Assembly (NCBI GenBank): GCA_016180845.1
Contig: JACPAK010000001.1
Coordinates: 225,707 to 289,706 of the forward strand
Reading direction: 5' to 3'
Origin: Deltaproteobacteria bacterium
GTDB taxonomy: Bacteria; UBA10199; JACPAL01
DNA length: 64,000 bases
Part shown: one piece after another, positions 1 to 64,000 of the stretch
How the letters are laid out: every line of letters starts with the position of its first letter
How positions within the stretch are numbered: position 1 is the stretch's first letter
Notes under the pieces: model-generated
The model's database searches: none
What the model saw: the letters and a program-made list of their open reading frames with translations, nothing else
Told to the model about the DNA's origin: nothing
Made by a program: the position numbers and the translations under genes

Positions 1-565
1 CATCCACTGGATCCGCGTCCTTCCAACCTTCGAGGGGACATTTCCCCATTTCCGGATGAGGCTCTTCCCGTTGCCCTGTCTTCACTGTGATAACCCCCCC
101 TGCACGAAGGTCTGTCCCGTGAGTGCAACGTATAAGAGTGAGGAGGGAATTGTCGGTCAGATTTTTGCCCGCTGTATCGGCTGTCGCTACTGCACGACCG
201 CCTGCCCCTATACCGTACGCGAGTTTAACTGGCGAAAACCGGTCTGGCCGGAGGAGATGAAACCAATCCGGAATCGGGATGTGTCGGTTCGTCCCAAGGG
301 GGTCGTCGAAAAGTGTACACTCTGCACCCACCGCCTCCAAAAGGGACGTGAAAAGGCCCGCGTGGAAAGGCGCGAAATGATCCCGGAGGACTACATACCT
401 GCTTGCGTGGAAATCTGTCCTTCACAGGCGATGATCTTCGGAGACCTCGACGATCCCGAGAGCGAGGTCTCAAAGCTGGTTCGAAGCCGTCGTGCCTTTC
501 GCCTGATGGAGGATCTCGGCACGGAACCCAAGGTGATCTATCTTTCGGAAGGAGGAGGCGACTAA
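1..565 (+). CDS. 4Fe-4S ferredoxin-type subunit of a molybdopterin-oxidoreductase-like complex (NrfC/PsrB/ActB family). C-terminal part only; the reading frame is open to the window edge.
   Basis: Several CxxCxxCxxxCP ferredoxin motifs (CLHCDNPPCTKVCP, CIGCRYCTTACP, CTLCTHR..., CVEICP). No stop codon upstream in frame back to position 2. An NrfD-like gene follows with a 1-nt gap. Confidence 0.7.
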   Translation, partial: IHWIRVLPTFEGTFPHFRMRLFPLPCLHCDNPPCTKVCPVSATYKSEEGIVGQIFARCIGCRYCTTACPYTVREFNWRKPVWPEEMKPIRNRDVSVRPKGVVEKCTLCTHRLQKGREKARVERREMIPEDYIPACVEICPSQAMIFGDLDDPESEVSKLVRSRRAFRLMEDLGTEPKVIYLSEGGGD

Positions 566-1894
566 ATGAAGGTCAGCGAACAGGATAGAATTCTTCTCAA
601 ACCTGTGGAACAGACCACAAAGCGATTTTGGATCACCGCCGGAATCCTCTTTTCCATCTGGTTTATCGGCTTCCTGGCCTATCTGAAACAATTCTACGGC
701 GGTCTTGGAGTCACCGGCCTTTCGCGACCAACCTATTGGGGGATCTATATTACCAATTTTGTTTTCTTCATCGGTATATCCCACGCAGGGACACTCATCT
801 CGGCAATCCTCCGAATTTCCCAAGCGGAGTGGAGACGGGCCATCACTCGATCGGCCGAGGTCATCACTGTCATGGTCCTCCTTTTTGGTGTGGGTAATAT
901 CCTAATCGATTTGGGTCGGCCGGATCGGATGCTGAACGTGCTCAAACATCCGCACTTCACCTCCCCCCTCCTGTGGGATGTCACAAGCATCACCTGCTAT
1001 CTGACCGCTTCGACGATCTATCTCTATCTCCCGCTGATCCCCGACATTGCACGACTCCGTGACCATGGAACCAAGTGGAAAGGATTTTATCGCCTGCTCG
1101 CCCTCGGCTGGCAAGAAACACCCCGGCAGAAGAAAATCCTTGAAAGATTGATTTCGATTATGGCGATTGTTGTCATCCCGATCGCGGTCTCCGTCCACAC
1201 TGTGGTGAGCTACGTCTTTTCCATGACGATTCAGCCGATGTGGCACTCTGCCATCTTTGGCCCCTACTTCGTCGTTGGGGCGATCTTCTCCGGAATCGCC
1301 GCCCTCATGATTGCGATGGCAATCATCCGCAAGGTCTACCATCTGGAGGAGTACTTGAAGGAGATCCATTTTAATTACCTCGGCATCCTCCTCCTTGTGA
1401 TGGCGCTCCTCTGGTTTTACTTCACCTTTTGCGAGTATCTGACCGTCTTCTACGGCAGTGAACCTCTGGAGATGCAGATCTTCATGTCCAAGATCACCGG
1501 CCCCTACGCCCTCTATTTCTGGACGATGGTCGCCTGCTGTTTCGTGATCCCGTTTGTGATCCTTGCCAACCGGAGGACGCGCACGGTCAAGGGGACGGTC
1601 ATTGCCTCCATTGCCGTAACGATCGGAATGTGGCTGGAGCGTTTCACGATCGTCGTCCCATCGCTCGTCAACCCACGTCTCCCTTATGCGAGGGGGACCT
1701 ATTATCCAACGCTCACTGAACTCGCAATCACCGCCGGATGTTTTGCCGCCTTTATCCTCCTGTATATGACCTTTACGAAGATCTTCCCGATCGTTTCTAT
1801 CTGGGAGATCGAGGAAGGGCGCGAGTCCTCTCTTCGAGAAGTTCATGAGAGGGTTAAGGGGTATCTTCCAGGAATGGGAGGGAAATCGGAATGA
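566..1894 (+). CDS. NrfD/PsrC/ActC-family polytopic membrane quinone-interacting subunit, about 10 TM helices
   Basis: 442-aa hydrophobic protein with an NrfD-like pattern, translationally coupled to the Fe-S subunit. Its length and roughly 10 helices resemble ACIII ActC/ActF. Confidence 0.7.
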   Translation: MKVSEQDRILLKPVEQTTKRFWITAGILFSIWFIGFLAYLKQFYGGLGVTGLSRPTYWGIYITNFVFFIGISHAGTLISAILRISQAEWRRAITRSAEVITVMVLLFGVGNILIDLGRPDRMLNVLKHPHFTSPLLWDVTSITCYLTASTIYLYLPLIPDIARLRDHGTKWKGFYRLLALGWQETPRQKKILERLISIMAIVVIPIAVSVHTVVSYVFSMTIQPMWHSAIFGPYFVVGAIFSGIAALMIAMAIIRKVYHLEEYLKEIHFNYLGILLLVMALLWFYFTFCEYLTVFYGSEPLEMQIFMSKITGPYALYFWTMVACCFVIPFVILANRRTRTVKGTVIASIAVTIGMWLERFTIVVPSLVNPRLPYARGTYYPTLTELAITAGCFAAFILLYMTFTKIFPIVSIWEIEEGRESSLREVHERVKGYLPGMGGKSE

Positions 1895-3024
1895 GGATTT
1901 TTCTCGTCAGCATGTTTTTTATTGTGGCATCTCACGGATTGGTGTCTGCACAACAAAATTTCCCGCAGTCTCCCGTGCAGGGAGACCGGCTCTTTTCTGA
2001 AAAAGGATGTTCGAAATGTCACTCAATCCTCGGTCAAGGAGGTCGTGTCGGTCATGACCTGGGGAAGATCAACTTGAAAGGCTCGCGTTTGGATGTTGCG
2101 AGCGCGATGTTAAACAACGCCCAAACGATGGGAAACAAGATGCGGGAGATGAAGATCATTCGACCCCATCTGACCGGCACCGAGATTGAGAGCCTGATCG
2201 CCTTTCTCTATTATGTAAACTATTTCGATGAACCGGGAAACTCGACAAGCGGAAAGAGTCTCTTCAAGGATCGCCAATGTATCCGTTGCCATACCGATCC
2301 CTCTTCATTCCCGCGAGGGATGACGCCGATTTATCTTGCCAAGACACTCTGGAATCACGGCCCCCGGATGTGGACGCAGATGTCACGGCAAGGAATCCCT
2401 TGGCCACGGTTTGAGGGAATGGAGATGATGGACCTCGTCGCCTTCCTGAGGGAAACGGCACGGACTGAGTCAGTGGCGATGTATGGATCCCCCGGAAACC
2501 CGAATGAGGGGAAAAAGGTCTTTCGGAGCAAGGGGTGCCCCCAGTGCCACGGCGGTCATGACGACAGAACCGTACCGAATTTGGCGGATCCAACCCTTGG
2601 ACTGCAGGTGAGCCTTACTCAAACAGTCTCCCGACTCTGGAACCATGCCCCGCAAATGTTCTCACGTTTCAGTGAAAAGGGTCTGGAGGCGCCTCACTTC
2701 ACCGAAAGGGAGATCGCCGACCTCGTCGCCTATATCTACTTTCTCAACTATTTTGATTCCCCGCCAGATTTAACAGCCGGGCGAAAGCTCTTTGCAGAAA
2801 AACAATGCAGTACCTGTCACTCGCTCGGTGGAGGAATCCAGGGGGCTGGTCCCGATCTTTCGGTCAGTCAAAAATCCTCCTCGTCAATCGATATGGTGGC
2901 AGCGATGTGGAATCACACCCCCTTCATGCATTCAGTCATGCAGGAAAAAGAGATCCCCTGGCCTCGATTTGACAGGGGGGAACTAAATAATCTTTTGGGC
3001 TATATTCAGTCCCTGAAAAAATAA
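1891..3024 (+). CDS. Tetraheme cytochrome c made of four tandem class-I mono-heme domains, with a signal peptide
   Basis: Four CxxCH motifs (CSKCH, CIRCH, CPQCH, CSTCH), each followed by a conserved WNH.P.M / EI..L.A(Y/F) repeat about 90 aa long. N-terminal signal peptide. ATGA start/stop overlap with the upstream gene. Confidence 0.75.
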   Translation: MRIFLVSMFFIVASHGLVSAQQNFPQSPVQGDRLFSEKGCSKCHSILGQGGRVGHDLGKINLKGSRLDVASAMLNNAQTMGNKMREMKIIRPHLTGTEIESLIAFLYYVNYFDEPGNSTSGKSLFKDRQCIRCHTDPSSFPRGMTPIYLAKTLWNHGPRMWTQMSRQGIPWPRFEGMEMMDLVAFLRETARTESVAMYGSPGNPNEGKKVFRSKGCPQCHGGHDDRTVPNLADPTLGLQVSLTQTVSRLWNHAPQMFSRFSEKGLEAPHFTEREIADLVAYIYFLNYFDSPPDLTAGRKLFAEKQCSTCHSLGGGIQGAGPDLSVSQKSSSSIDMVAAMWNHTPFMHSVMQEKEIPWPRFDRGELNNLLGYIQSLKK

Positions 3025-3032
3025 TGGCTGAA

Positions 3033-3329
3033 TTATTGTGCTGGCGTTCCTGGCTCCGCAGGAGCTTCAATCACCGGATGATGCCACCCCTTCATCTTAT
3101 CGCGATCGCAGCAACCTTTGATCCCCAGATAGGCGCTGCAGAGGATCGAAAGAATCGAGGCGATGGTCACAAGACCACCGATGATCTTTCCAGTTTTTTT
3201 ACAGAAAAACCCTTCGCCACAGGCCTTGTTCAGGAGCAGGACACCTGAGACCAAGGCGATGAACTGAAGGGCCAAAGCGGCATGCAGATGAAGATGCGAA
3301 CCGTGCATACAAGCCATATGTTCCATCAT
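3033..3329 (-). CDS. Small His/Cys-rich two-TM membrane protein; last gene of the cytochrome operon
   Basis: ATG at 3329 preceded by an AAAGGGGGA Shine-Dalgarno. Sequence MMEHMACMHGSHLHLH followed by two hydrophobic helices. The ORF-track start is an upstream GTG. Confidence 0.45.
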   Translation of the reverse strand: MMEHMACMHGSHLHLHAALALQFIALVSGVLLLNKACGEGFFCKKTGKIIGGLVTIASILSILCSAYLGIKGCCDRDKMKGWHHPVIEAPAEPGTPAQ

Positions 3330-3389
3330 AGATTGTCCCCCTTTTGGTTTGGATTCTATTATCACAAATATTAAAGGAGTCGACAGAAT

Positions 3390-3677
3390 TTATGGCGCCC
3401 CATTCGTTCCATGACAAGCGGCACAACCAGAAACCCCTTCTTGAAGGGCATGATCGTGTACCACCTCAATATCCACAAGCCCGCCGGTACGATCGATCAA
3501 GTGGATGTTATCCAGATTATGACAGGTGGTGCAGTCGCTCCGTCCCCAACCGATCTCATGCTCCGATTCTGTAAGAGCAAGCCCTTCCGGTGAATCCAAC
3601 AGGTTTCCGTAATTTTCCCCCTGATTGACGACACTCCCGCAGGAGATGAAGAACAACAAACCGAAGATTATTATCAT
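3390..3677 (-). CDS. Diheme cytochrome c lipoprotein
   Basis: Signal peptide with an LFFISC lipobox-like Cys, then CTTCH and CAACH heme motifs. ATGA overlap with the upstream heptaheme gene. Confidence 0.7.
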   Translation of the reverse strand: MIIIFGLLFFISCGSVVNQGENYGNLLDSPEGLALTESEHEIGWGRSDCTTCHNLDNIHLIDRTGGLVDIEVVHDHALQEGVSGCAACHGTNGAP

Positions 3678-4228
3678 CGTTTAGAACTCCCTCTTCCTGA
3701 ATGACACTCCTGACAGTAATTGATTGTATGACAGGCATCACACTTCCTCGGATTCGCGCGCGCCTCGACCGAATGAAAAAAACGGAAGTTTCGACGATGC
3801 ATCCGTTGCTGAACGGTATCCCGTCGGCTGTGACAGTCGACACAAAACCGTTTATTTGTGTGACAGGTTTCACACTCCTTCGGATTCTGTTTGGCAGAGA
3901 TCTGGTGTCTCGCCTTCCAATCGAGCCGATGACTCTTCGGCTTCGGTGGTCCCTCGAGATGACAGGTCACGCACGGCTTTTTGACATCGAGGATTGGCTT
4001 CGGGCTGTTGTGGCAAAGATGACATCCTTCCTTGTTGACCTTGTTCCGATCACCAAAGGACTCTGGATCGGCATGGCAGGTCTCGCAGGCAACCGACGCC
4101 GCCTCAAAAATCCCGGTATGCATCTCGTGATCGTAGAGATCAAAGGGGTGTTTTTTCTTCGCCTCAACCTTCATCGGAATCAAAAACAGGAGGCTTAGCG
4201 CAAAAATGATTTTATAGGATCGACCCAT
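3674..4228 (-). CDS. Periplasmic heptaheme cytochrome c
   Basis: Signal peptide followed by seven CxxCH motifs (CETCH, CHLCH, CVTCH, CETCH, CVDCH, CDACH, CQECH) in about 160 mature residues. Confidence 0.8.
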   Translation of the reverse strand: MGRSYKIIFALSLLFLIPMKVEAKKKHPFDLYDHEMHTGIFEAASVACETCHADPESFGDRNKVNKEGCHLCHNSPKPILDVKKPCVTCHLEGPPKPKSHRLDWKARHQISAKQNPKECETCHTNKRFCVDCHSRRDTVQQRMHRRNFRFFHSVEARANPRKCDACHTINYCQECHSGRGSSKR

Positions 4229-5489
4229 AGCGGTACTCCAATTTTAGTGATCCCCTCACATCCCGTTCCAAAAGATTGTTCCGATTGTACTCCCCACCGA
4301 TAGAAAGCCGGAGGTTGTGCGGAAACTCATAACCTGTCCAGACAATCGTCGAAAAGGCGCTGTCATTATCACTCGTAATCTTGTCGTACGTGGCATAATC
4401 AAACGACAATTCTCCGTATCCCTTTTTCAGGAGTGTCTTGTAGACAAAAAAACGGATCCCATGGACATCGCCACCGAAACTCTTTGCAAAAGAATATTGA
4501 GGGCCAAAATCGAGCTCAAGATTTTCAAGAGAAAAAGGGAAACCTATTTCGAGCAGATGGGCCCGCCGATGATCCGCCTCGCGAACCTCCATCCATTGGT
4601 AGGAATAACTTTGGGTAAGGTCGAGAAAATTTTTAATGAGTATCCAGTTCGAAGAAAACCGACCGGTGATTAGTTCCCCTTCGGAAAAAAGACTCAAGAT
4701 CGACCGCCGTGTCGACTCCCGATTCGCATTGAAATAATTCCCTTCGATCCCGATCGAAACAATAGAGAAAGGAGCCATATCAACGCCAAGGGTCCCCGTC
4801 TCTAGTGTCTTCGATCCGGTCTCATACTCAACAAGTCCTGAAATGAGCGGCCTCATCGATCCGGAAAAGAGGTAGGAGAGTGATGAACCGACCCGGATCT
4901 CGTCGTTTCTCCCCAGATCGGTCTCTCCCCAATCATTTTTCTGCCAGGCGGTTGATAATCGCGCCTGAAATCCTGATCCATTTTGCCAATCCAGAAAAAG
5001 CCCGGAGAGGAGTTGGTCATGATGGTGAAAATCCCCCTCTTCCACGCGTCTCGGAATTCCACCGTAGGTTCCGATACGAAAATTCTCTGTCGGATTGAGT
5101 GTTAACTGCAACCCATCGATAATCCCTGTCGAAAAACCGGGATTTAAAAATTGTCGACCAAAATCGATCTGAAACGATTCACGAGGCCTGACATGGAGAA
5201 CTGTTTGATAGAGATCATAATCATCCAAGGAACGATCGAGATCCCGGAAGAAGCGCATATCTGATTCGCCAGAAAATCTTCCGTCCGGCCTTCTCAGTCC
5301 CATACCCAGATAGCCATTGAGGGGGATCTCCGTCTCGTTTTTATCATTCTGACGAACTTGACTCAAAAGAGTTGTATTCAGATGGAACGGACTTCCCCAA
5401 ACAGGGGCTGAGAAGAGAAAAAGGGAGATGAATAATAAGGCACGCTCAACCACGTTATTCAAACCCCTCTGTCGTGAATGTCCATACAT
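4212..5489 (-). CDS. Outer-membrane beta-barrel protein, a candidate porin of a porin-cytochrome complex
   Basis: A signal peptide (RALLFISLFLFSAPVWG) follows an internal ATG (M53 of the ORF). About 420 residues of alternating amphipathic beta-strand pattern, and the protein ends in Y-R-Y-G-S-I-L. It sits between the giant and the heptaheme cytochromes. The start could instead be the M40 ATG at 5528. Confidence 0.6.
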   Translation of the reverse strand: MYGHSRQRGLNNVVERALLFISLFLFSAPVWGSPFHLNTTLLSQVRQNDKNETEIPLNGYLGMGLRRPDGRFSGESDMRFFRDLDRSLDDYDLYQTVLHVRPRESFQIDFGRQFLNPGFSTGIIDGLQLTLNPTENFRIGTYGGIPRRVEEGDFHHHDQLLSGLFLDWQNGSGFQARLSTAWQKNDWGETDLGRNDEIRVGSSLSYLFSGSMRPLISGLVEYETGSKTLETGTLGVDMAPFSIVSIGIEGNYFNANRESTRRSILSLFSEGELITGRFSSNWILIKNFLDLTQSYSYQWMEVREADHRRAHLLEIGFPFSLENLELDFGPQYSFAKSFGGDVHGIRFFVYKTLLKKGYGELSFDYATYDKITSDNDSAFSTIVWTGYEFPHNLRLSIGGEYNRNNLLERDVRGSLKLEYRYGSIL

Positions 5490-8400
5490 GATTTGTCGCC
5501 AATCGATTTCCGGCAAGATCTTGTGCATTCGTTGTGACTGTTGCCCGATAGACCGTCTCCTCACGAAGTGGCCGGGCATTGGTGGCAATCGTAAAATCAA
5601 CCGCCTGGCATGTCGCCGTCCGGCAATGGACGTTTCCACTGACACTTAACCACTCCCATCTCCGGGTTCTACTATTCCAATTCCTTCTTGAAAGGGTGAA
5701 GACGCCGGAAGACTCGACACTCGCCCGAATCATCGCCTCATTAAAATTAACTGTGATGATTGTGGTCGATGTCAAAACATCAGTCGCGCCGTTCGTGGGT
5801 ACCGTCGAATTCACAATCGGCCGAGTCGTGTCTGGGGTCAGGGTCGTAAAGGTCCAGCGATAATCTGTCGCTAGCGGCGTGCCGCCCCAGTCTGTCACCA
5901 CCGTGGTAATCCTTCCTCGATATTGGGTGTTCGGTTGCAGCGGGGTCTCCGGTGAAAAGGTCGCCGTCAGACACCAGTCGGCACTGCAAGCGACACGCCC
6001 TGCCACCCGACTTCCATCCGAAACCTTTTCCACAACAAAACTGTTTTCGACTGGAGGCGCTATTGTGCTGCGCAACATCGGCTCACTGAATGTAATTCTG
6101 ATGGTTGTCGGCGAGAAGGGTGTTCCCAACGCAACTCCCGTCGCCCCATTCGTCGGTATCGTTGAGGAAACGGCCGGTGGACCACTAGCAACCTGGTCAT
6201 TCCCAGGGGGATTGCAGTCAGGGAGTTCCGGTGGGAAGGGACGACTGCTGCTGTGACAGACACCGCCACATGTGCTCTCTGTTCGATAAGAGCGGTTCCC
6301 ATTGGTATGGCAGGAACCGTCGCTCCCACAGCCGCCTCTGGCAACGCTATCAATATTGTTATCGAGTAAGTAGAGCACGTGACCGAAGTTGGCAGCCGTT
6401 CGGGAACCACAGGTCGAACTGACGACCGGTTCCCAATTGTAAGAAGTGGTCCGTGCCGTTGGCGGATCTCCGCTTGTGACGATTTGCTCATAACCGACAT
6501 GGGGATAGTTCTGGTGACACATATAACAATAGGATCGGGAGACGAGTGTCGCACGTGTCTGTGTCTCATTGAAGGCAGTGGGAGAACCGTCATGACATCC
6601 GCCGCAATCCGCCTCACCCCAAGTGGCTGACGTGAAGCGACTTGAATAGGACACACCATGCCCCGATCCCCGCCACCACGTTGATGATGAATGGGGATAA
6701 CTCGGGTGACAGGTGTAACAGGAGATTGTCGAGATCCCCCCTCCGTAATCGTCCCCGTGACAACTTCGACACCCAACCCGGCTGGCATTGAACCTATCTC
6801 CGTGACGGGCGCTACTACTGCCCGTAACCCAATCCTGATCCTCAGAAACATCAGGCGACCGCAGATGCGGGTAGTTCGGATGGCAGGCAGCAGAACCGCA
6901 GGAGGTTGCGCGTCCATCGGGGCCTGCACCGAAATTCAAATGACACCGTGTGCAGCTACTCCTTAAACCCCGAACACCGTCCAAATAGGCGGTCGTATGC
7001 TCCCCTCCCTGATCGGTCTTCCAGTCCGTAACAAGTTGATGCGGATAGTTTTCGTGACACCCTGAACCGGAACAGGATCGGCCGGAATTACCACCGGCAT
7101 AGTTGGTTCCATGACAGAGCGAGCACCTGTTAAACGAATCGGGGAAATCATTATCCTGTTGTTCCAGATACTCCGCCGCATGGGGGCTTGGAAAATTTGC
7201 TGCCCGGCTCCGCTCAACATCCCAACAAGTCGGTTCATCAGCGCCGTCACACTCCTGCTCCGTCCAGGTCTCTGTCCCCACCTCATATTCCGTCCAGCCG
7301 GACCGATGCGGGAAATTGGTATGACAGGAATAGCAATTACGCCCATCAAATTCCCTCTGAAAATCGGTCCCATGACAGCCGGCACAACGCAACTGACGAT
7401 TCGCATCGCTGATCGCGAACGGCCCGTGCTCCGTCGTTTCCCAGTTCGGCAATAATTCATGCGGGTAGAGATGGCACTGCAGGCAGGGACGCGCCGCAGC
7501 GGTCCCCGCTATCTCCCGGTTATGACAGGTCATACAATTGTTAAACCCATCCCTCAAGACAACAGCACCATGTCCTGCGGCCCCACGCCAGTTGTCCTGA
7601 CTGTGGGTCTCCGGGAAGCCACTGTGGCATTCATTACAATTCGCCCCACGTGTCCGCTGAAGGTCCGGGATCAGATTCACCCCGTGACACCGCGCAGTCC
7701 CGCAGGTTGCACGTCCGTTTTCCTGGACAAAGTCGCCATGGAGTTGCGGCTGCCCTTGCTCACGACGCCATCCCTCAGGATGCGGAAAGGGGTTATGGCA
7801 CTCCCCGCAGCGTCGATTCCCTCGTGGAGACGAATCAGAGGTCAGGGAATGACAAGTCCTGCATTCGTTACGCATCAGGACAGGAAGCGCATAGGATCCA
7901 TGTCCTTCAAATTCACGCCATCCGGAGGGATGAGAACCGGCAAATGAGGGATGGCAGGAGAAACAGTTTTGTCCCTTGAGAACCTTTTTGAGATCGGCTC
8001 CATGACAGAGCTGGCATTTTTCTGTCTCCCCCTGATAGGTCACACGAACACGCTCTCCATGCCCTCCTGAAAAAGGGATCCAAGTAGCACTCGCCGGATG
8101 GGGATAATCGGCATGACAGGTGGTGCAATTTTTCCCGGCAACTAGTCTCTCTCCCCGCTCTCCATGACACCCCTGACAGGCGGTGCGACCAAGCTCCAAT
8201 GAGGTGGGACCATGCTGCGTCTGCCACCCTTCCCCATGCGGATAGAGGGTATGACAACGATTGCAGGCGATCTGCGAAAGTCCTCCATTCAGATCAGCTC
8301 CATGGCATTGTGTCGTACATCCTTCCCTCCCATTATCCAGAACATAAGGGGCATGCTTGGTCTTTTCTCCCCAACCGACTTCATGGGGATAGATCGCATG

Positions 8401-9009
8401 ACACTTGAAACAACTGGTCCCGCTCGACCCCCCTTTCAGATCCTCTCCATGACAAGACCGGCAGAGATCCTTCCCTTCCCCTTTCGCAAACTCTCCGTGA
8501 AAATTAGCCCCCTTCCATTCGGAAGAATGGGGATAGACTTCGTGACACTTTGTGCAGGAAACCTTGGTCAATCCGCCCGAGAGATCGGTCCCGTGACATT
8601 GAGTCGCACATGAAAGGCGGTCATTGGTTCTGACCCAAGTCCCGTGTCTCTCTTTCGATTTCCAGTCAGCCTCATGCGGGTAAAGGGGATGACAGCCCTG
8701 ACATGTCGGTGTTCTCTCGTTGGTCGTCGAACTGACCTTATGACACTTGAGACAGGCCGGAAGTCCGTACCGCTCCTTGCCACTCCCATGAGAGGCTGGT
8801 TCTTTCCACCCCTGCGGATGGGGAAAAAGGGGAAGAGGTTCTGCGATATTTCCGTCCGGAGAAATGCTGGGGGTAAGATCAGAAACATCACGGGAATGGG
8901 GCTTCTTTTTGGCACATCCAAAAAGAAGAAAAAGAAGAAAAAAAAAGACTAACCCTCTGAAAAAGACACCCTGACGCCAAGATCGTGGCAAGCGAAGACC
9001 CTCCATCAA
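5455..9009 (-). CDS. Giant multiheme cytochrome c lipoprotein, about 1184 aa and roughly 30 heme sites, with two C-terminal bacterial Ig-like domains
   Basis: Lipoprotein signal peptide (…FLLFLLFGC). About 23 canonical CxxCH motifs plus about 7 CX3-5CH variants. Recurring CxxCHxxYPHxxxW module. The C-terminal 230 aa contain two TxPTNGATxV…F(S/N)EPM Ig-like repeats. Confidence 0.85.
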   Translation of the reverse strand: MMEGLRLPRSWRQGVFFRGLVFFFLLFLLFGCAKKKPHSRDVSDLTPSISPDGNIAEPLPLFPHPQGWKEPASHGSGKERYGLPACLKCHKVSSTTNERTPTCQGCHPLYPHEADWKSKERHGTWVRTNDRLSCATQCHGTDLSGGLTKVSCTKCHEVYPHSSEWKGANFHGEFAKGEGKDLCRSCHGEDLKGGSSGTSCFKCHAIYPHEVGWGEKTKHAPYVLDNGREGCTTQCHGADLNGGLSQIACNRCHTLYPHGEGWQTQHGPTSLELGRTACQGCHGERGERLVAGKNCTTCHADYPHPASATWIPFSGGHGERVRVTYQGETEKCQLCHGADLKKVLKGQNCFSCHPSFAGSHPSGWREFEGHGSYALPVLMRNECRTCHSLTSDSSPRGNRRCGECHNPFPHPEGWRREQGQPQLHGDFVQENGRATCGTARCHGVNLIPDLQRTRGANCNECHSGFPETHSQDNWRGAAGHGAVVLRDGFNNCMTCHNREIAGTAAARPCLQCHLYPHELLPNWETTEHGPFAISDANRQLRCAGCHGTDFQREFDGRNCYSCHTNFPHRSGWTEYEVGTETWTEQECDGADEPTCWDVERSRAANFPSPHAAEYLEQQDNDFPDSFNRCSLCHGTNYAGGNSGRSCSGSGCHENYPHQLVTDWKTDQGGEHTTAYLDGVRGLRSSCTRCHLNFGAGPDGRATSCGSAACHPNYPHLRSPDVSEDQDWVTGSSSARHGDRFNASRVGCRSCHGDDYGGGISTISCYTCHPSYPHSSSTWWRGSGHGVSYSSRFTSATWGEADCGGCHDGSPTAFNETQTRATLVSRSYCYMCHQNYPHVGYEQIVTSGDPPTARTTSYNWEPVVSSTCGSRTAANFGHVLYLLDNNIDSVARGGCGSDGSCHTNGNRSYRTESTCGGVCHSSSRPFPPELPDCNPPGNDQVASGPPAVSSTIPTNGATGVALGTPFSPTTIRITFSEPMLRSTIAPPVENSFVVEKVSDGSRVAGRVACSADWCLTATFSPETPLQPNTQYRGRITTVVTDWGGTPLATDYRWTFTTLTPDTTRPIVNSTVPTNGATDVLTSTTIITVNFNEAMIRASVESSGVFTLSRRNWNSRTRRWEWLSVSGNVHCRTATCQAVDFTIATNARPLREETVYRATVTTNAQDLAGNRLATNHVWTFTTEGFE

Positions 9010-9099
9010 TATTATCGTCCAATAAGGCCTTAGGTAGATATGATACAGATCATCCCTTCGTAGGGCAAAAAGGTTTACTTATCAAAAGGGGGTGATTTT

Positions 9100-9351
9100 A
9101 TGCCGGGCCTCCACGTCAAATTCGAGATCTCGCCAGAGGAGTTTCTCTCACATCTGGCCGATGCCGCCTATCAGGTCGCCTTGAAACAAGGTTTTCGGGG
9201 TTCCTTCATCGATCTCCGATTGGGCCTTCAGAGGGCACTTCATGAAATGATCCGGAAAGATATGTTCGTCACCGATCTCTGCGGTCTCTACACCATCTGC
9301 CAGGAGGCAGAAAAAATCGAGCCCTGGTCGGAAAAGGCAGAGGAAGTGTGA
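9100..9351 (+). CDS. Hypothetical small protein (83 aa)
   Basis: ATG with a strong GGGGGTGA Shine-Dalgarno. No recognisable motif. Confidence 0.4.
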   Translation: MPGLHVKFEISPEEFLSHLADAAYQVALKQGFRGSFIDLRLGLQRALHEMIRKDMFVTDLCGLYTICQEAEKIEPWSEKAEEV

Positions 9352-9419
9352 CCTTGCGCAGTCCGAAACCTGATACCGATCATACCTCTTTTCCCTGAAT
9401 ACGCTGAGTATCCTCATTG

Positions 9420-10274
9420 ATGTATACAATATTGAAAAAAGAGGTCTTTTCCCCAACAACATTCCTTTGGGAGGTCTTGGCACCTGATATTGCTCATGCG
9501 GCAAGGGCAGGCCAGTTTGTCATGGTCCACCTCAACTCCTATGGGGAAAGGATCCCGCTCACCATCGCGGATTTTGATCGGGAAAAAGGAACGATCACGC
9601 TTGTCGTCAAGGTAGTCGGAAAAACGACCGAGGAGATGTCGACCTATGCTGAAGGAGCGACCTTTCTTGATCTGGTCGGACCGTTGGGGACACCAAGCCT
9701 GGTCGAGCCACTCAACCATGTCGTCCTCGTCGGGGGAGGGATCGGCATCGCCCCACTTTTGCCTATCCTGAGGGAATTCCGAGAGACCGGAAGTTATGTC
9801 ACCGTCATCGTCGGTTTCAGGACAATGGGAGAGATTTTCTGGAAAGCTCGATTTGAAAAACTCGCCCACCAACTCGTTTTGATGACCGAAGACGGTTCCT
9901 CAGGAGAAAAGGGGACGGTGATTGATGGTCTGAAAAAAATCCTTTCCGAGGAAACCCCGATTGAAGAGGTCCTCGCGATCGGCCCGATCGGAATGATGCA
10001 GGCGGTCGCCGAAACAACCCGCCCCTGGGAAATACCGACGTTCGTCTCGATGAATCCGATCATGGTGGATGGGATCGGAATGTGTGGTTCGTGTCGTGTG
10101 AAGGTTGGCGACAAAATTCTTTTTGCCTGTGTCGATGGACCGGACATGAATGGTCACCTGGTTGATTTCAAAGAACTGAAGACCCGGCAAATCCGATTCT
10201 TCAATGAAGAGCAAAGATGCCTGAAGGCCTATCATGAGAGGCAGCCTCCGCTCACCCAAGGAGGGTCGAGATGA
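9420..10274 (+). CDS. PyrK-like FAD/NAD(P)-binding 2Fe-2S oxidoreductase subunit (NfnA / sulfide dehydrogenase SudB family)
   Basis: Ferredoxin-NADP reductase fold with the C-terminal GMCGSCRV…FACVDGP 2Fe-2S motif. ATGA coupling to the downstream GltD-like gene. Confidence 0.75.
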   Translation: MYTILKKEVFSPTTFLWEVLAPDIAHAARAGQFVMVHLNSYGERIPLTIADFDREKGTITLVVKVVGKTTEEMSTYAEGATFLDLVGPLGTPSLVEPLNHVVLVGGGIGIAPLLPILREFRETGSYVTVIVGFRTMGEIFWKARFEKLAHQLVLMTEDGSSGEKGTVIDGLKKILSEETPIEEVLAIGPIGMMQAVAETTRPWEIPTFVSMNPIMVDGIGMCGSCRVKVGDKILFACVDGPDMNGHLVDFKELKTRQIRFFNEEQRCLKAYHERQPPLTQGGSR

Positions 10275-11845
10275 ATCGGGAAACAAAAAAATTAAACCCG
10301 AACCGGATCCCGATGCCGGAACTCCCGATCGATGCCCGACGTCTCCTCTTTGAAGAGGTCAACTGCGGTTATACGTTCGAAGAGGCCCAGGAAGAGGCGA
10401 CGCGGTGTCTCTTCTGCAAAAAACCGTTTTGTATCCAGGGCTGTCCCGTTGAGATTGATATCCCCGGCTTTATCAAAAAGATCGTCGAGGGGGATCTTCA
10501 TAGGGCCTATTCGATTCTCAGGGAATCCAACCCCCTGCCTGCCGTCTGCGGCCGTGTCTGTCCTCAAGAGACCCAATGCGAGGCACGATGTGTCGTTGGC
10601 AAGAAAGGAACTCCCGTAGCGATCGGGTGGCTCGAGCGATTTGTCGGAGATTGGGCGCTCCAGCAAGGCGAAGCACTCTCTGGTTTTTCTGCGTCGTCAG
10701 GTGCCTCCGCGGCGACCTTTAGGGCGCTAGCAGCCAATGAACCTTCTCGCACAAAACGCGAGTTTTCATTGTCTTCTAGCACTCCTAAAGGGCCCGCCGC
10801 TCCTGGCAATGCCGACTCGAAAATTCCAGAGAGTGCTTCGCCGCTGAAAATTGCCATCATCGGCTCCGGTCCCTCCGGTCTTGCCTGCGCCCAGGATCTG
10901 GCAACAGCCGGCATCGATGTCACTATTTTTGAGGCACTGCATGAAGCGGGTGGCGTCCTCTCCTATGGAATCCCCCCCTTTCGACTCCCGCGTTCGATCG
11001 TCGCGAAGGAGATCGATCAGCTCAAACATCTGGGAGTTCATTTTGAACTTAACAAGGTCATCGGAAAAATTTTCACGATTGAAGAACTTCTTCGGGAAAA
11101 AGATTTTCAGGCAGTCTTTATCGGCACCGGCGCCGGTCTCCCCAAATTTTTAGGGCTCCCGGGAGAACAACTGAATGGGGTGATGAGCGCTAATGAATTC
11201 CTGACGCGTCTTAACCTGATGGGGGGATATCGGAAGGCCGATACGCCGGTCGGGATGGGGAATCAGGTCACCGTCATCGGGGCCGGCAATACCGCCCTCG
11301 ACTCTGCGAGGATCGCCCTGAGACTCGGTGCTACAGTCACTGTCGTTTATCGCCGGACAGAGAGTGAGTCCCCTGCCCGTGCGGAGGAGCTCCGCCATGC
11401 GAAGGAGGAGGGGGTCCGGTTCGAATGGCTCACCAATCCTTTAGGATATCTCGGTGACGATCATCACTGTGTGCGAACGATGCGTTGCCTCCGAATGGCC
11501 TTGGGAGAACCGGATGAATCGGGCCGACGTTCCCCCCATCCTCTCCCCGGCACGGAATTTGAGATCCCCACAGATACCGTGATCTACGCCTTGGGAACCG
11601 TCGCCAATCCGATCATCGGCCGAAGCACCTTGGGCCTTAAAACAAACCGCTGGGGGTATATCGAAGTCGATCCGGAAACCGGCATGACCTCTCTTCCCGG
11701 TGTCTTTGCGGGTGGTGATATTGTGACCGGAGCGGCGACAGTCATCCAGGCGCTTGGAGCCGGAAGAAAGGCGGCGCGGGGAATTTTGCGTTACCTGAAT
11801 AAAGAGAATGTGAAGGAGGTGAGTTATGCCGTCGCAATGCCCTAA
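10271..11845 (+). CDS. Glutamate-synthase-small-subunit-like NAD(P)H oxidoreductase (NfnB/SudA/GltD family), carrying a roughly 60-aa low-complexity in-frame insertion
   Basis: N-terminal 2x[4Fe-4S] Cys motifs (CLFCKKPFCIQGCP, CGRVCPQETQCEARC). IAIIGSGPSGLACA dinucleotide-binding fold. C-terminal GGDIVTGAATVI. Confidence 0.8.
   Translation: MNRETKKLNPNRIPMPELPIDARRLLFEEVNCGYTFEEAQEEATRCLFCKKPFCIQGCPVEIDIPGFIKKIVEGDLHRAYSILRESNPLPAVCGRVCPQETQCEARCVVGKKGTPVAIGWLERFVGDWALQQGEALSGFSASSGASAATFRALAANEPSRTKREFSLSSSTPKGPAAPGNADSKIPESASPLKIAIIGSGPSGLACAQDLATAGIDVTIFEALHEAGGVLSYGIPPFRLPRSIVAKEIDQLKHLGVHFELNKVIGKIFTIEELLREKDFQAVFIGTGAGLPKFLGLPGEQLNGVMSANEFLTRLNLMGGYRKADTPVGMGNQVTVIGAGNTALDSARIALRLGATVTVVYRRTESESPARAEELRHAKEEGVRFEWLTNPLGYLGDDHHCVRTMRCLRMALGEPDESGRRSPHPLPGTEFEIPTDTVIYALGTVANPIIGRSTLGLKTNRWGYIEVDPETGMTSLPGVFAGGDIVTGAATVIQALGAGRKAARGILRYLNKENVKEVSYAVAMP
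10667..10842. repeat. A 176-bp imperfect palindrome inserted in frame into the NfnB-like gene
   Basis: Perfect 17-bp terminal inverted repeats: ggcgaagcactctctgg … ccagagagtgcttcgcc. Internal arms are also reverse-complementary (tttagggcgctagcagccaatgaa vs ttcattgtcttctagcactcctaaa). It encodes an S/A/P-rich linker absent from homologues. Confidence 0.7.
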
Positions 11846-12443
11846 ATGCCGGCAAGTCCTCGATGAAGATTATATCTGTTGCGCCGACATCCAGCTCCAG
11901 TGGAAATGTGTTGATTGTCATAAGCGTTCGATCGGCTTCGCCTTCCCCTTCGGTCGCTGTTCCCTCTGCGGCGGCAATCTGACACGCGTTGAACCTGTGA
12001 AAGAATTATCCAGAAATATCCAGCTCCTTCAGGAGGCGCTCCAGATTGAAATCACGAGCTCTCTTTTCTATCGTCGTCTCTCGGAAGCGGTCGACGATCC
12101 TGAAATCAGCGATTTTTTTGAGACCATGTCCGATTGGGAAAAGGAACATGCGCGTGAACTAAGTCAGAAATACCACCTGCATCTCGGCGAAGAGATGTTT
12201 CAGGACGACAACCTCCCACTGCCGTTTCCTTTTTTCGACGATCTTTCATTTTTCGCGGCAACAGGCAATCTCCGTCGTCTCTATGATTGTGGGATCTCTC
12301 TTGAGAAAAAAACGCTTCGTTTTTTTGAGGAAAAGGCACGCCAGATGCCAATGAGTCGTGAGAAAGAGCTGTATCAAGAACTCGCCGCTGAGGAGAGAGA
12401 CCATATCGCGCTTCTCGAATCAGAAAGGGACAAGAGGTGTTAA
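11826..12443 (+). CDS. Rubrerythrin/ferritin-like diiron protein with an N-terminal zinc-ribbon
   Basis: CPKC…C…CHK…CSLC zinc-ribbon, then ExxH motifs (EKEHAREL, ERDHIALL) typical of rubrerythrin-like four-helix-bundle diiron sites. Confidence 0.6.
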   Translation: MPSQCPKCRQVLDEDYICCADIQLQWKCVDCHKRSIGFAFPFGRCSLCGGNLTRVEPVKELSRNIQLLQEALQIEITSSLFYRRLSEAVDDPEISDFFETMSDWEKEHARELSQKYHLHLGEEMFQDDNLPLPFPFFDDLSFFAATGNLRRLYDCGISLEKKTLRFFEEKARQMPMSREKELYQELAAEERDHIALLESERDKRC

Positions 12444-13381
12444 TGTCAAAAGAACTCTTAAAAAAATTGGGAGCTGGGGAGACGATCGATGTTCGGGCTG
12501 ACGGGAAGGCAGGGAGTGGACTCGTGATGATCCTCCAGACCTTCGCCGAGGCGGTTTCCCTCAAGGGAGACTATCAGGTCCAGGAGTGGCCCTTTTTCAG
12601 TTCGGCCCGAAAAGGGGCGAATGTCCGCGGCTATCTCCGGATCGGGAAGGGACCAACATTTATCTCCTGCAAGGTGGATAAACCCCACCTCGCCCTGCTC
12701 GTTAGCGAAAAAACGGGGGAAGAACTCGACTTTGCGAGCGGCATGAATGAAGGAATCTATCTCATCAATAGTCCACGAAGCCCGGCAGAGACGGCAGACA
12801 GCTTCCACCTTCGAGGCCTCGTTTACACCATCCCGGGAGATCAGTTGGGGGAAAAATATCTCGGTCGCCCGCTCCCGAACATCCCGCTCTTAGCCGCCAT
12901 GCAGACGGCGCTCCCGCTCGTCTCCTCGACAGAGATACTCAAGGCCCTCGAAGATATCGGAAGGAAGAGGCGGCTCCCTGAGAAGATGATCGAGGCCAAC
13001 AAGACCTGTTTTCTCGAATCCCTTAAACTGATCCGGAGGGAGGAGATCCCGGGAGACCCTTCATGGAAACATCCACTCCCCCCGTTTGAGGGGTATCTCG
13101 ATTATCCGACAGGGGCCCAGAGCCGGCTTCGGACAAGTCTTTCAAACCAGACAGCGAACTACGCCCGGCCCGGGAGAAGGCTGGTCTTCCACGATCCGGA
13201 AAATCGCTGTAACGGCTGTAGTCTCTGCATCGTCAATTGTCCGGAGGGGATTATTCAATTTGAAAAGGATGAAAAGCAGGGTGTTCGCGTCACGGGAGCG
13301 AACATCGACCAATTCTGCAAACTTTGCCGTGAGTGTATTGAGGTCTGTCCCATCGATCTTTTTGAGGAGGTTGGATGCTGA
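12443..13381 (+). CDS. 2-oxoacid:ferredoxin oxidoreductase gamma-delta fusion subunit (POR/KOR/VOR family)
   Basis: N-terminal gamma-type domain, then C-terminal 2x[4Fe-4S] motifs (CNGCSLCIVNCP, CKLCRECIEVCP). Confidence 0.75.
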   Translation: MSKELLKKLGAGETIDVRADGKAGSGLVMILQTFAEAVSLKGDYQVQEWPFFSSARKGANVRGYLRIGKGPTFISCKVDKPHLALLVSEKTGEELDFASGMNEGIYLINSPRSPAETADSFHLRGLVYTIPGDQLGEKYLGRPLPNIPLLAAMQTALPLVSSTEILKALEDIGRKRRLPEKMIEANKTCFLESLKLIRREEIPGDPSWKHPLPPFEGYLDYPTGAQSRLRTSLSNQTANYARPGRRLVFHDPENRCNGCSLCIVNCPEGIIQFEKDEKQGVRVTGANIDQFCKLCRECIEVCPIDLFEEVGC

Positions 13382-13448
13382 TAAAGGCCCATCTGCTGCG
13401 TTACCTTGCATCTGGGACCTTTCTCAACATCCTTTTGGAGTGCCCAAG

Positions 13449-14759
13449 ATGACAAACCCAGCCGAAAAACTTTACGGTCGCTCCTTTCCAGGGATCATTG
13501 ATCTGGAAATGATTCGCAAATTACATCGACCTCTTTACCGGGAACGTCAAAGGGTCCAGAAGGATGGCAACGAGGCGGCAGCAATCGCGTCGCTCCAGTT
13601 CTGGAGGTCACCGATCTACGCTGGTTTTCCGATCACCCCCTCGACGAAATGGCTCGAGACGATCGCTGCCTCTGTAAACGGCGGTCGTTTTGTCATTGAA
13701 AGAAATGGCCAAAAGATCAGCACGAAACGGGTGAAACTCCTCGAGGCGGAGCATGCGGTTGCCGATTATCTCGCAGGGGCTGCTGCCGCCTGTCGCGAGC
13801 TGATCTTCATGACTGCCACTTCTTCTGTCGGTCTGGATCATATGACCGAGACGACACGTTCGCTTGGGGCCAGTGGGCTTGGAAATATCATGCTCATCAA
13901 TGTCTATCGAGCCACCGCCAATTATCCCCTCTGCATCGAAGGAGACCCTTCGGATACGCTGGCCCATCGGGATGACGGCTGGATCCAGGTGGTCTGCCGC
14001 GGGAAACAACAAATCTACGACACACTTCTCCAGCTTCCCTGCATCGGGATGCACCCTGATATCCTGATCCCGACAATGCCCGGCTTCTACGGAATCAAGG
14101 ACAGCCATCGCAGCGAACCGTTTTTTGTCGAACCGGATGAAAAGATCCATTCCTTTCAGGACAGTCTTTTGCCCGATCATTGCCATCTTCCCGGACTCAT
14201 CACAGGTGACACCTCCATGGGCAATTGTGTGACGAGCCCCTATTTTCAGGGATTCAAATGGGAACAGAGGCAGAGACTCGATCGTGTCTTTCACATCTTA
14301 AAAAGGACCTCAGCTGAATTTCAGCGGGAATTTGGTCGGCCGGGGATTGAACCGATCGAGACCTATTCCCTGGACGACTCCCCTCCGGTCATCCTCGTCG
14401 CCATGGGACCCGATACCACCACTGCATGGGAGGTACTTCGCCAGAAACGACAGGAGGGACAAAAAATCGGCCTCGTCGTGATCCGACTCCTCACTCCTTT
14501 TCCCCTCAATCTCGTCCGGCAGGCGCTTCGCTCCGCAGAAGCGGTGGGGGTTGTAAACAACGCCTTTCAATCAGAACGCGGGCATCTCACGGCGCTCGTG
14601 AGCGAGGCGGTCAACAATCTCCCGATAAAAACGGTCGGGTTCTTTACCGGCCTCGGCGCCGCCGACATCTCGACAGACTCATGGGAAAAGATGATCCGGC
14701 TGACGACGACCCTGAAAGAAGGGGGAAGCTGCTTCATCTATCGGGGGGAGGCGCTATGA
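13449..14759 (+). CDS. 2-oxoacid:ferredoxin oxidoreductase alpha subunit
   Basis: PorA/KorA-like sequence (YAGFPITPSTKWLE…). The ATG at 13449 follows the gamma-delta gene. The ORF-track N-terminal extension overlaps the upstream gene and is rejected. Confidence 0.75.
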   Translation: MTNPAEKLYGRSFPGIIDLEMIRKLHRPLYRERQRVQKDGNEAAAIASLQFWRSPIYAGFPITPSTKWLETIAASVNGGRFVIERNGQKISTKRVKLLEAEHAVADYLAGAAAACRELIFMTATSSVGLDHMTETTRSLGASGLGNIMLINVYRATANYPLCIEGDPSDTLAHRDDGWIQVVCRGKQQIYDTLLQLPCIGMHPDILIPTMPGFYGIKDSHRSEPFFVEPDEKIHSFQDSLLPDHCHLPGLITGDTSMGNCVTSPYFQGFKWEQRQRLDRVFHILKRTSAEFQREFGRPGIEPIETYSLDDSPPVILVAMGPDTTTAWEVLRQKRQEGQKIGLVVIRLLTPFPLNLVRQALRSAEAVGVVNNAFQSERGHLTALVSEAVNNLPIKTVGFFTGLGAADISTDSWEKMIRLTTTLKEGGSCFIYRGEAL

Positions 14760-15784
14760 CGATCCGACAACTTCCTCCGTATAAGGAAATGGCCAGAAAG
14801 GACTCCTGCTTCCGACCCGGCTCGACCTTGTGTGTCGGATGCATGGAATCGATCGCATTCCAGAATTTCGGGCGAGTGACGGACAACGGGACCAAAACCA
14901 TCTACACGATGGGGACCTTCTGCGGCGAGGTGTCGACACTCTTCTGGCCTGGGGTAATCTCCTGGGGGCGTGGAGAGACGGAACCAGCAGCTTTTGAAAA
15001 ATCATTTTCCATTATTCATAACGTTTTTGAATCCGCCCCGACAGTCGCCGAGGGGATCCGGGATACCGCCGATATCCTGACCGAACTGGGGGCGCTTCAG
15101 AAACCGATTCAGGTTGTTTCGAACTCCGGAGATGGGGGCGCGCTCGTCATCGGGCTTCGATCACTGCTGCATACGATTCAACGAAAGACACGCATCACGG
15201 TTGTCGTCATGATCAACGAATTTTTTGCGAACACCGGCTTTCAATTCGCCTCAACAACAACCCCCTATTCGGAAACCTCCACAACCCCCCCAGGGGAATT
15301 TATCCCCGGAAATCTCTCGGAACCGATGAATCATATCGGACTTGTCTTGATGGCAGGGGCCGGTTACGTCGCCCAAGTCTCACCGGCATTTCCGAAGGAG
15401 TTCACGGAGGCGTGTGAAAAGGCGCTTGCCTGTCCGGAAACATCGGTCCTCTTCGTCCCCTCCCCTTGCATCGCGGGGTGGAAGTATGAAGAGGGGAAGA
15501 CGATTGAGCTTGCCAAGCTCGCCTCCGAATCAGGTCTCTTCCCAACCTTCCTAAAGGAAAAAGGAAAGGAAGGAATCATGAAATATGTCGCGCCTGATTC
15601 GACCCGATCCCAAAAACTGCTAAACTTTCTCAGTGAGCAGAGGCGATTTAATCACCTCGTCCGAAAAAACAAAGAGGATCTCCCTTCCGTCGTGTCAGGA
15701 CGGGAAAAAGAATTGAAAACAATCGAGGAATGGATCGCTAAGAACCTGAAGAACTTGAACGCCCTCTCGAAATGGGATCAGTGA
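14756..15784 (+). CDS. 2-oxoacid:ferredoxin oxidoreductase beta subunit (TPP-binding)
   Basis: ATGA overlap with alpha. CVGCMES Cys motif and a TPP-binding GDGG region (SNSGDGGALVIG). Confidence 0.75.
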   Translation: MTIRQLPPYKEMARKDSCFRPGSTLCVGCMESIAFQNFGRVTDNGTKTIYTMGTFCGEVSTLFWPGVISWGRGETEPAAFEKSFSIIHNVFESAPTVAEGIRDTADILTELGALQKPIQVVSNSGDGGALVIGLRSLLHTIQRKTRITVVVMINEFFANTGFQFASTTTPYSETSTTPPGEFIPGNLSEPMNHIGLVLMAGAGYVAQVSPAFPKEFTEACEKALACPETSVLFVPSPCIAGWKYEEGKTIELAKLASESGLFPTFLKEKGKEGIMKYVAPDSTRSQKLLNFLSEQRRFNHLVRKNKEDLPSVVSGREKELKTIEEWIAKNLKNLNALSKWDQ

Positions 15785-15872
15785 CCTGATCCTCGTCATA
15801 CCCTCTTGTCCATGATTCACTCATAATGTTAAAGTTAAGTTTTGAAGAATACTGAAAAAAGGGAGGTGTCTT

Positions 15873-16475
15873 ATGGTGAAAGAAACCATTGTCGAACCGA
15901 CCGATGCCCTCATCCTAATCGACATCCAGAAAGACTTCTTTGAAGGGGGATTCTTCCCGGTCAAGGGGGCCGATGAGATCCTGAAGCCATTGCTCTCCGT
16001 CATGAGTCTCTTCCCTCTGATCGTCGCCACGCAGGACTGGCATTATATTGAACAGTTCACCCACCAGAAGGAGGGGGTTTACGAAACTGGACACTGCATT
16101 GAAAGGACCCCCGGGGCTGATCTCCATCCCCTCCTCGCCAATCAACATCTCGACCTCACGATTCGGAGGGGACCAAAAAAGGATGGGGAGTCATTCTCGG
16201 TCTTTGAACAAAGCGAGCTTGCAACCTGGCTGCTTCGAAAGAGGTGCCGCCGGATCTTCGTGATGGGATTCACGACCGAGTATGGTGTGAAAGAAACCGT
16301 TCTTGACGGTCTCAAACGGGGATTCAAGGTCTTCGTCATTGAGGAAGGGGTAAAATCCCGAGGCTCCGCTACAGAAGGAGCTAAGGCGCTGGACGAGATG
16401 AAACGGGCCGGGGCTCATCTGGTCTCCGAGGAAGAGCTTGTCCCGGAAAAGGGTCGCGTGACTGTCGGGGAATAG
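15873..16475 (+). CDS. Isochorismatase-family cysteine hydrolase (nicotinamidase PncA-like)
   Basis: ALILIDIQKDF motif and a catalytic Cys in the RIFVMGFTTEYGV region. Confidence 0.65.
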   Translation: MVKETIVEPTDALILIDIQKDFFEGGFFPVKGADEILKPLLSVMSLFPLIVATQDWHYIEQFTHQKEGVYETGHCIERTPGADLHPLLANQHLDLTIRRGPKKDGESFSVFEQSELATWLLRKRCRRIFVMGFTTEYGVKETVLDGLKRGFKVFVIEEGVKSRGSATEGAKALDEMKRAGAHLVSEEELVPEKGRVTVGE

Positions 16476-16477
16476 AT

Positions 16478-16870
16478 TCAGATCTGATCGATCGTCGTTC
16501 CTTCCGCCCACTTCCGGAAGGCTGACTTGACCTCTTTCCAGGAAGAATGGAGGGGACAGTGGTGGGCCCCTCCGCACCGCTTCCAGCCAAAAATGCAATG
16601 TCCGTCCCCTGATGGATAACCGATGGCCCTTAAAATATCATCGATCCGGATTGATTCCGGGGGAGAGGCGAGTCGGTATCCGCCATCAGGCCCCTTGCGG
16701 GAGAGAAGAAGTCTCTTGCGAACGAGCGATCTCAAGACTTTAAAGAGAAAAGGAAGGGGAACATGGGTTAATCGGGCGAGGTCGCTGGCGTTAATCCCTC
16801 GATCAACACCCTGTCTCATGATCTCAACCATCACTCGCAACGCATATTCTGCTGTCTTCGGAAGCTGCAT
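16478..16870 (-). CDS. Rrf2-family transcriptional regulator (IscR/NsrR-like) with three Fe-S ligand cysteines
   Basis: N-terminal MQLPKTAEYALRVM HTH. C-terminal C-x6-C-x5-C cluster (CIFGWKRCGGAHHC). Divergent from the nxr-like operon. Confidence 0.7.
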   Translation of the reverse strand: MQLPKTAEYALRVMVEIMRQGVDRGINASDLARLTHVPLPFLFKVLRSLVRKRLLLSRKGPDGGYRLASPPESIRIDDILRAIGYPSGDGHCIFGWKRCGGAHHCPLHSSWKEVKSAFRKWAEGTTIDQI

Positions 16871-16976
16871 AAAAAATATTCTAAGATGAACCATACCGAA
16901 ATCACCTGACCACAATCATGTGATCGGCTGATTCGAATCATTCTCTCGAGACACGACTTCTCGATAATGGACCTTG

Positions 16977-19900
16977 ATGTCCAAAATACATCCCCTTTCT
17001 CGGCGTGAGTTCTTAAAAAAGGCAGGGCTAGGTGCAGGGGCTTATGCACTTTTATCGTCCAGCACCTACGCCTATTTAAAACCGATTGTCGGGGTTGATA
17101 ACCCGCTCGAATTTTATCCTTCACGCGACTGGGAAAAGGTCTACCGGGATCAATATCGATACGATTCTTCCTTCACGTTTGTCTGTTCCCCGAATGACAC
17201 CCATGCCTGTCGCGTGCGGGCCTTTGTCCGCAATGGGATCCTGGTCCGGACAGAGCAGAACTATGATGTCCAGAGATATTCCGATCTTTACGGCAACAAG
17301 GCCTCCCCGAACTGGAATCCACGCATGTGTCCGAAGGGGTATACCCTGGCACAACGGATGTACGGTCCGAATCGGCTCAAGGATCCCGTGGTGCGCAAGG
17401 GATGGCGTGCGTGGGTCAAGGATGGCTGTCCCTATCTGACCCCGGAACTCAAAAAGAAATACAAGTTTGACAGTCGCGGAAGCGACGAACTCCAATTCAT
17501 CGCATGGGACGAGGCGTATGATCTGGCCGCTCGGGCGATGATTGCGATTGCCACTATGTACAATGGTGACGAGGGGGCCAAACGGCTTGCCGAAGAGGGA
17601 TACGTTCCCGAGATGATCCAGCGGATGGAGGGATCGGGGATGCGCACCCTGAAATACCGCGGTGGGATGGGACTCCTCGGGGTCATCGGAAAGTTCGGGA
17701 TGTATCGCTTCTCGAACATGATGGCGCTGGTCGACAGCCACCTCCGTGGCGTAGAAGAAAAAGAGGCGAAGGGGGGGCGGAGTTGGGACAACTACACCGA
17801 ACATGGGGACCAAGCCCCCGGCTATCCTTTTGTCCACGGACTCCAGACCTCCGATTGCGATTTTAATGACCTCCGCTTTACGAAGCTTCATATCCAATGC
17901 GGCAAGAACCTCGTCGAGAACAAGATGCCGGAGTCCCACTGGTTTATCGAATCAATTGAGCGAGGGGCGAAGGTCGTCACAATCACGCCGGAATACAGCC
18001 CACCCGCAACCAAATCGGATTACTGGATCCCGGTCCGACCCGCCTCCGATGCGGCAATTTTTCTTGGGATTGCGAAGATCCTGATCGACCGGAAGTGGTA
18101 CGATGCCGAGTTCGTCAAAAAATTTACCGATCTCCCGCTTCTGGTCCGGACGGACAACCTCAAACGCCTGCATGCCGCCGAGGTTTTCCCCGGATACCAG
18201 CCGGGGTTGAGTCCCGAGGGGGCAAGCCTCAAGGAGCAAGGTCTTACGAAGGAACAATACGGGCAGTTGGGAGATTTTGTCGTGCGAGACACCGTCTCCG
18301 GCGATTTCAAGGCGGTCACGCGTGACGACGTCGGAAACCATCTGAAGGAAAAAGGGATCGATCCGGTTCTCGAATGGAGAGGCATGGTCAAAATGGCCGA
18401 TGGAACCACTGTCGAGACAACGACACTATGGGAGGCGTACAAGATCCACCTCAAGGACTACGACCTCGACACCGTCGCCGAAGTCACTCAGGCACCGAAA
18501 GGGTTGATCGAACAGCTGGCGAAGGACCTTGCAACAATCAAACCGGCCGCGATCCATATGGGTGAGGGGATCAATCACTGGTTCCATGCGACCGAGGTGA
18601 ATCGAGCGACGCTGCTCCCGCTCATGCTGACCGGAAACATCGGGCAGCAGGGGGCTGGCTCATTCACCTGGGCGGGCAATTATAAATCGGCCAATTTTCA
18701 GGCGGCTCCGGGTGTCGGCGCTGGCTTGGGTGTCTGGGTCGCCGAGGACCCGTTTCATCCCACGCTTGATTCCAAAACTCCCGGCAAGGACGTGCAGGTT
18801 AAAAACTACGCCCTCGAGGAAGGGGCCTCTTATTGGGCGCACGGAGATCATCCGCTGATCGTTGAAACCCCAAAGTTTGGTCGGAAGATGTTTACCGGAA
18901 AGACCCACATGCCCTCTCCGACGAAGGGGATGTGGTTCACCAACGTGAATCACATTAATAATTCGAAGTGGGCCTACCAGGTGATCAAGAACGTCTTGCC
19001 GACCTGCAACATGATCGCCGTGACGGATGTCGAACTGAACGGAACGATCGAATATGCCGACATCGCCTTCCCGGCCAGTTGGTGGGCGGAAATCGAAAAC
19101 TACGAGGTCACCAGCTCCTGCTCCAATCCGTTCCTCCAGATCTGGAAGGGATCGCTCAAGCCTCCTCTCAATACAAAAGACGACGTCCAGATCCTCGCGG
19201 GAGTTGCGAAGCGGTTGGGGGAAATTTTGGGCGACCGGCGGTTTGAGGATTATTGGAAATTTGTCCACCAGAAAAAGACAGAGGTTTATATCCAGAGACT
19301 CCTCGATGCCTCGATGACACTCCACGGTTACCGTTTCGATGACATTATCACAGGGAAATATGGGGAACCGGGGGCTGCCCTGATGCTCTACAGGACCTAT
19401 CCCCGCATCCCCTTCTGGGAACAGGTCCACGAGGACAAGCCTTTCTTTACCGATACCGGCAGACTCAACAGTTATTGCGACATCCCGGAGGCGATCGAAT
19501 ACGGGGAAAATTTTATTGTCCACCGCGAGGGACCGGAGGCGACCCCTTACCTCCCCAACGCCATCCTTTCCACCAATCCCCTGGTTCGCCCGGAAGATTA
19601 TGGAATCCCACCGGACGATATGGAGGCGGAGGCGCGTCACGTCCGCAATATCAAGATGTCCTGGCAACAACTCAAGGGGACCGAAAATCCGCTCTGGAGG
19701 CAGGGGTTTCAGTTTTACTGTGTCACCCCGAAGACGCGGCACACCGTCCATTCGCAGTGGTCCAATGTCACCTGGAATCGTGTCTGGGCAAGCAACTTCG
19801 CCGACCAGTTGCGTGAGGACAAGCGGCAACCGGACGCTGCCGATCATCAAGTCCATATCAATCCGCAGGCGGCGAAGGACCTTGGGATCAACGACGGTGA

Positions 19901-20426
19901 TTATGTCTATGTCGACGCCAACCCTGCAGACCGACCCTACATTGGTTGGAAGCCGGACGACCCCTTTTATAAGGTGGCGCGTCTCATGCTCCGCGCGAAG
20001 TACAATCCGGCCTATCCCTATCACGTGATAATGATCAAACATGGGACATGGATCGCGACGGAAAAGACCGTCAAGGCCCACGAAACCCGTCCTGACGGCC
20101 GGGCGCTTTCGGAGACCGGCTACCAGGCAAATTTCCGGTACGGTTCCCAGCAAAGCATCACGCGCGAATGGGCGATGCCGATGCACCAAACCGACACCCT
20201 CTTTCACAAGGCAAGATTGGGGCAGAGGTTTCTCTTCGGCGGCGAGGCGGACAACCACATGATCAATACCGTCCCGAAGGAAACGCTGGTTCGCGTGGTC
20301 AAGGCGGAGGATGGCGGGCTCGGAGGCAAGGGAAAGTGGGAGGGTGCGACGACGGGCCACACGCCCGGAGATGAAAACAGAGAGATGCAGATCTATCTCG
20401 CAGGAAGGTTTATCAAAAATGGCTGA
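16977..20426 (+). CDS. nxrA: TAT-exported molybdopterin oxidoreductase alpha subunit, type II DMSO reductase family, nitrite oxidoreductase/nitrate reductase-like (NxrA/NarG family, periplasmic type)
   Basis: Twin-arginine signal (SRREFLKKAGLGAGA). FTFVCSPNDTHACRVRAF Fe-S/His motif of NarG-like enzymes. About 1150 aa, matching periplasmic NxrA. Confidence 0.75.
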   Translation: MSKIHPLSRREFLKKAGLGAGAYALLSSSTYAYLKPIVGVDNPLEFYPSRDWEKVYRDQYRYDSSFTFVCSPNDTHACRVRAFVRNGILVRTEQNYDVQRYSDLYGNKASPNWNPRMCPKGYTLAQRMYGPNRLKDPVVRKGWRAWVKDGCPYLTPELKKKYKFDSRGSDELQFIAWDEAYDLAARAMIAIATMYNGDEGAKRLAEEGYVPEMIQRMEGSGMRTLKYRGGMGLLGVIGKFGMYRFSNMMALVDSHLRGVEEKEAKGGRSWDNYTEHGDQAPGYPFVHGLQTSDCDFNDLRFTKLHIQCGKNLVENKMPESHWFIESIERGAKVVTITPEYSPPATKSDYWIPVRPASDAAIFLGIAKILIDRKWYDAEFVKKFTDLPLLVRTDNLKRLHAAEVFPGYQPGLSPEGASLKEQGLTKEQYGQLGDFVVRDTVSGDFKAVTRDDVGNHLKEKGIDPVLEWRGMVKMADGTTVETTTLWEAYKIHLKDYDLDTVAEVTQAPKGLIEQLAKDLATIKPAAIHMGEGINHWFHATEVNRATLLPLMLTGNIGQQGAGSFTWAGNYKSANFQAAPGVGAGLGVWVAEDPFHPTLDSKTPGKDVQVKNYALEEGASYWAHGDHPLIVETPKFGRKMFTGKTHMPSPTKGMWFTNVNHINNSKWAYQVIKNVLPTCNMIAVTDVELNGTIEYADIAFPASWWAEIENYEVTSSCSNPFLQIWKGSLKPPLNTKDDVQILAGVAKRLGEILGDRRFEDYWKFVHQKKTEVYIQRLLDASMTLHGYRFDDIITGKYGEPGAALMLYRTYPRIPFWEQVHEDKPFFTDTGRLNSYCDIPEAIEYGENFIVHREGPEATPYLPNAILSTNPLVRPEDYGIPPDDMEAEARHVRNIKMSWQQLKGTENPLWRQGFQFYCVTPKTRHTVHSQWSNVTWNRVWASNFADQLREDKRQPDAADHQVHINPQAAKDLGINDGDYVYVDANPADRPYIGWKPDDPFYKVARLMLRAKYNPAYPYHVIMIKHGTWIATEKTVKAHETRPDGRALSETGYQANFRYGSQQSITREWAMPMHQTDTLFHKARLGQRFLFGGEADNHMINTVPKETLVRVVKAEDGGLGGKGKWEGATTGHTPGDENREMQIYLAGRFIKNG

Positions 20427-20772
20427 AGAGGAAAACAAAGTGTCGGCGAGTGCAGGATCTGGCTTTGCCAGTCCGGAGCGAGAGGGGACCGGGGGGAAGG
20501 GGCCCTCTTCCGCTTGCGGAAGGGGCAGCGTTCCCCCCGATCCAGAAGACCCGTTTGAGATGGTCCAGCAGTTTATCGACGTGCCGGCGGATGACCGGTT
20601 CTACGATCAGATGGCCCGGACGTTCATCGAGGAATATTTAATGATGGGATGGAGTGACGAAGAAATCTTCAGTCTCTTTCAGGAACCTTTTTACAGAGGC
20701 ACGCATGATATTTTGCAAAAGAAGGGTGAGGCCTTCGTGAAGAGCCTGATCCATGAGGTGAGACATGGCTAA
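20419..20772 (+). CDS. Small hypothetical protein encoded between the alpha and beta subunits; low-complexity N-terminus
   Basis: The ATG overlaps the alpha stop codon. G/S/P-rich N-terminus, then a conserved-looking acidic helical segment. The ORF ends where the beta gene starts. Confidence 0.4.
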   Translation: MAEEENKVSASAGSGFASPEREGTGGKGPSSACGRGSVPPDPEDPFEMVQQFIDVPADDRFYDQMARTFIEEYLMMGWSDEEIFSLFQEPFYRGTHDILQKKGEAFVKSLIHEVRHG

Positions 20773-21964
20773 GGTGTACAACTGGCAGATCGGGCGCGAG
20801 ATGGATTATCCGTATGACGAGATCCATCCGAAACGGCAATTCGCCGCCGTTTTTAACACGAATCGTTGCATCGCCTGCCAGACCTGTTCGATGGCCTGCA
20901 AGTCGACCTGGACCTTCTCGAAGGGGCAGGAATATATGTGGTGGAATAACGTCGAGACAAAGCCTTACGGAGGGTATCCACGCAACTGGGATCTGAAAAT
21001 CCTCTCTCTCCTGGCCAAGGCGGATCCGACCGGAGAAAAAACGATCTTTGAGGCGGCTCCCAGCGGAGAGAGGGTCTTGGGTTATCTGCCGGACGATCAG
21101 GAATGGAAGGCACCGAATCTCTACGAAGATACCTCCACAAAATACGATTCCGGTTCTGCCTTGGGCCTTTCCGGAAAAGGGGTCAGTCTCCCCGAGCATA
21201 AGGCCTGGTTCTTCTACCTCCAGAGAATTTGTAACCACTGCACCTACCCTGCCTGCCTGGCCGCTTGTCCGCGCAAGGCGATCTATAAACGGCCGGAAGA
21301 TGGGATCGTCCTGATCGATCAAGAGCGTTGTCGAGGTTACCGAAAATGTATGGAGGCCTGCCCTTACAAGAAACCGATGTTCAATGCCGAGACGCGCGTC
21401 TCGGAAAAATGCATCGCCTGTTACCCAAGGATCGAGGGAAAAGACCCCCTCCTCAAGGGAAGGCGGATGGAGACCCGCTGCATGTCGGCCTGTGTCGGAC
21501 AGATTCGTTTGCAGGGACTGGTCGATATCAACAAGGACGGCAGCTGGACCGAAAACCAAAAAAGTCCGCTCTACTATCTCATCAAGAAAACGAAGATCGC
21601 CCTCCCGCTCTATCCGCAGTTCGGGACGGAACCGAATATTTACTACATCCCGCCACGTTGGGTTCCGAAATCCTACCTCCATCAGATGTTTGGACAGGGC
21701 GTCGATGAGGCGATCGACAGATACCTGGCACCCGATCGCGAATTGCTGGCGGTCCTTCAACTCTTCCGGCGGAGTCAGGAGATCATCTTCCGCTATGAGA
21801 TTGAAGAAGGGCCGAAGGTCTTTGAGACGACTGTTCATGGGAAGCCGTTTTCTCTCTACAACGACACGATCATCGCCTTCGCAGAGGATGGGAAAGAAAT
21901 CTTCCGAACGACGGTAGAGGAGCCGGTTCATATCCGACCCAAGGAGCGAACCAATGCTGTTTAA
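20765..21964 (+). CDS. nxrB: Fe-S beta subunit of the NXR/NAR-like enzyme (NxrB/NarH family, four Fe-S clusters)
   Basis: MAKVYNWQIGREMDYPYDE…CIACQTCSMACK…EYMWWNNVETKPYGGYP. Multiple ferredoxin-type Cys motifs. Confidence 0.8.
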   Translation: MAKVYNWQIGREMDYPYDEIHPKRQFAAVFNTNRCIACQTCSMACKSTWTFSKGQEYMWWNNVETKPYGGYPRNWDLKILSLLAKADPTGEKTIFEAAPSGERVLGYLPDDQEWKAPNLYEDTSTKYDSGSALGLSGKGVSLPEHKAWFFYLQRICNHCTYPACLAACPRKAIYKRPEDGIVLIDQERCRGYRKCMEACPYKKPMFNAETRVSEKCIACYPRIEGKDPLLKGRRMETRCMSACVGQIRLQGLVDINKDGSWTENQKSPLYYLIKKTKIALPLYPQFGTEPNIYYIPPRWVPKSYLHQMFGQGVDEAIDRYLAPDRELLAVLQLFRRSQEIIFRYEIEEGPKVFETTVHGKPFSLYNDTIIAFAEDGKEIFRTTVEEPVHIRPKERTNAV

Positions 21965-23135
21965 GTTGTTTCTCCCCCTTATTGCCTTCGTTTTTGGCTG
22001 TGCGGCTGGAGCCAAAACAGATCCGATGGCGGAGGAGCTTTTGTCCAAGCTCTCTCAAGAGGGGAACCTGATCACCGTCGCTCAAGCAAAAGGGGAAATC
22101 CCTACCGACCCCACAGATCCCGCATGGCAAACAACACCGGAATCAATAATTCCACTCGTCTCACAAACCTCTCTCTCCCCCAAAACCCCCGTCTTTCAAA
22201 GAACCGATATCTCCGTTCGTGTGCTTTATGCCGGCAAAGAGATCGGTTTCCTGATCTCCTGGAGTGACCCGACCCGGAGTGAGAGCGAGGCAGGTGTCAC
22301 AAAATTTCGCGATGCGGTCGCGATCGGGTTTGCGCCGAACCTCAAAAATGCCGATTCGCTTCCTTACATCGGAATGGGAAACAAGGGGCGTCCGATGGCT
22401 ATCTGGCACTGGAAGGCAAGCTGGCAAGAGGATGTCAACCACGGCTATCAAGGGGTCGGCGAAGCTCATGCAGGGATGGTACCGAATATTTCTCCTATCC
22501 CCCATCGAACCGCTGACGAGGCCGGCTCCCCGATGGCACAGATGAAACGAACAAGTCCCGTTGAAAACCTTCTCGCTGAGGGGTTCGGAACGCTCACGTC
22601 GATACCGGGCAAGAATTTAACCGGAAATGGGATCTGGAATCAGGGACGATGGCATGTCGTGGTCAAGGGGGTACGACGCGCCGGTGGGAAAGGGATAGAT
22701 CCGGTCACCTTCGCCATCTGGGATGGGGCGAAGGAGAATCGAAACGGAATGAAGGGTCTGACCCGGTGGCGATTTCTCCGTTTTGAAGGAGAACCGGTCC
22801 CGCCAGACCTGCTCAACTCATTGATCATCGGCCCCCTGCCAGGTGCCGATCCGAAGAGAGGCAAACAACTCGTCACAGAAATGGGCTGCGTCTCCTGCCA
22901 CAACTTTCCGAACAACCCGACAGCCAATGACGTCGGCCCGGATCTGGCACATGCCGGCTCGATCCATCGTCCGGAGTATCTCCTCGAGTCGATCAAAGAT
23001 CCGAACGCCGTTATTGTCCCGGCGCCCGGTTACTTCGACCCAGAGACCTGGACCTCGACGATGCCGTCCTTCGGCGATCAGATCCCAGAAAAGGATTACA
23101 ACGATGTCGTCGAATACTTGAGGAGTCTGCAATGA
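21954..23135 (+). CDS. Gamma subunit: EbdC/DMSO-reductase-type-II heme-b domain fused to a C-terminal class-I cytochrome c domain; lipoprotein
   Basis: Lipobox (LIAFVFGC). Ethylbenzene-dehydrogenase-gamma-like domain (IWHWKASWQED…). C-terminal CVSCHN with a downstream Met-containing segment. Confidence 0.65.
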   Translation: MLFKLFLPLIAFVFGCAAGAKTDPMAEELLSKLSQEGNLITVAQAKGEIPTDPTDPAWQTTPESIIPLVSQTSLSPKTPVFQRTDISVRVLYAGKEIGFLISWSDPTRSESEAGVTKFRDAVAIGFAPNLKNADSLPYIGMGNKGRPMAIWHWKASWQEDVNHGYQGVGEAHAGMVPNISPIPHRTADEAGSPMAQMKRTSPVENLLAEGFGTLTSIPGKNLTGNGIWNQGRWHVVVKGVRRAGGKGIDPVTFAIWDGAKENRNGMKGLTRWRFLRFEGEPVPPDLLNSLIIGPLPGADPKRGKQLVTEMGCVSCHNFPNNPTANDVGPDLAHAGSIHRPEYLLESIKDPNAVIVPAPGYFDPETWTSTMPSFGDQIPEKDYNDVVEYLRSLQ

Positions 23136-23782
23136 ACCATCCATCGGACCTCTATAAAATTCTTGCCATCTGCTTTCGTCGCCCGGATGAGCCTCTCTTC
23201 GAGATATTTCGAAAAACAGACTCCTTTCGGGACATCCTCAAGGGCACCTCATTAGAAGGACTGCTTTCGGAACATACGCGGCTTTTTTCCTTAAGCGTGG
23301 CGGGCGGGATTCCTCCCTATGAAACCGAATATGGGCATAAAGATATCTTCTTCAAGACACAGCGTATGGCAGACATCGCCGGCTTTTGTCATGCCTTTGG
23401 GGTTGAGACGACAGACACGCCCCCTGAACGAATAGACTTTATCGGGTCCGAGCTGGAATTGATGTATTGGATCACCCTTAAGGAACAAAGAGCCATGGAT
23501 GCGGGAAAGACCGAACAAGCCGAGATCTGCCGGGATGCCGCAGCCAAATTTCTTCAGGACCACCTGGGACGCTGGGGCTCTTATTTCGGAGATCAGATCG
23601 CAAAATCGGCACACCTTCCTTTTTACAAACAAGTTGGTCAATCGCTTTTTGAATTGATTGAATCCGAATGCGAGCGTCTGAACGTGCAACCGGAAAGGGT
23701 CACCGGATGGAATCCGGAGCCGCTTTCTGCCACGGAGTTTGAGTGTGGGAGTGAGACAGGGTGTAAAGGAGAACTTTCATGA
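23132..23782 (+). CDS. TorD/NarJ/DmsD-family cytoplasmic chaperone (delta subunit)
   Basis: ATGA coupling. E(Y)xxLF-type TorD signature (EHTRLFSL…). Redox-enzyme maturation protein context. Confidence 0.65.
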   Translation: MNHPSDLYKILAICFRRPDEPLFEIFRKTDSFRDILKGTSLEGLLSEHTRLFSLSVAGGIPPYETEYGHKDIFFKTQRMADIAGFCHAFGVETTDTPPERIDFIGSELELMYWITLKEQRAMDAGKTEQAEICRDAAAKFLQDHLGRWGSYFGDQIAKSAHLPFYKQVGQSLFELIESECERLNVQPERVTGWNPEPLSATEFECGSETGCKGELS

Positions 23783-24240
23783 CAAGTATCACCGACTATT
23801 ACGCAAAAGACCATGACCGACTGGACGGTCTCTTCAAGACCTTCCAGTCAACCAAGAGAACTGATTTCGGGAGGGCGAAGGTGGCATTCGTTGAATTTAA
23901 ATTTGGTCTCCAGAGACATATCATCTGGGAGGAGGATATCCTCTTCCCCTTCTTTGAACAAAAGACGGGGATGAGGGATGGTAGCCCGACCGCTGTCATG
24001 CGAATGGAGCATCGTGAGATCCGTGACGCGCTCGAAAGCATCCACGCGAAGGTCGCCAAAAAAGACCCGAACTCCGATGAGTCAGAGGAGAGACTCGTCA
24101 CCGTCCTGACACAACATAACGTGAAGGAGGAGGAGATCCTCTATCCGGCTATCGATCGCTTGCTAACAGATCAAGAGAAGGAAACTGTTTTCAAGAGGAT
24201 GGAAGACATACCCCCGGAACGCTATGAAACCTGTTGCTGA
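23779..24240 (+). CDS. Hemerythrin-like (HHE cation-binding) domain protein
   Basis: H…HxxxE spacing (HREIRDALE, HNVKEEEILYP, DHDRL). Confidence 0.6.
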   Translation: MTSITDYYAKDHDRLDGLFKTFQSTKRTDFGRAKVAFVEFKFGLQRHIIWEEDILFPFFEQKTGMRDGSPTAVMRMEHREIRDALESIHAKVAKKDPNSDESEERLVTVLTQHNVKEEEILYPAIDRLLTDQEKETVFKRMEDIPPERYETCC

Positions 24241-24324
24241 CGAAGATCATGTTGACAGCTGTCTGCAGTCATTTCTGTGGCTCCCCCTTCTTTGGATAAT
24301 CGTCATTAATTGGAGGAGGTTTTT

Positions 24325-24501
24325 ATGCGTCTTGGACCTTGGGAAATAGCAGCGATTGTTGTTGTGGCCCTCTTGATCTTCGGCCCCTCGAAACTCCCGA
24401 AGCTTGGTCAGAGTTTGGCGGAGTTTTTCAGGAATTTCAAAAAAGGGGTCAAGGAGGTCGAGAAGGAAGGAGAAGAGATCAAGAAGAGTCTGACGCCCTG
24501 A
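24325..24501 (+). CDS. tatA: Twin-arginine translocase subunit TatA/E
   Basis: MRLGPWEIAAIVVVALLIFGPSKLPKLGQSLAEFFRNFKK. GGAGGAGG Shine-Dalgarno at the correct spacing. The ORF-track TTG start lies upstream. Confidence 0.8.
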   Translation: MRLGPWEIAAIVVVALLIFGPSKLPKLGQSLAEFFRNFKKGVKEVEKEGEEIKKSLTP

Positions 24502-24628
24502 ACTCTAGAATCCGATCCCTCCGACCTAAACCCCTCGAAGGGCATGGTCGCAGGGACGGGGTAGCGCGGGAAACGGCGCTGCCTCCCGATTCCCGCTTGC
24601 TGCGGGATGAATTGGAAAGGAGCCCGGT

Positions 24629-25846
24629 GTGATTTCCGCTCATGAAGCGCAAAACATTATCCTCGAAAAAACAAGCCGGCTTGGAAACGAAGAGGTCCCC
24701 CTGTCCCTGTCGCTGCACCGATACCTCGCAGAGCCGATCACTGCCCCGATCGATCTTCCACCCTTTGACAACGCCGCTATGGATGGCTTTGCAATTCAAA
24801 GTGGCGATACGAAAACTGCCTCGGCCCAAAACCCGGTCACATTAAAAGTTGTTGGGACAATCGCTGCTGGAGATGCTCCCTCTCAAGCCGTTCTCAAATC
24901 AGGCGAATATTTCCGAATCATGACGGGGGCTCCCGTTCCGGATGGTGCCGATGCCGTCGTGCCCTTTGAAGAGGCTGTTCACACCCCCCTTGAGGTAAGA
25001 ATCATAAAACCAGTTCCCTCAGGTTCCAATATCCGCCTTGCCGGTGAGGATGTAAAAAAGGATCAAAGGATTCTCGATGTCGGAGAAAAGATCACCTCTC
25101 GTACGATTGCGCTCCTGGCGGCATTAGGTGTTTATCGAATCCCGGTTTTCAGGCATCCGAACATCAAGATCCTCGTAACCGGAAGCGAACTCACCGCCGT
25201 CGGACACCCTCTGCACGATGGAAAGATCTATAACAGCAATGGCCCTGCACTGACGGCCGCGTTACAAGAAATCGATATTATCCCTCAAATAGTCGTCTCC
25301 TCCGCGGATGTCGTCTCTGATCTCAAAACCTTCTTCACAGCCTCAGAAGAGGCGGATGCGCTGATAACAATCGGGGCGGTTTCCACCGGCGATTTTGATT
25401 TTATCCCTCAGGTCCTGAAGGGGATCGGTGCCGAAATAGCCTTTCACAAGGTCTCCATAAAACCAGGCAAGCCGCTCCTCTTCGCCACTTGGAAAGGGAA
25501 ACCGATCTTTGGGCTCCCAGGGAATCCGGTCTCCGCCCTAATGGTTTTTGAGCGCTTTGTCCGACCGGCACTCCTCAAGATGATGGGGGCAAATAATTTT
25601 TTACGAAGACGAGGGATCGCGGTCGCTACCGAAACTCTGTCTGGGAGCTTGGGCAAGGAAAACTATCTCCGAGGAATCGTTGAATCGTCTGGCAATGGAT
25701 CCCATGCCCGCTCCGCCGGGAAGCAAGGATCAGCCCATCTTCTTCCACTCGCTCGAGCTAATGCGATCTTGATCGTCCCTCCTGAAAAAGAGGAGATCCG
25801 CGCCGGAGAAACAGTCGAATTCGAAACATTTTTGGAGGAACTATGA
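24629..25846 (+). CDS. moeA: Molybdopterin molybdotransferase MoeA
   Basis: MoeA N-terminal domain (…PFDNAAMDGFA…) and MoCF-binding region (GGVSTGDFD-like). GTG start with a GGAAAGGAG Shine-Dalgarno. Confidence 0.8.
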   Translation: MISAHEAQNIILEKTSRLGNEEVPLSLSLHRYLAEPITAPIDLPPFDNAAMDGFAIQSGDTKTASAQNPVTLKVVGTIAAGDAPSQAVLKSGEYFRIMTGAPVPDGADAVVPFEEAVHTPLEVRIIKPVPSGSNIRLAGEDVKKDQRILDVGEKITSRTIALLAALGVYRIPVFRHPNIKILVTGSELTAVGHPLHDGKIYNSNGPALTAALQEIDIIPQIVVSSADVVSDLKTFFTASEEADALITIGAVSTGDFDFIPQVLKGIGAEIAFHKVSIKPGKPLLFATWKGKPIFGLPGNPVSALMVFERFVRPALLKMMGANNFLRRRGIAVATETLSGSLGKENYLRGIVESSGNGSHARSAGKQGSAHLLPLARANAILIVPPEKEEIRAGETVEFETFLEEL

Positions 25847-26088
25847 AGATAAAACTCCGTTTTTTCTCACTGCTTCATCATTACTTTGGCACCGGAGAAA
25901 TGGAAACCAATCTTGATTCTCCAAAAACCGTTCAAGAAGTTTTTTTTGATCTGTTTGAGGACAAGGAACTCGCGGAGAAACTAGCGCGATCGATCCGGTT
26001 TGCCGTGAACTGGGAATATGTCGAGCCGGAGATGGTCGTCCACGAAGGTGACGAAGTCGCATTTATACCACCTGTTAGCGGAGGATAG
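25843..26088 (+). CDS. moaD: Molybdopterin synthase sulfur-carrier subunit MoaD
   Basis: 81 aa ending in GG. ATGA overlap with moeA. Confidence 0.75.
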   Translation: MKIKLRFFSLLHHYFGTGEMETNLDSPKTVQEVFFDLFEDKELAEKLARSIRFAVNWEYVEPEMVVHEGDEVAFIPPVSGG

Positions 26089-26090
26089 AG

Positions 26091-26495
26091 ATGATTGAAA
26101 TAACCGAAAGGGCAATCAACGTTTCGAAAGTTCTTCAATCAATCCTTGCGAAAGAGGCAGGGGCCCTCGCTCATTTCATTGGAACGATTCGAAAAGAGGA
26201 AGAGATTTCTGGACTTTTCTACGAATGCTATCCGGGGATGGCCCAAAAGACCCTCGAAAAAATTTCGACAGAAGCAAAAAAGAAATGGCCTCTTTTCAAA
26301 ATCTCCATTGTCCATCGTTATGGCTGGGTCGGTCTCGGCGAGCCGTCTGTTGTGATTGCCGTCTCAAGCGCGCATCGAAAAGAGGCGTTCGAGGCCTGCC
26401 AGTTTATCATCGATCAGATCAAAGAGAGGGTGCCGATCTGGAAGCGTGGGTTGCCGGCCAGAGAAGAGAGGTTTGCCTATGCCGAAAATCAATGA
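26091..26495 (+). CDS. moaE: Molybdopterin synthase catalytic subunit MoaE
   Basis: 134-aa MoaE-like protein immediately after moaD. Confidence 0.75.
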   Translation: MIEITERAINVSKVLQSILAKEAGALAHFIGTIRKEEEISGLFYECYPGMAQKTLEKISTEAKKKWPLFKISIVHRYGWVGLGEPSVVIAVSSAHRKEAFEACQFIIDQIKERVPIWKRGLPAREERFAYAENQ

Positions 26496-27057
26496 TGTGA
26501 CCGGCGTTATTTTAGCGGGCGGGAGATCAAGCCGTTTCGGAACCAACAAGGCGCTCGCCCTTTTCCAGGGGATCCCCCTGATCGATCGGGTTCTGAATGT
26601 CATGAGTCCGCTCTTCCATGACCTGATGATCGTCACCAACACGCCGGAGATTTACGAACGCCTGCATCTCCCCCTTGTGAAAGATTTCGAACCCTACTTA
26701 GGACCGTTGGGAGGAATTTACACCGCCCTCCGAGAGACGAGAAACGATCGAATCTTTGTTGTCGGCTGCGACATGCCACTGCTGGATCCAAAAGTCATCT
26801 CGGGAATCATCCAGAAGTCAGAGGAAGCGGATGCGGTTGTACCGATTCACGACGGCATCCGTGAGTTCCTGATGGCAGTCTATTCCCGCAAACTCCTCCC
26901 GGAGATCTGCAAGAGCCTTGGCGAAGGAAGGCTTTCCGTAAAGGAGCTCTGTTTTCATATACCGTGTATCGAATGGATCCCGGTCAAGGGGGATTCCTGG
27001 ACCGCGATCAATACCGCTGAGGAACTCAAAAAATTGGAGGAGAGGTATGCTCGTTGA
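26478..27057 (+). CDS. mobA: Molybdenum cofactor guanylyltransferase MobA
   Basis: GVILAGGRSSRFG…NKAL motif. Internal ATG at 26478; the longer track ORF overlaps moaE out of frame. Confidence 0.75.
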
Positions 27058-28033
27058 TGGTTTTCAAAGACAGATCGACTACCTCCGCCTCTCTGTAACC
27101 GATCTATGTAATCTCCGCTGTCAGTACTGTATGCCGTTCGAGGGAGTTCCCAGGATGGGGAAGGAAAACATCCTGACCTTTGAAGAGATCACTCGGCTCG
27201 TTCAGATCCTCGTCCCTCTCGGGATCCGTCGTGTCCGGCTCACAGGGGGCGAACCCCTCGTTCGAAGGGACGTCCCAAGCCTGGTAAAAAGACTGAAGGA
27301 AATTCCAGGTCTTCAAGAGGTGCTGATGACCACAAACGCCATCCTTTTGAAACCGGTGGCGCAGGAACTGAAAAATGCCGGCCTCGAAAAGATCAACATC
27401 CACCTGGATACCCTCTCTCCGGAAAAATTCAGGAAGATTACACGTTGGGGAGAATTCCAGAATGTCCTCGATGGAATCGAAGAGGCCAAGAAGGCAGGCC
27501 TAAAACCGATCAAACTGAATGCCGTCATTCAAAAGGGGATCAATGACGATGAGGTTGAGGGACTCCTGCTCTTCGCTGCCGAGAAGGGACTGGTCCTTCG
27601 ATTGATTGAACTAATGCCGATCGGACCGGCACACGAGATGATGGGGAAGCGATTCATCCCGATAGAGAGCTTGAGATCCCGACTGGAAGAAAAATATTCG
27701 CTCCTGCCGGCCCGTCTGGAGATCGGGAGCGGACCGGCTGTCTATTATAAGGTCAGGGAGCTGGGAACCCTCATTGGATTTATCAGCCCGGTCTCTCAAC
27801 CGTTTTGCAAGAGCTGTAATCGAATTCGGATCGGAAGCGACGGGCGATTTCAGGATTGTCTGGCGTACGATGGAAGTTTTTCTCTGAGGGACCTTCTTCG
27901 GAATCCGAATTATTCCGATAAAATGGTCGCTGAAGAGATTGTTCATCTGCTGCAGGGGAAGCGAGAGAGTCACAAGAATTTCATACAGGATGAAACCATT
28001 CAAACCCCCTGTATGTATGGGATTGGAGGATAA
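27047..28033 (+). CDS. moaA: GTP 3-prime,8-cyclase MoaA (radical SAM)
   Basis: LRLSVTDLCNLRCQYC radical-SAM motif and the C-terminal MoaA CxxC…C region. Confidence 0.85.
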   Translation: MLVDGFQRQIDYLRLSVTDLCNLRCQYCMPFEGVPRMGKENILTFEEITRLVQILVPLGIRRVRLTGGEPLVRRDVPSLVKRLKEIPGLQEVLMTTNAILLKPVAQELKNAGLEKINIHLDTLSPEKFRKITRWGEFQNVLDGIEEAKKAGLKPIKLNAVIQKGINDDEVEGLLLFAAEKGLVLRLIELMPIGPAHEMMGKRFIPIESLRSRLEEKYSLLPARLEIGSGPAVYYKVRELGTLIGFISPVSQPFCKSCNRIRIGSDGRFQDCLAYDGSFSLRDLLRNPNYSDKMVAEEIVHLLQGKRESHKNFIQDETIQTPCMYGIGG

Positions 28034-28035
28034 AC

Positions 28036-28941
28036 ATGATCGACATCTCGGATAAAATCGAAACCCTTCGAACCGCTGTCGCCGAGTCAAAGGTGATTGC
28101 CAAAAAAGAGACAATCGACAGGGCAGTTCGTGGTGAGACTCCTAAAGGAGAGGTTCTTCCGATTGCTCGAGCCGCAGCGGTACTGGCGGCAAAAAAGACA
28201 TCGGAACTGATTCCCTATTGCCACCCACTTCCTCTGGATTCTGTCACTATTTCATTTGAACCTGAAAATTCGCGAATTCTCATCCGCTCTGAAGTGAAGA
28301 CAGTTGGAAGGACTGGTGTTGAGATGGAGGCGTTAACAGCAGCTTCTATTGCTGCCCTCACGATTTACGACATGGTCAAGGGAATCGATAAAGAAGTGGC
28401 CATCGGCGAAACGAGACTTGTCGAAAAACATGGAGGGAAGAGCGATTTTGAGGAAAAATTTCTCACCCCTCTTCGAACCGCTGTCCTCGTCACCTCGGAC
28501 TCTGTCTCAGAGGGAAAGAAGACGGACAAATCGGGCAAATTCATTGTGGACGAGATGAAGAAATTTCCCGTCGTAGTCCAGCATTATGAGATCGTCCCCG
28601 ATGAGAAGGAAAAAATTCGCCAAAAGATAGTGTCCTGGATCGAAGAGGGAATTCAACTCATCCTAACCACAGGGGGCACAGGGCTAGGGCCCAGAGATGT
28701 CACCGTAGAGACGGTCCGGGAGATAAGCGAGCGGGAGGTGCCAGGCATCGCCGAGGCAATGCGAGTCTTCGGCCAAAGACGAACACCGTACGCAATGCTC
28801 TCACGTGGAGTTGTGGGCGTCAGGAGAAACACACTCATCGTTACATTCCCCGGCTCTTCCAATGGTGTCAGAGAATCGATACGAGCAATCTTTCCGAATG
28901 TGCTGCATGCCTTCAATATGATGACGGGGGGAAGACATTAA
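28036..28941 (+). CDS. Bifunctional MoaC (cPMP synthase) / MogA-MoaB-like molybdopterin adenylyltransferase fusion
   Basis: N-terminal MoaC (…IPYCHPLPLDSV…). C-terminal MoCF-biosynthesis domain with TTGGTGLGPRD. Confidence 0.75.
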   Translation: MIDISDKIETLRTAVAESKVIAKKETIDRAVRGETPKGEVLPIARAAAVLAAKKTSELIPYCHPLPLDSVTISFEPENSRILIRSEVKTVGRTGVEMEALTAASIAALTIYDMVKGIDKEVAIGETRLVEKHGGKSDFEEKFLTPLRTAVLVTSDSVSEGKKTDKSGKFIVDEMKKFPVVVQHYEIVPDEKEKIRQKIVSWIEEGIQLILTTGGTGLGPRDVTVETVREISEREVPGIAEAMRVFGQRRTPYAMLSRGVVGVRRNTLIVTFPGSSNGVRESIRAIFPNVLHAFNMMTGGRH

Positions 28942-28944
28942 AAT

Positions 28945-29703
28945 ATGCCAGACCCGATTTTTTATTTGATGCCGCTATTTTTTTTAACGGCCCTCATCTA
29001 CTCAACAGTCGGACTTGGAGGCGGATCAACGTATCTCGCCCTGCTGGTTCTCTTTTCAATCCCCTACCAGGCGATCCCGAAGATCGGCCTCATCTGTAAC
29101 CTGATTGTCGTGACGGGGGGATGTTTCTTCTATATAAAGGAAGGGCACTTCTCCTTCAAAAAAACAGTTCCATTTGTCCTAACCTCGATCCCCTTCGCCT
29201 ACCTCGGAGGACGGATTCCGATTCAGAAGGAATTTTTTCAACTTCTCTTAGGTTTTTCCCTTCTCGCCGCCGCCGTCAGGATGCTCCTCGCAGAAAAGGC
29301 CTACTCCGCCTCAGGTTCCATCGGATGGAAGAAATCTCTTCTGATCGGGTTGCCCATCGGCGCCCTTCTTGGTCTTCTCTCGGGGCTTGTCGGGATCGGT
29401 GGAGGAATCTTTCTCTCTCCCCTCCTCTGTCTCCTTCACTGGACAGATGCGAAAGGGGCCGCTGCCTCAGCCAGTTTCTTCATCCTCGTAAATTCCCTGG
29501 CAGGGTTGTCAGGACAGATCATGAAAAGTGGCGTTCTTCCGGAGATGATCTTCATCATTCCTCTGGGTGTGGCAGCATTGTTAGGGGGTCAGATCGGAAG
29601 TCGGCTCGGATCCCGCGAGATCCCAAAACTTGCCGTTCAGAGGATCACATCAATTCTGATCTTTTTTGTGGCAGGCCGCCTTCTCTGGAACGGATTTTTA
29701 TGA
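28945..29703 (+). CDS. TSUP/TauE-SafE-family (DUF81) membrane exporter
   Basis: Two-repeat polytopic protein with GLGGG…G motifs. Confidence 0.6.
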   Translation: MPDPIFYLMPLFFLTALIYSTVGLGGGSTYLALLVLFSIPYQAIPKIGLICNLIVVTGGCFFYIKEGHFSFKKTVPFVLTSIPFAYLGGRIPIQKEFFQLLLGFSLLAAAVRMLLAEKAYSASGSIGWKKSLLIGLPIGALLGLLSGLVGIGGGIFLSPLLCLLHWTDAKGAAASASFFILVNSLAGLSGQIMKSGVLPEMIFIIPLGVAALLGGQIGSRLGSREIPKLAVQRITSILIFFVAGRLLWNGFL

Positions 29704-30773
29704 TCATCAAGCCCTCACTCAGACTCCTCTTCTGGGAAACAACGACGGGATGCAATCTCGCCTGTATCCACTGCCGCCGTTTGGATGTCGCCACGGAGAT
29801 GATGCGAGATGACTTAAGCCTCGCCGAATCCTTCACCTTTATTCAGCAATTAAGAGAAGTGGGTCATTGCATTCTCGTCCTCTCCGGCGGTGAACCTCTG
29901 ATTCGAAAAGATATCTTCGATATCGCGCAGTATGCCAACTGGCAGGGACTCACCGTTGCGCTCGCGACAAACGGGACCCTGATTGATCGCGATGTCGCTT
30001 CCAAAATCCGAAAATCGGGAATCCATCGTGTCGCAATCAGCATTGATGGAAGTGATCCAAGCACGCATGATGATTTTCGCAAACAACCTGGCTCTCTCGC
30101 CGGAGCCCTTCAGGGAATGACCTTCTGTCGGCAGGAAGGGATCAGTCTGCAGATCAACTGCACGATCACTCAGCATAACGTCCATCAACTGGATCCGCTT
30201 TATCAATTGGCCCTCGAGCACCAGGCGGATGCGTTTCACCTCTTCATGTTGGTCCCGGTCGGCTGCGGGATGTCAATCGCCGATAGCCACATGCTCTCAG
30301 CCGAGAAGTATGAGGAGGTTCTAAATTGGATCTATGATCGGGCTCAGGAAAAAAAGATGTTTGTAAAGGCGACCTGCGCGCCGCACTATTTTCGGGTAGT
30401 GAATCAACGAGCTAAAAAAGAGCACCGCCCAATCGGGGGGGAGAAACAGGGGATGCATGCCTTTACCCGTGGTTGTTTGGCCGGCACCGACATCTGTTTC
30501 GTCTCGCACAAGGGCGACGTCTTCCCGTGTGGCTACCTTCCAGTTCCAGCTGGGAATATCCGTCATCAATCGTTCCGTGAGATCTGGGAAAAATCACCCG
30601 TCTGGGAAGGCTTCCGAAACACCGATCTTCTCGAAGGAAAGTGTGGGCTCTGCGAGTTCAAGAATATCTGTCTAGGCTGCCGGGCCCGCGCCTATTACGC
30701 CACAGGAAATTTTCTCGCGGAGGAGCCGTACTGTGCCTATGAACCGGTTGCCATGAGAAGGAGGGCCCGATGA
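29700..30773 (+). CDS. Radical SAM/SPASM-domain protein, AhbD/NirJ-like (heme synthase family)
   Basis: CNLACIHC radical-SAM motif. C-terminal SPASM Cys cluster (CAPHYF…CLAGTDICFVSHKGDVFPCGYLP…CGLCEF…CLGCRARAY). Confidence 0.6.
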   Translation: MIIKPSLRLLFWETTTGCNLACIHCRRLDVATEMMRDDLSLAESFTFIQQLREVGHCILVLSGGEPLIRKDIFDIAQYANWQGLTVALATNGTLIDRDVASKIRKSGIHRVAISIDGSDPSTHDDFRKQPGSLAGALQGMTFCRQEGISLQINCTITQHNVHQLDPLYQLALEHQADAFHLFMLVPVGCGMSIADSHMLSAEKYEEVLNWIYDRAQEKKMFVKATCAPHYFRVVNQRAKKEHRPIGGEKQGMHAFTRGCLAGTDICFVSHKGDVFPCGYLPVPAGNIRHQSFREIWEKSPVWEGFRNTDLLEGKCGLCEFKNICLGCRARAYYATGNFLAEEPYCAYEPVAMRRRAR

Positions 30774-31948
30774 TCAACGTGTCCAAACTCTACTGCGGAC
30801 ATGAGACGGAAAGTGATCGACTTCGTTATGGGGCCCACAAACAAACGAAATTAAGCGAGATCCGGCCGGTCGTAGTCTGGAATACCACCCGAAGGTGCAA
30901 TCTCAATTGCCTGCATTGTTACAGCGATTCTGAAAATAAAAACTACACCGGTGAGCTCACGACGGAAGAGGGGAAAAGACTGCTAAATGATTTAGCCGGC
31001 TTCAAGGCCCCCGCTGTTTTGCTCTCCGGCGGAGAACCCTTGATGAGGGGCGATCTTTTTGAACTTGTCGCGCATGGTCGTTCCTTGGGTCTCCGATTTA
31101 CCCTTTCGACGAATGGGACACTGATCAATCATTCAATGGCAAAAAAGATCTATGACAGTGGATTCGCCTATGTCGGGATCAGTCTGGACGGAATCGGTCC
31201 TACCAATGACCTCTTTCGTGGGAAGCTCGGTGCCTTCGAGGGGGCGCTTCGGGCGTTCCGAAATCTGAAATCGATCGGTCAAAAGGTCGGCCTCAGGATG
31301 ACGCTGACACGACACAATATCTCCGAACTCTCACGGATCTTCGACTTGATCGAAGAGGAGAAGATCGACCGCGCCTGTTTTTACCACCTCGTTCCTTCCG
31401 GGCGAGGCCGAATGATGGCCGATGACCTCCCGACATCCGAGGAGATACGACAGGCGGTTGAATTGATCTGCGAGAAGACGAAGAAGTGGTTTCAACGAGG
31501 GACTCCAAAGGAGATCTTGACGGTCGACAATCATGTCGATGGGATCTTCGTCTACCTGAAACTCCTCCGGGAAGACCCTGCACGGGCGGCAAAGATTTAC
31601 GAACTCCTCAAGATCAATGGAGGGGCGCTCAAGAGTTCTGGCGTTGGAATTGGCTGTATCGATTTTCTTGGGCATGTCCACGCCGACCAGTTCTGGATGC
31701 ACTACTCCCTCGGCAATGTCCGCAAACGTCCCTTCTCTGAAATCTGGCGTGATGAGCGCGAACCGCTTCTCGCGGGTCTCAGGAATCGAAAATCATTTCT
31801 GACAGGACGTTGCGCGAGTTGTCCCTATCTTGACCTTTGTGGTGGATCCCTCCGCGTTCGGGCAGAGCTACTGACCGGCGACCGCTGGGCGACTGATCCA
31901 GCCTGTTACCTTACAGGTGAAGAATTTGGTCGGGGCGCAGGGATTTGA
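30770..31948 (+). CDS. Radical SAM/SPASM-domain protein, AhbC/NirJ-like
   Basis: LYCGHE…RLRYG N-terminus. CNLNCLHC motif. C-terminal CASCPYLDLCGG…CYLTGEE. The 3-prime end overlaps the tRNA-Pro on the opposite strand by about 22 nt. Confidence 0.55.
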   Translation: MINVSKLYCGHETESDRLRYGAHKQTKLSEIRPVVVWNTTRRCNLNCLHCYSDSENKNYTGELTTEEGKRLLNDLAGFKAPAVLLSGGEPLMRGDLFELVAHGRSLGLRFTLSTNGTLINHSMAKKIYDSGFAYVGISLDGIGPTNDLFRGKLGAFEGALRAFRNLKSIGQKVGLRMTLTRHNISELSRIFDLIEEEKIDRACFYHLVPSGRGRMMADDLPTSEEIRQAVELICEKTKKWFQRGTPKEILTVDNHVDGIFVYLKLLREDPARAAKIYELLKINGGALKSSGVGIGCIDFLGHVHADQFWMHYSLGNVRKRPFSEIWRDEREPLLAGLRNRKSFLTGRCASCPYLDLCGGSLRVRAELLTGDRWATDPACYLTGEEFGRGAGI

Positions 31949-32003
31949 ACCCTGGACCTCTTGGTCCCGAACCAAGCGCTCTACCAGGCTGAGCTACGCC
32001 CCG
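31927..32003 (-). tRNA. tRNA-Pro (anticodon CGG), CCA encoded
   Basis: Cloverleaf reconstructed by hand. 7-bp acceptor stem CGGGGCG/CGCCCCG, anticodon loop UUCGGGA, T-loop UUCAAAU, 3-prime ACCA. Confidence 0.85.
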
Positions 32004-32047
32004 ATTTGCTGAGGTTATCATCTGAACTCCGAGGAGCAAGTCAAAAT

Positions 32048-34855
32048 TTAGAAAAGAGACCCCCAAATAAGTTCCTCAATCTGGGCAATCGGAAAGGCAC
32101 CGGAGAATGGACCCAAATTGGGTAATTTTTCCGGAAGGGCTTTAGGTTCATAATAGCCGATCTCTGGATCATAATAACTCTGAGGGTAGTGCCCAAATCG
32201 ATTCCCGTCTTCTGTAACAATCTCTGTCCGCTCATGAAAGATCCCATGAGGAAAATGATGTGGGCTTGCATCAGGGTGGACAAAAGGGACGTAGGCAGGT
32301 GACATCCAGAAGGCAAGATTGCGGGCAAGTCGCTGCCAATCCCCGCGCTGCTGAAGGACGCTTCTTGCCTTCTCCGAAGAAATTCCCATGAGCGTCGAAT
32401 ACCCCTCGGCATGAAGTTCAAGGAGCCGATCGGCATAGAGGGCAAGCCGGCGATCCTCTTTCCAGAGCTCGCGTCCGTCGTGTTGGGTCACCATCCGCTG
32501 TCCAACAAGGAGATGGAGGGCAAAATAACTCTCAAAGAGGAGAAGAGCCCGAGCCATCGGGGAACTGTTCGCCCTTTCTACAAAATCGGCATGGCTCAAG
32601 TGAGGTCTCTCCCAGGCATGTTCGCTGACCGAGACATAATGATCTTTTGTCATCTTGCCTGGGATTTGAATCTCAGAGAGATTAGCCAACTCTTCAAAAT
32701 CCCTTAAGCCAGTGACCCCGAGATTGGCATATTTCAGGACGCCACGCCAATCCGAGAGCTTCCCCATCCCAAAGGCCATCGTCGGGAAAACAATATCGGG
32801 CGAAGGGATATAACGCCCATCATCCCTGGCCCTTTGGTAAGTGCCACCGTAGTGTATTGTCTGGGCATGAAACGCAACGAGAGGCGCTGTATGAAAAACA
32901 CCGTGACGCGCCAAGAGAGCAGCATCGTGGATCGCCATCCTAAGCCCTTTGAAAAAATCCTCATCCGAAGTGGAAGGATCGGCAAGCTGACGATAGTAGT
33001 CCCTCTCTGTTCGAAAGGCGATCGCCTCCCGACCATTGATTGTCAGAAGAAGAGGTCGACCCGCCTCGTCTCTGATAGGCTCCGGTAAATGGCTCTGTAA
33101 TCCCAAATTCTTCGTCACCTCTAACCATTGAAGCTCACGAACGAGATCTTCTCCCGACTGAGGCTTTCCACCCAAATGGACGGTGTGTGCATACTTAATC
33201 GCAAGAAACCCTCCCGTGCGGGGATCGGCATAGAGATCTGTCCGACCACTCTTCTGGGGTGTTTTCTCCCGAATCCCCTCTCGAGCCAAAAAGTCATCCA
33301 AAGTCATCACCTCCCTTGAGAAAGAGAGATCCCGTATCGTCACGGTCTGCGGCTCTTGAGGGAAGTGATGCAGAAAAGTCTTCATGAACCGTGGGACAGT
33401 GGAGGTCCGATGGCCCTGCATTGGGCCGAATCCAATCCGTCGAATTCTCAAGTCTCTCCAAATCGAATCGGCCAGATGTCGGAATCTTTTTTCTTTCAAG
33501 GCACACCCCAACCCCTCCGCGGCCAGGAGCGCAATGGAGTGATCGGGATGCCGAACCCCTGCCATCAGCAGATCAACAGCGACAGGGTTCAGCTGCTCCG
33601 GAACCACCTGACTTATATAGGCAAGCGCGCGGTAGGCATTGCGGAGCGAACTCACCTCAACTGAACCGTTCGTCCCATGGGCATTCAGATAGACAACCCA
33701 CTCATGCCACTTCCTTGACACCGCAAAGCCACACCGATGAGTATAGTCACCTTCATTCCCAAAGAGCATCGCACGACCTTCAGAATCTTTTATGATTTCT
33801 GGCGAATCAATTGGGAACGGCAGTCCTTTCAATCTCTCCATCCATTCAATCTCGGCGAAAAGGTTAACAATCCTCGTGTCCATCGCTCCCCGTGGATTTC
33901 TGAGAACAACGCACCGGTCGGGATTTGAAGGATCCTCGAAGAACTTGGAATAATGAATGCCCCCAAGCTCCTTACCCGAACTCAAGGGAACCCCTCGTGC
34001 TGCTAAAAATGCCTCCCCCACTTGCCCCGTTTCCACAAAAGAAGCTTTGATATCTTCAAAGAGGCGGAGCGGCCAAAAATCCGCCTGATCCCCAAACTCC
34101 GAGACAGCAGCCTGAATCTTCGTTAAATCAGGATCCCTCGTAAGGAACTGGGTTAAGCGAGATCGATTAACAATACTGTTGCCAACCTGATCTGGATCAA
34201 AACCGAGACGTCGTTCGAGAGATCTTGAACCTCGGCCAAAGAGCATTGTCACCTGCGAGTCAACACAACGAAAATAGAAACTCTCAAGGGTCCATGGGGT
34301 CGCCTGAATCTGGGAACCAAGTATCGATGTCGTAAGTCCCTCTCCCAGTATCCCTCCTCCCGTCATGACAACGCCCTGAGATATCGAACCGATCAAGTAA
34401 CCCAGCGGACCCATCAATTTCTCAAACATTTTTCCAACACCCATTAAGAGGAACCGGGCGGGGAGCCCTTCCGTCAGCTCGCAAACGACACGTTCTCCAT
34501 AATTACCATCTTTTTCAATTTGCCCTGTTTCCGAATCACGATATTCGCGGAAATTTGCCGACACAAGGCTCGTACCGATCTCATCCGCAAATATGGCTGG
34601 GAGCAAAAGAGACTTTTTTGATCGAAAACGAACGGAACGGGTGAGAAGATATTGTGTCCCATAAAAGAGGAATTCTCCCCAATGGGAAATCACGAATTGA
34701 TAGGCAAGGCTGAAAGGGTCTTTGAAATGATCTGCAATTCTTGAAAAAGTCCTTTCAGCGTCAACCCCGGACTGAGGATGCCTTTCATGATACAATCTCT
34801 CAGCGGCTGCGTAACCGGAATCGGCCTTAGGTATGCTTCTCAGTGCCTCTGACAT
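32048..34855 (-). CDS. Large hypothetical cytoplasmic protein (935 aa) with no recognisable motifs
   Basis: Long uninterrupted ORF next to the tRNA-Pro. No signal peptide. Lower GC than the surrounding genes. Confidence 0.5.
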   Translation of the reverse strand: MSEALRSIPKADSGYAAAERLYHERHPQSGVDAERTFSRIADHFKDPFSLAYQFVISHWGEFLFYGTQYLLTRSVRFRSKKSLLLPAIFADEIGTSLVSANFREYRDSETGQIEKDGNYGERVVCELTEGLPARFLLMGVGKMFEKLMGPLGYLIGSISQGVVMTGGGILGEGLTTSILGSQIQATPWTLESFYFRCVDSQVTMLFGRGSRSLERRLGFDPDQVGNSIVNRSRLTQFLTRDPDLTKIQAAVSEFGDQADFWPLRLFEDIKASFVETGQVGEAFLAARGVPLSSGKELGGIHYSKFFEDPSNPDRCVVLRNPRGAMDTRIVNLFAEIEWMERLKGLPFPIDSPEIIKDSEGRAMLFGNEGDYTHRCGFAVSRKWHEWVVYLNAHGTNGSVEVSSLRNAYRALAYISQVVPEQLNPVAVDLLMAGVRHPDHSIALLAAEGLGCALKEKRFRHLADSIWRDLRIRRIGFGPMQGHRTSTVPRFMKTFLHHFPQEPQTVTIRDLSFSREVMTLDDFLAREGIREKTPQKSGRTDLYADPRTGGFLAIKYAHTVHLGGKPQSGEDLVRELQWLEVTKNLGLQSHLPEPIRDEAGRPLLLTINGREAIAFRTERDYYRQLADPSTSDEDFFKGLRMAIHDAALLARHGVFHTAPLVAFHAQTIHYGGTYQRARDDGRYIPSPDIVFPTMAFGMGKLSDWRGVLKYANLGVTGLRDFEELANLSEIQIPGKMTKDHYVSVSEHAWERPHLSHADFVERANSSPMARALLLFESYFALHLLVGQRMVTQHDGRELWKEDRRLALYADRLLELHAEGYSTLMGISSEKARSVLQQRGDWQRLARNLAFWMSPAYVPFVHPDASPHHFPHGIFHERTEIVTEDGNRFGHYPQSYYDPEIGYYEPKALPEKLPNLGPFSGAFPIAQIEELIWGSLF

Positions 34856-35004
34856 TTATCTCTGTGTCGTCTGACTTCGATGTTTGTTTCGGCTAAATCG
34901 GCTGCTTTTCCAATCGATTCAGATTTTTTGTACCCCCTAAAAGTACGAGACCCAAAAAAACCCACAATTGATTTCCCTCTATCATTAATATAGCGTCTCT
35001 CCCC

Positions 35005-35141
35005 ATGACCAAGTCCGGGTACCCGCCTGCGGCGGGTGGATTGCGGCGACCGAACCGGGGCGCCCGCTAAGGTGGGCCGGTGAGGAAGTACCCGAAGGCA
35101 AGAGCCGGAGGGTAAAATGGTTGGAAACGGAGTCGGAAACC
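35005..35141 (+). promoter_or_regulatory. GC-rich structured 5-prime leader upstream of the M20/AstA cluster; candidate riboswitch-like element
   Basis: Perfect hairpin ACCCGCC-UGC-GGCGGGU. Repeated ACCGAA/CCCGAAGG and GGAAAC motifs. GGAGGGUAAAAUGG resembles the guanidine-I (ykkC) conserved region. The class is not assignable without a covariance model. Confidence 0.3.
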
Positions 35142-36530
35142 ATGTCATGGAACCTCATCGAAGAAGCCAAAAAAATCATCGGGATCCGATCCTTGACCAA
35201 TGAGGGAACTCGAGCATTGGCCGAGCACCTTGTCCCCCTTTGCCGACAGGCAGGCCTCCAGATAACCCTTCGGCCCCCTTCCAAACCAACCGGTTTTGAT
35301 GAGCTGAATCTGATCGCACATACAGTACCGGACGGATCGGAAGATCTCTGTCCAAATGGGCTCTTGATGGTCACCCACCTCGATACCGTCCCGGCCGGAG
35401 ACCCTGCCTTATGGACAGAGACGTCAGGGAAACCTTTTCAGGCAACAATCAAAGGGGATAAAATCTATGGCCTCGGAAGTGCCGATACGAAGCTTGATTT
35501 TCTCTGCAAGCTAAAGGCGATCGAAGAGGTCGGCGTCAAAAACATCAAGATCCCCCTCTGCCTCGTCGGTTCCTACGGGGAAGAACGGGCGCTCGCCGGG
35601 ATTAAAGAACTGCGTCTTTCGGGGAGGGTCAAACCCCGTTTTGCATTAATCGGGGAGCCATCTGAATTAAAGCCGGTGCTGAAGCATAAGGGGATTTTGT
35701 ATATGCAAGCTTGTTTTGATTTGAAGGGCGGGTGGCTCGGGTCGGGCGCCCGCCCGCGCGCAACGGGTGAGCACGGGTGGGCGGAACCCGAGACAGGACC
35801 CGCCCTTGTGAAAACCAACATTTTTCATGGCCGCGCTGCGCATGGCTCGACCCCCCACCTCGGTGAAAACGCGATCTTTAAGGCGTTCGAGTGGCTCTTC
35901 GAGGAACAGAAAAAAAATCCGCTCATTCAATTGGCCGAAATCAACGGCGGGACGGTACATAATATTGTCCCTGAAACCTGTATGCTGAAAACTACTAGCG
36001 GAGAAAAACCATGCCCACGGATCGAATTCCTGAAGACCTTTTGGGGCCTTTATCAGACAGCGCAGGAAAGATTAGGAGAAAACACCGACTCGCTTTTTGA
36101 TCCACCAATCACCACGGGCAACGTCGGCGTCTTAAAGACAAAAGAAGATCGGATAGAGATGGAATTTGATTTTCGGTTAATCCCCGCCACGAATGGGAAT
36201 GAACTGTTCGAGATCTTTCAAAAAATTTCCCATCTTTCGGGTGCCTCACTTGAGGTAATCTCCTCAAATCCGCCGATGGATACTTCGGAGAGGTCGGAAA
36301 TTGTCCGGCATGTCTCTTCTTCATTAAAAGAGATCGGTCTTCCCGTGGAGTTTCATGCGAAGGCGGGGAATACAGAAGGGGCGATCGTGAGTCAGATGGG
36401 GGCTGAGGCGATCGTGATTGGCCCGGGACGTTCTACGGGAAACATCCATAAGCCGAATGAGTCGAATGAAATCTCGCAATTGAAAAAGGCGGTTGAGTTC
36501 TATGGGGTCCTTTTGAGGAGGTTTTGCTAA
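35142..36530 (+). CDS. M20-family metallopeptidase/deacylase (ArgE/DapE/ACY1-like desuccinylase or deacetylase)
   Basis: Metal-binding motifs HLDTVPAGD and GSADTK. Contains an 84-bp in-frame palindromic insertion. Confidence 0.7.
   Translation: MSWNLIEEAKKIIGIRSLTNEGTRALAEHLVPLCRQAGLQITLRPPSKPTGFDELNLIAHTVPDGSEDLCPNGLLMVTHLDTVPAGDPALWTETSGKPFQATIKGDKIYGLGSADTKLDFLCKLKAIEEVGVKNIKIPLCLVGSYGEERALAGIKELRLSGRVKPRFALIGEPSELKPVLKHKGILYMQACFDLKGGWLGSGARPRATGEHGWAEPETGPALVKTNIFHGRAAHGSTPHLGENAIFKAFEWLFEEQKKNPLIQLAEINGGTVHNIVPETCMLKTTSGEKPCPRIEFLKTFWGLYQTAQERLGENTDSLFDPPITTGNVGVLKTKEDRIEMEFDFRLIPATNGNELFEIFQKISHLSGASLEVISSNPPMDTSERSEIVRHVSSSLKEIGLPVEFHAKAGNTEGAIVSQMGAEAIVIGPGRSTGNIHKPNESNEISQLKKAVEFYGVLLRRFC
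35724..35807. repeat. An 84-bp GC-rich imperfect palindrome inserted in frame into the M20 peptidase gene
   Basis: Terminal inverted repeats aagggcgggt … acccgccctt, with inner arms sharing ctcgggt and ccgccc. It encodes GGWLGSGARPRATGEHGWAEPETGPAL, a sequence not seen in M20 enzymes. Confidence 0.6.
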
Positions 36531-36531
36531 T

Positions 36532-37404
36532 ATGAGCTTTCTCATCCGACCTGCCAGCTTGCCAGATACCGGGGATCTTCTCCGTCTCTCGTCATCCCTC
36601 TCAGCCAGAGGTTTCCTGACCCTCCCTGCGGATACGAAGGGGATTGAACATCTGATCAAGCTTTCCAGCCGATCCTTTTCCAACCAGTTGGATGACAGAG
36701 ATGAAGGGGAATACCTTTTTGTTTTGCGAGATAAAGATCAGGAAAAGATTATCGGATGCTCACTGATCATTGCCCGTCATGGAACTCCGGAGTCACCCCA
36801 CAACTATTTTGAGGTGCTCAAGGTTCAGAAGGCATATCGACGTCTGAACAAGGTCTTCAAGCACCAAATCTTGCGACTCCGCCTCGATGCGGAGGGGAGT
36901 ACCGAGCTGGGTGGCTTGATCCTCGATCCCGCCTATCGGGGCCACCCCGAAAAATTGGGGAAACAGATCTCTTTCGTAAGATTTCTGTACATTCATCGTC
37001 ACCCCGAAAAATTTATGGATCGTCTGCTCGTCGAACTCCTCCCTCCACTCACGCCGGATGGGAAGTCACTTTTTTGGGAATCACTTGGCAGGAAGTTTAC
37101 GGAAGTCGATTATCATGAAGCGGACCGTATTTCTCGAGAGGACAAAAGCTTCATCACCTCTCTCTTTCCTGAAGGAGATCTCTACGCTAACTTTTTGCCG
37201 GATGAGGCTCGTGCACTGATCGGTGAAGTCGGCCCAGAAACAAAACCGGTAGCCAAGATGTTAGAGGAGATCGGATTCACCTATCTTAGTCAGATCGATC
37301 CGTTTGATGGAGGTCCACATTACGGCGCGATGAAACAGTCGATCAAGATCGACAAGGTTGAATCCCTTTTTAACAAAAGTTCACTGAAGATAGAAATCGA
37401 TTAA
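36532..37404 (+). CDS. astA: Arginine N-succinyltransferase (AstA) family acyltransferase
   Basis: Block-wise match to E. coli AstA: IRP…, VLRDKDQEKIIGCSLII, LILDPAYRGHPEKLGKQISFVRFLYI, LFWESLGRKF, IDPFDGGPH. Confidence 0.7.
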   Translation: MSFLIRPASLPDTGDLLRLSSSLSARGFLTLPADTKGIEHLIKLSSRSFSNQLDDRDEGEYLFVLRDKDQEKIIGCSLIIARHGTPESPHNYFEVLKVQKAYRRLNKVFKHQILRLRLDAEGSTELGGLILDPAYRGHPEKLGKQISFVRFLYIHRHPEKFMDRLLVELLPPLTPDGKSLFWESLGRKFTEVDYHEADRISREDKSFITSLFPEGDLYANFLPDEARALIGEVGPETKPVAKMLEEIGFTYLSQIDPFDGGPHYGAMKQSIKIDKVESLFNKSSLKIEID

Positions 37405-37412
37405 GGAAACCT

Positions 37413-38399
37413 ATGTCACACGCGATCCTGATGGGCGACCCAACACATTTTCATATCTCAGGAGGGGCGAATCCTTTCACGAGAGACTGGTGGGGCCGCA
37501 GAAAGTTTGTTGATCAGACGAAGGCAGCCGAGCAGTGGAGACAACTCGCTCGAGTTTTGACCGACTTCGGCATCCAGGTCTTTGTCATCCCCTCTTCTCC
37601 GAATAATCCTGGCCTCGTCTACCCTGCCAATGCCGGTTTTTTGAGTCAGCTTGAGGAAAAAATTCCGATCCAAAAAAAGAAATTCATCCTCTCCAATCTC
37701 CTCCCCTCCAGGGCGGGGGAATGCCCGATCTATCGCGACTTTTTAAGAGGGCTCGGCTTCGCCGTCGTCACGATTAAACACCGCTTCGAAGGAGAGGCGG
37801 AACTTTTCCCCGTCGGTTCGGAACATATTTTTACCTACGGAGGGGTTGTGAAACAACGTTTCACCCCAAAACTTGGACTCCCCCCCTGGAAACGGGTCTA
37901 TGGCTTTCGCACGGAACGGGACGCCCTTCAGGAGCTCCGTCCCTATCTCGGTGTTTCCGCAGTCCATGATTTTGAATTGCTGCAGGAGTCCCACTATCAC
38001 GGCGACACTATCTTTTGTTCTTTTGGTGAAAAACGGGAATTCTTGCTCGTCTATCTGGAAGGACTCGCCCCCGAATCCCGCGAGAGGTGCGTCAAGATCT
38101 TCGGGGATCGACTAATCCCTCTCTCCACACGAGATGCCTTTTTCTATGCGACAAACTCCTTTCAGGTTCGAACCAAGGAAGGTTTGAAACTGATTGTCCC
38201 TGAAGGAGCCAGTCATATTCTTTTGAAAGAAATTGAAACGCGTGGTGTTCAACCTTTCCCGATCAATGTCTCCGAATTTTTAAAAAAGGGGGGCGGTGCA
38301 GTGAAATGTATGATCGGAGATTTGGGGGAGTTGATCGATGAGACGAGTCAAGTGACTCCATCGATACAAAAATTTCGAGAAGAACACCTATTTCGTTGA
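37413..38399 (+). CDS. Amidinotransferase-superfamily hydrolase (AstB/arginine-deiminase/DDAH-like) with a C-terminal catalytic Cys
   Basis: C-terminal GGGAVKCM catalytic-Cys motif characteristic of guanidino-group-modifying enzymes. 328 aa. Confidence 0.55.
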   Translation: MSHAILMGDPTHFHISGGANPFTRDWWGRRKFVDQTKAAEQWRQLARVLTDFGIQVFVIPSSPNNPGLVYPANAGFLSQLEEKIPIQKKKFILSNLLPSRAGECPIYRDFLRGLGFAVVTIKHRFEGEAELFPVGSEHIFTYGGVVKQRFTPKLGLPPWKRVYGFRTERDALQELRPYLGVSAVHDFELLQESHYHGDTIFCSFGEKREFLLVYLEGLAPESRERCVKIFGDRLIPLSTRDAFFYATNSFQVRTKEGLKLIVPEGASHILLKEIETRGVQPFPINVSEFLKKGGGAVKCMIGDLGELIDETSQVTPSIQKFREEHLFR

Positions 38400-38430
38400 C
38401 AATAGCTCACCAGAAAATCAATAATAAATC

Positions 38431-39549
38431 ATGTCGCGAAACGGCACAGCACCTGAGATAGAAAGTTTACCGCTGATTCATCTCAAAGATCCCATCAAGA
38501 AGAAGGAAAAGAAAAATATCCTCTCGGAAGAGATTCGACCGATCGATCTTGAAAAAACAAAAACGATCGCCGATCTGATCGAGGCGTTCGGAGGGATGTC
38601 GATCCAGGCGAGGCGGATCGGTCAGTGTGCGGAGGTGCTGCGGAATCTCTATGCCGACAAGGATCGGCCCACTGTCTTTCTGGGACTTGCGGGTCCCTTG
38701 ATCGCTGCCGGTTTAAGAAAAGTGATCCGTGACATGATTGCGTATGGTCTCGTCGATGTCGTCGTCTCTACAGGGGCGATCATCTATCAGGATGTTTATC
38801 AGGCGCGTGGTTACCGTCATTATAAAGGATCCCCAAACGCTGACGACGCCAAGCTGCGGGATCATTATATTGACCGCATTTACGACACCTACGTCGATGA
38901 GGAAAAATTTTGGGAGACCGATTGTTGGGTCGGGAAATTTGCCGACACACTTCCTCCGGGCAATTACTCCTCACGAGCCTTCCTGGAAAAGCTTGGTTCC
39001 GTCTTGAAAGACGAGGACTCTTTCTTGGCAACCGCTGTCAAAAAAGGAGTTCCCGTTTTTGCGCCGGCCATCAATGATTCCTCGATCGGGATCGGACTGA
39101 CCGAACATTACCATCGTTGTTCTCAAGAGGGGCGCAAGGGACTTTCGATTGATTCGATTCGTGATAACTACGAACTCACCCAGATTGTTGAGAAATCCAA
39201 AAAGACCGCCGCCTTTTATGTCGCCGGGGGGGTCCCGAAGAACTATATTAATGATAGCGTCGTCATGTGCTACATCTTTGGCCGTGAGACTGGAGGTCAT
39301 ACCTATGCCCTCCAAATCACGACCGATGTCCCACATTGGGGTGGGCTCTCTGGAAGCACACTCGAAGAGGCGACCTCGTGGGGAAAGATCAATGCGAAAT
39401 CAACCCGCGCGATGGCGTTTGTGGAACCGTCCGTCGCCCTCCCCCTGCTGGTCGGATATTGCCTCCAAAAAGAGCTGACCAAAAATCGAAAATCGCTCCT
39501 GCTGCAGTGGGAAAAAGACAGGCTAAATACCTTGAAAGTTTCTCCTTAA
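38431..39549 (+). CDS. Deoxyhypusine synthase-like protein (DHS/homospermidine synthase family)
   Basis: DHS-family blocks STGAIIYQDV, VFAPAINDSSIG and AGGVPKNYI (NAD-binding). Confidence 0.7.
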   Translation: MSRNGTAPEIESLPLIHLKDPIKKKEKKNILSEEIRPIDLEKTKTIADLIEAFGGMSIQARRIGQCAEVLRNLYADKDRPTVFLGLAGPLIAAGLRKVIRDMIAYGLVDVVVSTGAIIYQDVYQARGYRHYKGSPNADDAKLRDHYIDRIYDTYVDEEKFWETDCWVGKFADTLPPGNYSSRAFLEKLGSVLKDEDSFLATAVKKGVPVFAPAINDSSIGIGLTEHYHRCSQEGRKGLSIDSIRDNYELTQIVEKSKKTAAFYVAGGVPKNYINDSVVMCYIFGRETGGHTYALQITTDVPHWGGLSGSTLEEATSWGKINAKSTRAMAFVEPSVALPLLVGYCLQKELTKNRKSLLLQWEKDRLNTLKVSP

Positions 39550-39971
39550 TGCATTGGAAGTTTCGTCCGTGCCCATTGATAAAACGAATGAAATTTTTTT
39601 GAGGAGAGCATCGCTTCGTTTTCTGCGAGTTTTCGTCCCTCCCAGCCGGCAAGAATTTTCAAGTCAAAAAGCTCTGCGAGCCAGCGGATCGCTTGCCCAT
39701 CCTCTGAGAGTGAATAGAGCCGAAGAAGAAGATAGCATAGCTCTCCATGTCTTTCGCTCGCCGTCCGAATCCCGCTGACATGGGCCAGGACCGCTTCTCC
39801 CAGCAAATAACCGGCCTGTATCCATGAAAGGGTTGCCTGATGAAAATCTCCTCGCCTGAGATAATGTTCTGCCATCCTGGAATGATCGATAGCGGTCTTG
39901 ATGAGGGTTTTCCATTCTTCAGGCGAAACAGGTCTCTGGTGTGATTTTCTTCTAAGAACGGGCCGTATCAT
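39546..39971 (-). CDS. HEPN-domain protein (toxin component of a HEPN/MNT pair)
   Basis: HEPN helical N-terminus and an Rx4-6H motif (RTASERH). Overlaps the upstream MNT gene. Confidence 0.65.
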   Translation of the reverse strand: MIRPVLRRKSHQRPVSPEEWKTLIKTAIDHSRMAEHYLRRGDFHQATLSWIQAGYLLGEAVLAHVSGIRTASERHGELCYLLLRLYSLSEDGQAIRWLAELFDLKILAGWEGRKLAENEAMLSSKKFHSFYQWARTKLPMH

Positions 39972-40581
39972 TTCTGTATTCCTCTATTCCCCTCCCAAAA
40001 AGGAGTTTCCCTTCACTATATATTTTGCCCATAAGGGGGTGATTTTGGGAGATCTTGTTTCTTAATTCAGAAACGCTCAGAACATAAGGGACAAGGAGAT
40101 TCCCTCCAAATTCCGTCAGGAGGGGAAGCCTTTTTTGGGCCAGGATCCGCTGAACATCGCTCTTCCCCTCTTCGTCTGAGACAACCACCAAAATATCGAT
40201 GCCGGAAAAAGTGGTCTCGTTACCCCTGGCGACACTCCCAAAGAGGATCACCGATTCGGCAAGAGGTTTGAGCGGATGAAGAATCTTCTCCATGAAGTGA
40301 TGAAAGGCATCTTTCTCTTTTTGAAAAAGTGGGACCAGGATCTCTCGAACAAGGTAGGAACCCTTATTCATTTTATAGAGAAAACTCTTGCCAGCATGCG
40401 TGAGTTCAAGAACCCCTGTGTTCAGGAGTTCTTTCAGAGCCTGATGACAGGACCACACCCCCATCCCTATCTGGATCGCAATCTGACGCCCCGAGAGGGG
40501 GTTGCCAGCAGCAAGCTTCCTCAAGATATTGACCTTCATCTTTGTTCCCAAAATCTCATCGAGGAAATTCGAGAAGATCAT
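39952..40581 (-). CDS. Minimal nucleotidyltransferase (MNT) with an N-terminal winged HTH (antitoxin component)
   Basis: LFGSVARG…GIDILVV nucleotidyltransferase motif. N-terminal wHTH. Confidence 0.7.
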   Translation of the reverse strand: MIFSNFLDEILGTKMKVNILRKLAAGNPLSGRQIAIQIGMGVWSCHQALKELLNTGVLELTHAGKSFLYKMNKGSYLVREILVPLFQKEKDAFHHFMEKILHPLKPLAESVILFGSVARGNETTFSGIDILVVVSDEEGKSDVQRILAQKRLPLLTEFGGNLLVPYVLSVSELRNKISQNHPLMGKIYSEGKLLFGRGIEEYRNDTARS

Positions 40582-40589
40582 ACTTTTAT

Positions 40590-40605
40590 TAGTATATATA
40601 TACTA
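40590..40605. promoter_or_regulatory. A 16-bp perfect palindrome, TAGTATATATATACTA, in the MNT-HEPN promoter region (candidate operator)
   Basis: Perfect dyad located 9 bp upstream of the MNT start codon, within an AT-rich divergent intergenic region. Confidence 0.4.
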
Positions 40606-40714
40606 AATTAATTATACAATGAGATTTTATTTGACCTATAAACAAATTGTGCTACCTGTATCTTAAATAGAATCTTTAATTTCATAAACCAAACTTAAAC
40701 AGGAGGAGACGACT

Positions 40715-41860
40715 ATGGGGAGATCTATAAAAACAATGGGATGGGGATTCATGCTCTTGGTAAGCGTGGTCCTTCTAACACCGGCTTTCGCTGCTGATGA
40801 AGGCTCGACCTCATTCTGGGAAAAGACGAAGGTGATGGGGTCGGTTGATGTGAATTATAACTACAATTTTAACCGTCCAACCACCACGGCGGCCGCTGCC
40901 GCAGCCAACGGATATCGCGTCTTTGATGTAAATCCCAATACCTTTAATATAGGTCTCGTTGACATCGCGTTGGAAAATTCCCCGGCCGATTGGGTCACCT
41001 TCCGAACCGATCTCGATTTTGGGCGTAATGCCACCTTCTTCCATGCTGCCGGCTTTGGGGCAGCGACCGATGTCTTTGATCTCCAACAGGCTTATGTAGC
41101 GCTCAAGGCTAACCAGGTCGGAAATGGACTTGGGTTTAAGATCGGGAAGTTTGTGACCCTGCATGGGATGGAGGTGATCGAGGCCGCTTCAAATTACAAT
41201 ATTTCACGAGGCCTGCTCTTTAATTACGCGATCCCATTTACACACACAGGGGTCGTCGCGACTTATCCTTTCTCCGATATGGTCTCCCTCGATCTCGGTA
41301 TTGTTAATGGGTGGAACAATGTCCTCGATAACAACAACGGAAAGACCGCCCACGGGATGCTGACCGTAAAACCAAATGATGAGTGGACATTTCTCTTGGG
41401 TGGAACGTTTGGGCCAGAGACTGCCGGAAATGACAGGACGATTAGATCTCTTCTGGATACCTCGCTGATCTACAAACCGATGGAGGATTGGACACTGGCC
41501 TTAAATTACAACTGGGCCCGTGACGGTGGCTTCGCGGCAGGGGGTAGTAATGGAGCTGCCGATTGGCAGGGTCTCGCTGCCTACGCCGACTGGAAGGCGA
41601 CTGATATGTTCGGCTTAACACTACGCACAGAATACTTTGATGACGACGTCGGTGCCCTTGGAGCTGTCGGTGCCGGCGCAACCGCCTCGGGAAAACTTTT
41701 TGAGGGGACCCTTACCTCTCATACTTATCTGATGGAAGGACTCGATCTCCGGTTTGAGTTCCGCCATGATCAGGGGAACAACAATTCCTTCCTGAGAGGA
41801 ACAGGGGCGGTCCGAAAATTCCAGGATACGATCGCAAGTCAATTGGTCTACTCATTTTAG
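40715..41860 (+). CDS. Outer-membrane porin (beta-barrel, C-terminal Phe)
   Basis: Signal peptide, alternating amphipathic strands and a terminal …LVYSF. Located upstream of amtB. Confidence 0.65.
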   Translation: MGRSIKTMGWGFMLLVSVVLLTPAFAADEGSTSFWEKTKVMGSVDVNYNYNFNRPTTTAAAAAANGYRVFDVNPNTFNIGLVDIALENSPADWVTFRTDLDFGRNATFFHAAGFGAATDVFDLQQAYVALKANQVGNGLGFKIGKFVTLHGMEVIEAASNYNISRGLLFNYAIPFTHTGVVATYPFSDMVSLDLGIVNGWNNVLDNNNGKTAHGMLTVKPNDEWTFLLGGTFGPETAGNDRTIRSLLDTSLIYKPMEDWTLALNYNWARDGGFAAGGSNGAADWQGLAAYADWKATDMFGLTLRTEYFDDDVGALGAVGAGATASGKLFEGTLTSHTYLMEGLDLRFEFRHDQGNNNSFLRGTGAVRKFQDTIASQLVYSF

Positions 41861-41905
41861 GTGTAACCCCCACCTTAGGGAGGGGGTTATTCAAAGGGAG
41901 GAGAT

Positions 41906-43668
<1,763 letters not shown>

Positions 43669-43750
43669 TCCCCTCATTGACAACCTTGAAAACGGCGTGT
43701 TACGAGGCCAACTTTAAAATTTAAAAAAGATAACGAAAGGAGTAGTTTCT

Positions 43751-45172
43751 ATGACACCGAAAGAGGTTCTGGCTTTTGCCAAGGAAAACAAGGCACGAAT
43801 CGTCGATTTCAAGTTTATCGACCTTCCTGGAGTTTGGCAGCATTTTTCAGTTCCGATCAGTGAATTATCCGAATCCAGTTTTGAAAATGGATTTGGTTTT
43901 GACGGATCCTCCATTCGAGGTTGGCAACCGATTGACGCCTCGGATATGTTAATTATTCCAGATCCAAGCACTGCCGTTATTGATCCTTTCTGTCAGGTCC
44001 CAACCCTCACGATGATCGTTGATGTCGTCGATCCGATCACGAAAGAACCTTATAGTCGTGATCCGCGTTATGTCGCCCGCAAGGCAGAGGCCTACGTAAA
44101 ATCAACCGGAATTGGAGATCGAATATTTTTTGGTCCTGAGGCTGAGTTTTTTGTCTTTGATTCGGTTCGGTTTGATCAGAACTCCCAGAGCGGCTTCTAT
44201 TTCATCGATTCGGTAGAGGGTAAGTGGAATTCCGGTCAGGAAAAGCTTACAAATGGGCAGACCAATCTCGGTTATCAACCCCGCTTCAAGGAAGGCTATT
44301 TCCCGGTTCCCCCGACCGACACCCTTCAAGATATCCGCTCAGAAATGGTCCTGGAGCTGGAGAAGCTGGGAATCGTCGTTGAATGCCAGCACCATGAGGT
44401 CGCTACTGCGGGTCAGTGTGAAATTGACATGCGGTTTGATGCCTTGACCCCCATGGCGGACAAGCTGATGTGGTTCAAGTATGTCCTCAAAAATGTCGCA
44501 CGCCGGCATGGCAAGACAGTCACCTTCATGCCGAAGCCGATTTTCGGCGACAATGGATCCGGAATGCACTGCCATCAATCGATCTGGAAAGGGGATAAAC
44601 CACTGTTTGCCGGTGACAAATACGGTGGTCTCTCAGAGATGGGACTTCATTATCTGGGCGGTATCCTGAAACATGCCAAGGCGTTGGCTGGCTTTACGAA
44701 TCCAACCACAAACTCCTACCGTCGGCTCGTCCCTGGTTTTGAGGCGCCCGTCAATCTGGCCTACTCAGCCCGGAACCGTTCTGCAGCGATTCGTATCCCG
44801 ATCGTCAACTCGCCCAAGGCAAAGCGAATCGAGGTTCGTTTCCCAGATCCATCCTGCAATGGTTATTTGGCCTTTGCCGCACTTTGCATGGCTGGCATCG
44901 ACGGGATCCAGAACCGGATCGACCCCGGAAAGCCACTTGATAAGGACCTTTTTAGCCTCTCTCCTGAAGAGCTCGCTACGGTCCCTCATATGCCGGGTGG
45001 GCTTGAGGAGTCGCTCAAGGCGCTCGAGGAAGATCAATCCTTCCTGCTCAAGGGAGATGTCTTCACGAAGGATCTCATCGAGAAGTGGATCGAGTATAAA
45101 GTAGAGAATGAATTGAATCCTGTAAGACTTCGTCCGGTTCCGTACGAGTTTGCGTTGTACTTCGACATATAG
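43751..45172 (+). CDS. glnA: Glutamine synthetase type I (GlnA)
   Basis: GS-I N-terminal beta-grasp and catalytic domain motifs. 473 aa. Confidence 0.9.
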
Positions 45173-45184
45173 ATTCCCTGTCGT

Positions 45185-45215
45185 AGGGGCATCCCGCGTC
45201 GCGGGATGCCCCAAT
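45185..45215 (+). terminator. Rho-independent terminator after glnA
   Basis: Perfect hairpin GGGGCATCCCGCG/CGCGGGATGCCCC followed by a U-rich stretch. Confidence 0.6.
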
Positions 45216-45297
45216 CTCTCTTCTGATATCTTTATTTACTTTTATTCGTAATTCTCTTACACTTACGTCTCATTTATTTTAAAAAGGAGATTCCGTC

Positions 45298-46329
45298 ATG
45301 AAAACAATCGTTCTTGGCATTCTATGCGCCCTTCTCGTTTCATGCAATCAGATGAAGAAAGAACCATCGGCGGACGCCTCATCCAACGCAGTCGTTCCGG
45401 GGACAGGCGCACCGCTTGCCAAACTCAACAACGAAGTCATTACAGAGGATCAGATCCGAAAGATTGCCGGAACGAGACTCGTGATGGCGGAGATTGATCT
45501 CTACGACGCACGCAAAGAAGCGATCGATCAACTCGTTCAGGAAAAACTTCTCGAAGAGGAATCAAAAAAGCAGGGGGTCCCTGCACCCGAACTGATCAAG
45601 AAGAATGTAACGGACAAGACAAATGTGACCGATAAAGAGGTCGAGAAATTTTATAACGACAACAAGGATCGATTTGGCGGGAAGGGAATTGATGAAATGA
45701 AGCCCCGGATCAAGGCGATGCTGATGGGCCAGAAAAATCAGGAAAAGATGCAGGCCTATGTCGAGCAACTCAAGAAAAAGGCGAAGGTGGAGTACCTTAT
45801 TGCAGCTCCGAAGCTTGAAATCCCGGAGGGGGATGCCCCGGCCCTTGGACCAAAAGACGCCCCAATTCGTCTCGTGGAATATACCGACTATGAGTGTCCC
45901 TTTTGCGGTCGAGCGCGCGACGCCGTCAACCAGGTCTTAAAGGAATATAAGGGGAAGGTTCGCTACGTCATTAAGGACTTCCCCCTCTCCTTCCACAAAA
46001 ACGCCTTCAAGGCGCATGAAGCGGCTCACTGCGCGGGGGATCAGGGGAAGTATTGGGAGATGAATAAAAAGATCTGGGGAAATCAAAGGGCGATCACCGA
46101 AGAGGATCTCAAAAAATATGCCTCTGAGATTCAGTTAAAAACAAATAATTTTGAGGAATGTATGAGCTCAGGCAAATTTGCCTCCCTTATTCGACAGAAT
46201 GTTCAAGAGGGGCAGGATGTCGGTGTCTCAGGGACGCCAGCCTTTTTTATTAACGGCCGGCCACTGTCCGGGGCACGGCCGTTCGAGGCGTTTAAGGAAA
46301 TTATTGACGGGCAGCTCTCGCAGCAATAA
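45298..46329 (+). CDS. Lipoprotein with a SurA-like N-terminal chaperone domain and a DsbA-like thioredoxin domain (CPFC)
   Basis: Lipobox LLVSC. CPFC active site in a DsbA-fold C-terminal half. Confidence 0.65.
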   Translation: MKTIVLGILCALLVSCNQMKKEPSADASSNAVVPGTGAPLAKLNNEVITEDQIRKIAGTRLVMAEIDLYDARKEAIDQLVQEKLLEEESKKQGVPAPELIKKNVTDKTNVTDKEVEKFYNDNKDRFGGKGIDEMKPRIKAMLMGQKNQEKMQAYVEQLKKKAKVEYLIAAPKLEIPEGDAPALGPKDAPIRLVEYTDYECPFCGRARDAVNQVLKEYKGKVRYVIKDFPLSFHKNAFKAHEAAHCAGDQGKYWEMNKKIWGNQRAITEEDLKKYASEIQLKTNNFEECMSSGKFASLIRQNVQEGQDVGVSGTPAFFINGRPLSGARPFEAFKEIIDGQLSQQ

Positions 46330-46338
46330 CTGTTTCTT

Positions 46339-47613
46339 GTGCTCGATATTCGATTCGTCCTCGAAAACATCCCGAAGGTTCGTGAGTCTTTGGCCAAGAA
46401 GGGGTTCCGGTTTGACCCCTCTGATCTTGAGCACCTAAACGATCAAAGGAAAAAACTCCAAAAAGAATTCGACGACCTTCGATTTGAGCAGAATCAGGTT
46501 TCGAAGGAGGTCCCCCTTCGTAAAAAAGAGAAAAAACCGGTCGATGACCTGATGGAAAAGATGAAGGTCGTTGCCGACCGCGTGAAAAAGATCGGAGAAG
46601 AGTCGTCCCGGATCGAGGGGAAAATTAATGAAATTCTTCTGACCCTCCCCAATCTTCCCCATCCTTCCGTTCCGGTTGGAACGGATGCCTCGTTCAACAA
46701 AGAAGTCCGAAAGTGGGGGGAGATCCGAAAGTTTTCCTTTAAACCTCGTGAGCATTGGGAGATCGGTGAGACCCTCAAAATTCTAGATTTTAACGCGGCG
46801 TCGAAGATAGCGGGGAGTCGGTTTGTTGTTTATCGAGGTCTTGGGGCACGGCTCGAGCGGGCCTTGATTAATTTCATGCTCGACCTCCACACCCAGAAGC
46901 ATGGCTACGAAGAGATCTGGCCTCCCTCCATGGCAAATACCCGCTCCCTGACCGGCACTGCCAACCTCCCAAAATTCGAGGCGGATCTCTACAAGACGAC
47001 CGAAGGGCTCTATCTGATCCCGACGGCAGAGGTTCCCCTCACGAATCTCTATCAGGATGAAGTTTTGAAGGAAGAAGGGCTTCCGATCTCTGTCACCGCC
47101 TTTACCCCCTGTTTTCGGAGTGAGGCAGGGGCCGCCGGCAAGGACACGCAGGGGTTGATTCGCCAGCATCAGTTTAACAAGGTAGAGCTCATGAAGTTTG
47201 CCACCCCGGAGACCTCTTATGAGGAGCTTGAGAAATTACTGTCCCACGCCGAAAAGGTTTTGCAACTTCTGGAGATCCCGTACCGTGTTGTGACCCTTTG
47301 CTCCGGTGATATGAGTTTCGCCTCGGCGAAGACCTATGACATCGAGGTCTGGCTCCCGGGGCAAAATGAAGGGAAGGGGGCGTATCGGGAAATCTCCTCC
47401 TGTTCCAATTTCGAAGACTTTCAGGCACGACGCGTGAATACGCGCTACAAACCAAAGGATGGCGGCAAACCGCGTCTCGTTCATACGTTAAATGGCTCCG
47501 GCCTCGCAATCGGCCGGACCGTCGCCGCAATCCTGGAAAATTTTCAGGATGAAAAAGGATTCAAAATTCCTAAGACACTTCAGCCGTACCTCGGCGTTGA
47601 GAGAATTGGTTAA
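46339..47613 (+). CDS. serS: Seryl-tRNA synthetase
   Basis: N-terminal coiled-coil arm and class II motifs. 424 aa. Confidence 0.9.
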
Positions 47614-47886
47614 CTTCAAGGCGTTCGGTGTTTTTGGGATGGTTTGTTTGGAATAAGCCAGACAATGAGGAGAGAGAGAGCGCCCAAGATAGCTAAACCA
47701 AGGAAAAGAATGTCAATGTCAGTCATTTCTGTCTCCCTTCTCGTCTGCTACGAAACCAGCTCCCAGAAAGAATAACCCGGAAATAGCTCCCAAAGCAACT
47801 GGATACCATTTAATAGAGGACTCAGCATCCCAGAATTTGGGGGCAACTCCCATTGAGGACCAGTCGAGCTATACAGCGTCGACACT

Positions 47887-49374
47887 ATGGGGGTCTCATC
47901 AATCATTCGACCATCTTTCGGAGTTCCCTTTTCATTGAGGGATTTTTCTCTCTTGGGCCCATCGACTTCTCTCCCAGCCTCTCAATTCTCAATTATTTCT
48001 GGAATTAAGAAGATCTGGAAAGTTTATACAACCCAAAGAATCCCGATCTCTCGTTCTCACCCTTCACTGACAGTACCGGTTCACATTTTAATCCGTCTCT
48101 TGGGAGGGATTGCCTTTCTTCGGGACCTGACTCTGACCGAATCCTCTCGATCCTCACTGGTTGAGTTAAACCACGAAAAACAGGAATCACTGCAAAAAGG
48201 ATCACTCGACCACTGGTGGGGTTTCTATGGTGGACTGATTGCGACGAACCTTCTCTTTACCCGGTTCTTCGGTCTCAGCACCTTTGGCCGAGATCTTGCG
48301 ATCCCGTTTAGTATCGGGACCTATCATCTCTTCCGGCTCCTTGCCGGTTCTCGGTGGGGGGACAAGGTCGAGATGGATTACAATGAGGCGTTTCGGTATC
48401 ACTTCGTGACCTCCTTTGGAGACTGGATCTCGCACTCTGTAATCCACGGCCGGAGATTCTGGAGACCTGACCTTGGAACCAAAATCGCCGGATCGCTTGG
48501 ATTGAATTACAAGGCGCAATTTTCCCCAAGCCCATTCGGCTACTTCATTGACAAGACAATCGGCGCTGGTTACAGACGCTTCATCCCCGGTTGGCTGAAG
48601 ACCGTCATTCGCCCCCTCGCCTGCTTTCAGAATCCGACGATCGTGAAAGGGTTTAGCGAGGGGAATCTCATAAAACCGATTTTTGGCATTGGAGGGTCAG
48701 CGCTGAGACTGATCTGGCTCACCCCTTATTATCTCTACCAGATCGGAATCGCCCACTTTATCGGAATGGATCGAGGAAACTGGGGGCCCCATCGTCTCTG
48801 GAAGGTAGGGGCGTATAACTTTGTTGGGTGGCCCATCCGGATGATGAAGGGGGGAGAGGGGCCTGCAGCCGAATTCTACGCCTGGATCATCGGAATGGCA
48901 GTTGACGCTGCCGGAACACTCTTCTGGAATCCGCGTTACAAACAGAAACATTGGGAGGAAGATTTGTTCGATTCATTAGATCAGTTCCAGGGGACATGTG
49001 GCTCTCCTCAGGATCAAAAAATCGCGCATCATATCTTCCGCGAAATCTTTGTCCGACAGATGACCGACTGGTGGAACCCGTGGCAGATGGATCGCGGGAA
49101 TCAGTTTTATCTCTACAACGAAAAATATCTGAGGACGTTTGAAGAAACCGTCAGAAATTTGAGTGAAGAACGTCTCGCAGCACTTCAATTTGTCATACAG
49201 ATTCAAGAGGAACAGGAAAGACTTGGGAATCTCTCTGACTATCAGAAGAGGGGGCTTATTTTATTCAAGGCGATTGTTGAAAAGAAGGAATGGGAGAGGA
49301 GTTTAAAATGGTTAAATTATGGATTCACACAGTCCGTTCATGGTTTGAACGTAAAAGTGAGCGCCCCTTCATAA
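47887..49374 (+). CDS. Hypothetical protein (495 aa), membrane-associated, unknown family
   Basis: Long ORF with W/Y-rich hydrophobic segments. No known motif. The start is uncertain. Confidence 0.4.
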   Translation: MGVSSIIRPSFGVPFSLRDFSLLGPSTSLPASQFSIISGIKKIWKVYTTQRIPISRSHPSLTVPVHILIRLLGGIAFLRDLTLTESSRSSLVELNHEKQESLQKGSLDHWWGFYGGLIATNLLFTRFFGLSTFGRDLAIPFSIGTYHLFRLLAGSRWGDKVEMDYNEAFRYHFVTSFGDWISHSVIHGRRFWRPDLGTKIAGSLGLNYKAQFSPSPFGYFIDKTIGAGYRRFIPGWLKTVIRPLACFQNPTIVKGFSEGNLIKPIFGIGGSALRLIWLTPYYLYQIGIAHFIGMDRGNWGPHRLWKVGAYNFVGWPIRMMKGGEGPAAEFYAWIIGMAVDAAGTLFWNPRYKQKHWEEDLFDSLDQFQGTCGSPQDQKIAHHIFREIFVRQMTDWWNPWQMDRGNQFYLYNEKYLRTFEETVRNLSEERLAALQFVIQIQEEQERLGNLSDYQKRGLILFKAIVEKKEWERSLKWLNYGFTQSVHGLNVKVSAPS

Positions 49375-49443
49375 AAAGGTTGTCAGGGTTATCCACACCA
49401 ACTAAGAAGGCGGCTGGGGAAAAAACTACGGGGAGTATCGTAA

Positions 49444-51972
49444 GTGACTGTTAGAACTCCTTTAGATTCGCATTTTAAGGAGCGATTCCCCGGAGATGAC
49501 TATACATTTCACACCGCTGGTTTAGAACCAAGACTTGATGTCCTACACAGGCAGGATCCTGAATCCTCAACCTTTTTATATCTCTCAACTGCAGCCACAG
49601 TCACCGCATTAACGTACCTCCTCCTCAGAAGAAAAGGGGCAGGCTCGGTCCTGGAAGGTACACGCTATTTTGCGAAGGCGTTTCGACAGGAATGTGGCCT
49701 CAGTCCCTCAATCACAAAAAGTATAGTGCCTGGAACAGAATCGGCCCGCATCGATAAGCTTCTTGATACCCTCCTCGATGAATCACCCAGCTACGATTCG
49801 CTACTTGAGGCAATCAGGGGGGGTTCGACGAGGGAAGAGATTGCAAGCGCTATTCGAAAAAGTGGTGGTGTTCCAGACGAAAAATTCCTTGGGGGCCTCC
49901 TGACAAACTCCGCCAAGCGAAGGGTTATTGAAGAAGCTTCAGGGCGCGAGACGGTTAAAGAGGCTCTAAGACCAATCCTGCTGGAATGGCACAGAACCGC
50001 CTTTTCTGAAATCGCTGACGTCGCGGCCCGGGCTGATCGGCGTGTTGCGAGGCAAGTTTTAAATAGGGCAATGACCTTGGTCGATGGTGAAGGAGATGAA
50101 TTCTGTGACGAGCTTTTAGGACTCCTTTCACCGGGTGAACGAGCAGCCCTCGATGGAGCACAGATCGGACGGGCGATTGAGATGTGGAAGCGAGAAAGCC
50201 GGAGAGAGCTTGTTGGCCAACTGAAACAGGCGCTCCATTACAAGCCGGAAAAAGGGGTGCTCGATGCCCTCTGCCGTCCCCTCAACGCCGCCTACGATTT
50301 TACGGCCCGTCCGATCGATCGAGGGATCGCACGAGGTCTTGAATCGATCGGGCAAGATTTTGCTGATTTGGGCGCGGTCTCCCTCGATCAGCACCCACTC
50401 CTCTGGTTAAAGCGCTTTCGAAGACATCTCTATCTCGCCTCACAGTCGGAGTCAGTTCGCAAGAGGGCCGACAAGCCTTTGGGGCCTTTCTTAAGGAAAA
50501 TCCTCCAGGCTACCGAATTCTTGAGCCAGCGATTTGGTACCGAGGAGTTTCGTCTCGCCCATCGCCCATTCTTCTGGATCGGTCTCGGCCTCTTTAAGTT
50601 GAGTGATGAGGATTCGACCACCCATGAGGTGGGGATGGTCTCAATGATCATCGGCACTAACTACTACGTCCAAAAGCTCGGTATCGGTCAGACCTATGCG
50701 ATGGATATCATCATGATCCAGAAACTGATCCAGACAGGGATCAGCAAGTGGGATGCCGACTCCGATGATCTCCTTGATATCCAGAGGACGGTGGGGGCAT
50801 ATGAAGATGTTGTCTTAAGTCTCTTCATCCAGTCTTACTGGACCTATGGTCTCAATTACGCCGAGCGTTCCCCACTGGGACAGATTATTGGTCATATTCC
50901 ATTTCTTCGTCGCCTTCCCTTCTCCATGAATGGCCAACCGTTCTTTGGTTTCTATCGCGGCGGTCTCGCAAAACCGGATTTTCTGCGAGGGGCCGGAGTT
51001 TGGGGAGGGATCAAGGGGCTTGGTTTTGCCACCTGTATCTCTGCCGTGATGAGTTACGGGATCGGGCTCCTGTTCAAGGACGAGCGACTCTTCAATGCGA
51101 GTGAGGACTACGCCCTCCAGAAGGCGGTCTATTATGGACTCAATGGGGCGTTCACGAATGTCCCCGGTTTCCTGATCAGTGCCTATCTCGAACCACGAAG
51201 CGCCGGCGGGGCGCTTGGGACGACATTTCGCCAGTTTGTTGAAAGGGTATTGGGTATTGGCACAAATTATCTGAGTCTTCAGGTGACGGACATCTTCGCT
51301 GGCAAGGGAGATTACAAGGGGAAAGAAAACCGGCTGCTTGCCGAGGCGGCTCGTGGAAGTCGTGAATCCGCCCGAGAGGCGTGGGATGTTTTTGTTGATC
51401 GCTGCTCTTATGACTTTGGTGGTTTGTGGTATCGATACAATTTCTTCTGGCCTCCTGCACCGGAACCGGGACGAACCCCCGGATTCCATCTCGGCCCGAC
51501 GTATCATACCCTCCAAAGAAAGAGCTGGTACTCGGAAAGTCCCATGGAGTTCTCTGACGAAAAAGAGCACCAAGGCTACTTTGTTGAACTTGCCAAAAAT
51601 CACCCGAAGCGCCTCGCCGCCTTTTTAGCAGAATTTGAACGGCAACTCGGAGCGGAGGATGCCGAATGGAGGACCAGTCGTTGGACCTGGGACCGAGAGA
51701 AGCAACAAAAGTCGATTTACCACTTTTCGCTGATGGTGAAATCGTTTGCCTACCGATCAAAGGACCATGCCGAATACAAACCCTTTGCCGATTTTCTCGC
51801 CAGATCCTCTTTCAAGGATTACTGGGATCAGATCGAACTCTGTGAAACCGATACGAAGCTTGAGAAGGCAATCATCCGGCTCGAAGACCTCAAGAAAATC
51901 CGAACTCCTGCTGATAAAAACCTTGGATTAGTTGAATTGTTCAGTAAACTTGAGCATCCGGAAGCAACCTAG
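49444..51972 (+). CDS. Hypothetical protein (842 aa), unknown family
   Basis: Long ORF with no identifiable domain. A few hydrophobic segments. Confidence 0.45.
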   Translation: MTVRTPLDSHFKERFPGDDYTFHTAGLEPRLDVLHRQDPESSTFLYLSTAATVTALTYLLLRRKGAGSVLEGTRYFAKAFRQECGLSPSITKSIVPGTESARIDKLLDTLLDESPSYDSLLEAIRGGSTREEIASAIRKSGGVPDEKFLGGLLTNSAKRRVIEEASGRETVKEALRPILLEWHRTAFSEIADVAARADRRVARQVLNRAMTLVDGEGDEFCDELLGLLSPGERAALDGAQIGRAIEMWKRESRRELVGQLKQALHYKPEKGVLDALCRPLNAAYDFTARPIDRGIARGLESIGQDFADLGAVSLDQHPLLWLKRFRRHLYLASQSESVRKRADKPLGPFLRKILQATEFLSQRFGTEEFRLAHRPFFWIGLGLFKLSDEDSTTHEVGMVSMIIGTNYYVQKLGIGQTYAMDIIMIQKLIQTGISKWDADSDDLLDIQRTVGAYEDVVLSLFIQSYWTYGLNYAERSPLGQIIGHIPFLRRLPFSMNGQPFFGFYRGGLAKPDFLRGAGVWGGIKGLGFATCISAVMSYGIGLLFKDERLFNASEDYALQKAVYYGLNGAFTNVPGFLISAYLEPRSAGGALGTTFRQFVERVLGIGTNYLSLQVTDIFAGKGDYKGKENRLLAEAARGSRESAREAWDVFVDRCSYDFGGLWYRYNFFWPPAPEPGRTPGFHLGPTYHTLQRKSWYSESPMEFSDEKEHQGYFVELAKNHPKRLAAFLAEFERQLGAEDAEWRTSRWTWDREKQQKSIYHFSLMVKSFAYRSKDHAEYKPFADFLARSSFKDYWDQIELCETDTKLEKAIIRLEDLKKIRTPADKNLGLVELFSKLEHPEAT

Positions 51973-53318
51973 GCCGGTTTTCGATTATTTTTCATCTGTG
52001 GCTTCGAATTCCAGAGAAAGGCCATCAAAACAGCAGCGATCAGGGCTGAGGAGACCCAGAAGATAAATCCACCTTTCCACCCGTAATTGTCTGCAAGCCA
52101 TCCACTCAAGTAACCTGTCATCGTCGCCCCAAGGTAACTCATAAAGCCAGTCAACCCGACTGCAGTTGCCGCCGCCTTTCGGGAGGCGTAATCAATCGCA
52201 GCTAATCCAGGGACAAGCATCTGAGGTCCATAGGTAAAAAACCCAGCCAGCCCGAGTGTCAAGGCATGGAGAACACCGTGCCCCGGCGGGATAAAATAAA
52301 GTGCCGTCGCTGAGGCCGCAACACCGATCAGAAAGATCACTGCCACCGGTGCCCGACGGGCACCAAACAACTTATCTGACATAAATCCGGCGGCGATTCC
52401 GCCCGGTATCCCAAAGAGCTCGAGTGCACTCGCTTTGAGCCCCGCAAATCCGACACTCGATCCTTTTGCCTCAACAAGATACAGAGGGGACCAATCGAGA
52501 AGTCCATAACGAATAATATAGACAAAGAGGCTTGCAAAAGAGAGGAGCCAGATCCTCGGATTTTTTAAAACATAATGCCATGCGGTATGCCAGATCGTCT
52601 CTCCTTCCGCGTAGTCCTTTTCTCCGGGGGAACGTTCTCCATGGTATTCCTCAATTGGGGGGAGTCCGACCGACTCCGGACGGTCGGGAAGACGCTTCAT
52701 GATAAAAAAGGCACCAAGTACGCAGAAAAGGCCCGGCACAACAAATCCATACCGCCAACCCCAATGTTCCACCATAAATCCCCCGGCAAAGAGGATCGCA
52801 AAGGCCCCGACGGAATGACAAGTATTGTAGACACCGTAGTAGGACCCTCGTTCTGAAATGGAATACCAGTTTGACATTGTTTTCGGACCACTCGGAGACC
52901 CCATCGTCTGGACCCACCCATTGAGCGCCCAGAAAAGGGTAAAGAAAAAGACGGTGCTGGAAAAACCGAAGAAGATATTTGCGATCGCCCCGAGGAGGAG
53001 ACCGATTCCCATGAAGTAGCGTGGATTGGAGCGGTCGCAGAGGGGACCGTTAATCAATTTGGAGAAGGCATAGATGATATAGAAGGTCGATGTGATCGCC
53101 CCAAGCTGTGTCTTAGTGTAACCAAGATCCTGTCTCAAGATCGGCATCGCGACCGAGAGATTGCTTCGACAGACGTAGTAGAAGGCATAACCAAAAAAAA
53201 CGGCGTAGAAGGCTCGAATCCGCCAATAACGATAGATTTTTGCGATTTGTTCTGATGTGCCGGAGAGACGCGGAATAGCCGGCGCCAGCTTCATGAAGGA
53301 GAAGGCCTTACGGAGCAT
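51969..53318 (-). CDS. MFS transporter, organophosphate:Pi antiporter family (GlpT/UhpT-like)
   Basis: YRYWRIRAF…GYAFYYVCRSN N-terminal motif like GlpT. 12 TM helices. Start assigned to an internal ATG. Confidence 0.65.
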   Translation of the reverse strand: MLRKAFSFMKLAPAIPRLSGTSEQIAKIYRYWRIRAFYAVFFGYAFYYVCRSNLSVAMPILRQDLGYTKTQLGAITSTFYIIYAFSKLINGPLCDRSNPRYFMGIGLLLGAIANIFFGFSSTVFFFTLFWALNGWVQTMGSPSGPKTMSNWYSISERGSYYGVYNTCHSVGAFAILFAGGFMVEHWGWRYGFVVPGLFCVLGAFFIMKRLPDRPESVGLPPIEEYHGERSPGEKDYAEGETIWHTAWHYVLKNPRIWLLSFASLFVYIIRYGLLDWSPLYLVEAKGSSVGFAGLKASALELFGIPGGIAAGFMSDKLFGARRAPVAVIFLIGVAASATALYFIPPGHGVLHALTLGLAGFFTYGPQMLVPGLAAIDYASRKAAATAVGLTGFMSYLGATMTGYLSGWLADNYGWKGGFIFWVSSALIAAVLMAFLWNSKPQMKNNRKPA

Positions 53319-53411
53319 AGAGCCTTGTACTTTATGGAGTTTTGAGAAGCAACTTTTTTTGTTGGCACACGAATGATGCGGTGTTAGGGGACCCTCAGCT
53401 TTTTTGTCAAC

Positions 53412-55835
53412 TTGGGAGGTGGAGTGGCTGTCAGAGGCCCAGGAGAGACCTATTATCAAACCCCTACCCTTGCTCGGCCTGAATATTTTGGGACCCCTTT
53501 CACAACCGGCGAACTGCTTCGTTGGCCTCCCTCACAGCTCCTCGACGTACCATTAAGTACGCCTGCGTCGCGTTCGGTCGGCCTGCCTCGCATTTCATCC
53601 GGTTTTGAAAGTTATCCTTTTACGCATCCTCAAGAGACTCCACCAGCATTACCAGTAAAAACCCTCTCCGCAGGAGAAACCCTCGGCATCGCCCTCTCAG
53701 TGGGGGCCCTCGCCACGACATTTGTTGCCCCTCGCTACGGAACCCCACTCATGATCGGGGCGATGGTTTTTCAATTCTTCTGGCCGGCGCAGGCGGAGGC
53801 GCAAGAAAGAGAGAAACAGTGGCGACCTGCCTCCTGTGAAAAAGAGAAAACGATCAAGGAAGAACCTTATTGGGTTCATATTGCGATCGGTTCCGTGGTC
53901 GGAGGGATTGCGATCCGCTTTGGGCTTGTCCCACACACAAAGTTTTTCCAGGGACTTTTCAAGGACCGCCAGAGAGTTAAGACGCTTCTTTTTGGAAAGG
54001 AATGGGAAGTCAAGCCGTATCATAACGGTTTTTGGAATAAAAATCCGGCGATGAGGTTTTTGAACTGGCTGGCCCACCACTGGGGCGCTATTGCCCTCCC
54101 GACTGTTGCGATCGAGATCGCCGCCCGAAAGGCGGTTGGGTATGAACATGAACTCTCACCTCTCGGAGGACTCACGCTGATGCTCTTTTGGAATCGGATC
54201 GGGACACAGCACCTCGGTGCCGATAAGTCAGGAAGCCACATGCTTCTGATTATTGATCGTCTCTACGACGTGATGATCCAGCACCAGTCGAGCCAGCCAT
54301 TGAACGATACAAACTGGTGGTATGTGGCGAATCGTTACGGGGCGATCAGTCTCGTCTGTGGCAGTTACCGTGCCCGCCACCTTCGTGACTGGCTCTCGAA
54401 GAGACGGAGTCAAAAATTCCTCAGGTCGGTCTGGGTTGAATCAGGCGAGGGGCGGTCCCCCACACTCGTTTATGAAGGAGGTCTTCACAAGGTCTCTCTC
54501 TGGGGCCACCAAAGACGGGCCAAGGATTATCAGTGGTGGATGAAGACACTCGATTGGGTATCAGAAACTCGGGTTGGAAAGTTCCTCAGAATCAAAGGAG
54601 CCCCCCATCCAAATCTGGAGCGACGGCTCCGGGACAACCAGGCCCGTCTGATTTCTGAAGATGAGAGTCAGCTTGTCAAAAAACTTCTGGCTTCGAGCAA
54701 CCAGAACAACACCGTTTGGGTCGATGAAATGGGTCGTCTTTGTGAGAGAGATACTGGAAGAGTTCTTGGGGATCTCCTTCTCTCGGAACGAAGGGCAAGG
54801 CTCACGAAGCTCATGGGTGGACCCGATTTCGCCTCTCTAAAAGCCTTAGGAAGTGATCTTTCCCCCAAACAGAGGGACATGCTCACAACAATGATGGGCG
54901 GGACTGAATTCTCATCATTATTTACAGAAGGGGTCGGGACAGGGGTTGTCAGGCTTGGTGCGCAAAGATTCCGTCAAGTGAAGATTGGCAGTCAATTCGG
55001 CGGAGGGGGATTCATGCTCTACTGGTTCTTGCAGGAGGTGGCGACAGCACCGGTCGTCATCGGTGCCGCCTGGCTGCTCTGCGGAGAGGATTTGTGGCAG
55101 AATGCGCAATTTTCAATCATCAGGGCCCCTCTGACGATTCCCAGACTCTTCCTCCGTTACCGGTTGGGAGTTGACACCGCACCCGCGATGATTTTTGACC
55201 GTGTCTGGAAATATGCGACAGAACCGTACATCTCGAAGATGTTTCCACTCCTCGCGAGTCAGGGACTTTTCCGAAAGAAATATCACGCTGAGGCGATCTG
55301 TGCCGATTCGCTTGATCAGTTTGCCAATTACCATATCGGCCCCCATGTCGTACATGGCGGTCTTGGGAGTTACAACCGTCATGTCGCTAATCTCGACCAT
55401 CTGGCGGAGACGGTCGCCCCTCTCTTGAAACGGGTCGATTTCTCCGGTCCTTCCCCCTACTCGCCTGTTGGCATCTCGTATCAATTGCTCGCAAAATATT
55501 ATGTGGGCGAACAGGACGGCGATTACACAGGATTAAGCCTGGAGGAGGTGGGCGGGGTCGAACATCATTTGGGAGAACTCATTGAAGAGGCGAAACGACG
55601 ACTTCGAGGTGAGGTGCGCAGGGAGTTATTGACGTACCAAGATAGCACCGTCATCGAGCTCGCGATGGCCTTGTCTGTCGCCGCCTATTATGCCAATTAC
55701 CAGGACCACAAGAGGTTTGAGAGGCTCGTACAGGAACATCAGGACTGGTTCCGGCAGTTTGAGTCGGTTGGAAAGGATCTGGACACGCTTGAAGACTATG
55801 TCGATTCTATCTCTTCCACTCAAGCTTCGCTTTAA
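53412..55835 (+). CDS. Hypothetical protein (about 700-800 aa), unknown family; start uncertain
   Basis: Long ORF with no identifiable domain. Possible true start at the ATG near 53751. Confidence 0.4.
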   Translation: MGGGVAVRGPGETYYQTPTLARPEYFGTPFTTGELLRWPPSQLLDVPLSTPASRSVGLPRISSGFESYPFTHPQETPPALPVKTLSAGETLGIALSVGALATTFVAPRYGTPLMIGAMVFQFFWPAQAEAQEREKQWRPASCEKEKTIKEEPYWVHIAIGSVVGGIAIRFGLVPHTKFFQGLFKDRQRVKTLLFGKEWEVKPYHNGFWNKNPAMRFLNWLAHHWGAIALPTVAIEIAARKAVGYEHELSPLGGLTLMLFWNRIGTQHLGADKSGSHMLLIIDRLYDVMIQHQSSQPLNDTNWWYVANRYGAISLVCGSYRARHLRDWLSKRRSQKFLRSVWVESGEGRSPTLVYEGGLHKVSLWGHQRRAKDYQWWMKTLDWVSETRVGKFLRIKGAPHPNLERRLRDNQARLISEDESQLVKKLLASSNQNNTVWVDEMGRLCERDTGRVLGDLLLSERRARLTKLMGGPDFASLKALGSDLSPKQRDMLTTMMGGTEFSSLFTEGVGTGVVRLGAQRFRQVKIGSQFGGGGFMLYWFLQEVATAPVVIGAAWLLCGEDLWQNAQFSIIRAPLTIPRLFLRYRLGVDTAPAMIFDRVWKYATEPYISKMFPLLASQGLFRKKYHAEAICADSLDQFANYHIGPHVVHGGLGSYNRHVANLDHLAETVAPLLKRVDFSGPSPYSPVGISYQLLAKYYVGEQDGDYTGLSLEEVGGVEHHLGELIEEAKRRLRGEVRRELLTYQDSTVIELAMALSVAAYYANYQDHKRFERLVQEHQDWFRQFESVGKDLDTLEDYVDSISSTQASL

Positions 55836-56838
55836 CAATTTCACCTCCCCACAAAGAACCCCTTGGGGAGGGACCCGAATCGCCGATCTCAAAAATCATC
55901 TAGGAGTCGCCGAGGGAACCATCATCGGCGAGTCGTGGGAGATCTCTGGACACCCAGAACTTCCAAGCCATGTTGGCATGACTTCATTGAACGAGCTGAT
56001 ACGACAAGATCCGATCTCCTTATTAGGGCAAAGGATTGTTGATCGCTTCGGCCCCGAACTTCCGTTTTTGGTCAAACTGCTGGACACCCGAGATTGGCTC
56101 TCGGTCCAGGTCCACCCAAAGGCCGATTATCCCGGTCTGAAACCTGGCGAGCATTCCAAAAATGAGGCGTGGGTTATTCTCGAAACTTCACAAAATCCCC
56201 CCAATCCCCCTTTGTCAAAGGGGGGCAAAGGGGGATTTTCCCCATCGGGTATCTATTTTGGCTTTAAAGAAGGCGTTACTCGAAAAGATGCCCAATCGGC
56301 ATTAGAGGATGGGAGCGACCTGACCCGATTTTTGAATTTTGTTCCCGTTCAGCCAGGCGATGTCTACTTCGTCCAGGCCGGTGTCCCGCATGCGATCGGA
56401 CCTGGACTTTTTCTCTACGAAATTCAAGAGACCTCTTCAACGACCTACCGCTATTTTGATTTCAATCGGAGAGATAAAAATGGGAACCCGCGTCAGCTCC
56501 ACAAAGAAGACGCCGTCGCCGCAACCGACTGGAATCTTCCTTGGGGAGGGAAACTCCTCTCGCAGTTAAAAATTGAGCCTTATGGAAATCGCCTCTTATC
56601 GACCCCGTATTTTGAGGTCTCAAAGATCGAATTGAAAAGGGGGGCGACTGCCACAGGGGATTCTTCGGGAGGATTTCATGGAATCACCGTTCTCAAGGGT
56701 GAGCTGAGAATTAAAACTACCTCTTCCCAAATCCAGATGAACCAGGGGGAATCAGCGATCATCCCAGCCGCTGTGGGGCGCTACAGCATCATTTCGTCAA
56801 CTCCAGAGTCATTTACCCTCCTGGCCAAGATTCCTTAA
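55798..56838 (+). CDS. manA: Mannose-6-phosphate isomerase, class I (cupin), carrying a 51-bp in-frame palindromic insertion
   Basis: Aligns block-wise with B. subtilis ManA: WGG, ESWEISGHP, LSVQVHP, NEAWVILE, PGDVYFVQAGVPHAIG, YRYFDFNRRDKNGNPRQLH. Confidence 0.8.
   Translation: MSILSLPLKLRFNNFTSPQRTPWGGTRIADLKNHLGVAEGTIIGESWEISGHPELPSHVGMTSLNELIRQDPISLLGQRIVDRFGPELPFLVKLLDTRDWLSVQVHPKADYPGLKPGEHSKNEAWVILETSQNPPNPPLSKGGKGGFSPSGIYFGFKEGVTRKDAQSALEDGSDLTRFLNFVPVQPGDVYFVQAGVPHAIGPGLFLYEIQETSSTTYRYFDFNRRDKNGNPRQLHKEDAVAATDWNLPWGGKLLSQLKIEPYGNRLLSTPYFEVSKIELKRGATATGDSSGGFHGITVLKGELRIKTTSSQIQMNQGESAIIPAAVGRYSIISSTPESFTLLAKIP
56191..56240. repeat. A 50-bp nested hairpin (palindrome) inserted in frame into manA
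   Basis: aaaatccccc…ccccctttg-t-caaaggggg…gggggatttt. It encodes NPPNPPLSKGGKGGFSP, which is absent from homologues. Confidence 0.6.
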
Positions 56839-56898
56839 TTTATCTTTGTCTTTTCCCCTATCTGGAGTAAACTACAGCCTTAGTTAGGAGCTTCTTTA

Positions 56899-57954
56899 AT
56901 GAAGATTTTGCGCCACGACGACAAGCTCCCCGAGACCCCCCTAAAAGAGTTTAACGACGCTTATCATTTCCAACTCACCCGAAAGATCGCCGAAGGGGGG
57001 ATGGGAATCGTCTACGAAGCGCGACTCTTCGGCGCGGAGGGGTTCGAGAAACAGGTCGCGATCAAGACAATCCGGGAAGATATCTCCGACTCAAAAAACT
57101 TTGTTGAGCTTTTTATCGGCGAGGCGAAACTCGCGGCACGTCTGGTTCATCAAAACATTGTCCAAATATACCGGCTCGGAAAGATTGAAAACACCTACTA
57201 CGTCGCGATGGAGTACGTGCGGGGAATCGACCTCAGGGACTTCATTATCAAACACTATGAAAAAGGAAAAAAGATCCCGATAGAGGTAGCGACCTTCATC
57301 GCAAGCCGTGTCTGCCGTGGACTTGAATATGCGCATTCCAGAACCGATGATAAGGGGCGTCCTCTGCAGGTCGTTCACTGCGATATCAGTCCAAAAAATC
57401 TGATGATCTCGACAGAGGGAGAGGTCAAGATTACCGACTTTGGAATTTCGAAGGCGAAGGGTCTGATCCGCGGGGATCTCGTCGAAGGGCTGGGGAAGGC
57501 AGCTTACGTCTCCCCGGAACAGATCAAGGGGGATGCGATCGATTGCCGGTCGGATCTTTTTTCATTGGGAACCGTCCTCTTCGAGCTCCTCTCGGGAGAG
57601 CGGGCCTTCCAGGGACGGAATCGCGAAGCGATTCTGGACAAGGTCGTCAATCAACCGATTTTATCGGTCAGGACATTGAATGAAGAGGTCCCCAAAGAGC
57701 TCGAGGCGATCGTCCTCAAGGCACTGAAGATCGATCGAAACCAGCGTTATCAGGAAGCAGCCGACATGGGGTATGATCTGGAATATCACCTATACCACAA
57801 GGGGTATGGACCAACGAACCAAACCTTGAGGAATTACCTCCAGCAGCTCTCTCCGGAACTCTACGCCTCAGACTTCAAGCCCAAGCAGGCGGAGAAACCG
57901 CTCCCTGGAGATCTTTCAATATCGCTCCACTCTCCTGCGTCGCGTTATTCTTAA
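56899..57954 (+). CDS. Hanks-type Ser/Thr protein kinase
   Basis: GxGxxG-like EGGMGIVYEA. VAIK. Divergent catalytic loop HCDISPKN. DFG. Confidence 0.7.
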   Translation: MKILRHDDKLPETPLKEFNDAYHFQLTRKIAEGGMGIVYEARLFGAEGFEKQVAIKTIREDISDSKNFVELFIGEAKLAARLVHQNIVQIYRLGKIENTYYVAMEYVRGIDLRDFIIKHYEKGKKIPIEVATFIASRVCRGLEYAHSRTDDKGRPLQVVHCDISPKNLMISTEGEVKITDFGISKAKGLIRGDLVEGLGKAAYVSPEQIKGDAIDCRSDLFSLGTVLFELLSGERAFQGRNREAILDKVVNQPILSVRTLNEEVPKELEAIVLKALKIDRNQRYQEAADMGYDLEYHLYHKGYGPTNQTLRNYLQQLSPELYASDFKPKQAEKPLPGDLSISLHSPASRYS

Positions 57955-58169
57955 CCCGCTTGGCACTTCGGGCAGACTTTGAAAAAGCTAACCAGCAACA
58001 TCACCCCTGAGAGTCCCACAATTCCATAGACAACCCGAGAGACGGTTGACATCTCGCCGAAGATCATGGCGATCAAGTCAACATCGAAGAGTCCGACCAA
58101 GCCCCAATTTAAGGCCCCGATGGCAGCGATCGCCCCGACGATTTTACAGACCTTGCAGAGTTTTTTCAT
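57951..58169 (-). CDS. DUF378-family small membrane protein
   Basis: IGALNWGLVGLF…VYGIVGLSGV pattern. Confidence 0.55.
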   Translation of the reverse strand: MKKLCKVCKIVGAIAAIGALNWGLVGLFDVDLIAMIFGEMSTVSRVVYGIVGLSGVMLLVSFFKVCPKCQAG

Positions 58170-58269
58170 ACGATGCCCCCCTTTGGATTGAATTTATAGC
58201 GCTATTAAGCCCAAAAGAGAATAAGAATTTTGTCCCTTCCTCTCGAAAAAGTGTTAAAATTCCACTCCT

Positions 58270-59250
58270 ATGTTGACCCCTGTTCATATTCTGATGGTCG
58301 AGGATAACAATGACTTCGTCTATCTCGTAAGAGAGTCTTTTGAAGGAGACAAAGATCAATGGCAGATCGAGGTCGCTCAGAGCCTCTCAGAGGCAACCCA
58401 AAAACTCGAGAAAGAGATGTATGACCTGATTCTCCTCGACCTCTCCCTCCCAGACAGCAAGGGGTTTGATACCTTTTCAGGCATCAAAAAAACGGCACCG
58501 AAAACAGCGATTGTTGTCTTGACCGGTCTTAATGACGAAAACATCGCGCTTCAGACATTGAAAGAAGGGGCACAAGACTACATTATCAAGGGGAACCTCA
58601 ATAACCAGGCCCTGAAAAGGACAGCCCTATTCGCCATTGAACGTCAAAGCATCGTGGAGAAATGGGAAAAGGCATGGGAGGAAAAAAAGACCCTCGCCAT
58701 GCATGACCCCCTGACAGGCCTTCCGAATCGGCTTCTCCTGAAGGATCGACTCCATCAGTCCCTCTCCCTTGCGAAGCGGCAAGGCCAGATTGTTGCCGCC
58801 CTTTTCATCGATCTGGATCGCTTCAAAGAGATCAATGATACGATGGGCCATGAGGTGGGTGATCAGTTTCTGAAAGAAGTTGCCCAAAGGCTTCAAACCT
58901 CGGTCCGACAGGAAGACACGATTGCACGCCTCGGTGGCGACGAGTTTATCGTCCTCCTCTACGGGCCGAAGACACAAACCGATATACAGCATGTGGCAAC
59001 ACGTATTCTTGGTAAAATTGAAGAGCCTTACCGCCTCTATGACAGGAGATACCGACTCACCGCAAGTATCGGTATCGCCTTGTTCCCTGATTCGGCCCAG
59101 GATTCCAAAGAGCTTTTAAGAAATGCCGATTTTGCAATGTATCTGGCCAAAAACGAGGGGGGTAATCGCTACACCTTCTTCTCCGAGTCAGAGACTGATT
59201 TTTCTTTGAGCCACCCTCATCTAAAACTCCTGCAAAAAACACACGTCTAG
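58270..59250 (+). CDS. Response regulator receiver fused to a GGDEF diguanylate cyclase
   Basis: REC domain (DLILLDLSLPD phospho-acceptor region) and a GGDEF motif (RLGGDEFIVLL). Confidence 0.8.
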   Translation: MLTPVHILMVEDNNDFVYLVRESFEGDKDQWQIEVAQSLSEATQKLEKEMYDLILLDLSLPDSKGFDTFSGIKKTAPKTAIVVLTGLNDENIALQTLKEGAQDYIIKGNLNNQALKRTALFAIERQSIVEKWEKAWEEKKTLAMHDPLTGLPNRLLLKDRLHQSLSLAKRQGQIVAALFIDLDRFKEINDTMGHEVGDQFLKEVAQRLQTSVRQEDTIARLGGDEFIVLLYGPKTQTDIQHVATRILGKIEEPYRLYDRRYRLTASIGIALFPDSAQDSKELLRNADFAMYLAKNEGGNRYTFFSESETDFSLSHPHLKLLQKTHV

Positions 59251-59288
59251 CGACCTCTTCTGCACCTTATCTTGCATAGGGGGTTCGT

Positions 59289-60713
59289 ATGTCTTTTTTA
59301 TCGAATTGGAGGCGGTTTTTTGTCATTCTTTTAGTCATCAGTGCCTTGCCTGTTAACTATCTTTACAGCCAAGAGACCCTCCCCTTTATCTTCCACTACG
59401 CCTCTGAAATTTCTACGATCGGCGAGCCTCCTCCCTATGAAGGGGCTGCGCCGATCAGAAGCAGCTCGGAATCGCTTCAAAATTATTTTACGCTCGAGAT
59501 CGATTCCCAACAGGTCGAGGCGATGCTTCAAAGGTTTCAGGGAGATCCTTCCATCCTCCAGTTCGAACCCAATTATCCGATTGAAAGTTCCTCGCTTCCT
59601 GCTGATCCCTTATTCCTGCGGTGGGAAAGCTTCTACAACTATGACCTCATGGAGATGGATCAGGCGTGGGAACTCTCAAACAGTTGCGAAGAGGTTCTTG
59701 TTGCTGTTTTGGATTCAGGAATCGAGCAAGATCATCCGGATCTCATAGAAACGATCTGGCACAATCCGAACGAGATCGCCGATAACGGACGTGATGACGA
59801 TGACAACGGATACATCGATGACGTCCAAGGGTATGACTTTTACAGCGATGACGCTGATCCAAACGATCTCACAGGACATGGGACAGAGGTCTCCGGAATC
59901 ATCGGTGCTGTTGCGGGCAATGACACCGGCCTCTCCGGAATTTGCTGGAAGGCGCAGATCCTCCCTCTGAAGATCTTTGGGAAAAATGGTGAAGGCCCCC
60001 TCTCAGCGGCGCTCGAGGCGATCGACTATGCAATCGCACGCAAGGTTCGGATCATTAATATGAGCTGGGCCCTCAAGTCAGGGGGACGAAGCGAAATCCT
60101 CGAGAAGGTAATCAAAAAAGGAAAAGAGAAGGGGATTTTTTTTGTCACCGCCGCCGGCAATGACGGTAAAAATCTGGATCAGGATCCTGTCTATCCGGCC
60201 AGCTATGACCTGCCGAATCTGATTGCTGTCGCCGCCCATGATGAGGAGGGTCGACTTGCCGATTTTTCAAATTATGGAAACTCCTCCGTCCTGATCGCTG
60301 CCCCTGGTGTGGATGTCCTCACGACAGGTCTTGGGAATCGTTATGTCAAATTCAGTGGGACAAGCGCCGCCACACCGCATGCGAGTGGTGTTGCCGCGTT
60401 ACTACTGGCCCTCAACCCGAACCTCTCTCCCTCAAGATTGAAAACCCTTTTTCTCGATCAGGCACTGCCAGAGGAAAACCTCTCCGGACAGATCCACTCC
60501 GGTGGCCGATTGAGTGCCTTGAAGCTTCTTCAGGCCTTGAACGTCGATTCCGATTCTCAAGAGGAAGGATTGCTTTCTGCCGATCCTGCCAATGAAGAGG
60601 ATGATGATAATAACCCCCCGGACACCCTTGCTGCCGGGGGTGGGGGAGGGTGCTCGCTGGTTCATGCGAAAACAAGAAATGTTTCAGCCCCCTCTCCCCA
60701 ACTTGATGTTTGA
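59289..60713 (+). CDS. Secreted subtilisin-like serine protease (peptidase S8)
   Basis: Signal peptide and a D/H/S triad in VAVLDSG, HGTEVSG and GTSAATPHASG. Pro-domain-like N-terminus. Confidence 0.8.
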   Translation: MSFLSNWRRFFVILLVISALPVNYLYSQETLPFIFHYASEISTIGEPPPYEGAAPIRSSSESLQNYFTLEIDSQQVEAMLQRFQGDPSILQFEPNYPIESSSLPADPLFLRWESFYNYDLMEMDQAWELSNSCEEVLVAVLDSGIEQDHPDLIETIWHNPNEIADNGRDDDDNGYIDDVQGYDFYSDDADPNDLTGHGTEVSGIIGAVAGNDTGLSGICWKAQILPLKIFGKNGEGPLSAALEAIDYAIARKVRIINMSWALKSGGRSEILEKVIKKGKEKGIFFVTAAGNDGKNLDQDPVYPASYDLPNLIAVAAHDEEGRLADFSNYGNSSVLIAAPGVDVLTTGLGNRYVKFSGTSAATPHASGVAALLLALNPNLSPSRLKTLFLDQALPEENLSGQIHSGGRLSALKLLQALNVDSDSQEEGLLSADPANEEDDDNNPPDTLAAGGGGGCSLVHAKTRNVSAPSPQLDV

Positions 60714-60864
60714 TATCCCCAGTTTTGAGGGCGGAGAGATTGCCTCATTCCGATGAATCATGAATAAAACCATATGGAATTCAGTAACTTGCTGGAAATG
60801 CCTCGTCTTGTTTTTGGTCTGGTCACGATCTTGCAGAATCTCTAGCCAACCGTAAGGAGGCGCC

Positions 60865-61446
60865 ATGAAAATATTGATTGGGATATTATCGATTCTATTA
60901 GTAACCACCTCTATCCAGATCGCCTATGGTGATCATGGTGGTGGCATAGAGCTAGAGAGTGATCGATTCGACTCGGATACCGATACGGATGGTCTCGTGG
61001 ATGATGCCGATCGATCTTCGCCCCTCGATTCAATCGATGAAAGATCATTAATGGAATATATAACGAGTTGTGAGTATCGTGCCTGGATCACGAGGCAGTT
61101 TTGTGAGGCGAATCATGCCATCTTGTTAGCCAAGGATCCTAATTACTGCAACCGAAGGGCAGAAAGAGTTTTGGATCGATGCCAAGGGAATCGTGACGCG
61201 CCATATGACTCTGATTTTGATGAGGATCGTTATTCAGAGGGTGACACCGATCATGATGGACTGGTGGATGGATCGAATGGGCTCAATGGTGAAGGGATTG
61301 CTGTTGGACTCTACCATTGCGAGCAGGATGCACATCGCCGACACAAACTTTGTCTGTTGCGAAGTGGTGATCGGGGGAGTTGCAACCGACGTCTTGCCTT
61401 GCAGTTAGATGGCTGCCGGGCTCGTCGAGCCGGACGATTCGATTAA
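60865..61446 (+). CDS. Secreted Cys-rich protein with two thrombospondin-type-3-like Ca-binding motifs
   Basis: Signal peptide. DTDTDGLVDD and DTDHDGLVDG motifs. 8 Cys. Confidence 0.45.
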   Translation: MKILIGILSILLVTTSIQIAYGDHGGGIELESDRFDSDTDTDGLVDDADRSSPLDSIDERSLMEYITSCEYRAWITRQFCEANHAILLAKDPNYCNRRAERVLDRCQGNRDAPYDSDFDEDRYSEGDTDHDGLVDGSNGLNGEGIAVGLYHCEQDAHRRHKLCLLRSGDRGSCNRRLALQLDGCRARRAGRFD

Positions 61447-61538
61447 TTTTAGCTGCGAAGGGGGAAGAGGGTGTTAGCTAGTTCCTGCGAAGTCGTAGAC
61501 AATCCTATCTCAACAGGTTAATAAAAAACCACGTTTTC

Positions 61539-61629
61539 GGAAGGGTGGCCGAGTGGTTGAAGGCGGCGGTTTGCTAAACCGTTATACGGGTGAAAACCTG
61601 TATCGAGGGTTCGAATCCCTCCCCTTCCG
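61539..61629 (+). tRNA. tRNA-Ser (anticodon GCT)
   Basis: 91-nt cloverleaf with a long variable arm. Anticodon loop UUGCUAA. T-loop UUCGAAU. Acceptor GGAAGGG/CCCUUCC. Confidence 0.85.
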
Positions 61630-61637
61630 CAATCTTT

Positions 61638-62306
61638 TTATTTCACATCAAATCTCAAAACTGGCCACCCACGCTCCTTTGCGATTTTTTCCAGATCCTT
61701 GTGGGGATTGACAGCACAAGGGTACTTCACCTTTTCGAGAAGCTTCAAATCAGTTATATCGTTAGAATAAAAAGTGCATGCCGAGAGAGGAATATTGTAC
61801 TTGCGGCAGCTCTCCTCGGCATAGTGAAGCTTGTCCTCTCCGTAACAAAGTGGTAGCTGAAGTTCATTGATCAAGATTCCATTTTCAATCTTCGGTCCTG
61901 AGGCATGAAAACCATCGACGCCTAAATATTCGGAAAGCGGTTGGATCGTCATATAGGGGCCAGAGGTCAAGAGAATAACGACATCACCCGCTTCTTTATG
62001 CTGTCGAATCTGTTCGATCCCTTTTGAATAGAGCCGCGGTTTAATATCCTTCTCTAAACATTCACGCCCGATCTCAAAGGCATGTTCGAGCGTCATCCCG
62101 GCCATGTCAGCGATGGCGATCCGATAGATCTTATGGACATCCTGATGTGAAAAAAGATTGGCCAGAGAATAATAGATCGCTTGAAAAAGACGCCGTTTCT
62201 TCAAGATCCCGTGCCGGACCAGTCGAAGGGTCGTGTAATAACCCGAATTCCCATCGACCAATGTTTCATCGACATCAAAAAAGGCGATGGACTTCTTTGC
62301 CACCAT
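61638..62306 (-). CDS. HAD-superfamily hydrolase (subfamily IB, phosphoserine-phosphatase-like)
   Basis: FFDVDETL motif I. 222 aa. Confidence 0.65.
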   Translation of the reverse strand: MVAKKSIAFFDVDETLVDGNSGYYTTLRLVRHGILKKRRLFQAIYYSLANLFSHQDVHKIYRIAIADMAGMTLEHAFEIGRECLEKDIKPRLYSKGIEQIRQHKEAGDVVILLTSGPYMTIQPLSEYLGVDGFHASGPKIENGILINELQLPLCYGEDKLHYAEESCRKYNIPLSACTFYSNDITDLKLLEKVKYPCAVNPHKDLEKIAKERGWPVLRFDVK

Positions 62307-62504
62307 AGTTTCATTTATCAGGCCGGTCTCTCCATACTGCCTTCCTCGACACGCGTCGTTCGCCCTCTTTGGCCGGGCTCACGCGCTCCCTCTCGGCCAT
62401 CGCAGAATCATAGGCCATTGAGACGATGGCCTCCGAGAGGTCTCGTCGGTCAGCAGAAGAGACCGCCCTGTATAGAAAATCTATCAAGCCCCACCTGTCA
62501 ATAT

Positions 62505-63059
62505 TTAAGATGCTTTAGAATACTTTGAAAAAAGGAACCAACAGAAGAATGCCGCTGCCGACTTCAGAAGGTCACCGAAGAGGAAGGGATAAAGTCCCTT
62601 CGCCAAAGTCTCTTGCCAGGCACCCCCCAGAAACTGGTGGAGCCAAAAAATACCCGGGACAAAGAGAATCGTATGCGCGAGGAGAAAGAGAAAGAACTGG
62701 CCTATAGGATTCCGAAAGGAAAAAAATCCCAAGAGCGAGGCGGCGAGGACAAATCCCAGAAGATAACCACCCGTCGGTCCCAAGAGATAGGCAAATCCGG
62801 CCGACTGATTCGCAAAGAGTGGAAAACCGACAAATCCCAACAAGAGATACCACGCGATCATCTGCAACGAATAGTATCTCCGAAGATACGCGGCACCGAC
62901 TAACAGAAAAAAGGTCTGAAAGGTCATCGGAACCGGGGTGAAGGGGAGATAAATTTTAATATGGGCGCCGAGGCCGATCAGGAGGGCGAAGCCGAGGGCA
63001 AGGAGTGAGCGGGTCAGTGTGACTGAGCACGTGGAGTGAGAAATAGAAGAAACCTGCAT
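62505..63059 (-). CDS. bioY: Biotin transporter BioY (ECF S-component)
   Basis: LPFTPVPMTFQTFFLLVGAAYL… typical BioY sequence. 5-6 TM helices. Confidence 0.75.
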   Translation of the reverse strand: MQVSSISHSTCSVTLTRSLLALGFALLIGLGAHIKIYLPFTPVPMTFQTFFLLVGAAYLRRYYSLQMIAWYLLLGFVGFPLFANQSAGFAYLLGPTGGYLLGFVLAASLLGFFSFRNPIGQFFLFLLAHTILFVPGIFWLHQFLGGAWQETLAKGLYPFLFGDLLKSAAAFFCWFLFSKYSKAS

Positions 63060-63115
63060 GAGCCCTCTCTTATCTTTCTTGCTACAAATGTGTCAATTCC
63101 CTATAACTTCCCTCG

Positions 63116-64000
63116 ATGGCAAAGGAAGAAGCCCCGAAAAGAAAACCTCTCTGGCAAAACCGTTGGTTTTGGGTGATCACCCTTATTTTCTCGATGGGGC
63201 TTTATCTTTTCTATCTCGACCTCACGATCCGTGGAAAATTTGAGGCGCGGCGATGGAATCTCCCCTCTCGAGTCTATTCCGATGCCACGTATCTCTTCCC
63301 CGGACAGCGGATCTCTCCTGTTCGCGTCGAGGAAAAACTGAAACGGCTTGCCTACAAAAGGGTGAATCGGATGATCATGGATGTCGGCGAGTTTTATCGC
63401 CAGGGACGCGAACTTTTTGTTTTTTTGCATAATTTTTCGTACCCCTCCGAGGAGTTTACAGGATTCCCGGTGAGACTCGAGTTTGATTCAGATTCCCTGA
63501 GTGAAATTGTGAATCTCCAATCCAGCAAAGAACTGAAAACCCTGAAACTGGAACCAGAGCTGATCGCCTCGATCTTCGATGAAAAAATGGAGGATCGTAC
63601 CGTTATCACACTTTCAGAAATCCCTGAGGAATTGATCGCAGCGGTTATCGCGATCGAGGATGAGCGATTTTACTCCCATCATGGAGTCGACCCGCTCGCG
63701 ATCCTGCGCGCCCTTCTGACCGATATCCTGCATCTGAAACTGGTCCAGGGGGGGAGCACGCTAACCCAGCAACTGGTCAAAAATTATTTCCTCACCTCCA
63801 AAAAAAGCTTCGTTCGAAAATTCAATGAGATGTTGATGGCTGTTATTCTCGAGCAGCGATATTCCAAGGAGGAAATCATAGAGGCCTACCTCAATGAAAT
63901 CTATCTGGGGCAGAGAGGACCTGTCTCCGTCGCCGGTGTGGAGGAGGCCTCACGCCTCTATTTTTCAAAAAGGGTGAGTCAACTGACCCTCGGTGAGTCA
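63116..64000 (+). CDS. Class A penicillin-binding protein / peptidoglycan glycosyltransferase (GT51); N-terminal part, runs off the window
   Basis: Signal anchor, then transglycosylase motifs EDERFYSHHGVD and GGSTLTQQLVKN. No stop before the window end. Confidence 0.75.
   Translation, partial: MAKEEAPKRKPLWQNRWFWVITLIFSMGLYLFYLDLTIRGKFEARRWNLPSRVYSDATYLFPGQRISPVRVEEKLKRLAYKRVNRMIMDVGEFYRQGRELFVFLHNFSYPSEEFTGFPVRLEFDSDSLSEIVNLQSSKELKTLKLEPELIASIFDEKMEDRTVITLSEIPEELIAAVIAIEDERFYSHHGVDPLAILRALLTDILHLKLVQGGSTLTQQLVKNYFLTSKKSFVRKFNEMLMAVILEQRYSKEEIIEAYLNEIYLGQRGPVSVAGVEEASRLYFSKRVSQLTLGES

Follow-up and report, generated by a model that had tools for sequence, protein, structure and literature searches.

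Introduction

Several types of porin-cytochrome machine have been described. In the Pcc clusters surveyed by Shi et al. (2014, PMC4245776), for which we take BLAST E < 0.01 to OmbB/OmaB or to a listed cluster as one mark of membership, the porins have 18-22 strands and the periplasmic cytochromes 5-14 haems. Typical haem motifs only are found in the periplasmic cytochromes, atypical ones being confined to the outer cytochrome, which carries 1-15 typical motifs. Conservation is shared by the porin and the periplasmic cytochrome, whereas the outer cytochrome is highly diverse and does not co-evolve with the porin (PMC4245776). Group III of that survey includes clusters of Desulfurobacterium thermolithotrophum and Thermovibrio ammonificans, which encode a cytochrome with 6 CX2CH and 2 atypical motifs as well as a cytochrome b (PMC4245776). 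Similarly, in Ext clusters the periplasmic cytochrome is retained, and the outer lipoprotein often gives way to a non-orthologous one (PMC6148476).

In MtrCAB, MtoAB and PioAB, a barrel forms the sheath of a haem wire, and a lipoprotein cytochrome lies at the surface. MtrB has 26 strands in the solved Mtr complex, 6r2q. The survey of Pcc clusters gives 28 predicted trans-membrane motifs for the same protein (PMC4245776). PCC3, which occurs in Proteobacteria, belongs to neutrophilic Fe(II) oxidisers and has an extracellular cytochrome with a median of 34 haems and a periplasmic one with a median of 21; it also includes a five-helix protein of the inner membrane, conserved and ~300 aa long, that bears two WX3HX13H motifs (He et al. 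2017, PMC5566968). Cyc2 provides an electron route through the outer membrane in one polypeptide, in which a smaller barrel and a monohaem cytochrome are fused.

Here we analyse a gene cluster in a 64,000-nucleotide stretch of DNA (the window; GCA_016180845.1, contig JACPAK010000001.1, positions 225,707 to 289,706) assigned to a Deltaproteobacteria bacterium. The host is an uncultured groundwater bacterium. Judging from the gene sequences and a structural model, we consider it probable that the products of four of the genes, A to D, make up a porin-cytochrome complex of the Pcc type, by which electrons cross the outer membrane.

Results

Four overlapping genes form the cluster

An earlier note on this DNA had read the cluster as a five-gene operon with overlapping genes. 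All five ORFs (A to E) were confirmed on the minus strand, and the features of the region are as follows.

3033..3329 (or 3326), minus strand: E, accessory small membrane protein, about 98 aa (ORF, sequence reading)
3390..3677, minus strand: D, di-haem lipoprotein cytochrome, 95 aa (ORF, 2 CXXCH, lipobox FIS|C)
3674..4228, minus strand: C, secreted heptahaem cytochrome c, 184 aa (ORF, motif count)
4212..5489, minus strand: B, predicted cysteine-free outer-membrane protein, 425 aa, with signal peptide (ORF, AlphaFold2 model)
5455..9009, minus strand: A, predicted outer lipoprotein multihaem cytochrome, 1184 aa (ORF, motif counts, Pfam)
5458..6183, minus strand: two Big_5 (SbsA-type) bacterial Ig-like domains, C-terminus of A (Pfam PF13205)
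6253..8754, minus strand: haem region of A, aa 86-919, with 15 di-haem units in tandem, ~48 aa each (motif and repeat analysis)
9040..9068, minus strand: sigma-70-like promoter match, the sole one upstream of A (weak evidence)

A and B overlap by 35 nt (sequence and ORF table), the end of B runs 17 nt into the start of C, and C and D have the 4 nt ATGA in common. D and E, with the ATG of E at 3329, are separated by a 60-nt gap. What remains of the five-gene operon is a four-gene overlapping unit with E set off from it, and the overlaps among A to D speak against separate transcripts for these genes. Sigma-70-like sites were no more numerous in the region than in shuffled sequences. Because scans of the region for promoters and terminators were uninformative, co-transcription of A to D is argued from the overlaps. 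The haem-motif density of the cluster lies orders of magnitude above chance: with Cys and His at ordinary frequencies, we estimate that a protein of 1184 aa would contain roughly 0.002 CXXCH.

B is predicted to be a wide, plug-less barrel

The earlier note had predicted a beta-barrel of about 420 residues, and this was borne out by the AlphaFold2 model of B, which is all-beta with 22 strands and was built with confidence (pLDDT 86.4, pTM 0.74). The mature protein (393 residues) would consist of the barrel only: the model has no plug domain, and its strands alternate between hydrophobic and polar residues above the level of shuffle controls. Standard barrel geometry gives a calculated C-alpha diameter of ~40 A for the pore. 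With no loop longer than 17 aa, B has nothing of its own that could close this pore. Invariant or nearly invariant residues face the lumen more often than the lipid (33 versus 17, p 0.015); ordinary porins usually also show higher conservation on the lumen side.

B had also been likened to MtrB/PioB and Cyc2, and this part of the proposal was not upheld. As an MtrB/PioB porin, B was rejected for want of a PF11854 match, and its 22-strand model is not structurally closest to MtrB. As a Cyc2-type fused cytochrome-porin, it was rejected since it has no N-terminal CXXCH and no cysteine at all.

B matched no Pfam family at E <= 0.01 and no NCBIfam family, so that no family model links it to electron transfer. 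This favours a reading without a trans-membrane wire, in which B is an ordinary diffusion channel or a substrate-specific one, while A, C and D together make a membrane-tethered cytochrome network that faces the periplasm and serves as an electron store or as partner of a periplasmic reductase. A further point for this reading is that, in many bacteria, the default orientation of lipoproteins is toward the periplasm. However, a plug-less, short-loop barrel of 22 strands would leave a very wide opening if no partner protein filled it, and we regard a cluster without a wire as improbable.

A carries 15 di-haem units and two Ig-like domains

A begins with a lipobox (LLFG|C), as do all its relatives, in agreement with the lipoprotein assignment made previously. 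The description of A as a "roughly 30-heme" protein stands when non-canonical motifs are counted: there are 30 haem motifs, made up of 23 CXXCH and 7 variants (three CX3CH, three CX4CH and one CX5CH), and the number is 23 if CXXCH only is accepted. The motifs are arranged in a repeat with the pattern C-x2-5-CH ... 12-21 aa ... C-x2-4-CH-xx-YPH ... W ... HG, in which the spacer between the two motifs is 12 aa in 10 of the 15 units. Each unit provides 4 His per 2 haems, at ~28 aa per haem. Within the 15-fold repeat, the variants fall at constant positions, and we take this regularity as an argument for genuine haem sites. A PDB search with a profile of the di-haem unit gave no match beyond the CXXCH motif itself.

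In Pfam, A matched Big_5 in two stretches (E 2.6e-36), alongside Cytochrome_C7 and c3_2. Ig-like domains of this kind are typical of surface proteins, which tells against a network facing the periplasm. The A family comprises 63 proteins of 700-1750 aa, nearly all annotated as hypothetical, and Big_5 is precomputed for about a dozen of these relatives.

C and D are small haem proteins, and E is an accessory protein

The heptahaem periplasmic cytochrome of the earlier note corresponds to C, with 7 CXXCH, no CX3-4CH and a Sec-type signal that ends VEA|K. At ~23 aa per haem, C is densely packed, and it contains 7 further invariant His, so that a second His is conserved for every haem and all seven are presumably bis-His. 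Bis-His haems give no clue to the direction of electron flow. Pfam matches of C were weak and to c3/c7 only, and searches of NCBIfam and of PDB sequences returned no match and no significant match, respectively. The apo model was mediocre (pLDDT 72, pTM 0.43), and a fold search with it found no match. We rejected C as an MtrA/MtoA/PioA decahaem cytochrome, as it has 7 CXXCH rather than 10 and no match to that family.

D could likewise be recognized as the di-haem lipoprotein proposed before. Its relatives keep the lipobox, and a GENYG motif shortly past the lipidated Cys is conserved. The small His-rich membrane protein is also present as E, in which a His/Met-rich N-terminus and two hydrophobic segments were read directly off the sequence. 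E had no match in Pfam or NCBIfam. A homologue adjoins the cluster in one related locus only (L003, 77% identity), and a weak one lies 6 kb off in another (L007). On this distribution, E is outside the conserved core.

Barrel, heptahaem and di-haem proteins are conserved together

B, C and D occur in unchanged order in 13 distinct loci. Identities to the window proteins within the closest clade are 30-38% for A, 40-46% for B, 49-72% for C and 55-66% for D; C and D are thus conserved above B, with A far below. C is the most conserved component, with 86% identity to the next MAG. Relatives of A have 10-33 haem motifs, and the large cytochrome is sometimes split, moved or absent. Across these loci, the conserved core is the barrel with the heptahaem and di-haem lipoprotein cytochromes, and the large cytochrome is variable and exchangeable. 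The earlier note had placed the 30-haem lipoprotein at the centre of the operon; in these comparisons A is the replaceable part.

Wherever downstream sequence exists, B is followed directly by C, and A evolves much faster than C, as expected of an exposed component. Both observations weigh against the reading without a wire. Alternatively, the main role of B could be that of a pore for export or assembly (usher- or Slam-like), bringing lipoprotein A to the surface, with the small cytochromes as periplasmic electron donors outside the barrel. In Shewanella, placement of surface cytochromes also requires MtrB. However, B is a barrel only, with neither usher plug nor periplasmic domains in its 393 residues; one locus (L024) has B-C-D and no large cytochrome gene within 2 kb upstream; and the conservation of B follows that of C and D, not that of A. 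We consider an export pore very unlikely.

More distant relatives were found in MAG loci of Desulfurobacteriaceae, where a barrel homologue of B (23-27% identity, full-length, E 1e-11 to 1e-17) accompanies a heptahaem homologue of C (38-44% identity over the C-terminal 120 aa, E about 1e-25 to 1e-28). By gene content, these loci fit the published Dester/Theam cluster. D, the third core subunit in the window, is absent from them. There were no cultured organisms among the named matches. The relatives of B at this distance belong to Pcc-type clusters.

Neighbouring genes and the direction of electron flow

The NrfC/NrfD-like module reported beside the cluster was found, convergent with the conduit genes.

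1..3024, plus strand: candidate quinone-linked module (Pfam, NCBIfam)
1-565, plus strand: NrfC/QrcC-like FeS protein, cut by the window start (Pfam)
566-1894, plus strand: NrfD-family membrane protein (Pfam)
1891-3024, plus strand: cytochrome c with four class I domains (Pfam)

The NCBIfam matches of this module were QrcC (6.4e-68) and DsrP (3.3e-38), both below the cut-off. In two related loci (L006, L008), NrfC-NrfD and the conduit stand in one tightly packed same-strand gene string; CbcL-like and ImcH-like proteins lie near it in L013 and a cytochrome b561 in L009. Quinone modules accompany the conduit in three lineages. The NXR-like enzyme pointed out earlier is indeed present ~8 kb off, from 16974 (TAT-dependent, type II DMSO-reductase family), but it is linked to the conduit in no related locus. 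Over the loci compared, linkage to an NrfCD-type quinone module recurs, unlike linkage to the NXR-like enzyme.

The tetrahaem-NrfCD modules, the CbcL/ImcH-like proteins and a hydrogenase are clues toward export, and we tentatively propose outward flow, with the cell respiring insoluble Fe(III), Mn(IV) or similar acceptors. The same hardware could instead take up electrons, oxidising extracellular Fe(II), Mn(II), a reduced mineral or a cathode; these would pass through a periplasmic cytochrome c pool to a cbb3 oxidase or a periplasmic oxyanion reductase, and NrfCD or bc-type modules would drive reverse flow to quinone. Clues toward uptake are a cbb3-type oxidase adjoining the conduit in L005, a Rieske/cytochrome b complex fused to di-haem c adjoining it in L007 and L008, and class I cytochromes, both in the four-domain protein after NrfCD in the window and fused to the gamma subunit of the NXR-like enzyme. 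Other neighbours in the window are a 2-oxoacid:ferredoxin oxidoreductase, an NfnAB-like pair and a rubrerythrin, a set reminiscent of Nitrospira, Leptospirillum and other lithoautotrophs. In L002 and L007, the cluster is directly flanked by FeoB and an iron-dependent repressor, and giant outer cytochromes are also typical of the PCC3 of Fe(II) oxidisers (PMC5566968). Against uptake, the distant relatives belong to strict anaerobes, the Desulfurobacteriaceae, and lie beside CbcL/ImcH-like proteins and hydrogenase, and the NXR-like enzyme is unlinked in every other locus. CbcL and ImcH have a role in electron export in Geobacter. Electron uptake seems to us somewhat less likely than export.

Discussion

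Of the systems described, the Pcc clusters resemble A to D most in their described layout (OmbB-OmaB-OmcB type). The strands of B and the haems of C fall inside the Pcc ranges. A is likewise a highly variable lipoprotein that holds all 7 atypical motifs, with none in C; the porin/periplasmic pair is co-conserved and the outer cytochrome is not, and quinone-linked genes are associated. A differs in its 30 motifs, against the 1-15 typical ones reported. When ExtABCD of Geobacter sulfurreducens is set against A to D by description (PMC6148476), it too combines a periplasmic multihaem cytochrome, a barrel and two lipoprotein cytochromes; however, ExtA has 12 haems and C 7, ExtB is predicted to have 18 strands and B 22, the Ext lipoproteins carry 5 and 12 haems rather than 2 and 30, and the gene order is different.

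The plan of MtrCAB/MtoAB/PioAB is shared, yet MtrB has about 650-700 aa against 425 in B, and MtrA is decahaem and C heptahaem. PCC3 also has a repeat-built, very haem-rich extracellular cytochrome near a porin and a periplasmic cytochrome. We rejected membership of PCC3, as C has 7 haems rather than ~21 and no gene for a five-helix inner-membrane protein of ~300 aa lies in or beside the cluster, whose sole membrane protein is E. Cyc2 shares the route through the outer membrane and differs in being a single fused polypeptide, B having no Cys.

The conduit proposed in the earlier note passed the in-silico checks applied to it (barrel model, lipoboxes and overlaps of A to D). In the porin-cytochrome complex that we favour, C would sit inside B as an insulated haem wire, like MtrA in MtrB, and D, on its short lipid tether, would add its two haems to the chain of C at one of the barrel mouths, making nine. 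A would lie at the cell surface, where its 15 di-haem modules may stack into a long haem wire, and the two Ig-like domains may serve as spacer or attachment tip. Toward the periplasm, soluble or membrane cytochromes would connect the complex to NrfCD-type or cytochrome b-type quinone modules. We lean slightly toward outward flow over inward flow from Fe(II), Mn(II) or mineral oxidation. The cluster appears to be a new member, as yet uncharacterised, of the known class of porin-cytochrome machines.

Gene layout of the cluster

An ORF table gave five genes within 3033-9009, all on the minus strand, which we designate A to E.

5455-9009, minus strand: A, lipoprotein cytochrome, 1184 aa, hydrophobic signal and lipobox LLFG/C
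4212-5489, minus strand: B, putative outer-membrane barrel, 425 aa, signal peptide, no cysteine
3674-4228, minus strand: C, heptahaem cytochrome, 184 aa, Sec-type signal peptide VEA/K, seven CXXCH
3390-3677, minus strand: D, di-haem lipoprotein, 95 aa, lipobox FIS/C, two CXXCH
3033-3329, minus strand: E, small membrane protein, about 98 aa, His/Met-rich N-terminus, two hydrophobic segments

A and B overlap by 35 nt, B and C by 17 nt, and C and D are joined by a common ATGA. The overlap of genes described in the earlier note thus holds for these three junctions but not for D and E, which lie 60 nt apart. Scans for promoters and terminators returned counts that were not above those of shuffled sequence. 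The source on record for the same DNA is a set of groundwater sequencing runs, with SRR12113431 and SRR12113425 as those that yielded the assembled cluster, and the database labels of identical (100%) proteins read 'hypothetical' or 'Ig-like domain-containing'. A search of NCBIfam placed A, B, C and E in no family and gave D a sub-threshold match only, while a literature search retrieved no paper on this cluster or on the cytochromes of this clade.

A conserved three-gene core and an exchangeable outer cytochrome

We compared the window with related loci from genome and metagenome collections, together with one locus, L013, that was found via C. In 13 distinct loci B, C and D follow one another in this order on a single strand, and these three core genes always occur together. 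Within the closest clade, identity to the window is 40-46% for B, 49-72% for C and 55-66% for D, and 30-38% for A; for the nearest MAG the corresponding values are 86% (C), 70% (B) and 37% (A). The large lipoprotein cytochrome carries anywhere from 10 to 33 haem motifs among the related loci. It is present in tandem duplicate in L002, lies elsewhere in the locus in L003 and L005, is replaced in L013 by a 10-haem lipoprotein with an MtrC domain, and is missing from the 2 kb upstream of B in L024. The family is found almost wholly in uncultured bacteria, groundwater MAGs included.

E adjoins the cluster in only one relative, L003, where the gene after D is a homologue with 77% identity; no E was found at that position elsewhere.

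Window 3033-3329 and L003 5985-6368: E, whose two hydrophobic segments are flanked by a His/Met-rich N-terminus (MMEHMACMHGSHLHLH) and a Cys/His-rich C-terminus

Since B-C-D is conserved, A variable and E rare, the conserved machine consists of the barrel, the heptahaem cytochrome and the di-haem lipoprotein. Judged by these comparisons, the 30-haem A serves as an outer module that can be exchanged, and E as an accessory that may bind metal. We therefore no longer regard the system as 'built around' the 30-haem protein, as had been proposed.

B is a predicted 22-stranded barrel without a family model

The earlier prediction of a beta-barrel for the 4212-5489 product was borne out by AlphaFold2. 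Using an alignment of 33 relatives, it returned an all-beta model (pLDDT 86.4, pTM 0.74) in which a signal helix is followed by 22 strands. Mature B has 393 residues, its modelled loops are all 17 residues or shorter, and a plug or other extra domain is absent. Hydrophobic and polar residues alternate along the strands (mean difference 2.08, versus 1.36 +/- 0.22 in 500 shuffles), which is the pattern of a membrane barrel. Among invariant and nearly invariant residues, 33 face the lumen on the polar side versus 17 that do not (Fisher p 0.015), an enrichment that is common in ordinary porins too. By standard barrel geometry, 22 strands with a shear number taken as 24 correspond to a C-alpha radius of about 20 A. 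With short loops and no plug, a barrel of this size would leave a very wide opening if no partner protein occupied it.

B matched no family in Pfam or NCBIfam. A word-indexed search gave 35 relatives, nearly all of about 410-440 aa and all either unnamed or labelled hypothetical; the database names encountered for the barrel all read 'hypothetical protein'. An exhaustive profile search extended this set to 272 clusters (50% identity level, E <= 1e-3), and most of the best 150 of these 272 matches were about 400-440 aa long. Among distant relatives of B we found none named from Geobacter, Thermovibrio or similar organisms; the named matches came instead from MAGs of Deltaproteobacteria, Bdellovibrionota, Bdellovibrionales and Pseudomonadota, with no cultured organism among them, and other matches carried no name.

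Haem and histidine inventories of the cytochromes

All seven CXXCH motifs are invariant across 43 aligned relatives of C, as are seven further histidines (H34, H37, H70, H100, H108, H144 and H152), so that 14 histidines are available for seven haems. Mature C has about 23 residues per haem and is more densely packed than MtrA, which has roughly 33 (PMC5566968). The AlphaFold2 model of C, built without haems, was mediocre (pLDDT 72); a fold search with this haem-free model gave no match, and a sequence search of the PDB with C found nothing past the CXXCH motif. Relatives of D retain the lipobox as well as a GENYG motif, which lies a few residues past the lipidated cysteine, a position that suggests a short tether.

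A contains 23 CXXCH motifs and seven variants (three CX3CH, three CX4CH and one CX5CH). Its description as a roughly 30-haem protein is accordingly correct when non-canonical sites are counted but not on CXXCH alone. The 30 motifs are strictly paired into 15 successive units of about 48 residues, each of the form C-x2-5-CH, 12-21 residues (12 in 10 of the 15), C-x2-4-CH-xx-YPH ... W ... HG. Because the variant motifs replace canonical ones inside this repeat, their position argues for haem binding there. Most units offer four histidines per two haems, which makes bis-His ligation likely throughout the protein. The C-terminal 240 residues form two Big_5 bacterial Ig-like domains (Pfam E 2.6e-36). 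When the PDB was searched by sequence with A and with a profile of its di-haem unit, only the CXXCH motif itself was matched. A can thus be described, as far as sequence comparison reaches, as a regular, repeat-built 30-haem protein with a unit fold that has no solved relative.

Quinone-linked modules adjoin the predicted conduit genes in three lineages

L013 represents a separate GC-rich lineage. Its B homologue aligns over the full length at 25% identity (E 1e-19), C and D are 38% and 41% identical, and B-C-D is preceded by the 10-haem MtrC-domain lipoprotein. The upstream genes encode two membrane proteins, one a cytochrome b fusion with 11 haems and the other a 7-haem protein of NapC/NirT type, which we take to be the CbcL and ImcH architectures of Geobacter; downstream are NiFe hydrogenase genes. 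The C homologue of this locus is itself a lipoprotein.

Loci from Desulfurobacteriaceae MAGs (L009, identical to L025, and L010-L012) are more distant, with B at 23-27% and C at 38-44% over its C-terminal 120 residues. Here B and C are followed by more multihaem cytochromes, a cytochrome b561 and a 24-haem protein. These loci also encode a 364-aa cytochrome with six CXXCH and two CX3-5CH, exactly fitting the description by Shi et al. of Dester_0351 and Theam_0871, which have the same motif set and are neighbours of the group III pcc clusters in Desulfurobacterium and Thermovibrio (PMC4245776). In L010 and L011, GlnA/GlnB-like ORFs occur upstream of the conduit at a distance of a few kb, probably by coincidence. 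A porin-like ORF followed by Amt-like, P-II (GlnB)-like and glutamine-synthetase-like ORFs was noted, from N-terminal sequences only, at 40715-45172 of the window.

In the clade of the window itself, the conduit genes of L006 and L008 share one tightly packed run on a single strand with NrfC-NrfD, and NrfC-NrfD genes lie nearby in L002, L005 and L007. The overlaps and tiny gaps in L006 and L008 suggest that a quinone-type module belongs to the conduit's operon. L006 continues on the same strand with C, D and an additional 6-haem lipoprotein, and the L008 contig stops within the barrel gene. In the window, a QrcC-like/NrfD pair and a cytochrome c with four class I domains run convergently to the cluster. 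For the stretch upstream of the truncated NrfC gene, the records offered only contigs of about 2.8 kb. Taken together, L013, the Desulfurobacteriaceae and the window's own clade place B-C pairs beside quinone-interacting membrane modules in three lineages. These and other modules of the related loci are as follows.

L006 403-8158 and L008 3567-8774: NrfC, NrfD, large lipoprotein cytochrome and barrel, one strand, overlaps or tiny gaps
L013 465-15067: CbcL-like, ImcH-like, 10-haem lipoprotein, B-C-D and hydrogenase
L005 1779-5708: cbb3-type oxidase (COX1 and a FixO/CcoP fusion) with a di-haem c + EB_dh-domain lipoprotein
L008 215-2994, similar in L007 10061-12835: 5-haem cytochrome, Rieske protein and cytochrome b fused to di-haem cytochrome c
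L002 10106-13034 and L007 12836-15770: FeoB and DtxR-type iron-dependent repressor with FeoA domain, convergent, directly past the di-haem lipoprotein gene

Neighbourhood of the window

Two gene sets lie near the cluster.

9100-15784: block divergent from the cluster, directly upstream
Within 16478-24240, minus strand: Rrf2 regulator, heading the NXR-like gene set
Within 16478-24240: NXR-like alpha subunit, TAT signal, type II DMSO-reductase family, 1150 aa
Within 16478-24240: then FeS beta subunit, gamma subunit, NarJ-like chaperone and hemerythrin

The divergent block comprises an 83-aa ORF, an NfnAB-like pair (DHODB Fe-S/NAD-binding and GltD-like), rubrerythrin and 2-oxoacid:ferredoxin oxidoreductase; up to rubrerythrin, where the contig ends, it also adjoins B-C-D-E in L003 (1-3911, 62-72% identity). 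In the NXR-like enzyme, the gamma subunit joins an EB_dh haem-b domain to a class I cytochrome c domain, a fusion suggesting that the enzyme talks to the periplasmic cytochrome pool. Candidate substrates are nitrite/nitrate, chlorate, selenate or similar. We sought relatives of the alpha subunit in the related loci and found none in any of them; the enzyme, 8 kb from the cluster, is therefore left out of the conduit system. Past the NXR-like operon, at 24629-28941, are MoeA-, MoaD-, MoaA- and MoaC-like ORFs that, from their first residues only, look like molybdenum-cofactor biosynthesis genes.

Relation to known porin-cytochrome systems

In the Pcc clusters of Shi et al. (PMC4245776), the porin-like protein is predicted to have 18-22 strands and the periplasmic cytochrome carries 5-14 typical haem motifs. 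The outer lipoprotein cytochrome is extremely diverse in sequence and is the sole carrier of atypical motifs, and only the porin and the periplasmic cytochrome co-evolve. All four of these defining properties are found in the window cluster, with OmbB/OmaB compared by description only. Replacement of the outer lipoprotein mirrors the Ext and OmcB clusters of Geobacter, where it is often swapped for a non-orthologous one, and ExtABCD has two lipoprotein cytochromes, as here (Jimenez Otero et al., PMC6148476). Very large outer cytochromes with 24-61 haem sites are now regularly reported from porin-cytochrome clusters in genomes and MAGs (PMC5566968; PMC13013709).

B, lacking cysteine, is not Cyc2, and its size and the lack of any Pfam or NCBIfam model match speak against MtrB/PioB, so neither type of porin named in the earlier note was retained. 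C has 7 haems, not the 10 of MtrA. The PCC3 clusters of Fe(II) oxidisers (He et al.) were also rejected, as the five-helix inner-membrane protein is absent and the periplasmic cytochrome is small (PCC3 features from PMC5566968). The kind of system is already known. What is new is the obligatory three-gene core with its nine-haem inner chain and, going by sequence searches, a barrel family without a Pfam or NCBIfam model and an outer cytochrome of 15 regular di-haem units with no solved relative of their fold.

A proposed conduit and the direction of electron flow

We consider it probable that B, C, D and A form a conduit across the outer membrane, with C in the lumen of B, D at its mouth, A at the surface and quinone modules inside. 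What was computed is the fold of B, the types of signal, the inventories of haems and histidines, and the conserved linkage; electron flow of any kind through the cluster we infer. C would fill the B lumen as a sheathed haem wire, and D, placed at one barrel mouth, would lengthen this wire to nine haems. A, if exposed on the cell surface, would take up or give electrons, and NrfCD-type or cytochrome b-type modules would join the periplasmic side to the quinone pool.

As for direction, tetrahaem-NrfCD modules, CbcL/ImcH-like proteins and the hydrogenase in relatives point to export. Fe(II) oxidation or a link to iron would be compatible with the cbb3 oxidase (L005), the Rieske/cytochrome b complex (L007, L008) and the class I cytochromes, as well as with the FeoB and iron-dependent repressor genes that adjoin the cluster in L002 and L007. 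These FeoB/DtxR-type neighbours would be one possible iron connection. A more ambitious picture, which as a whole we think unlikely, would join a minimal nine-haem conduit family with swappable surface modules to a nanowire and a lithotrophic chain. B-C-D would then be a distinct family spread over several uncultured lineages. A would be a monomeric lipid-anchored 'nanowire' of about 20 nm, built from 15 copies of a 48-residue di-haem fold, whose Ig-like tip would dock on minerals or partner cells. Electrons from Fe(II), Mn(II) or a mineral would pass to the periplasmic cytochrome c pool, a cbb3 oxidase or the NXR-like enzyme acting as an oxyanion reductase.

To our knowledge, the Mtr complex is the only porin-cytochrome conduit with a solved structure. 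The trans-outer-membrane conduit proposed here, with 393 mature barrel residues and 7 + 2 haems, would be a compact complex, small and tractable for structural work. It is through porin-cytochrome conduits that Gram-negative bacteria pass electrons to and from minerals, electrodes and partner cells. As B has no Pfam or NCBIfam model, catalogues of iron-cycle genes are expected to miss the barrel, and the B-C-D family would extend them.

Follow-up and report, generated by a model that had tools for sequence, protein, structure and literature searches.

A predicted 30-haem lipoprotein cytochrome encoded with an outer-membrane barrel, a candidate extracellular electron-transfer conduit of an uncultured deltaproteobacterium

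The DNA analysed here (the window, 64 kb in all) comes from the MAG of an uncultured bacterium and encodes a giant multihaem c-type cytochrome that is probably the large outer component of a porin-cytochrome-type conduit for extracellular electron transfer. The protein carries 30 predicted haem sites in 15 aligned units, which bears out an earlier note that had described a very large c-type cytochrome built from a repeated module. Its gene overlaps that of a predicted outer-membrane barrel, followed by genes for a seven-haem and a two-haem cytochrome. This finding is unsurprising in kind, as giant repetitive extracellular cytochromes and CX3CH or CX4CH sites are already documented.

Gene structure and protein layout

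The ORF listing and its translation reveal an uninterrupted frame of 1184 codons on the minus strand between 5455 and 9009. A reading on the plus strand was rejected, as that frame is full of stops. The open frame of 1184 aa in the earlier note therefore stands, with two corrections: the gene lies on the minus strand, and translation likely begins at a TTG codon at 8991 that has GGAGG 8 nt upstream. NCBI places the start at the same codon, yielding a protein of 1178 aa that ends at the TAA at 5455-5457, and the sequence is identical to that of the NCBI MAG protein P0001. The promoter-like site upstream of this start (Table 1) comes from a consensus scan that returned no more sites than it does in shuffled sequence.

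The N-terminus reads as a signal peptide (...FLLFLLFGC) that runs up to Cys26 and carries a bacterial lipoprotein lipobox. Its coding region includes a run of nine T residues (8938-8946). Cys26 is nearly invariant among 58 aligned family members, and a lipobox-like motif is present in most homologues.

At the opposite end, the last ~240 residues contain no haem site. The two Ig-like repeats previously noticed there correspond to two Pfam Big_5 (PF13205) domains rather than to low-complexity sequence (E 2.6e-36, 125 bits against a cut-off of 23.6, 2 stretches), and these domains are internal duplicates (alignment score 170, compared with 31 +/- 5 for shuffles). Big_5 domains are typical of surface proteins. 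The surface-exposed role that the earlier note had proposed is plausible in view of the lipobox and the overlap with the barrel gene within a conserved cluster. However, the Ig-like tail does not define the family, being present in only 9 of 61 homologues.

Table 1. Coordinates of the giant cytochrome gene, its parts and its neighbours in the window
Feature	Position	Strand	Basis
Possible inner-membrane entry point (low confidence)	56..3024	+	Convergent with the cluster; Pfam
Small hydrophobic protein, 110 aa, occasional fifth cluster member	3033..3365	-	Synteny
Small two-haem lipoprotein, 95 aa	3390..3677	-	FISC lipobox; two CxxCH
Seven-haem predicted periplasmic cytochrome, 184 aa, Sec signal	3674..4228	-	Seven CxxCH
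Outer-membrane beta-barrel protein, 416 aa (predicted)	4212..5462	-	AF2, Foldseek, synteny
CDS of 30-site multihaem lipoprotein cytochrome, 1178 aa	5455..8991	-	ORF, translation
Big_5 Ig-like domain 2, residues ~1060-1178	5458..5814	-	Pfam, pairwise alignment
Big_5 Ig-like domain 1, residues ~937-1050	5842..6183	-	Pfam
Haem region, residues 56-913	6253..8826	-	Motif list, unit alignments, spacing and histidine conservation
Lipoprotein-type signal peptide, lipobox LFGC (Cys26)	8914..8991	-	Read from sequence
Promoter-like site TTGCCC-17-TATCAT	9040..9068	-	~50 nt upstream of start; consensus scan only

A tandem array of two-haem units

The C...CH sites of the giant cytochrome comprise exactly the 23 CxxCH and seven CX3-5CH motifs that had been estimated earlier. 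Specifically, the extended sites are three CX3CH (CATQCH, CTTQCH and CGGVCH), three CX4CH (CGTARCH, CSGSGCH and CGSAACH) and one CX5CH (CGSDGSCH). Given the composition of the protein (1184 residues, of which 69 are Cys and 63 His), simple arithmetic puts the chance expectation at ~0.2 CxxCH. After a leader of the form FPH..W..HG, the haem region consists of 15 tandem two-haem units, in whose alignment C, C, H, C, C, H and W are invariant and which, two longer units excepted, recur with a period of 47-61 residues. Two site types alternate along this array, namely A (C..CH-G-x-D-L) and B (C..CH-x-x-Y-P-H...W...H-G). The alternation proposed earlier was of extended with canonical motifs, and this is not what the alignment reveals: 9 of the 15 units are wholly canonical, and extended spacing occurs at the A site of units 2, 4 and 8, at the B site of units 11 and 12, and at both sites of unit 15.

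Pfam assigns portions of the whole protein to Cytochrome_C7 (PF14522; 63.3 bits against a cut-off of 24.8, 7 stretches) and Cytochrom_c3_2 (PF14537; 63.0 bits against 25, 6 stretches), with Paired_CXXCH_1 (PF09699) below its gathering cut-off (18.4 bits against 20.6, E 0.0018, one stretch). The Geobacter CxxxxCH...CXXCH domain (GSu_C4xC__C2xCH), which we take to be PF09698 / TIGR01904, was not returned by Pfam or NCBIfam at E <= 1, and the giant protein has no NCBIfam match of any kind at that threshold. Neither database has a model that describes the repeat unit. When a profile of the 48-residue unit was compared with the PDB, the best solved relative was the c3-type 16-haem Hmc (2e84, E 5e-5); the unit signature (G-x-D-L; Y-P-H...W...H-G) was found in no solved structure in this search. 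In public data the same profile finds 1124 representative proteins. An AF2 model of the giant cytochrome has a pLDDT of 81-91 over the first ~6 units.

It could be argued that the extended motifs, or even the whole pattern, are an assembly or sequencing artefact or represent non-haem Cys/His sites such as zinc ribbons. The top match of the whole protein among PDB sequences is indeed the zinc-finger region of DnaJ, at a non-significant E of 0.026 (cytochrome c3 follows at E 0.18, and nothing in that search was significant). However, the frame is intact across 3.5 kb, the Cys and His residues at the ends of the motifs are invariant, Pfam cytochrome families score above their cut-offs, and cytochrome c maturation genes lie beside one homologue of the giant cytochrome. 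Moreover, the extended motifs are conserved in orthologues, as the earlier note required: site 3 is CX3CH in 51 of 55 homologues, site 7 is CX3CH in 41 of 50, and site 15 is CX4CH in 41 of 54. The extended spacings at these three sites are not noise, because the same positions hold them in 76-93% of 57 homologues, which derive from dozens of independent assemblies. We consider this alternative largely refuted and give it almost no credence. The terminal CX5CH site is CX7CH in most homologues. Although CX3CH and CX4CH are established haem-binding motifs, covalent haem at CX5CH or CX7CH has no precedent among the known motifs listed in the same source (PMC11492766).

Within the haem region there are ~28 aa per haem, a density that is the same in all 61 homologues and falls within the published range for wire-type cytochromes (PMC5566968). 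The largest counts in the family are 56 sites and 32 matched repeat units, and the median for extracellular cytochromes of PCC3 clusters is 34 sites (PMC5566968). The haem density, which the earlier note had called exceptional, is thus not so, and neither is the haem count.

Recent repeat expansion at the DNA level, or concerted evolution, was considered as an origin of the array and rejected, because the gene has no DNA tandem repeat except the T-rich run in the signal peptide and because units resemble their positional counterparts in other proteins more than their own neighbours.

One spare histidine for each haem site

The haem region contains exactly 30 histidines outside the motifs, which amounts to one spare His for each of the 30 sites. 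Conservation is at least 79% for 29 of them and at least 94% for 26, and the region contains only three Met. Each unit has two such residues: the YPH His, which the earlier note had singled out as a plausible distal ligand, and a second conserved residue that it had overlooked, the 'HG' His. The former is conserved at 79-100% in 13 of 14 positions, the exception being H511 (23%). As far as sequence can tell, every one of the 30 C(x)nCH sites has a second axial His available, and the YPH and HG histidines fit a distal-ligand role. With 30 conserved non-motif histidines for 30 sites, bis-His electron-transfer haems are therefore indicated, which points to an electron carrier rather than a catalytic centre.

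These same observations bear on the possibility that the protein is a catalytic multihaem enzyme, for instance one that reduces or oxidises nitrogen or sulfur compounds. Unusual motifs do occur at some active haems, such as the CX15CH of MccA (PMC11492766), and the unit-profile search gave a weak match to MccA (E 0.017). Nevertheless, a conserved spare His accompanies every site with no obvious open coordination position, the giant cytochrome has no lysine-type motif, its repeat architecture is uniform, and neither Pfam nor NCBIfam matched it to an enzyme family. An enzymatic function is consequently very improbable.

A predicted barrel and two small cytochromes encoded with the giant protein

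The barrel gene begins at a TTG codon and overlaps the end of the giant cytochrome gene by 8 nt, the seven-haem cytochrome gene overlaps the barrel gene by 17 nt, and the start of the two-haem lipoprotein gene overlaps the seven-haem stop (ATGA). These overlapping starts and stops suggest that the four genes are co-translated. The AF2 model of the barrel protein (pLDDT 84.5, pTM 0.72) consists of a signal helix and 22 long strands. In the PDB, Foldseek places it closest to 24-strand usher barrels (E 1e-10, TMq 0.60) and then to porins, with no MtrB among the first 50 matches. The barrel has no Pfam family at E <= 1e-3, a comparison of the seven-haem protein with PDB sequences returned nothing significant, and none of the three partner proteins (barrel, seven-haem and two-haem) has a match in NCBIfam.

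All 11 other loci that have a close barrel homologue encode a YPH-type cytochrome next to it. We found the four-gene set in L002, L007, L008, the P0002 contig and L009-L015, where the records of L007, L015 and P0002 are cut short or lack some members. The seven-haem cytochrome lies beside the barrel at 51-86% identity in 9 sequenced loci, and the two-haem lipoprotein is 57-66% identical over 80-97 aa in eight other loci, with the copy in L007 ending after 21 aa. NCBI labels the hosts of the homologue loci as 'Deltaproteobacteria bacterium' MAGs, and distant barrel homologues in Desulfurobacteriaceae MAGs also have a seven-haem partner. The 110-aa hydrophobic protein, which has no family match in Pfam or NCBIfam, adjoins the gene set in L008 (54% identity) and L010 (66%) and is absent from most loci.

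Convergent with the cluster lie genes for an NrfC-like Fe-S protein (probably cut by the start of the window), an NrfD-type subunit and a 377-aa cytochrome (1891-3024) with four CxxCH sites in class I-type domains; the Pfam families are Fer4_11, NrfD and Cytochrom_C. An Fe-S and NrfD pair with a four-haem ORF alongside also occurs within 3-9 kb of the gene set in L008, L009 and L012-L015. In those six loci, the N-terminus of the four-haem ORF looks hydrophobic by eye.

Location of the giant cytochrome

A lipoprotein of this kind might instead remain on the periplasmic side of the outer membrane. The haem chain would then span or fill the periplasm, either as a link from the inner-membrane quinone module to the barrel complex or as an electron buffer, and the Ig-like domains would attach to a partner in the periplasm or the cell wall. 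Consistent with such a cable or electron store, no genes for secretion or surface-lipoprotein export were seen in the 64-kb window, which counts against a surface conduit, and many homologues lack both a nearby barrel and an Ig-like tail. For example, we found no barrel adjacent to five more distant homologues (L001 and L003-L006), and for this reason abandoned the view that all members of the family are part of a barrel complex. Very large periplasmic multihaem cytochromes have also been proposed in PCC3 clusters (PMC5566968).

Four observations weigh in the other direction. The gene set already encodes a dedicated soluble periplasmic cytochrome with seven haems, and the Big_5 domains suit a surface protein. 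Furthermore, the giant protein diverges faster than its partners (35% identity versus 70-86%), as expected if it is exposed; in the syntenic locus L007 it is 35% identical, compared with 70-90% for the flanking genes, and a published study describes rapid divergence in cytochromes that serve extracellular electron transfer (PMC12977616). Finally, the large lipoprotein cytochrome is external in the Mtr and Geobacter Pcc systems, which are not known to be related in sequence (PMC7096707; general scheme in PMC5566968). A periplasmic location is therefore unlikely in our view, and we favour the surface-exposed conduit.

A model for electron transfer across the outer membrane

If the giant cytochrome is the outer part of a conduit, it would be exported and lipid-anchored at Cys26. 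Its haem region of ~840 residues could hold up to 30 covalent c-type haems, two in each of 15 units that are related to cytochrome c3/c7, each haem being ligated by its motif His and by one of the two extra histidines (YPH or HG) of the unit. All haems would then be six-coordinate and low-spin, and might line up as a single unbroken chain roughly 30 nm long. The 22-strand barrel would hold the seven-haem cytochrome, and there electrons would cross between the periplasm and the 30-haem chain, with the two-haem lipoprotein as a putative adaptor. The nearby NrfCD-type quinone module may connect the conduit to the inner membrane. At the end opposite the lipid anchor, the two Big_5 domains would keep the tip in contact with a mineral, polymer or other cell. 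Besides the apparent lack of export genes, the points against this model are that the source is an uncultured MAG, that the barrel is not a detectable MtrB/PioB member, that L001 and L003-L006 have no barrel beside them, and that covalent haem at the CX5CH site would be without precedent among the listed motifs.

The export of electrons to insoluble acceptors is favoured over their uptake from Fe(II), Mn(II) or minerals. It is possible, though the less probable case, that the same conduit runs inwards and supplies the respiratory chain for lithotrophic oxidation, with Fe(II), Mn(II), reduced minerals or a partner cell as the electron source. Nothing in the data discriminates direction, and all-bis-His chains serve both (MtrA, MtoA). 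In favour of the inward direction, two high-potential partners are encoded nearby: the class I-type cytochrome with four CxxCH sites (1891-3024), and a molybdoenzyme resembling periplasmic-type nitrate/nitrite oxidoreductases, with a cytochrome c-fused gamma subunit (16974-23135). In addition, homologous loci carry cytochrome bd oxidase and bc-type complexes, and published PCC3 and PCC4 clusters are found in iron oxidisers (PMC5566968). On the other side, neither Cyc2 nor a multicopper oxidase turned up in the window.

More tentatively, these genes may represent an undescribed class of conduit in uncultured groundwater bacteria. This class would combine a single-polypeptide 30-haem cable of ~30 nm, tethered to lipid at one end and with exchangeable binding domains (here Big_5) at the other, with a new covalent CX5CH/CX7CH haem motif at the conserved terminal site and a core of 22-strand barrel and seven-haem cytochrome that is shared even with Desulfurobacteriaceae. 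If the conduit reading is correct, the lineage has a complete route for electron export or uptake that is invisible to current annotation. At NCBI the giant cytochrome is listed as an 'Ig-like domain-containing protein' and the barrel as 'hypothetical', and the unit, the barrel and the small cytochromes are all without a Pfam or NCBIfam model. The 48-residue unit profile is a possible marker of such metal or mineral respiration in groundwater. Moreover, the modular design, in which a fixed two-haem unit with one spare His per haem is gained or lost whole, offers a test bed for how the length of haem wires is tuned and for the range of non-standard motifs tolerated by the maturation machinery.

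Comparison with known systems

By its parts list, the gene set resembles the Geobacter Pcc system (OmbB-OmaB-OmcB), in which a periplasmic multihaem cytochrome, a barrel of ~20 strands and a multihaem lipoprotein are co-encoded (PMC5566968, PMC7096707). Their counterparts here would be the seven-haem protein, the 22-strand barrel and the 30-site lipoprotein. Unlike Geobacter Pcc, the present set has a uniform two-haem repeat, an Ig-like tail, an extra two-haem lipoprotein and 30 external sites; OmcB has 12 haems. Neither Pfam nor NCBIfam returned a model of OmbB, OmaB or OmcB for the proteins of this set, and none of the names given to homologues by their sources refers to them.

Set against the published description, the cluster shares with PCC3 a porin and a many-site extracellular cytochrome with internal repeats, encoded together (PMC5566968). 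PCC3 extracellular cytochromes, with their median of 34 sites, likewise have a low residue-per-haem ratio and are rich in small residues; CX3CH and CX4CH are counted as sites, and PCC3 too is read as a molecular wire (PMC5566968). However, the periplasmic cytochrome of PCC3 is large, with a median of 21 sites (PMC5566968), whereas the partner here has 7. PCC3 also has a conserved inner-membrane protein of ~300 aa with five helices and two WX3HX13H motifs (PMC5566968). No such protein is encoded in or beside our cluster, and the 110-aa protein lacks the WX3HX13H motif. Lastly, PCC3 clusters occur in iron-oxidising and other Proteobacteria (He et al. 2017, PMC5566968), whereas the hosts here are MAGs labelled 'Deltaproteobacteria bacterium' at NCBI.

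The proposed arrangement is also that of MtrCAB, MtoAB and PioAB, in which a periplasmic multihaem cytochrome, sheathed by a barrel, makes contact with a lipoprotein cytochrome on the outside (PMC7096707). In contrast to those systems, the barrel here has no MtrB_PioB match in Pfam or NCBIfam, and the seven-haem protein has no MtrA/DmsE match in NCBIfam and carries 7 sites rather than being a decahaem protein. The giant protein does not match the OmcA/MtrC family, although some homologues give faint hits to MtrC domain II/IV models. The barrel also differs from MtrB in its strand number, as 22 strands are predicted here and the MtrB barrel has 26.

At the level of the repeat, the closest likeness is to the c3/c7 superfamily, including the 16-haem Hmc and poly-c7. 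Shared features are paired sites ~12 residues apart, an aromatic-Pro-His upstream, CX4CH sites, bis-His ligation and ~27-28 residues per haem. Unlike those proteins, the giant cytochrome has a unit of two haems rather than three or four, iterates it 15 times, is lipid-anchored as predicted from its lipobox, and has its own signature of G-x-D-L after site A and Y-P-H-x3-W-x4-5-H-G after site B.

Finally, by description, the protein resembles the single-chain 'wire' cytochromes predicted in Desulfuromonadia, which would be extracellular and carry a very long haem chain on one polypeptide (PMC11492766). A 27-site member from Geobacter metallireducens is predicted to extend ~350 Å with iron-iron distances below 15 Å (PMC11492766). 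That cytochrome cluster is reported to lie outside any porin-cytochrome operon (PMC11492766), whereas the giant cytochrome described here is encoded in a gene set with a predicted barrel.

Architecture of the giant cytochrome

The giant cytochrome is encoded by one open frame of 1184 codons when counted from a TTG at 9009. An earlier note had correctly placed an open frame at 5455-9009, but the gene lies on the minus strand, and the plus-strand translation is riddled with stops. Because a GGAGG sequence stands 8 nt upstream of the TTG at 8991, and the identical NCBI record has the same start (1178 aa), translation probably begins at that codon. NCBI thus already has a record of the protein, where it is an unannotated product of a MAG. 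A lipoprotein-type signal opens the sequence and ends in LFGC at Cys26, a residue nearly invariant in the family alignment, whose consensus shows a lipobox-type Cys near the N-terminus. A T9 homopolymer (8938-8946, minus-strand coding) falls within the T/C-rich run that encodes the signal-peptide core FFFLLFLLF. The run is in frame in this assembly; since the product is probably a surface protein and the run comes early in its gene, slippage there could switch the gene off.

Motif listing recovered exactly the sites that had been counted from the sequence, namely 23 CxxCH and seven extended motifs, or 30 C...CH sites in all. The extended motifs comprise three CX3CH (CATQCH, CTTQCH and CGGVCH), three CX4CH (CGTARCH, CSGSGCH and CGSAACH) and one CX5CH (CGSDGSCH). 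With 69 Cys and 63 His per 1184 residues, composition alone predicts only about 0.2 CxxCH by chance. The 30 sites form 15 tandem units, mostly of 47-61 residues, with inserts in units 10 and 14 and a degenerate unit 15. In each unit an A site (C..CH-G-x-D-L-x-G-G) is followed by a B site (C..CH-x-x-Y-P-H-x3-W-x4-5-H-G), and an alignment of 13 units shows no variation at C, C, H, C, C, H and W. An FPH..W..HG element precedes site 1, and the natural register is therefore [YPH..W..HG]-[A]-[B]. A regular alternation of extended and canonical motifs, as previously described, was not borne out: extended spacing occurs at A in units 2, 4 and 8, at B in units 11 and 12 and at both in unit 15, and nine of the 15 units are canonical throughout.

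At the DNA level the gene contains no tandem repeat, and units are closer to their positional counterparts in homologues than to their own neighbours, which indicates an old array whose units have kept their positions. Entire units have also been gained or lost between homologous proteins.

A family of YPH-unit cytochromes

The haem region falls in the c3/c7 families of Pfam (Cytochrome_C7, 63.3 bits; Cytochrom_c3_2, 63 bits; both above cut-offs); Paired_CXXCH_1 scored under its cut-off and NCBIfam gave no match for the protein. When a profile built from 13 units was compared with the PDB, only weak matches were obtained, the best being to the c3-type 16-haem Hmc (2e84, E 5e-5) and limited to the paired-site part; a search with the whole protein gave no significant sequence relative there. 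AF2 modelled the haem region with pLDDT 69 and pTM 0.34, and with high confidence (81-91) for about the first six units. Run against 1.84 billion representative proteins, a profile of the unit retrieved 1124 sequences at E <= 1e-3, of which 595 reached E <= 1e-10 and 221 reached E <= 1e-30; a single protein has as many as 32 units. YPH-unit cytochromes are thus a real, moderately sized and uncurated family, of which the giant cytochrome is a large member; larger ones exist.

A homologue search over 5.8 billion proteins yielded 61 homologous clusters with 14-56 CH sites each, nearly all of which mix CxxCH with CX3CH or CX4CH. The haem region of the giant cytochrome has about 28 residues per site, and every homologue has 25-31. 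The published ratio for MtrA-type wires is about 33, and in extracellular cytochromes of the PCC3 porin-cytochrome clusters the number of sites has a median of 34 and reaches 63 (PMC5566968). Neither the density, which had been called exceptional, nor the size of the protein therefore stands out.

The two Ig-like C-terminal domains proposed earlier match Pfam Big_5 (E 2.6e-36). They are mutual duplicates (alignment score 170 versus 31 +/- 5 for shuffles). Among the 61 homologues, such a tail is present in only nine; the majority end almost directly after the last site, and a small number have different C-terminal modules. The Big_5 tail is therefore an exchangeable accessory.

Extended motifs and axial histidines

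Conservation in orthologues had been proposed as the test that could refute the extended motifs, and its outcome was in their favour. In an alignment of 58 members, the CX3CH spacing is kept at site 3 in 51/55 homologues, at site 7 in 41/50 and at site 30 in 26/53, and the CX4CH spacing at site 15 in 41/54. The CX4CH spacings of sites 22 (8/47) and 24 (3/33) are lineage-specific. Site 29, CX5CH in this protein, is extended in most homologues, most commonly as TCGGGTxGSCH, a CX7CH form (30/53). Since spacings are kept at the same sites across homologues, the motifs are genuine, and the alternative that they are artefacts of sequencing is unlikely. Established haem-binding motifs include CX3CH and CX4CH; CX5CH and CX7CH are absent from the motifs listed in the same work (PMC11492766). 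Sites 29-30 (6253-6330) form a conserved family C-terminal cap, ...TCGGGTxGSCH-x-NG-x-RS...LCG-x-YCH.

Exactly 30 non-motif His lie between residues 58 and 871, two ahead of each A/B pair, and the haem region has only three Met. Across homologues, 29 of these His are conserved at >=79% and 26 at >=94%; the exception is H511 (23%). Thirty spare His for 30 sites is the number that an all-bis-His chain would require. The YPH His, earlier put forward as a plausible distal ligand, gains support from this number and conservation; the second conserved His of each unit (HG) had been missed. Because the partner His of the extended sites are kept, the sequences argue that these sites, too, are occupied by haem. 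A catalytic role is unlikely by the same stoichiometry, since a spare His for every site leaves no haem with an obvious open position.

Overall, the motif counts, repeat and tail of the earlier note hold and its regular alternation does not; of its interpretation, genuine extended motifs, the YPH ligand and the Ig-like domains are retained and exceptional density is not.

A recurrent set with a predicted barrel

Start and stop codons overlap along the genes downstream of the giant cytochrome (see table). Neither Pfam nor NCBIfam gave a family for the 416-aa product. Its AF2 model has a signal helix and 22 long strands (pLDDT 84.5, pTM 0.72), and Foldseek matched this model to outer-membrane barrels, first the 24-strand ushers FimD and PapC (E 1e-10, TMq 0.60) and then porins, OprD and AlgE.

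Features of the window and of the giant cytochrome
Feature	Position	Strand	Remarks
NrfC-like Fe-S protein and NrfD-type membrane protein	56-1894	+	
377-aa cytochrome	within 56-3024	+	four CxxCH; follows Fe-S/NrfD pair
110-aa hydrophobic protein	3033-3365	minus	
95-aa lipoprotein	3390-3677	minus	two CxxCH
184-aa protein	3674-4228	minus	seven CxxCH; Sec signal
416-aa protein	4212-5462	minus	downstream of giant cytochrome gene
Giant cytochrome	5455-8991	minus	probable start
Big_5 Ig-like domains	residues ~937-1050 and ~1060-1178		in giant cytochrome
NfnA-like and GltD-like flavoprotein genes, rubrerythrin, multi-subunit 2-oxoacid:ferredoxin oxidoreductase	9417-15784	+	directly upstream of giant cytochrome, divergently transcribed; syntenic in L007
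Type II DMSO-reductase-family (nitrate/nitrite-oxidoreductase-like) molybdoenzyme cluster	16974-24240	+	alpha subunit (1150 aa; 336 vs 985 bits, far under subfamily cut-off), beta subunit, gamma fused to c-type cytochrome domain, NarJ-like chaperone, hemerythrin
Molybdenum cofactor genes	24629-28941		after molybdoenzyme cluster
935-aa protein	32048-34855	minus	no Pfam family at E <= 1e-5
495-aa protein	47887-49374	+	no Pfam family at E <= 1e-5
842-aa protein	49444-51972	+	no Pfam family at E <= 1e-5
807-aa protein	53412-55835	+	no Pfam family at E <= 1e-5

The set of giant cytochrome, barrel, 7-haem and 2-haem proteins recurs in three compared loci (L002, L007 and L008, the last with permuted gene order) and, as recognised by gene sizes, on the contig of a further homologue, P0002. 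A genome-collection scan found it in 7/7 close barrel loci (L009-L015), L015 ending inside the barrel gene, before any small cytochrome would come into view. No barrel was found near five more distant giant-cytochrome homologues. Of four loci with distant barrel homologues (23-28% identity) in Desulfurobacteriaceae MAGs, three keep a 7-haem partner, and loci of this type pair barrel and 7-haem protein with a different 24-site cytochrome. A barrel and 7-haem core thus seems to occur across phyla, with differing large partners. In L016-L018 (Desulfurobacteriaceae and other MAGs, around 10001-18900), the barrel homologue (24-28% identity) and a 7-haem lipoprotein are followed by 7-site and 8-site cytochromes and, farther on, by a 24-site cytochrome of ~885 aa that lacks the YPH unit. 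Beside its first set, L008 carries a second barrel-like protein (443 aa), a cytochrome (214 aa) and a large cytochrome (921 aa, PKD-like domain) at 12247-17019, which suggests that paralogous conduits can stand in tandem.

Members of the set diverge at different rates. L007 is syntenic with the window, with 73-90% identity over its flanking genes (oxoacid:ferredoxin oxidoreductase subunits, isochorismatase, NfnA-like and GltD-like proteins). Within the set, identity to L007 is 86% for the 7-haem cytochrome (51-86% across loci), 70% for the barrel (40-70%) and 35% for the giant cytochrome (30-38%); the 2-haem lipoprotein, at which the L007 contig ends, has 57-66% across loci. The L007 giant cytochrome (8001-10661) has 27 sites versus 30 and lacks the Big_5 tail. 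Its low identity reflects either very fast divergence or gene replacement by transfer at a fixed locus. Cytochromes of extracellular electron transfer diverge and turn over fast in Geobacter and Shewanella (PMC12977616), and fast divergence would fit an exposed component.

Proposed function and comparison with known conduits

A porin-cytochrome-type conduit is the best-supported reading of the set. The 7-haem protein would sit within the 22-strand barrel, the 2-haem lipoprotein would act as an adaptor, and the 30-site lipoprotein would form an external wire with its Ig-like domains at the end remote from the lipid anchor. Because a 27-site protein is predicted to be ~350 Å long (PMC11492766), we infer a wire of ~30 nm. 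The main rival reading is that the giant cytochrome serves as a periplasmic cable or electron store.

The Fe-S/NrfD pair also lies within 3-9 kb of the set in six other loci (L008, L009 and L012-L015), with a 4-haem ORF beside it in L009 and L012-L015; electrons from the quinone pool may enter the pathway through this module. Flow through the conduit could also be inward. Such electron uptake is kept plausible by two high-potential partners encoded nearby, the cytochrome whose four CxxCH sites lie in class I-type domains and the nitrate/nitrite-oxidoreductase-like molybdoenzyme, and by the bd oxidase and bc complexes of related loci. Cytochrome c maturation genes (CcmF/H, CcmB, CcmC-like) lie at 1-5157 of locus L001, a few kb upstream of its giant cytochrome; none were seen in the window.

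Compared with known systems, the set has no MtrB/PioB, MtrA/DmsE or OmcA/MtrC match in Pfam or NCBIfam, and the PCC3 inner-membrane protein is not in the window cluster. Membership in any of these systems is thus not demonstrable; in its working, the set would resemble the Pcc conduits of Geobacter, the Mtr conduits of Shewanella and the PCC3 conduits.

Follow-up and report, generated by a model that had tools for sequence, protein, structure and literature searches.

The window, by which we mean the whole 64,000-nucleotide stretch of 'Deltaproteobacteria' DNA that was analysed, contains a gene for an oxidoreductase of the NfnB/GltD small-chain kind whose reading frame runs through a long palindrome. 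The genes and features of this locus are as follows, with positions given as those of the window.

9417 to 10274, + strand: upstream partner gene, NfnA-like, with FAD/NAD-binding plus DHODB-type 2Fe-2S.
10271 to 11845, + strand: host gene, an NfnB / GltD-small-chain-like oxidoreductase of 524 aa, with all Fe-S cysteines present and GxGxxG intact.
10667 to 10842, no strand assigned: palindromic element, a 176-nt imperfect full-length palindrome, giving host-protein residues 133-190 when read on the + strand.
10667 to 10683, + strand: left terminal arm, a perfect 17 nt, GGCGAAGCACTCTCTGG, whose outermost GCGAAG is the sole stretch of the arm in common with the second copy.
10826 to 10842, + strand: right terminal arm, CCAGAGAGTGCTTCGCC, the perfect complement of the left arm.
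10692 to 10817, no strand assigned: conserved core of 126 nt, 92% identical (E 1e-49) to positions 5995-6120 of a second locus (L063), on the opposite strand.
10743 to 10762, + strand: apex 20-mer, CTTCTCGCACAAAACGCGAG, with the hairpin CTCGC-ACAAAAC-GCGAG at 10746-10762, the same in both copies.

The host protein combines a Fer4_20 domain with two 4Fe-4S motifs (Pfam, residues 27-133) and an FAD/NADPH Pyr_redox_2 domain (residues 193-497), with the element between them. Together with the adjacent NfnA-like gene, these are the features of NfnB or the glutamate synthase small chain, and judged by them the host gene encodes an NfnB-type subunit, a central redox enzyme whose specificity may be that of Nfn or another. 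The nearest solved structures are T. maritima NfnB (4ylf_B, E 1e-154) and P. furiosus NfnI. Genes for rubrerythrin and pyruvate:ferredoxin oxidoreductase come after the host gene, and the order of nfnA-like gene, host gene and downstream rubrerythrin gene is also found at three other loci (L001, L105 and L106). With the NfnA-like partner upstream and the gene order kept in this way, the host gene belongs to a conserved operon.

A sequence-only reading of this DNA had described a 176-bp palindrome with perfect 17-bp ends in the linker of this gene, and exactly such a palindrome is found at 10667-10842. Its terminal inverted repeat, GGCGAAGCACTCTCTGG / CCAGAGAGTGCTTCGCC, is perfect over 17 nt and grows to 33-nt arms at 82% complementarity. 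Only about 0.001 such 17-nt pairs would be expected by chance less than 250 nt apart in a 64-kb window of this base composition, and no other inverted repeat in the window is as strong. The prediction of its fold, proposed in the same reading as a check, gave a result far beyond chance. The whole 176 nt form one long bulged hairpin, with a folding energy of -58.9 kcal/mol under DNA parameters compared to -28.8 +/- 3.3 kcal/mol for shuffled sequences (z = -9.0, 0/200 shuffles as good) and about -102 kcal/mol under RNA parameters. A covariance model built from the two copies recovers 10664-10845 at 218 bits, while the Rfam covariance models gave no relevant match at E <= 1 between positions 9000 and 13000. 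The GC content of the element is 57%. The element had also been counted as one of three such in-frame palindromes in the window. The other palindromes within ORFs (20486-20543, 35724-35807 and 56192-56239) are real; however, they are much shorter and unrelated in sequence, and do not form one family with it.

The start of the element coincides exactly with codon 133, and 58 codons are read through it without a stop (GEALSG...IPESAS). On each strand, frame 0 is the only stop-free frame of the element. Ser, Ala, Pro, Gly and Thr make up 66% of the insert peptide, in agreement with the earlier description of a Ser/Ala/Pro-rich, in-frame linker between the Fe-S and FAD domains, and the continuity of the ORF suggests that the insert is translated as part of the host protein. 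The GC content at the three codon positions is 0.53/0.71/0.45 in the insert versus 0.62/0.45/0.60 in the rest of the gene, a pattern expected of DNA whose past evolution was not that of a coding sequence.

That the linker has been enlarged is evident from an alignment of 120 homologues (the window protein and 119 others), from which linker lengths were taken. Between the invariant anchors D127 and G198 there are 70 residues in the window protein, while the other 119 have 22-37, with 23 being the length in 79/119. The closest orthologous locus, L001, has the same gene order and a protein that is 83% identical outside the insert. Its DNA flanks are approximately 85% identical to those of the window and are conserved up to CCAGCA and again from AAAAT.GCCATC on, with the element absent and a 42-nt linker between the conserved flanks where the window has about 180 nt. 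The match to 4ylf_B is likewise interrupted at query residues 133-189, which correspond to chain residues 127-139. Comparison with orthologues thus bears out an insertion into the NfnB linker. It was not, however, the simple in-frame addition that had been proposed. The net gain is about 47 codons (~141 nt), while the palindrome measures 176 nt or 58.7 codons, which is not a multiple of three. The frame was kept, and since the gain is smaller than the palindrome, the element must replace most of the ancestral variable linker and did not arrive by clean cut-and-paste insertion. The L001 linker holds a perfect 10-bp hairpin of its own. The idea that the NfnB linker is a general palindrome hotspot was considered and rejected, the hairpins in L001, L105 and L106 being weak (z = -2.2, -1.5 and -0.25, respectively).

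Structure prediction had been suggested as a way to see whether the protein tolerates the insert. In an AlphaFold2 model based on 25 sequences, residues 136-186 lack secondary structure and have a pLDDT <50. Both domains are modelled, and the model reaches target-normalised TM scores of 0.87-0.88 against 5jca_L and 4ylf_B. The insert is therefore predicted to be a disordered loop between two intact domains. The deposited GenBank protein (P0001, MBI2082168.1) has 407 aa and lacks the Fe-S domain, and it seems that the insert derailed the public annotation of the host protein. Such elements should consequently be considered wherever the gene models of MAGs look truncated.

An assembly or sequencing artefact, such as a fold-back chimera, would be the most trivial origin of a palindrome of this kind. 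The source is a MAG, and palindromes are known to trip some library preparations and assemblers. Nevertheless, the Logan assembly of SRR12113431 (L103, 14,477 nt) is 100% identical to positions 2830-17306 of the window, element included, and this independent assembly excludes an artefact of the deposited one, contradicting what had been named as a possible refutation. Moreover, the palindrome is imperfect and has conserved bulges, its reading frame is kept, and a homologous copy is present in another assembly. We consider an artefact extremely unlikely.

This second copy was found when concatenated six-frame translations were compared with 5.8 billion proteins. Only two carriers emerged, the window's own P0001 (MBI2082168.1) and P0121 (MBI2980782.1), a GHMP-kinase fragment from another 'Deltaproteobacteria' MAG (L063, GCA_016193425.1), where it lies in an ispE-prs-rplY-pth cluster. 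Positions 5995-6120 of L063 are 92% identical to window positions 10817-10692 over 126 nt (E 1e-49). The L063 copy spans 5972-6143, has its own 31-nt terminal inverted repeat (5972-6002 / 6113-6143), folds with z = -8.3 and is read in the frame of the C-terminal ORF of ispE (P0121), in the opposite orientation relative to its host gene from that of the nfnB copy. IspE homologues are without the element, including the IspE of the window's own 804,652-bp contig (P0124), which is 61% identical to P0121. Beyond the element, the flanks of the two copies have nothing in common. By this sequence comparison, two distantly related genomes have the same element, each in a different gene, and with a second, 92%-identical copy what had been a palindrome becomes a repeat family. 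A core that is 92% identical in genomes whose IspE proteins are only about 61% identical implies that the element either spread horizontally in recent times or is under strong constraint.

The ispE carrier is itself broken. Compared to the near-identical strain L104, ispE in L063 has a 71-nt frameshifting deletion, and it may be a pseudogene or an assembly error. The L063 copy is therefore no demonstration of tolerance in a working gene. L063 and L104 are 100% identical downstream of ispE, 97.5% identical directly to the right of the element and 80% identical to its left, and L104 has a small, different palindrome at the element's place. Recombination at the element could have produced this breakpoint in identity, as could an assembler that switched strains.

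Comparison of the two copies indicates what is constrained. All 59 pairs of the consensus structure are formed in both copies; both partners have changed in 11 of these and a single partner in 1, and none is broken. None of 500 shuffles reached this result, and slid partners give 0-1 double changes. Within the core there are 10 substitutions, 6 of which make up 3 compensatory pairs while the remaining 4 fall at unpaired positions, and the internal loops and bulges are conserved. What the copies have in common is this core and the outermost GCGAAG/CTTCGC. Between these, a subterminal stem of about 18 nt per arm cannot be aligned from one copy to the other, and still the arms of each copy are complementary to one another; this difference may have arisen by block substitution or by symmetric indels. 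The two orientations encode unrelated peptides, and neither of the two frames nor the ispE insert matched Pfam or NCBIfam at E <= 10. With stem pairs kept and peptides unrelated, the constraint must lie on the nucleic-acid hairpin and not on the protein. In both copies, 58/59 pairs are Watson-Crick and G-T pairs are nearly absent, which points to DNA, or to both strands, rather than to a single RNA strand. Two causes fit the maintenance of pairing, namely selection for a hairpin needed in propagation or arm-to-arm templated correction. Quasipalindromes undergo such correction during replication. Fast homogenisation is made less likely by the bulges, which both copies have kept.

The apex of the hairpin offers the sole hint as to mechanism. 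The 20-mer CTTCTCGCACAAAACGCGAG is the exact core of a short REP-like hairpin, approximately ccccaCTTCTCGCACAAAACGCGAGaaatggggcaccc, which occurs in 39 soil-metagenome contigs, often several times per contig and sometimes as inverted doublets. These 39 contigs were considered as carriers of the full element and rejected, as all belong to this different, short REP-like family, and the likeness ends at 20-22 nt. It is very unlikely that 20 nt would be identical to the consensus of an abundant repeat by chance. An unpaired CTT is also common to both, which suggests common descent or a recognition module in common. The apex may thus hint at a hairpin-recognising enzyme of the RAYT/IS200-like kind.

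Further copies were sought in several ways. No other was seen in the 64-kb window or in about 9 kb outside it, so that the source genome has one copy in ~73 kb; the second lineage likewise has one in the ~13 kb that was covered. The proposal to search genomes for the 17-bp terminal repeat was extended to 185,579 species-representative genomes, where it returned 61 single, unrelated matches, none extending past 20-28 nt; this is close to a rough estimate of ~70 by chance, and the scan is insensitive because it is at the termini that the family varies. The window has just one further near-match to the 17-mer, with 3 mismatches, at 53154-53170 within a gene for an MFS transporter. A scan of JGI metagenome contigs with the apex 20-mer found no full element, and viral contigs gave 0 matches. 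Neither blastn against plasmids and phages nor the two-copy covariance model, applied to 250 kb (the window, ~9 kb beyond it and related loci), found a copy, diverged copies included in the latter case. When the peptide of the reverse frame was compared by HMMER with 1.84 billion representative proteins, only P0121 and P0242 were recovered; the latter is a tandem-repeat protein whose score was summed from its repeats, and it was judged spurious as a carrier.

Signs of a mobilising enzyme were also looked for. Among ~35 larger ORFs no transposase was found, the window showed no RAYT, and a cognate IS with matching ends was not found within it. Neither copy is flanked by a direct repeat of more than 2-4 nt that would mark a target-site duplication, and there is no clean empty site to compare; as L001 (for nfnB) and L104 (for ispE) differ over the whole variable loop, the boundaries of the element cannot be fixed. 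A derivation of the outer arms from the host flanks was considered as well, but the alignments are ambiguous and the common GCGAAG/CTTCGC termini argue against it.

Taken together, we think it likely that the NfnB linker carries a copy of a small palindromic repeat, non-autonomous and of the MITE or Rickettsia palindromic element (RPE) kind, which is conserved as a hairpin and not as a peptide. Such an element would have entered NfnB by landing or by recombination, at the variable surface linker that joins its Fe-S and FAD domains. It would have survived there because its stop-free frame would give a disordered loop rich in Ser, Ala and Pro, with both domains left intact, in which case the insert may well be neutral for the host. 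The hairpin would be needed for propagation, where an enzyme provided in trans would most likely recognise it as single-stranded DNA, and mobility by transposition would then depend on a hairpin intermediate. Alternatively, its symmetry may be kept by arm-to-arm templated repair.

Could the palindrome have arisen in place, without any mobile element? Template switching in a length-tolerant linker, by inverted duplication or quasipalindrome correction, would explain why the outer arms are perfect (17 bp in the window copy and 13 bp in L063) while the inner stems hold old mismatches, why the subterminal arms are wholly different between the copies and still self-complementary, and why the net gain is smaller than the palindrome. 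Double changes without G-T intermediates are also what arm-to-arm templating is expected to leave, and the L001 linker has a perfect hairpin too. However, independent local events cannot yield a 92%-identical core of 126 nt in a different gene of a distant genome, nor do they sit well with internal loops and bulges conserved between the copies, and the linker hairpins of other homologues are weak (z = -0.25 to -2.2). A local origin could account only for the outer arms, as a secondary event on a pre-existing element, and for the element as a whole we regard it as highly improbable. Horizontally transferred DNA could instead have been patched in by homologous or illegitimate recombination, with the element as a passenger at the junction and no transposition involved. 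The breakpoint in identity between L063 and L104 coincides with the element, the host genes have diverged far more than the core, and both MAGs apparently come from the same large submission, judging from their protein accession series. Against this, the flanks of the two copies show no likeness beyond the element, the breakpoint could be a strain switch by the metagenome assembler, and an element moving between unrelated genes would still be needed. Such a patch is in our view unlikely.

It is similarly improbable that the element was exapted for a function of its own, such as an mRNA structure for pausing translation between the Fe-S and FAD domains, an RNase III site or a flexible NfnAB tether. 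A strictly maintained structure, a position exactly at the domain boundary, an otherwise intact host gene and a weakly terminator-like apex could all be taken as support, yet the number of terminator-like structures equals the shuffle expectation, the loop is predicted to be disordered, and 0/119 NfnB homologues need such a linker. A copy of the element also occurs inverted in an unrelated gene, where it encodes a different peptide, and the near absence of G-U pairs speaks against a constraint on RNA only. Somewhat less improbable, though still doubtful, is that the mobile repeat favoured above belongs to an undescribed class of hairpin replicators, combining a REP-like apex, symmetric remodelling of the arms (fold-back-templated growth), horizontal spread among distant uncultivated bacteria and in-frame colonisation of protein loops, possibly driven by HUH or RAYT enzymes. 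If this were true, the class, seen here for the first time, would be the free-living counterpart of the 'coding palindromes' of Rickettsia.

The mobile repeat that we favour extends the phenomenon of coding palindromes to a free-living, uncultivated groundwater lineage, where it affects an NfnB-type enzyme and, in a relative, ispE. The structure-preserving changes between the two copies amount to a small natural experiment on the evolution of hairpin elements. A core conserved between distant hosts, divergence that preserves structure, an apex in common with a soil repeat and a free-living, uncultivated lineage make a targeted genome-wide search worthwhile.

Among known systems, coding palindromes are best known from Rickettsia, with occasional intragenic, in-frame copies for ERIC and QMITE1 (PMC10969869). 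There, RPE-1 to RPE-10 are palindromic repeats found in frame in housekeeping genes (Ogata et al., 2000, 2002; PMC10969869). The element resembles these as a palindromic repeat of roughly 100-180 nt that occurs in frame in unrelated housekeeping genes, in either orientation, adding a peptide at a tolerant, surface-type position while the host fold is preserved. Like RPEs, which measure about 100-150 bp, both copies form a long hairpin (176 nt with z = -9.0 in the window, z = -8.3 in the second), and both appear to be read through in frame, with the ORF unbroken in nfnB and in P0121. The searches with Pfam and NCBIfam (E <= 10) gave no homology to an RPE peptide; NCBIfam presumably inherits the RPE domain models from TIGRFAMs. 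In addition, the host is a free-living groundwater 'Deltaproteobacteria' MAG and not a member of the Rickettsiales, two copies are known here compared to dozens per Rickettsia genome, and the peptide is not conserved between copies owing to their opposite orientation. The likening of the insert to RPEs and MITEs in the sequence-only reading thus holds for behaviour (a second in-frame copy, fold and frame) but not for membership in an RPE family, as no RPE model matches.

Elements such as ERIC/IRU, Correia/NEMIS, RUP, QMITE1 and Chunjie provide a second comparison, being MITEs of <500 bp with terminal inverted repeats and no coding capacity of their own (PMC10969869). The present element agrees in size and ends (176 nt, with 17-nt perfect and 33-nt imperfect repeats) and contains no transposase gene. 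Hairpin MITEs also form a stable stem-loop as a transcript or as single-stranded DNA, and ERIC and QMITE1 have occasional in-frame intragenic copies (PMC10969869). Unlike these elements, ours is not AT-rich and may be low in copy number, and neither a target-site duplication nor a cognate IS was found for it. In contrast to a typical MITE, its centre is conserved and its subterminal arms are variable, which is the reverse of the usual arrangement.

REPINs, finally, are extragenic elements of 70-110 nt in which two inverted terminal REPs enclose a variable spacer, and they occur in hundreds of copies beside a RAYT gene (PMC3116915). They are mobilised by RAYT tyrosine transposases through a proposed single-strand hairpin intermediate, with no target duplication expected (PMC3116915), and changes on one side of the hairpin are commonly compensated on the other (Bertels and Rainey, 2011; PMC3116915). 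As in REPINs, a long hairpin is the evolving unit here, with compensatory changes (11 double and 0 broken of 59 pairs). The REP/REPIN-RAYT architecture is nonetheless absent: the REP-like hairpin is single and central, the conserved part being the centre, the arms are not REP hairpins, and the match to a REP-like family is confined to the apex 20-mer. The element is also intragenic, and no RAYT was seen in the window. We conclude that the element represents a new small family of RPE/MITE-like coding palindromes, a known phenomenon in a new lineage.

The 176-nt element in the nfnB-like gene has probably misled the GenBank annotation of that gene. The deposited protein, labelled 'FAD-dependent oxidoreductase' (MBI2082168.1, 407 aa), has its start placed on an ATC at window position 10622, which is codon I118 of the nfnB-like ORF and lies just 5' of the element; the protein is devoid of the entire Fe-S domain. 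The ORF clearly reaches back to 10271, giving a protein of 524 aa; as called in Logan, the protein has 510 aa.

The second copy of the element lies at the ispE locus of MAG GCA_016193425.1 (L063), which can be compared with that of a near-identical sister strain (L104; L063 5420-6419 vs L104 1-631). On one side of the element the two are 80% identical and on the other 97.5-100%, and the ispE of the MAG carries a 71-nt deletion, with the frame shifted and the region after the GLGG motif gone. In the IspE protein of the window's own contig (P0124), known here from the protein alone, two loops are of unusual length, EKKSPHAPLCQRGETPPLVGGDFQ and ETGDSGRAPARAQRVSTGGRNPRQDPPLVA, and they coincide in position with the palindromic inserts of L063 and L104.

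Three further palindromes of the window are located within ORFs:

20486-20543: near-contiguous palindrome of 58 nt, its 28-nt arms 79% complementary and 2 nt apart, inside ORF 20311-20772
35724-35807: GC-rich palindrome (arms AAGGGCGGGT / ACCCGCCCTT), within ORF 35121-36530, M20/ArgE-like peptidase
56192-56239: small G/C-run palindrome (AAAATCCCCCC..CCCCCTTTGTCAAAGGGGGG..), within ORF 55690-56838, phosphomannose-isomerase-like

The palindrome at 20486-20543 is additional to those named in the sequence-only reading. That at 35724-35807 reads in frame as KGGWLGSGARPRATGEHGWAEPETGPAL and has no sequence relationship with the 176-nt element. The small palindrome at 56192-56239 likewise reads in frame, as NPPNPPLSKGGKGGF, and inserts resembling this peptide, of the 'PP[LF]SKGG' type, are found in the ispE of both L104 (300-350) and L063 (about 5630-5660). 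Similar inserts also occupy loops of other IspE/NfnB homologues (P0135, with P0004 and P0012 being similar). Together, the 56192-56239 palindrome and these inserts look like a second in-frame palindrome family, one that is more widespread. A separate perfect 10-bp hairpin (TCAGACAGGT-CCG-ACCTGTCTGA) is present at 645-667 of the closest orthologous nfnB locus (L001), in the same linker, and is weakly significant (z = -2.2; 4/200 shuffles were equally good).

Outside of these genomes, a short REP-like hairpin family, about ccccaCTTCTCGCACAAAACGCGAGaaatggggcaccc, is abundant in 39 JGI soil-metagenome contigs (L064-L102), often with several copies per contig and also as inverted doublets. This family has no match in Rfam. 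It has its 20-nt core in common with the apex of the 176-nt element.
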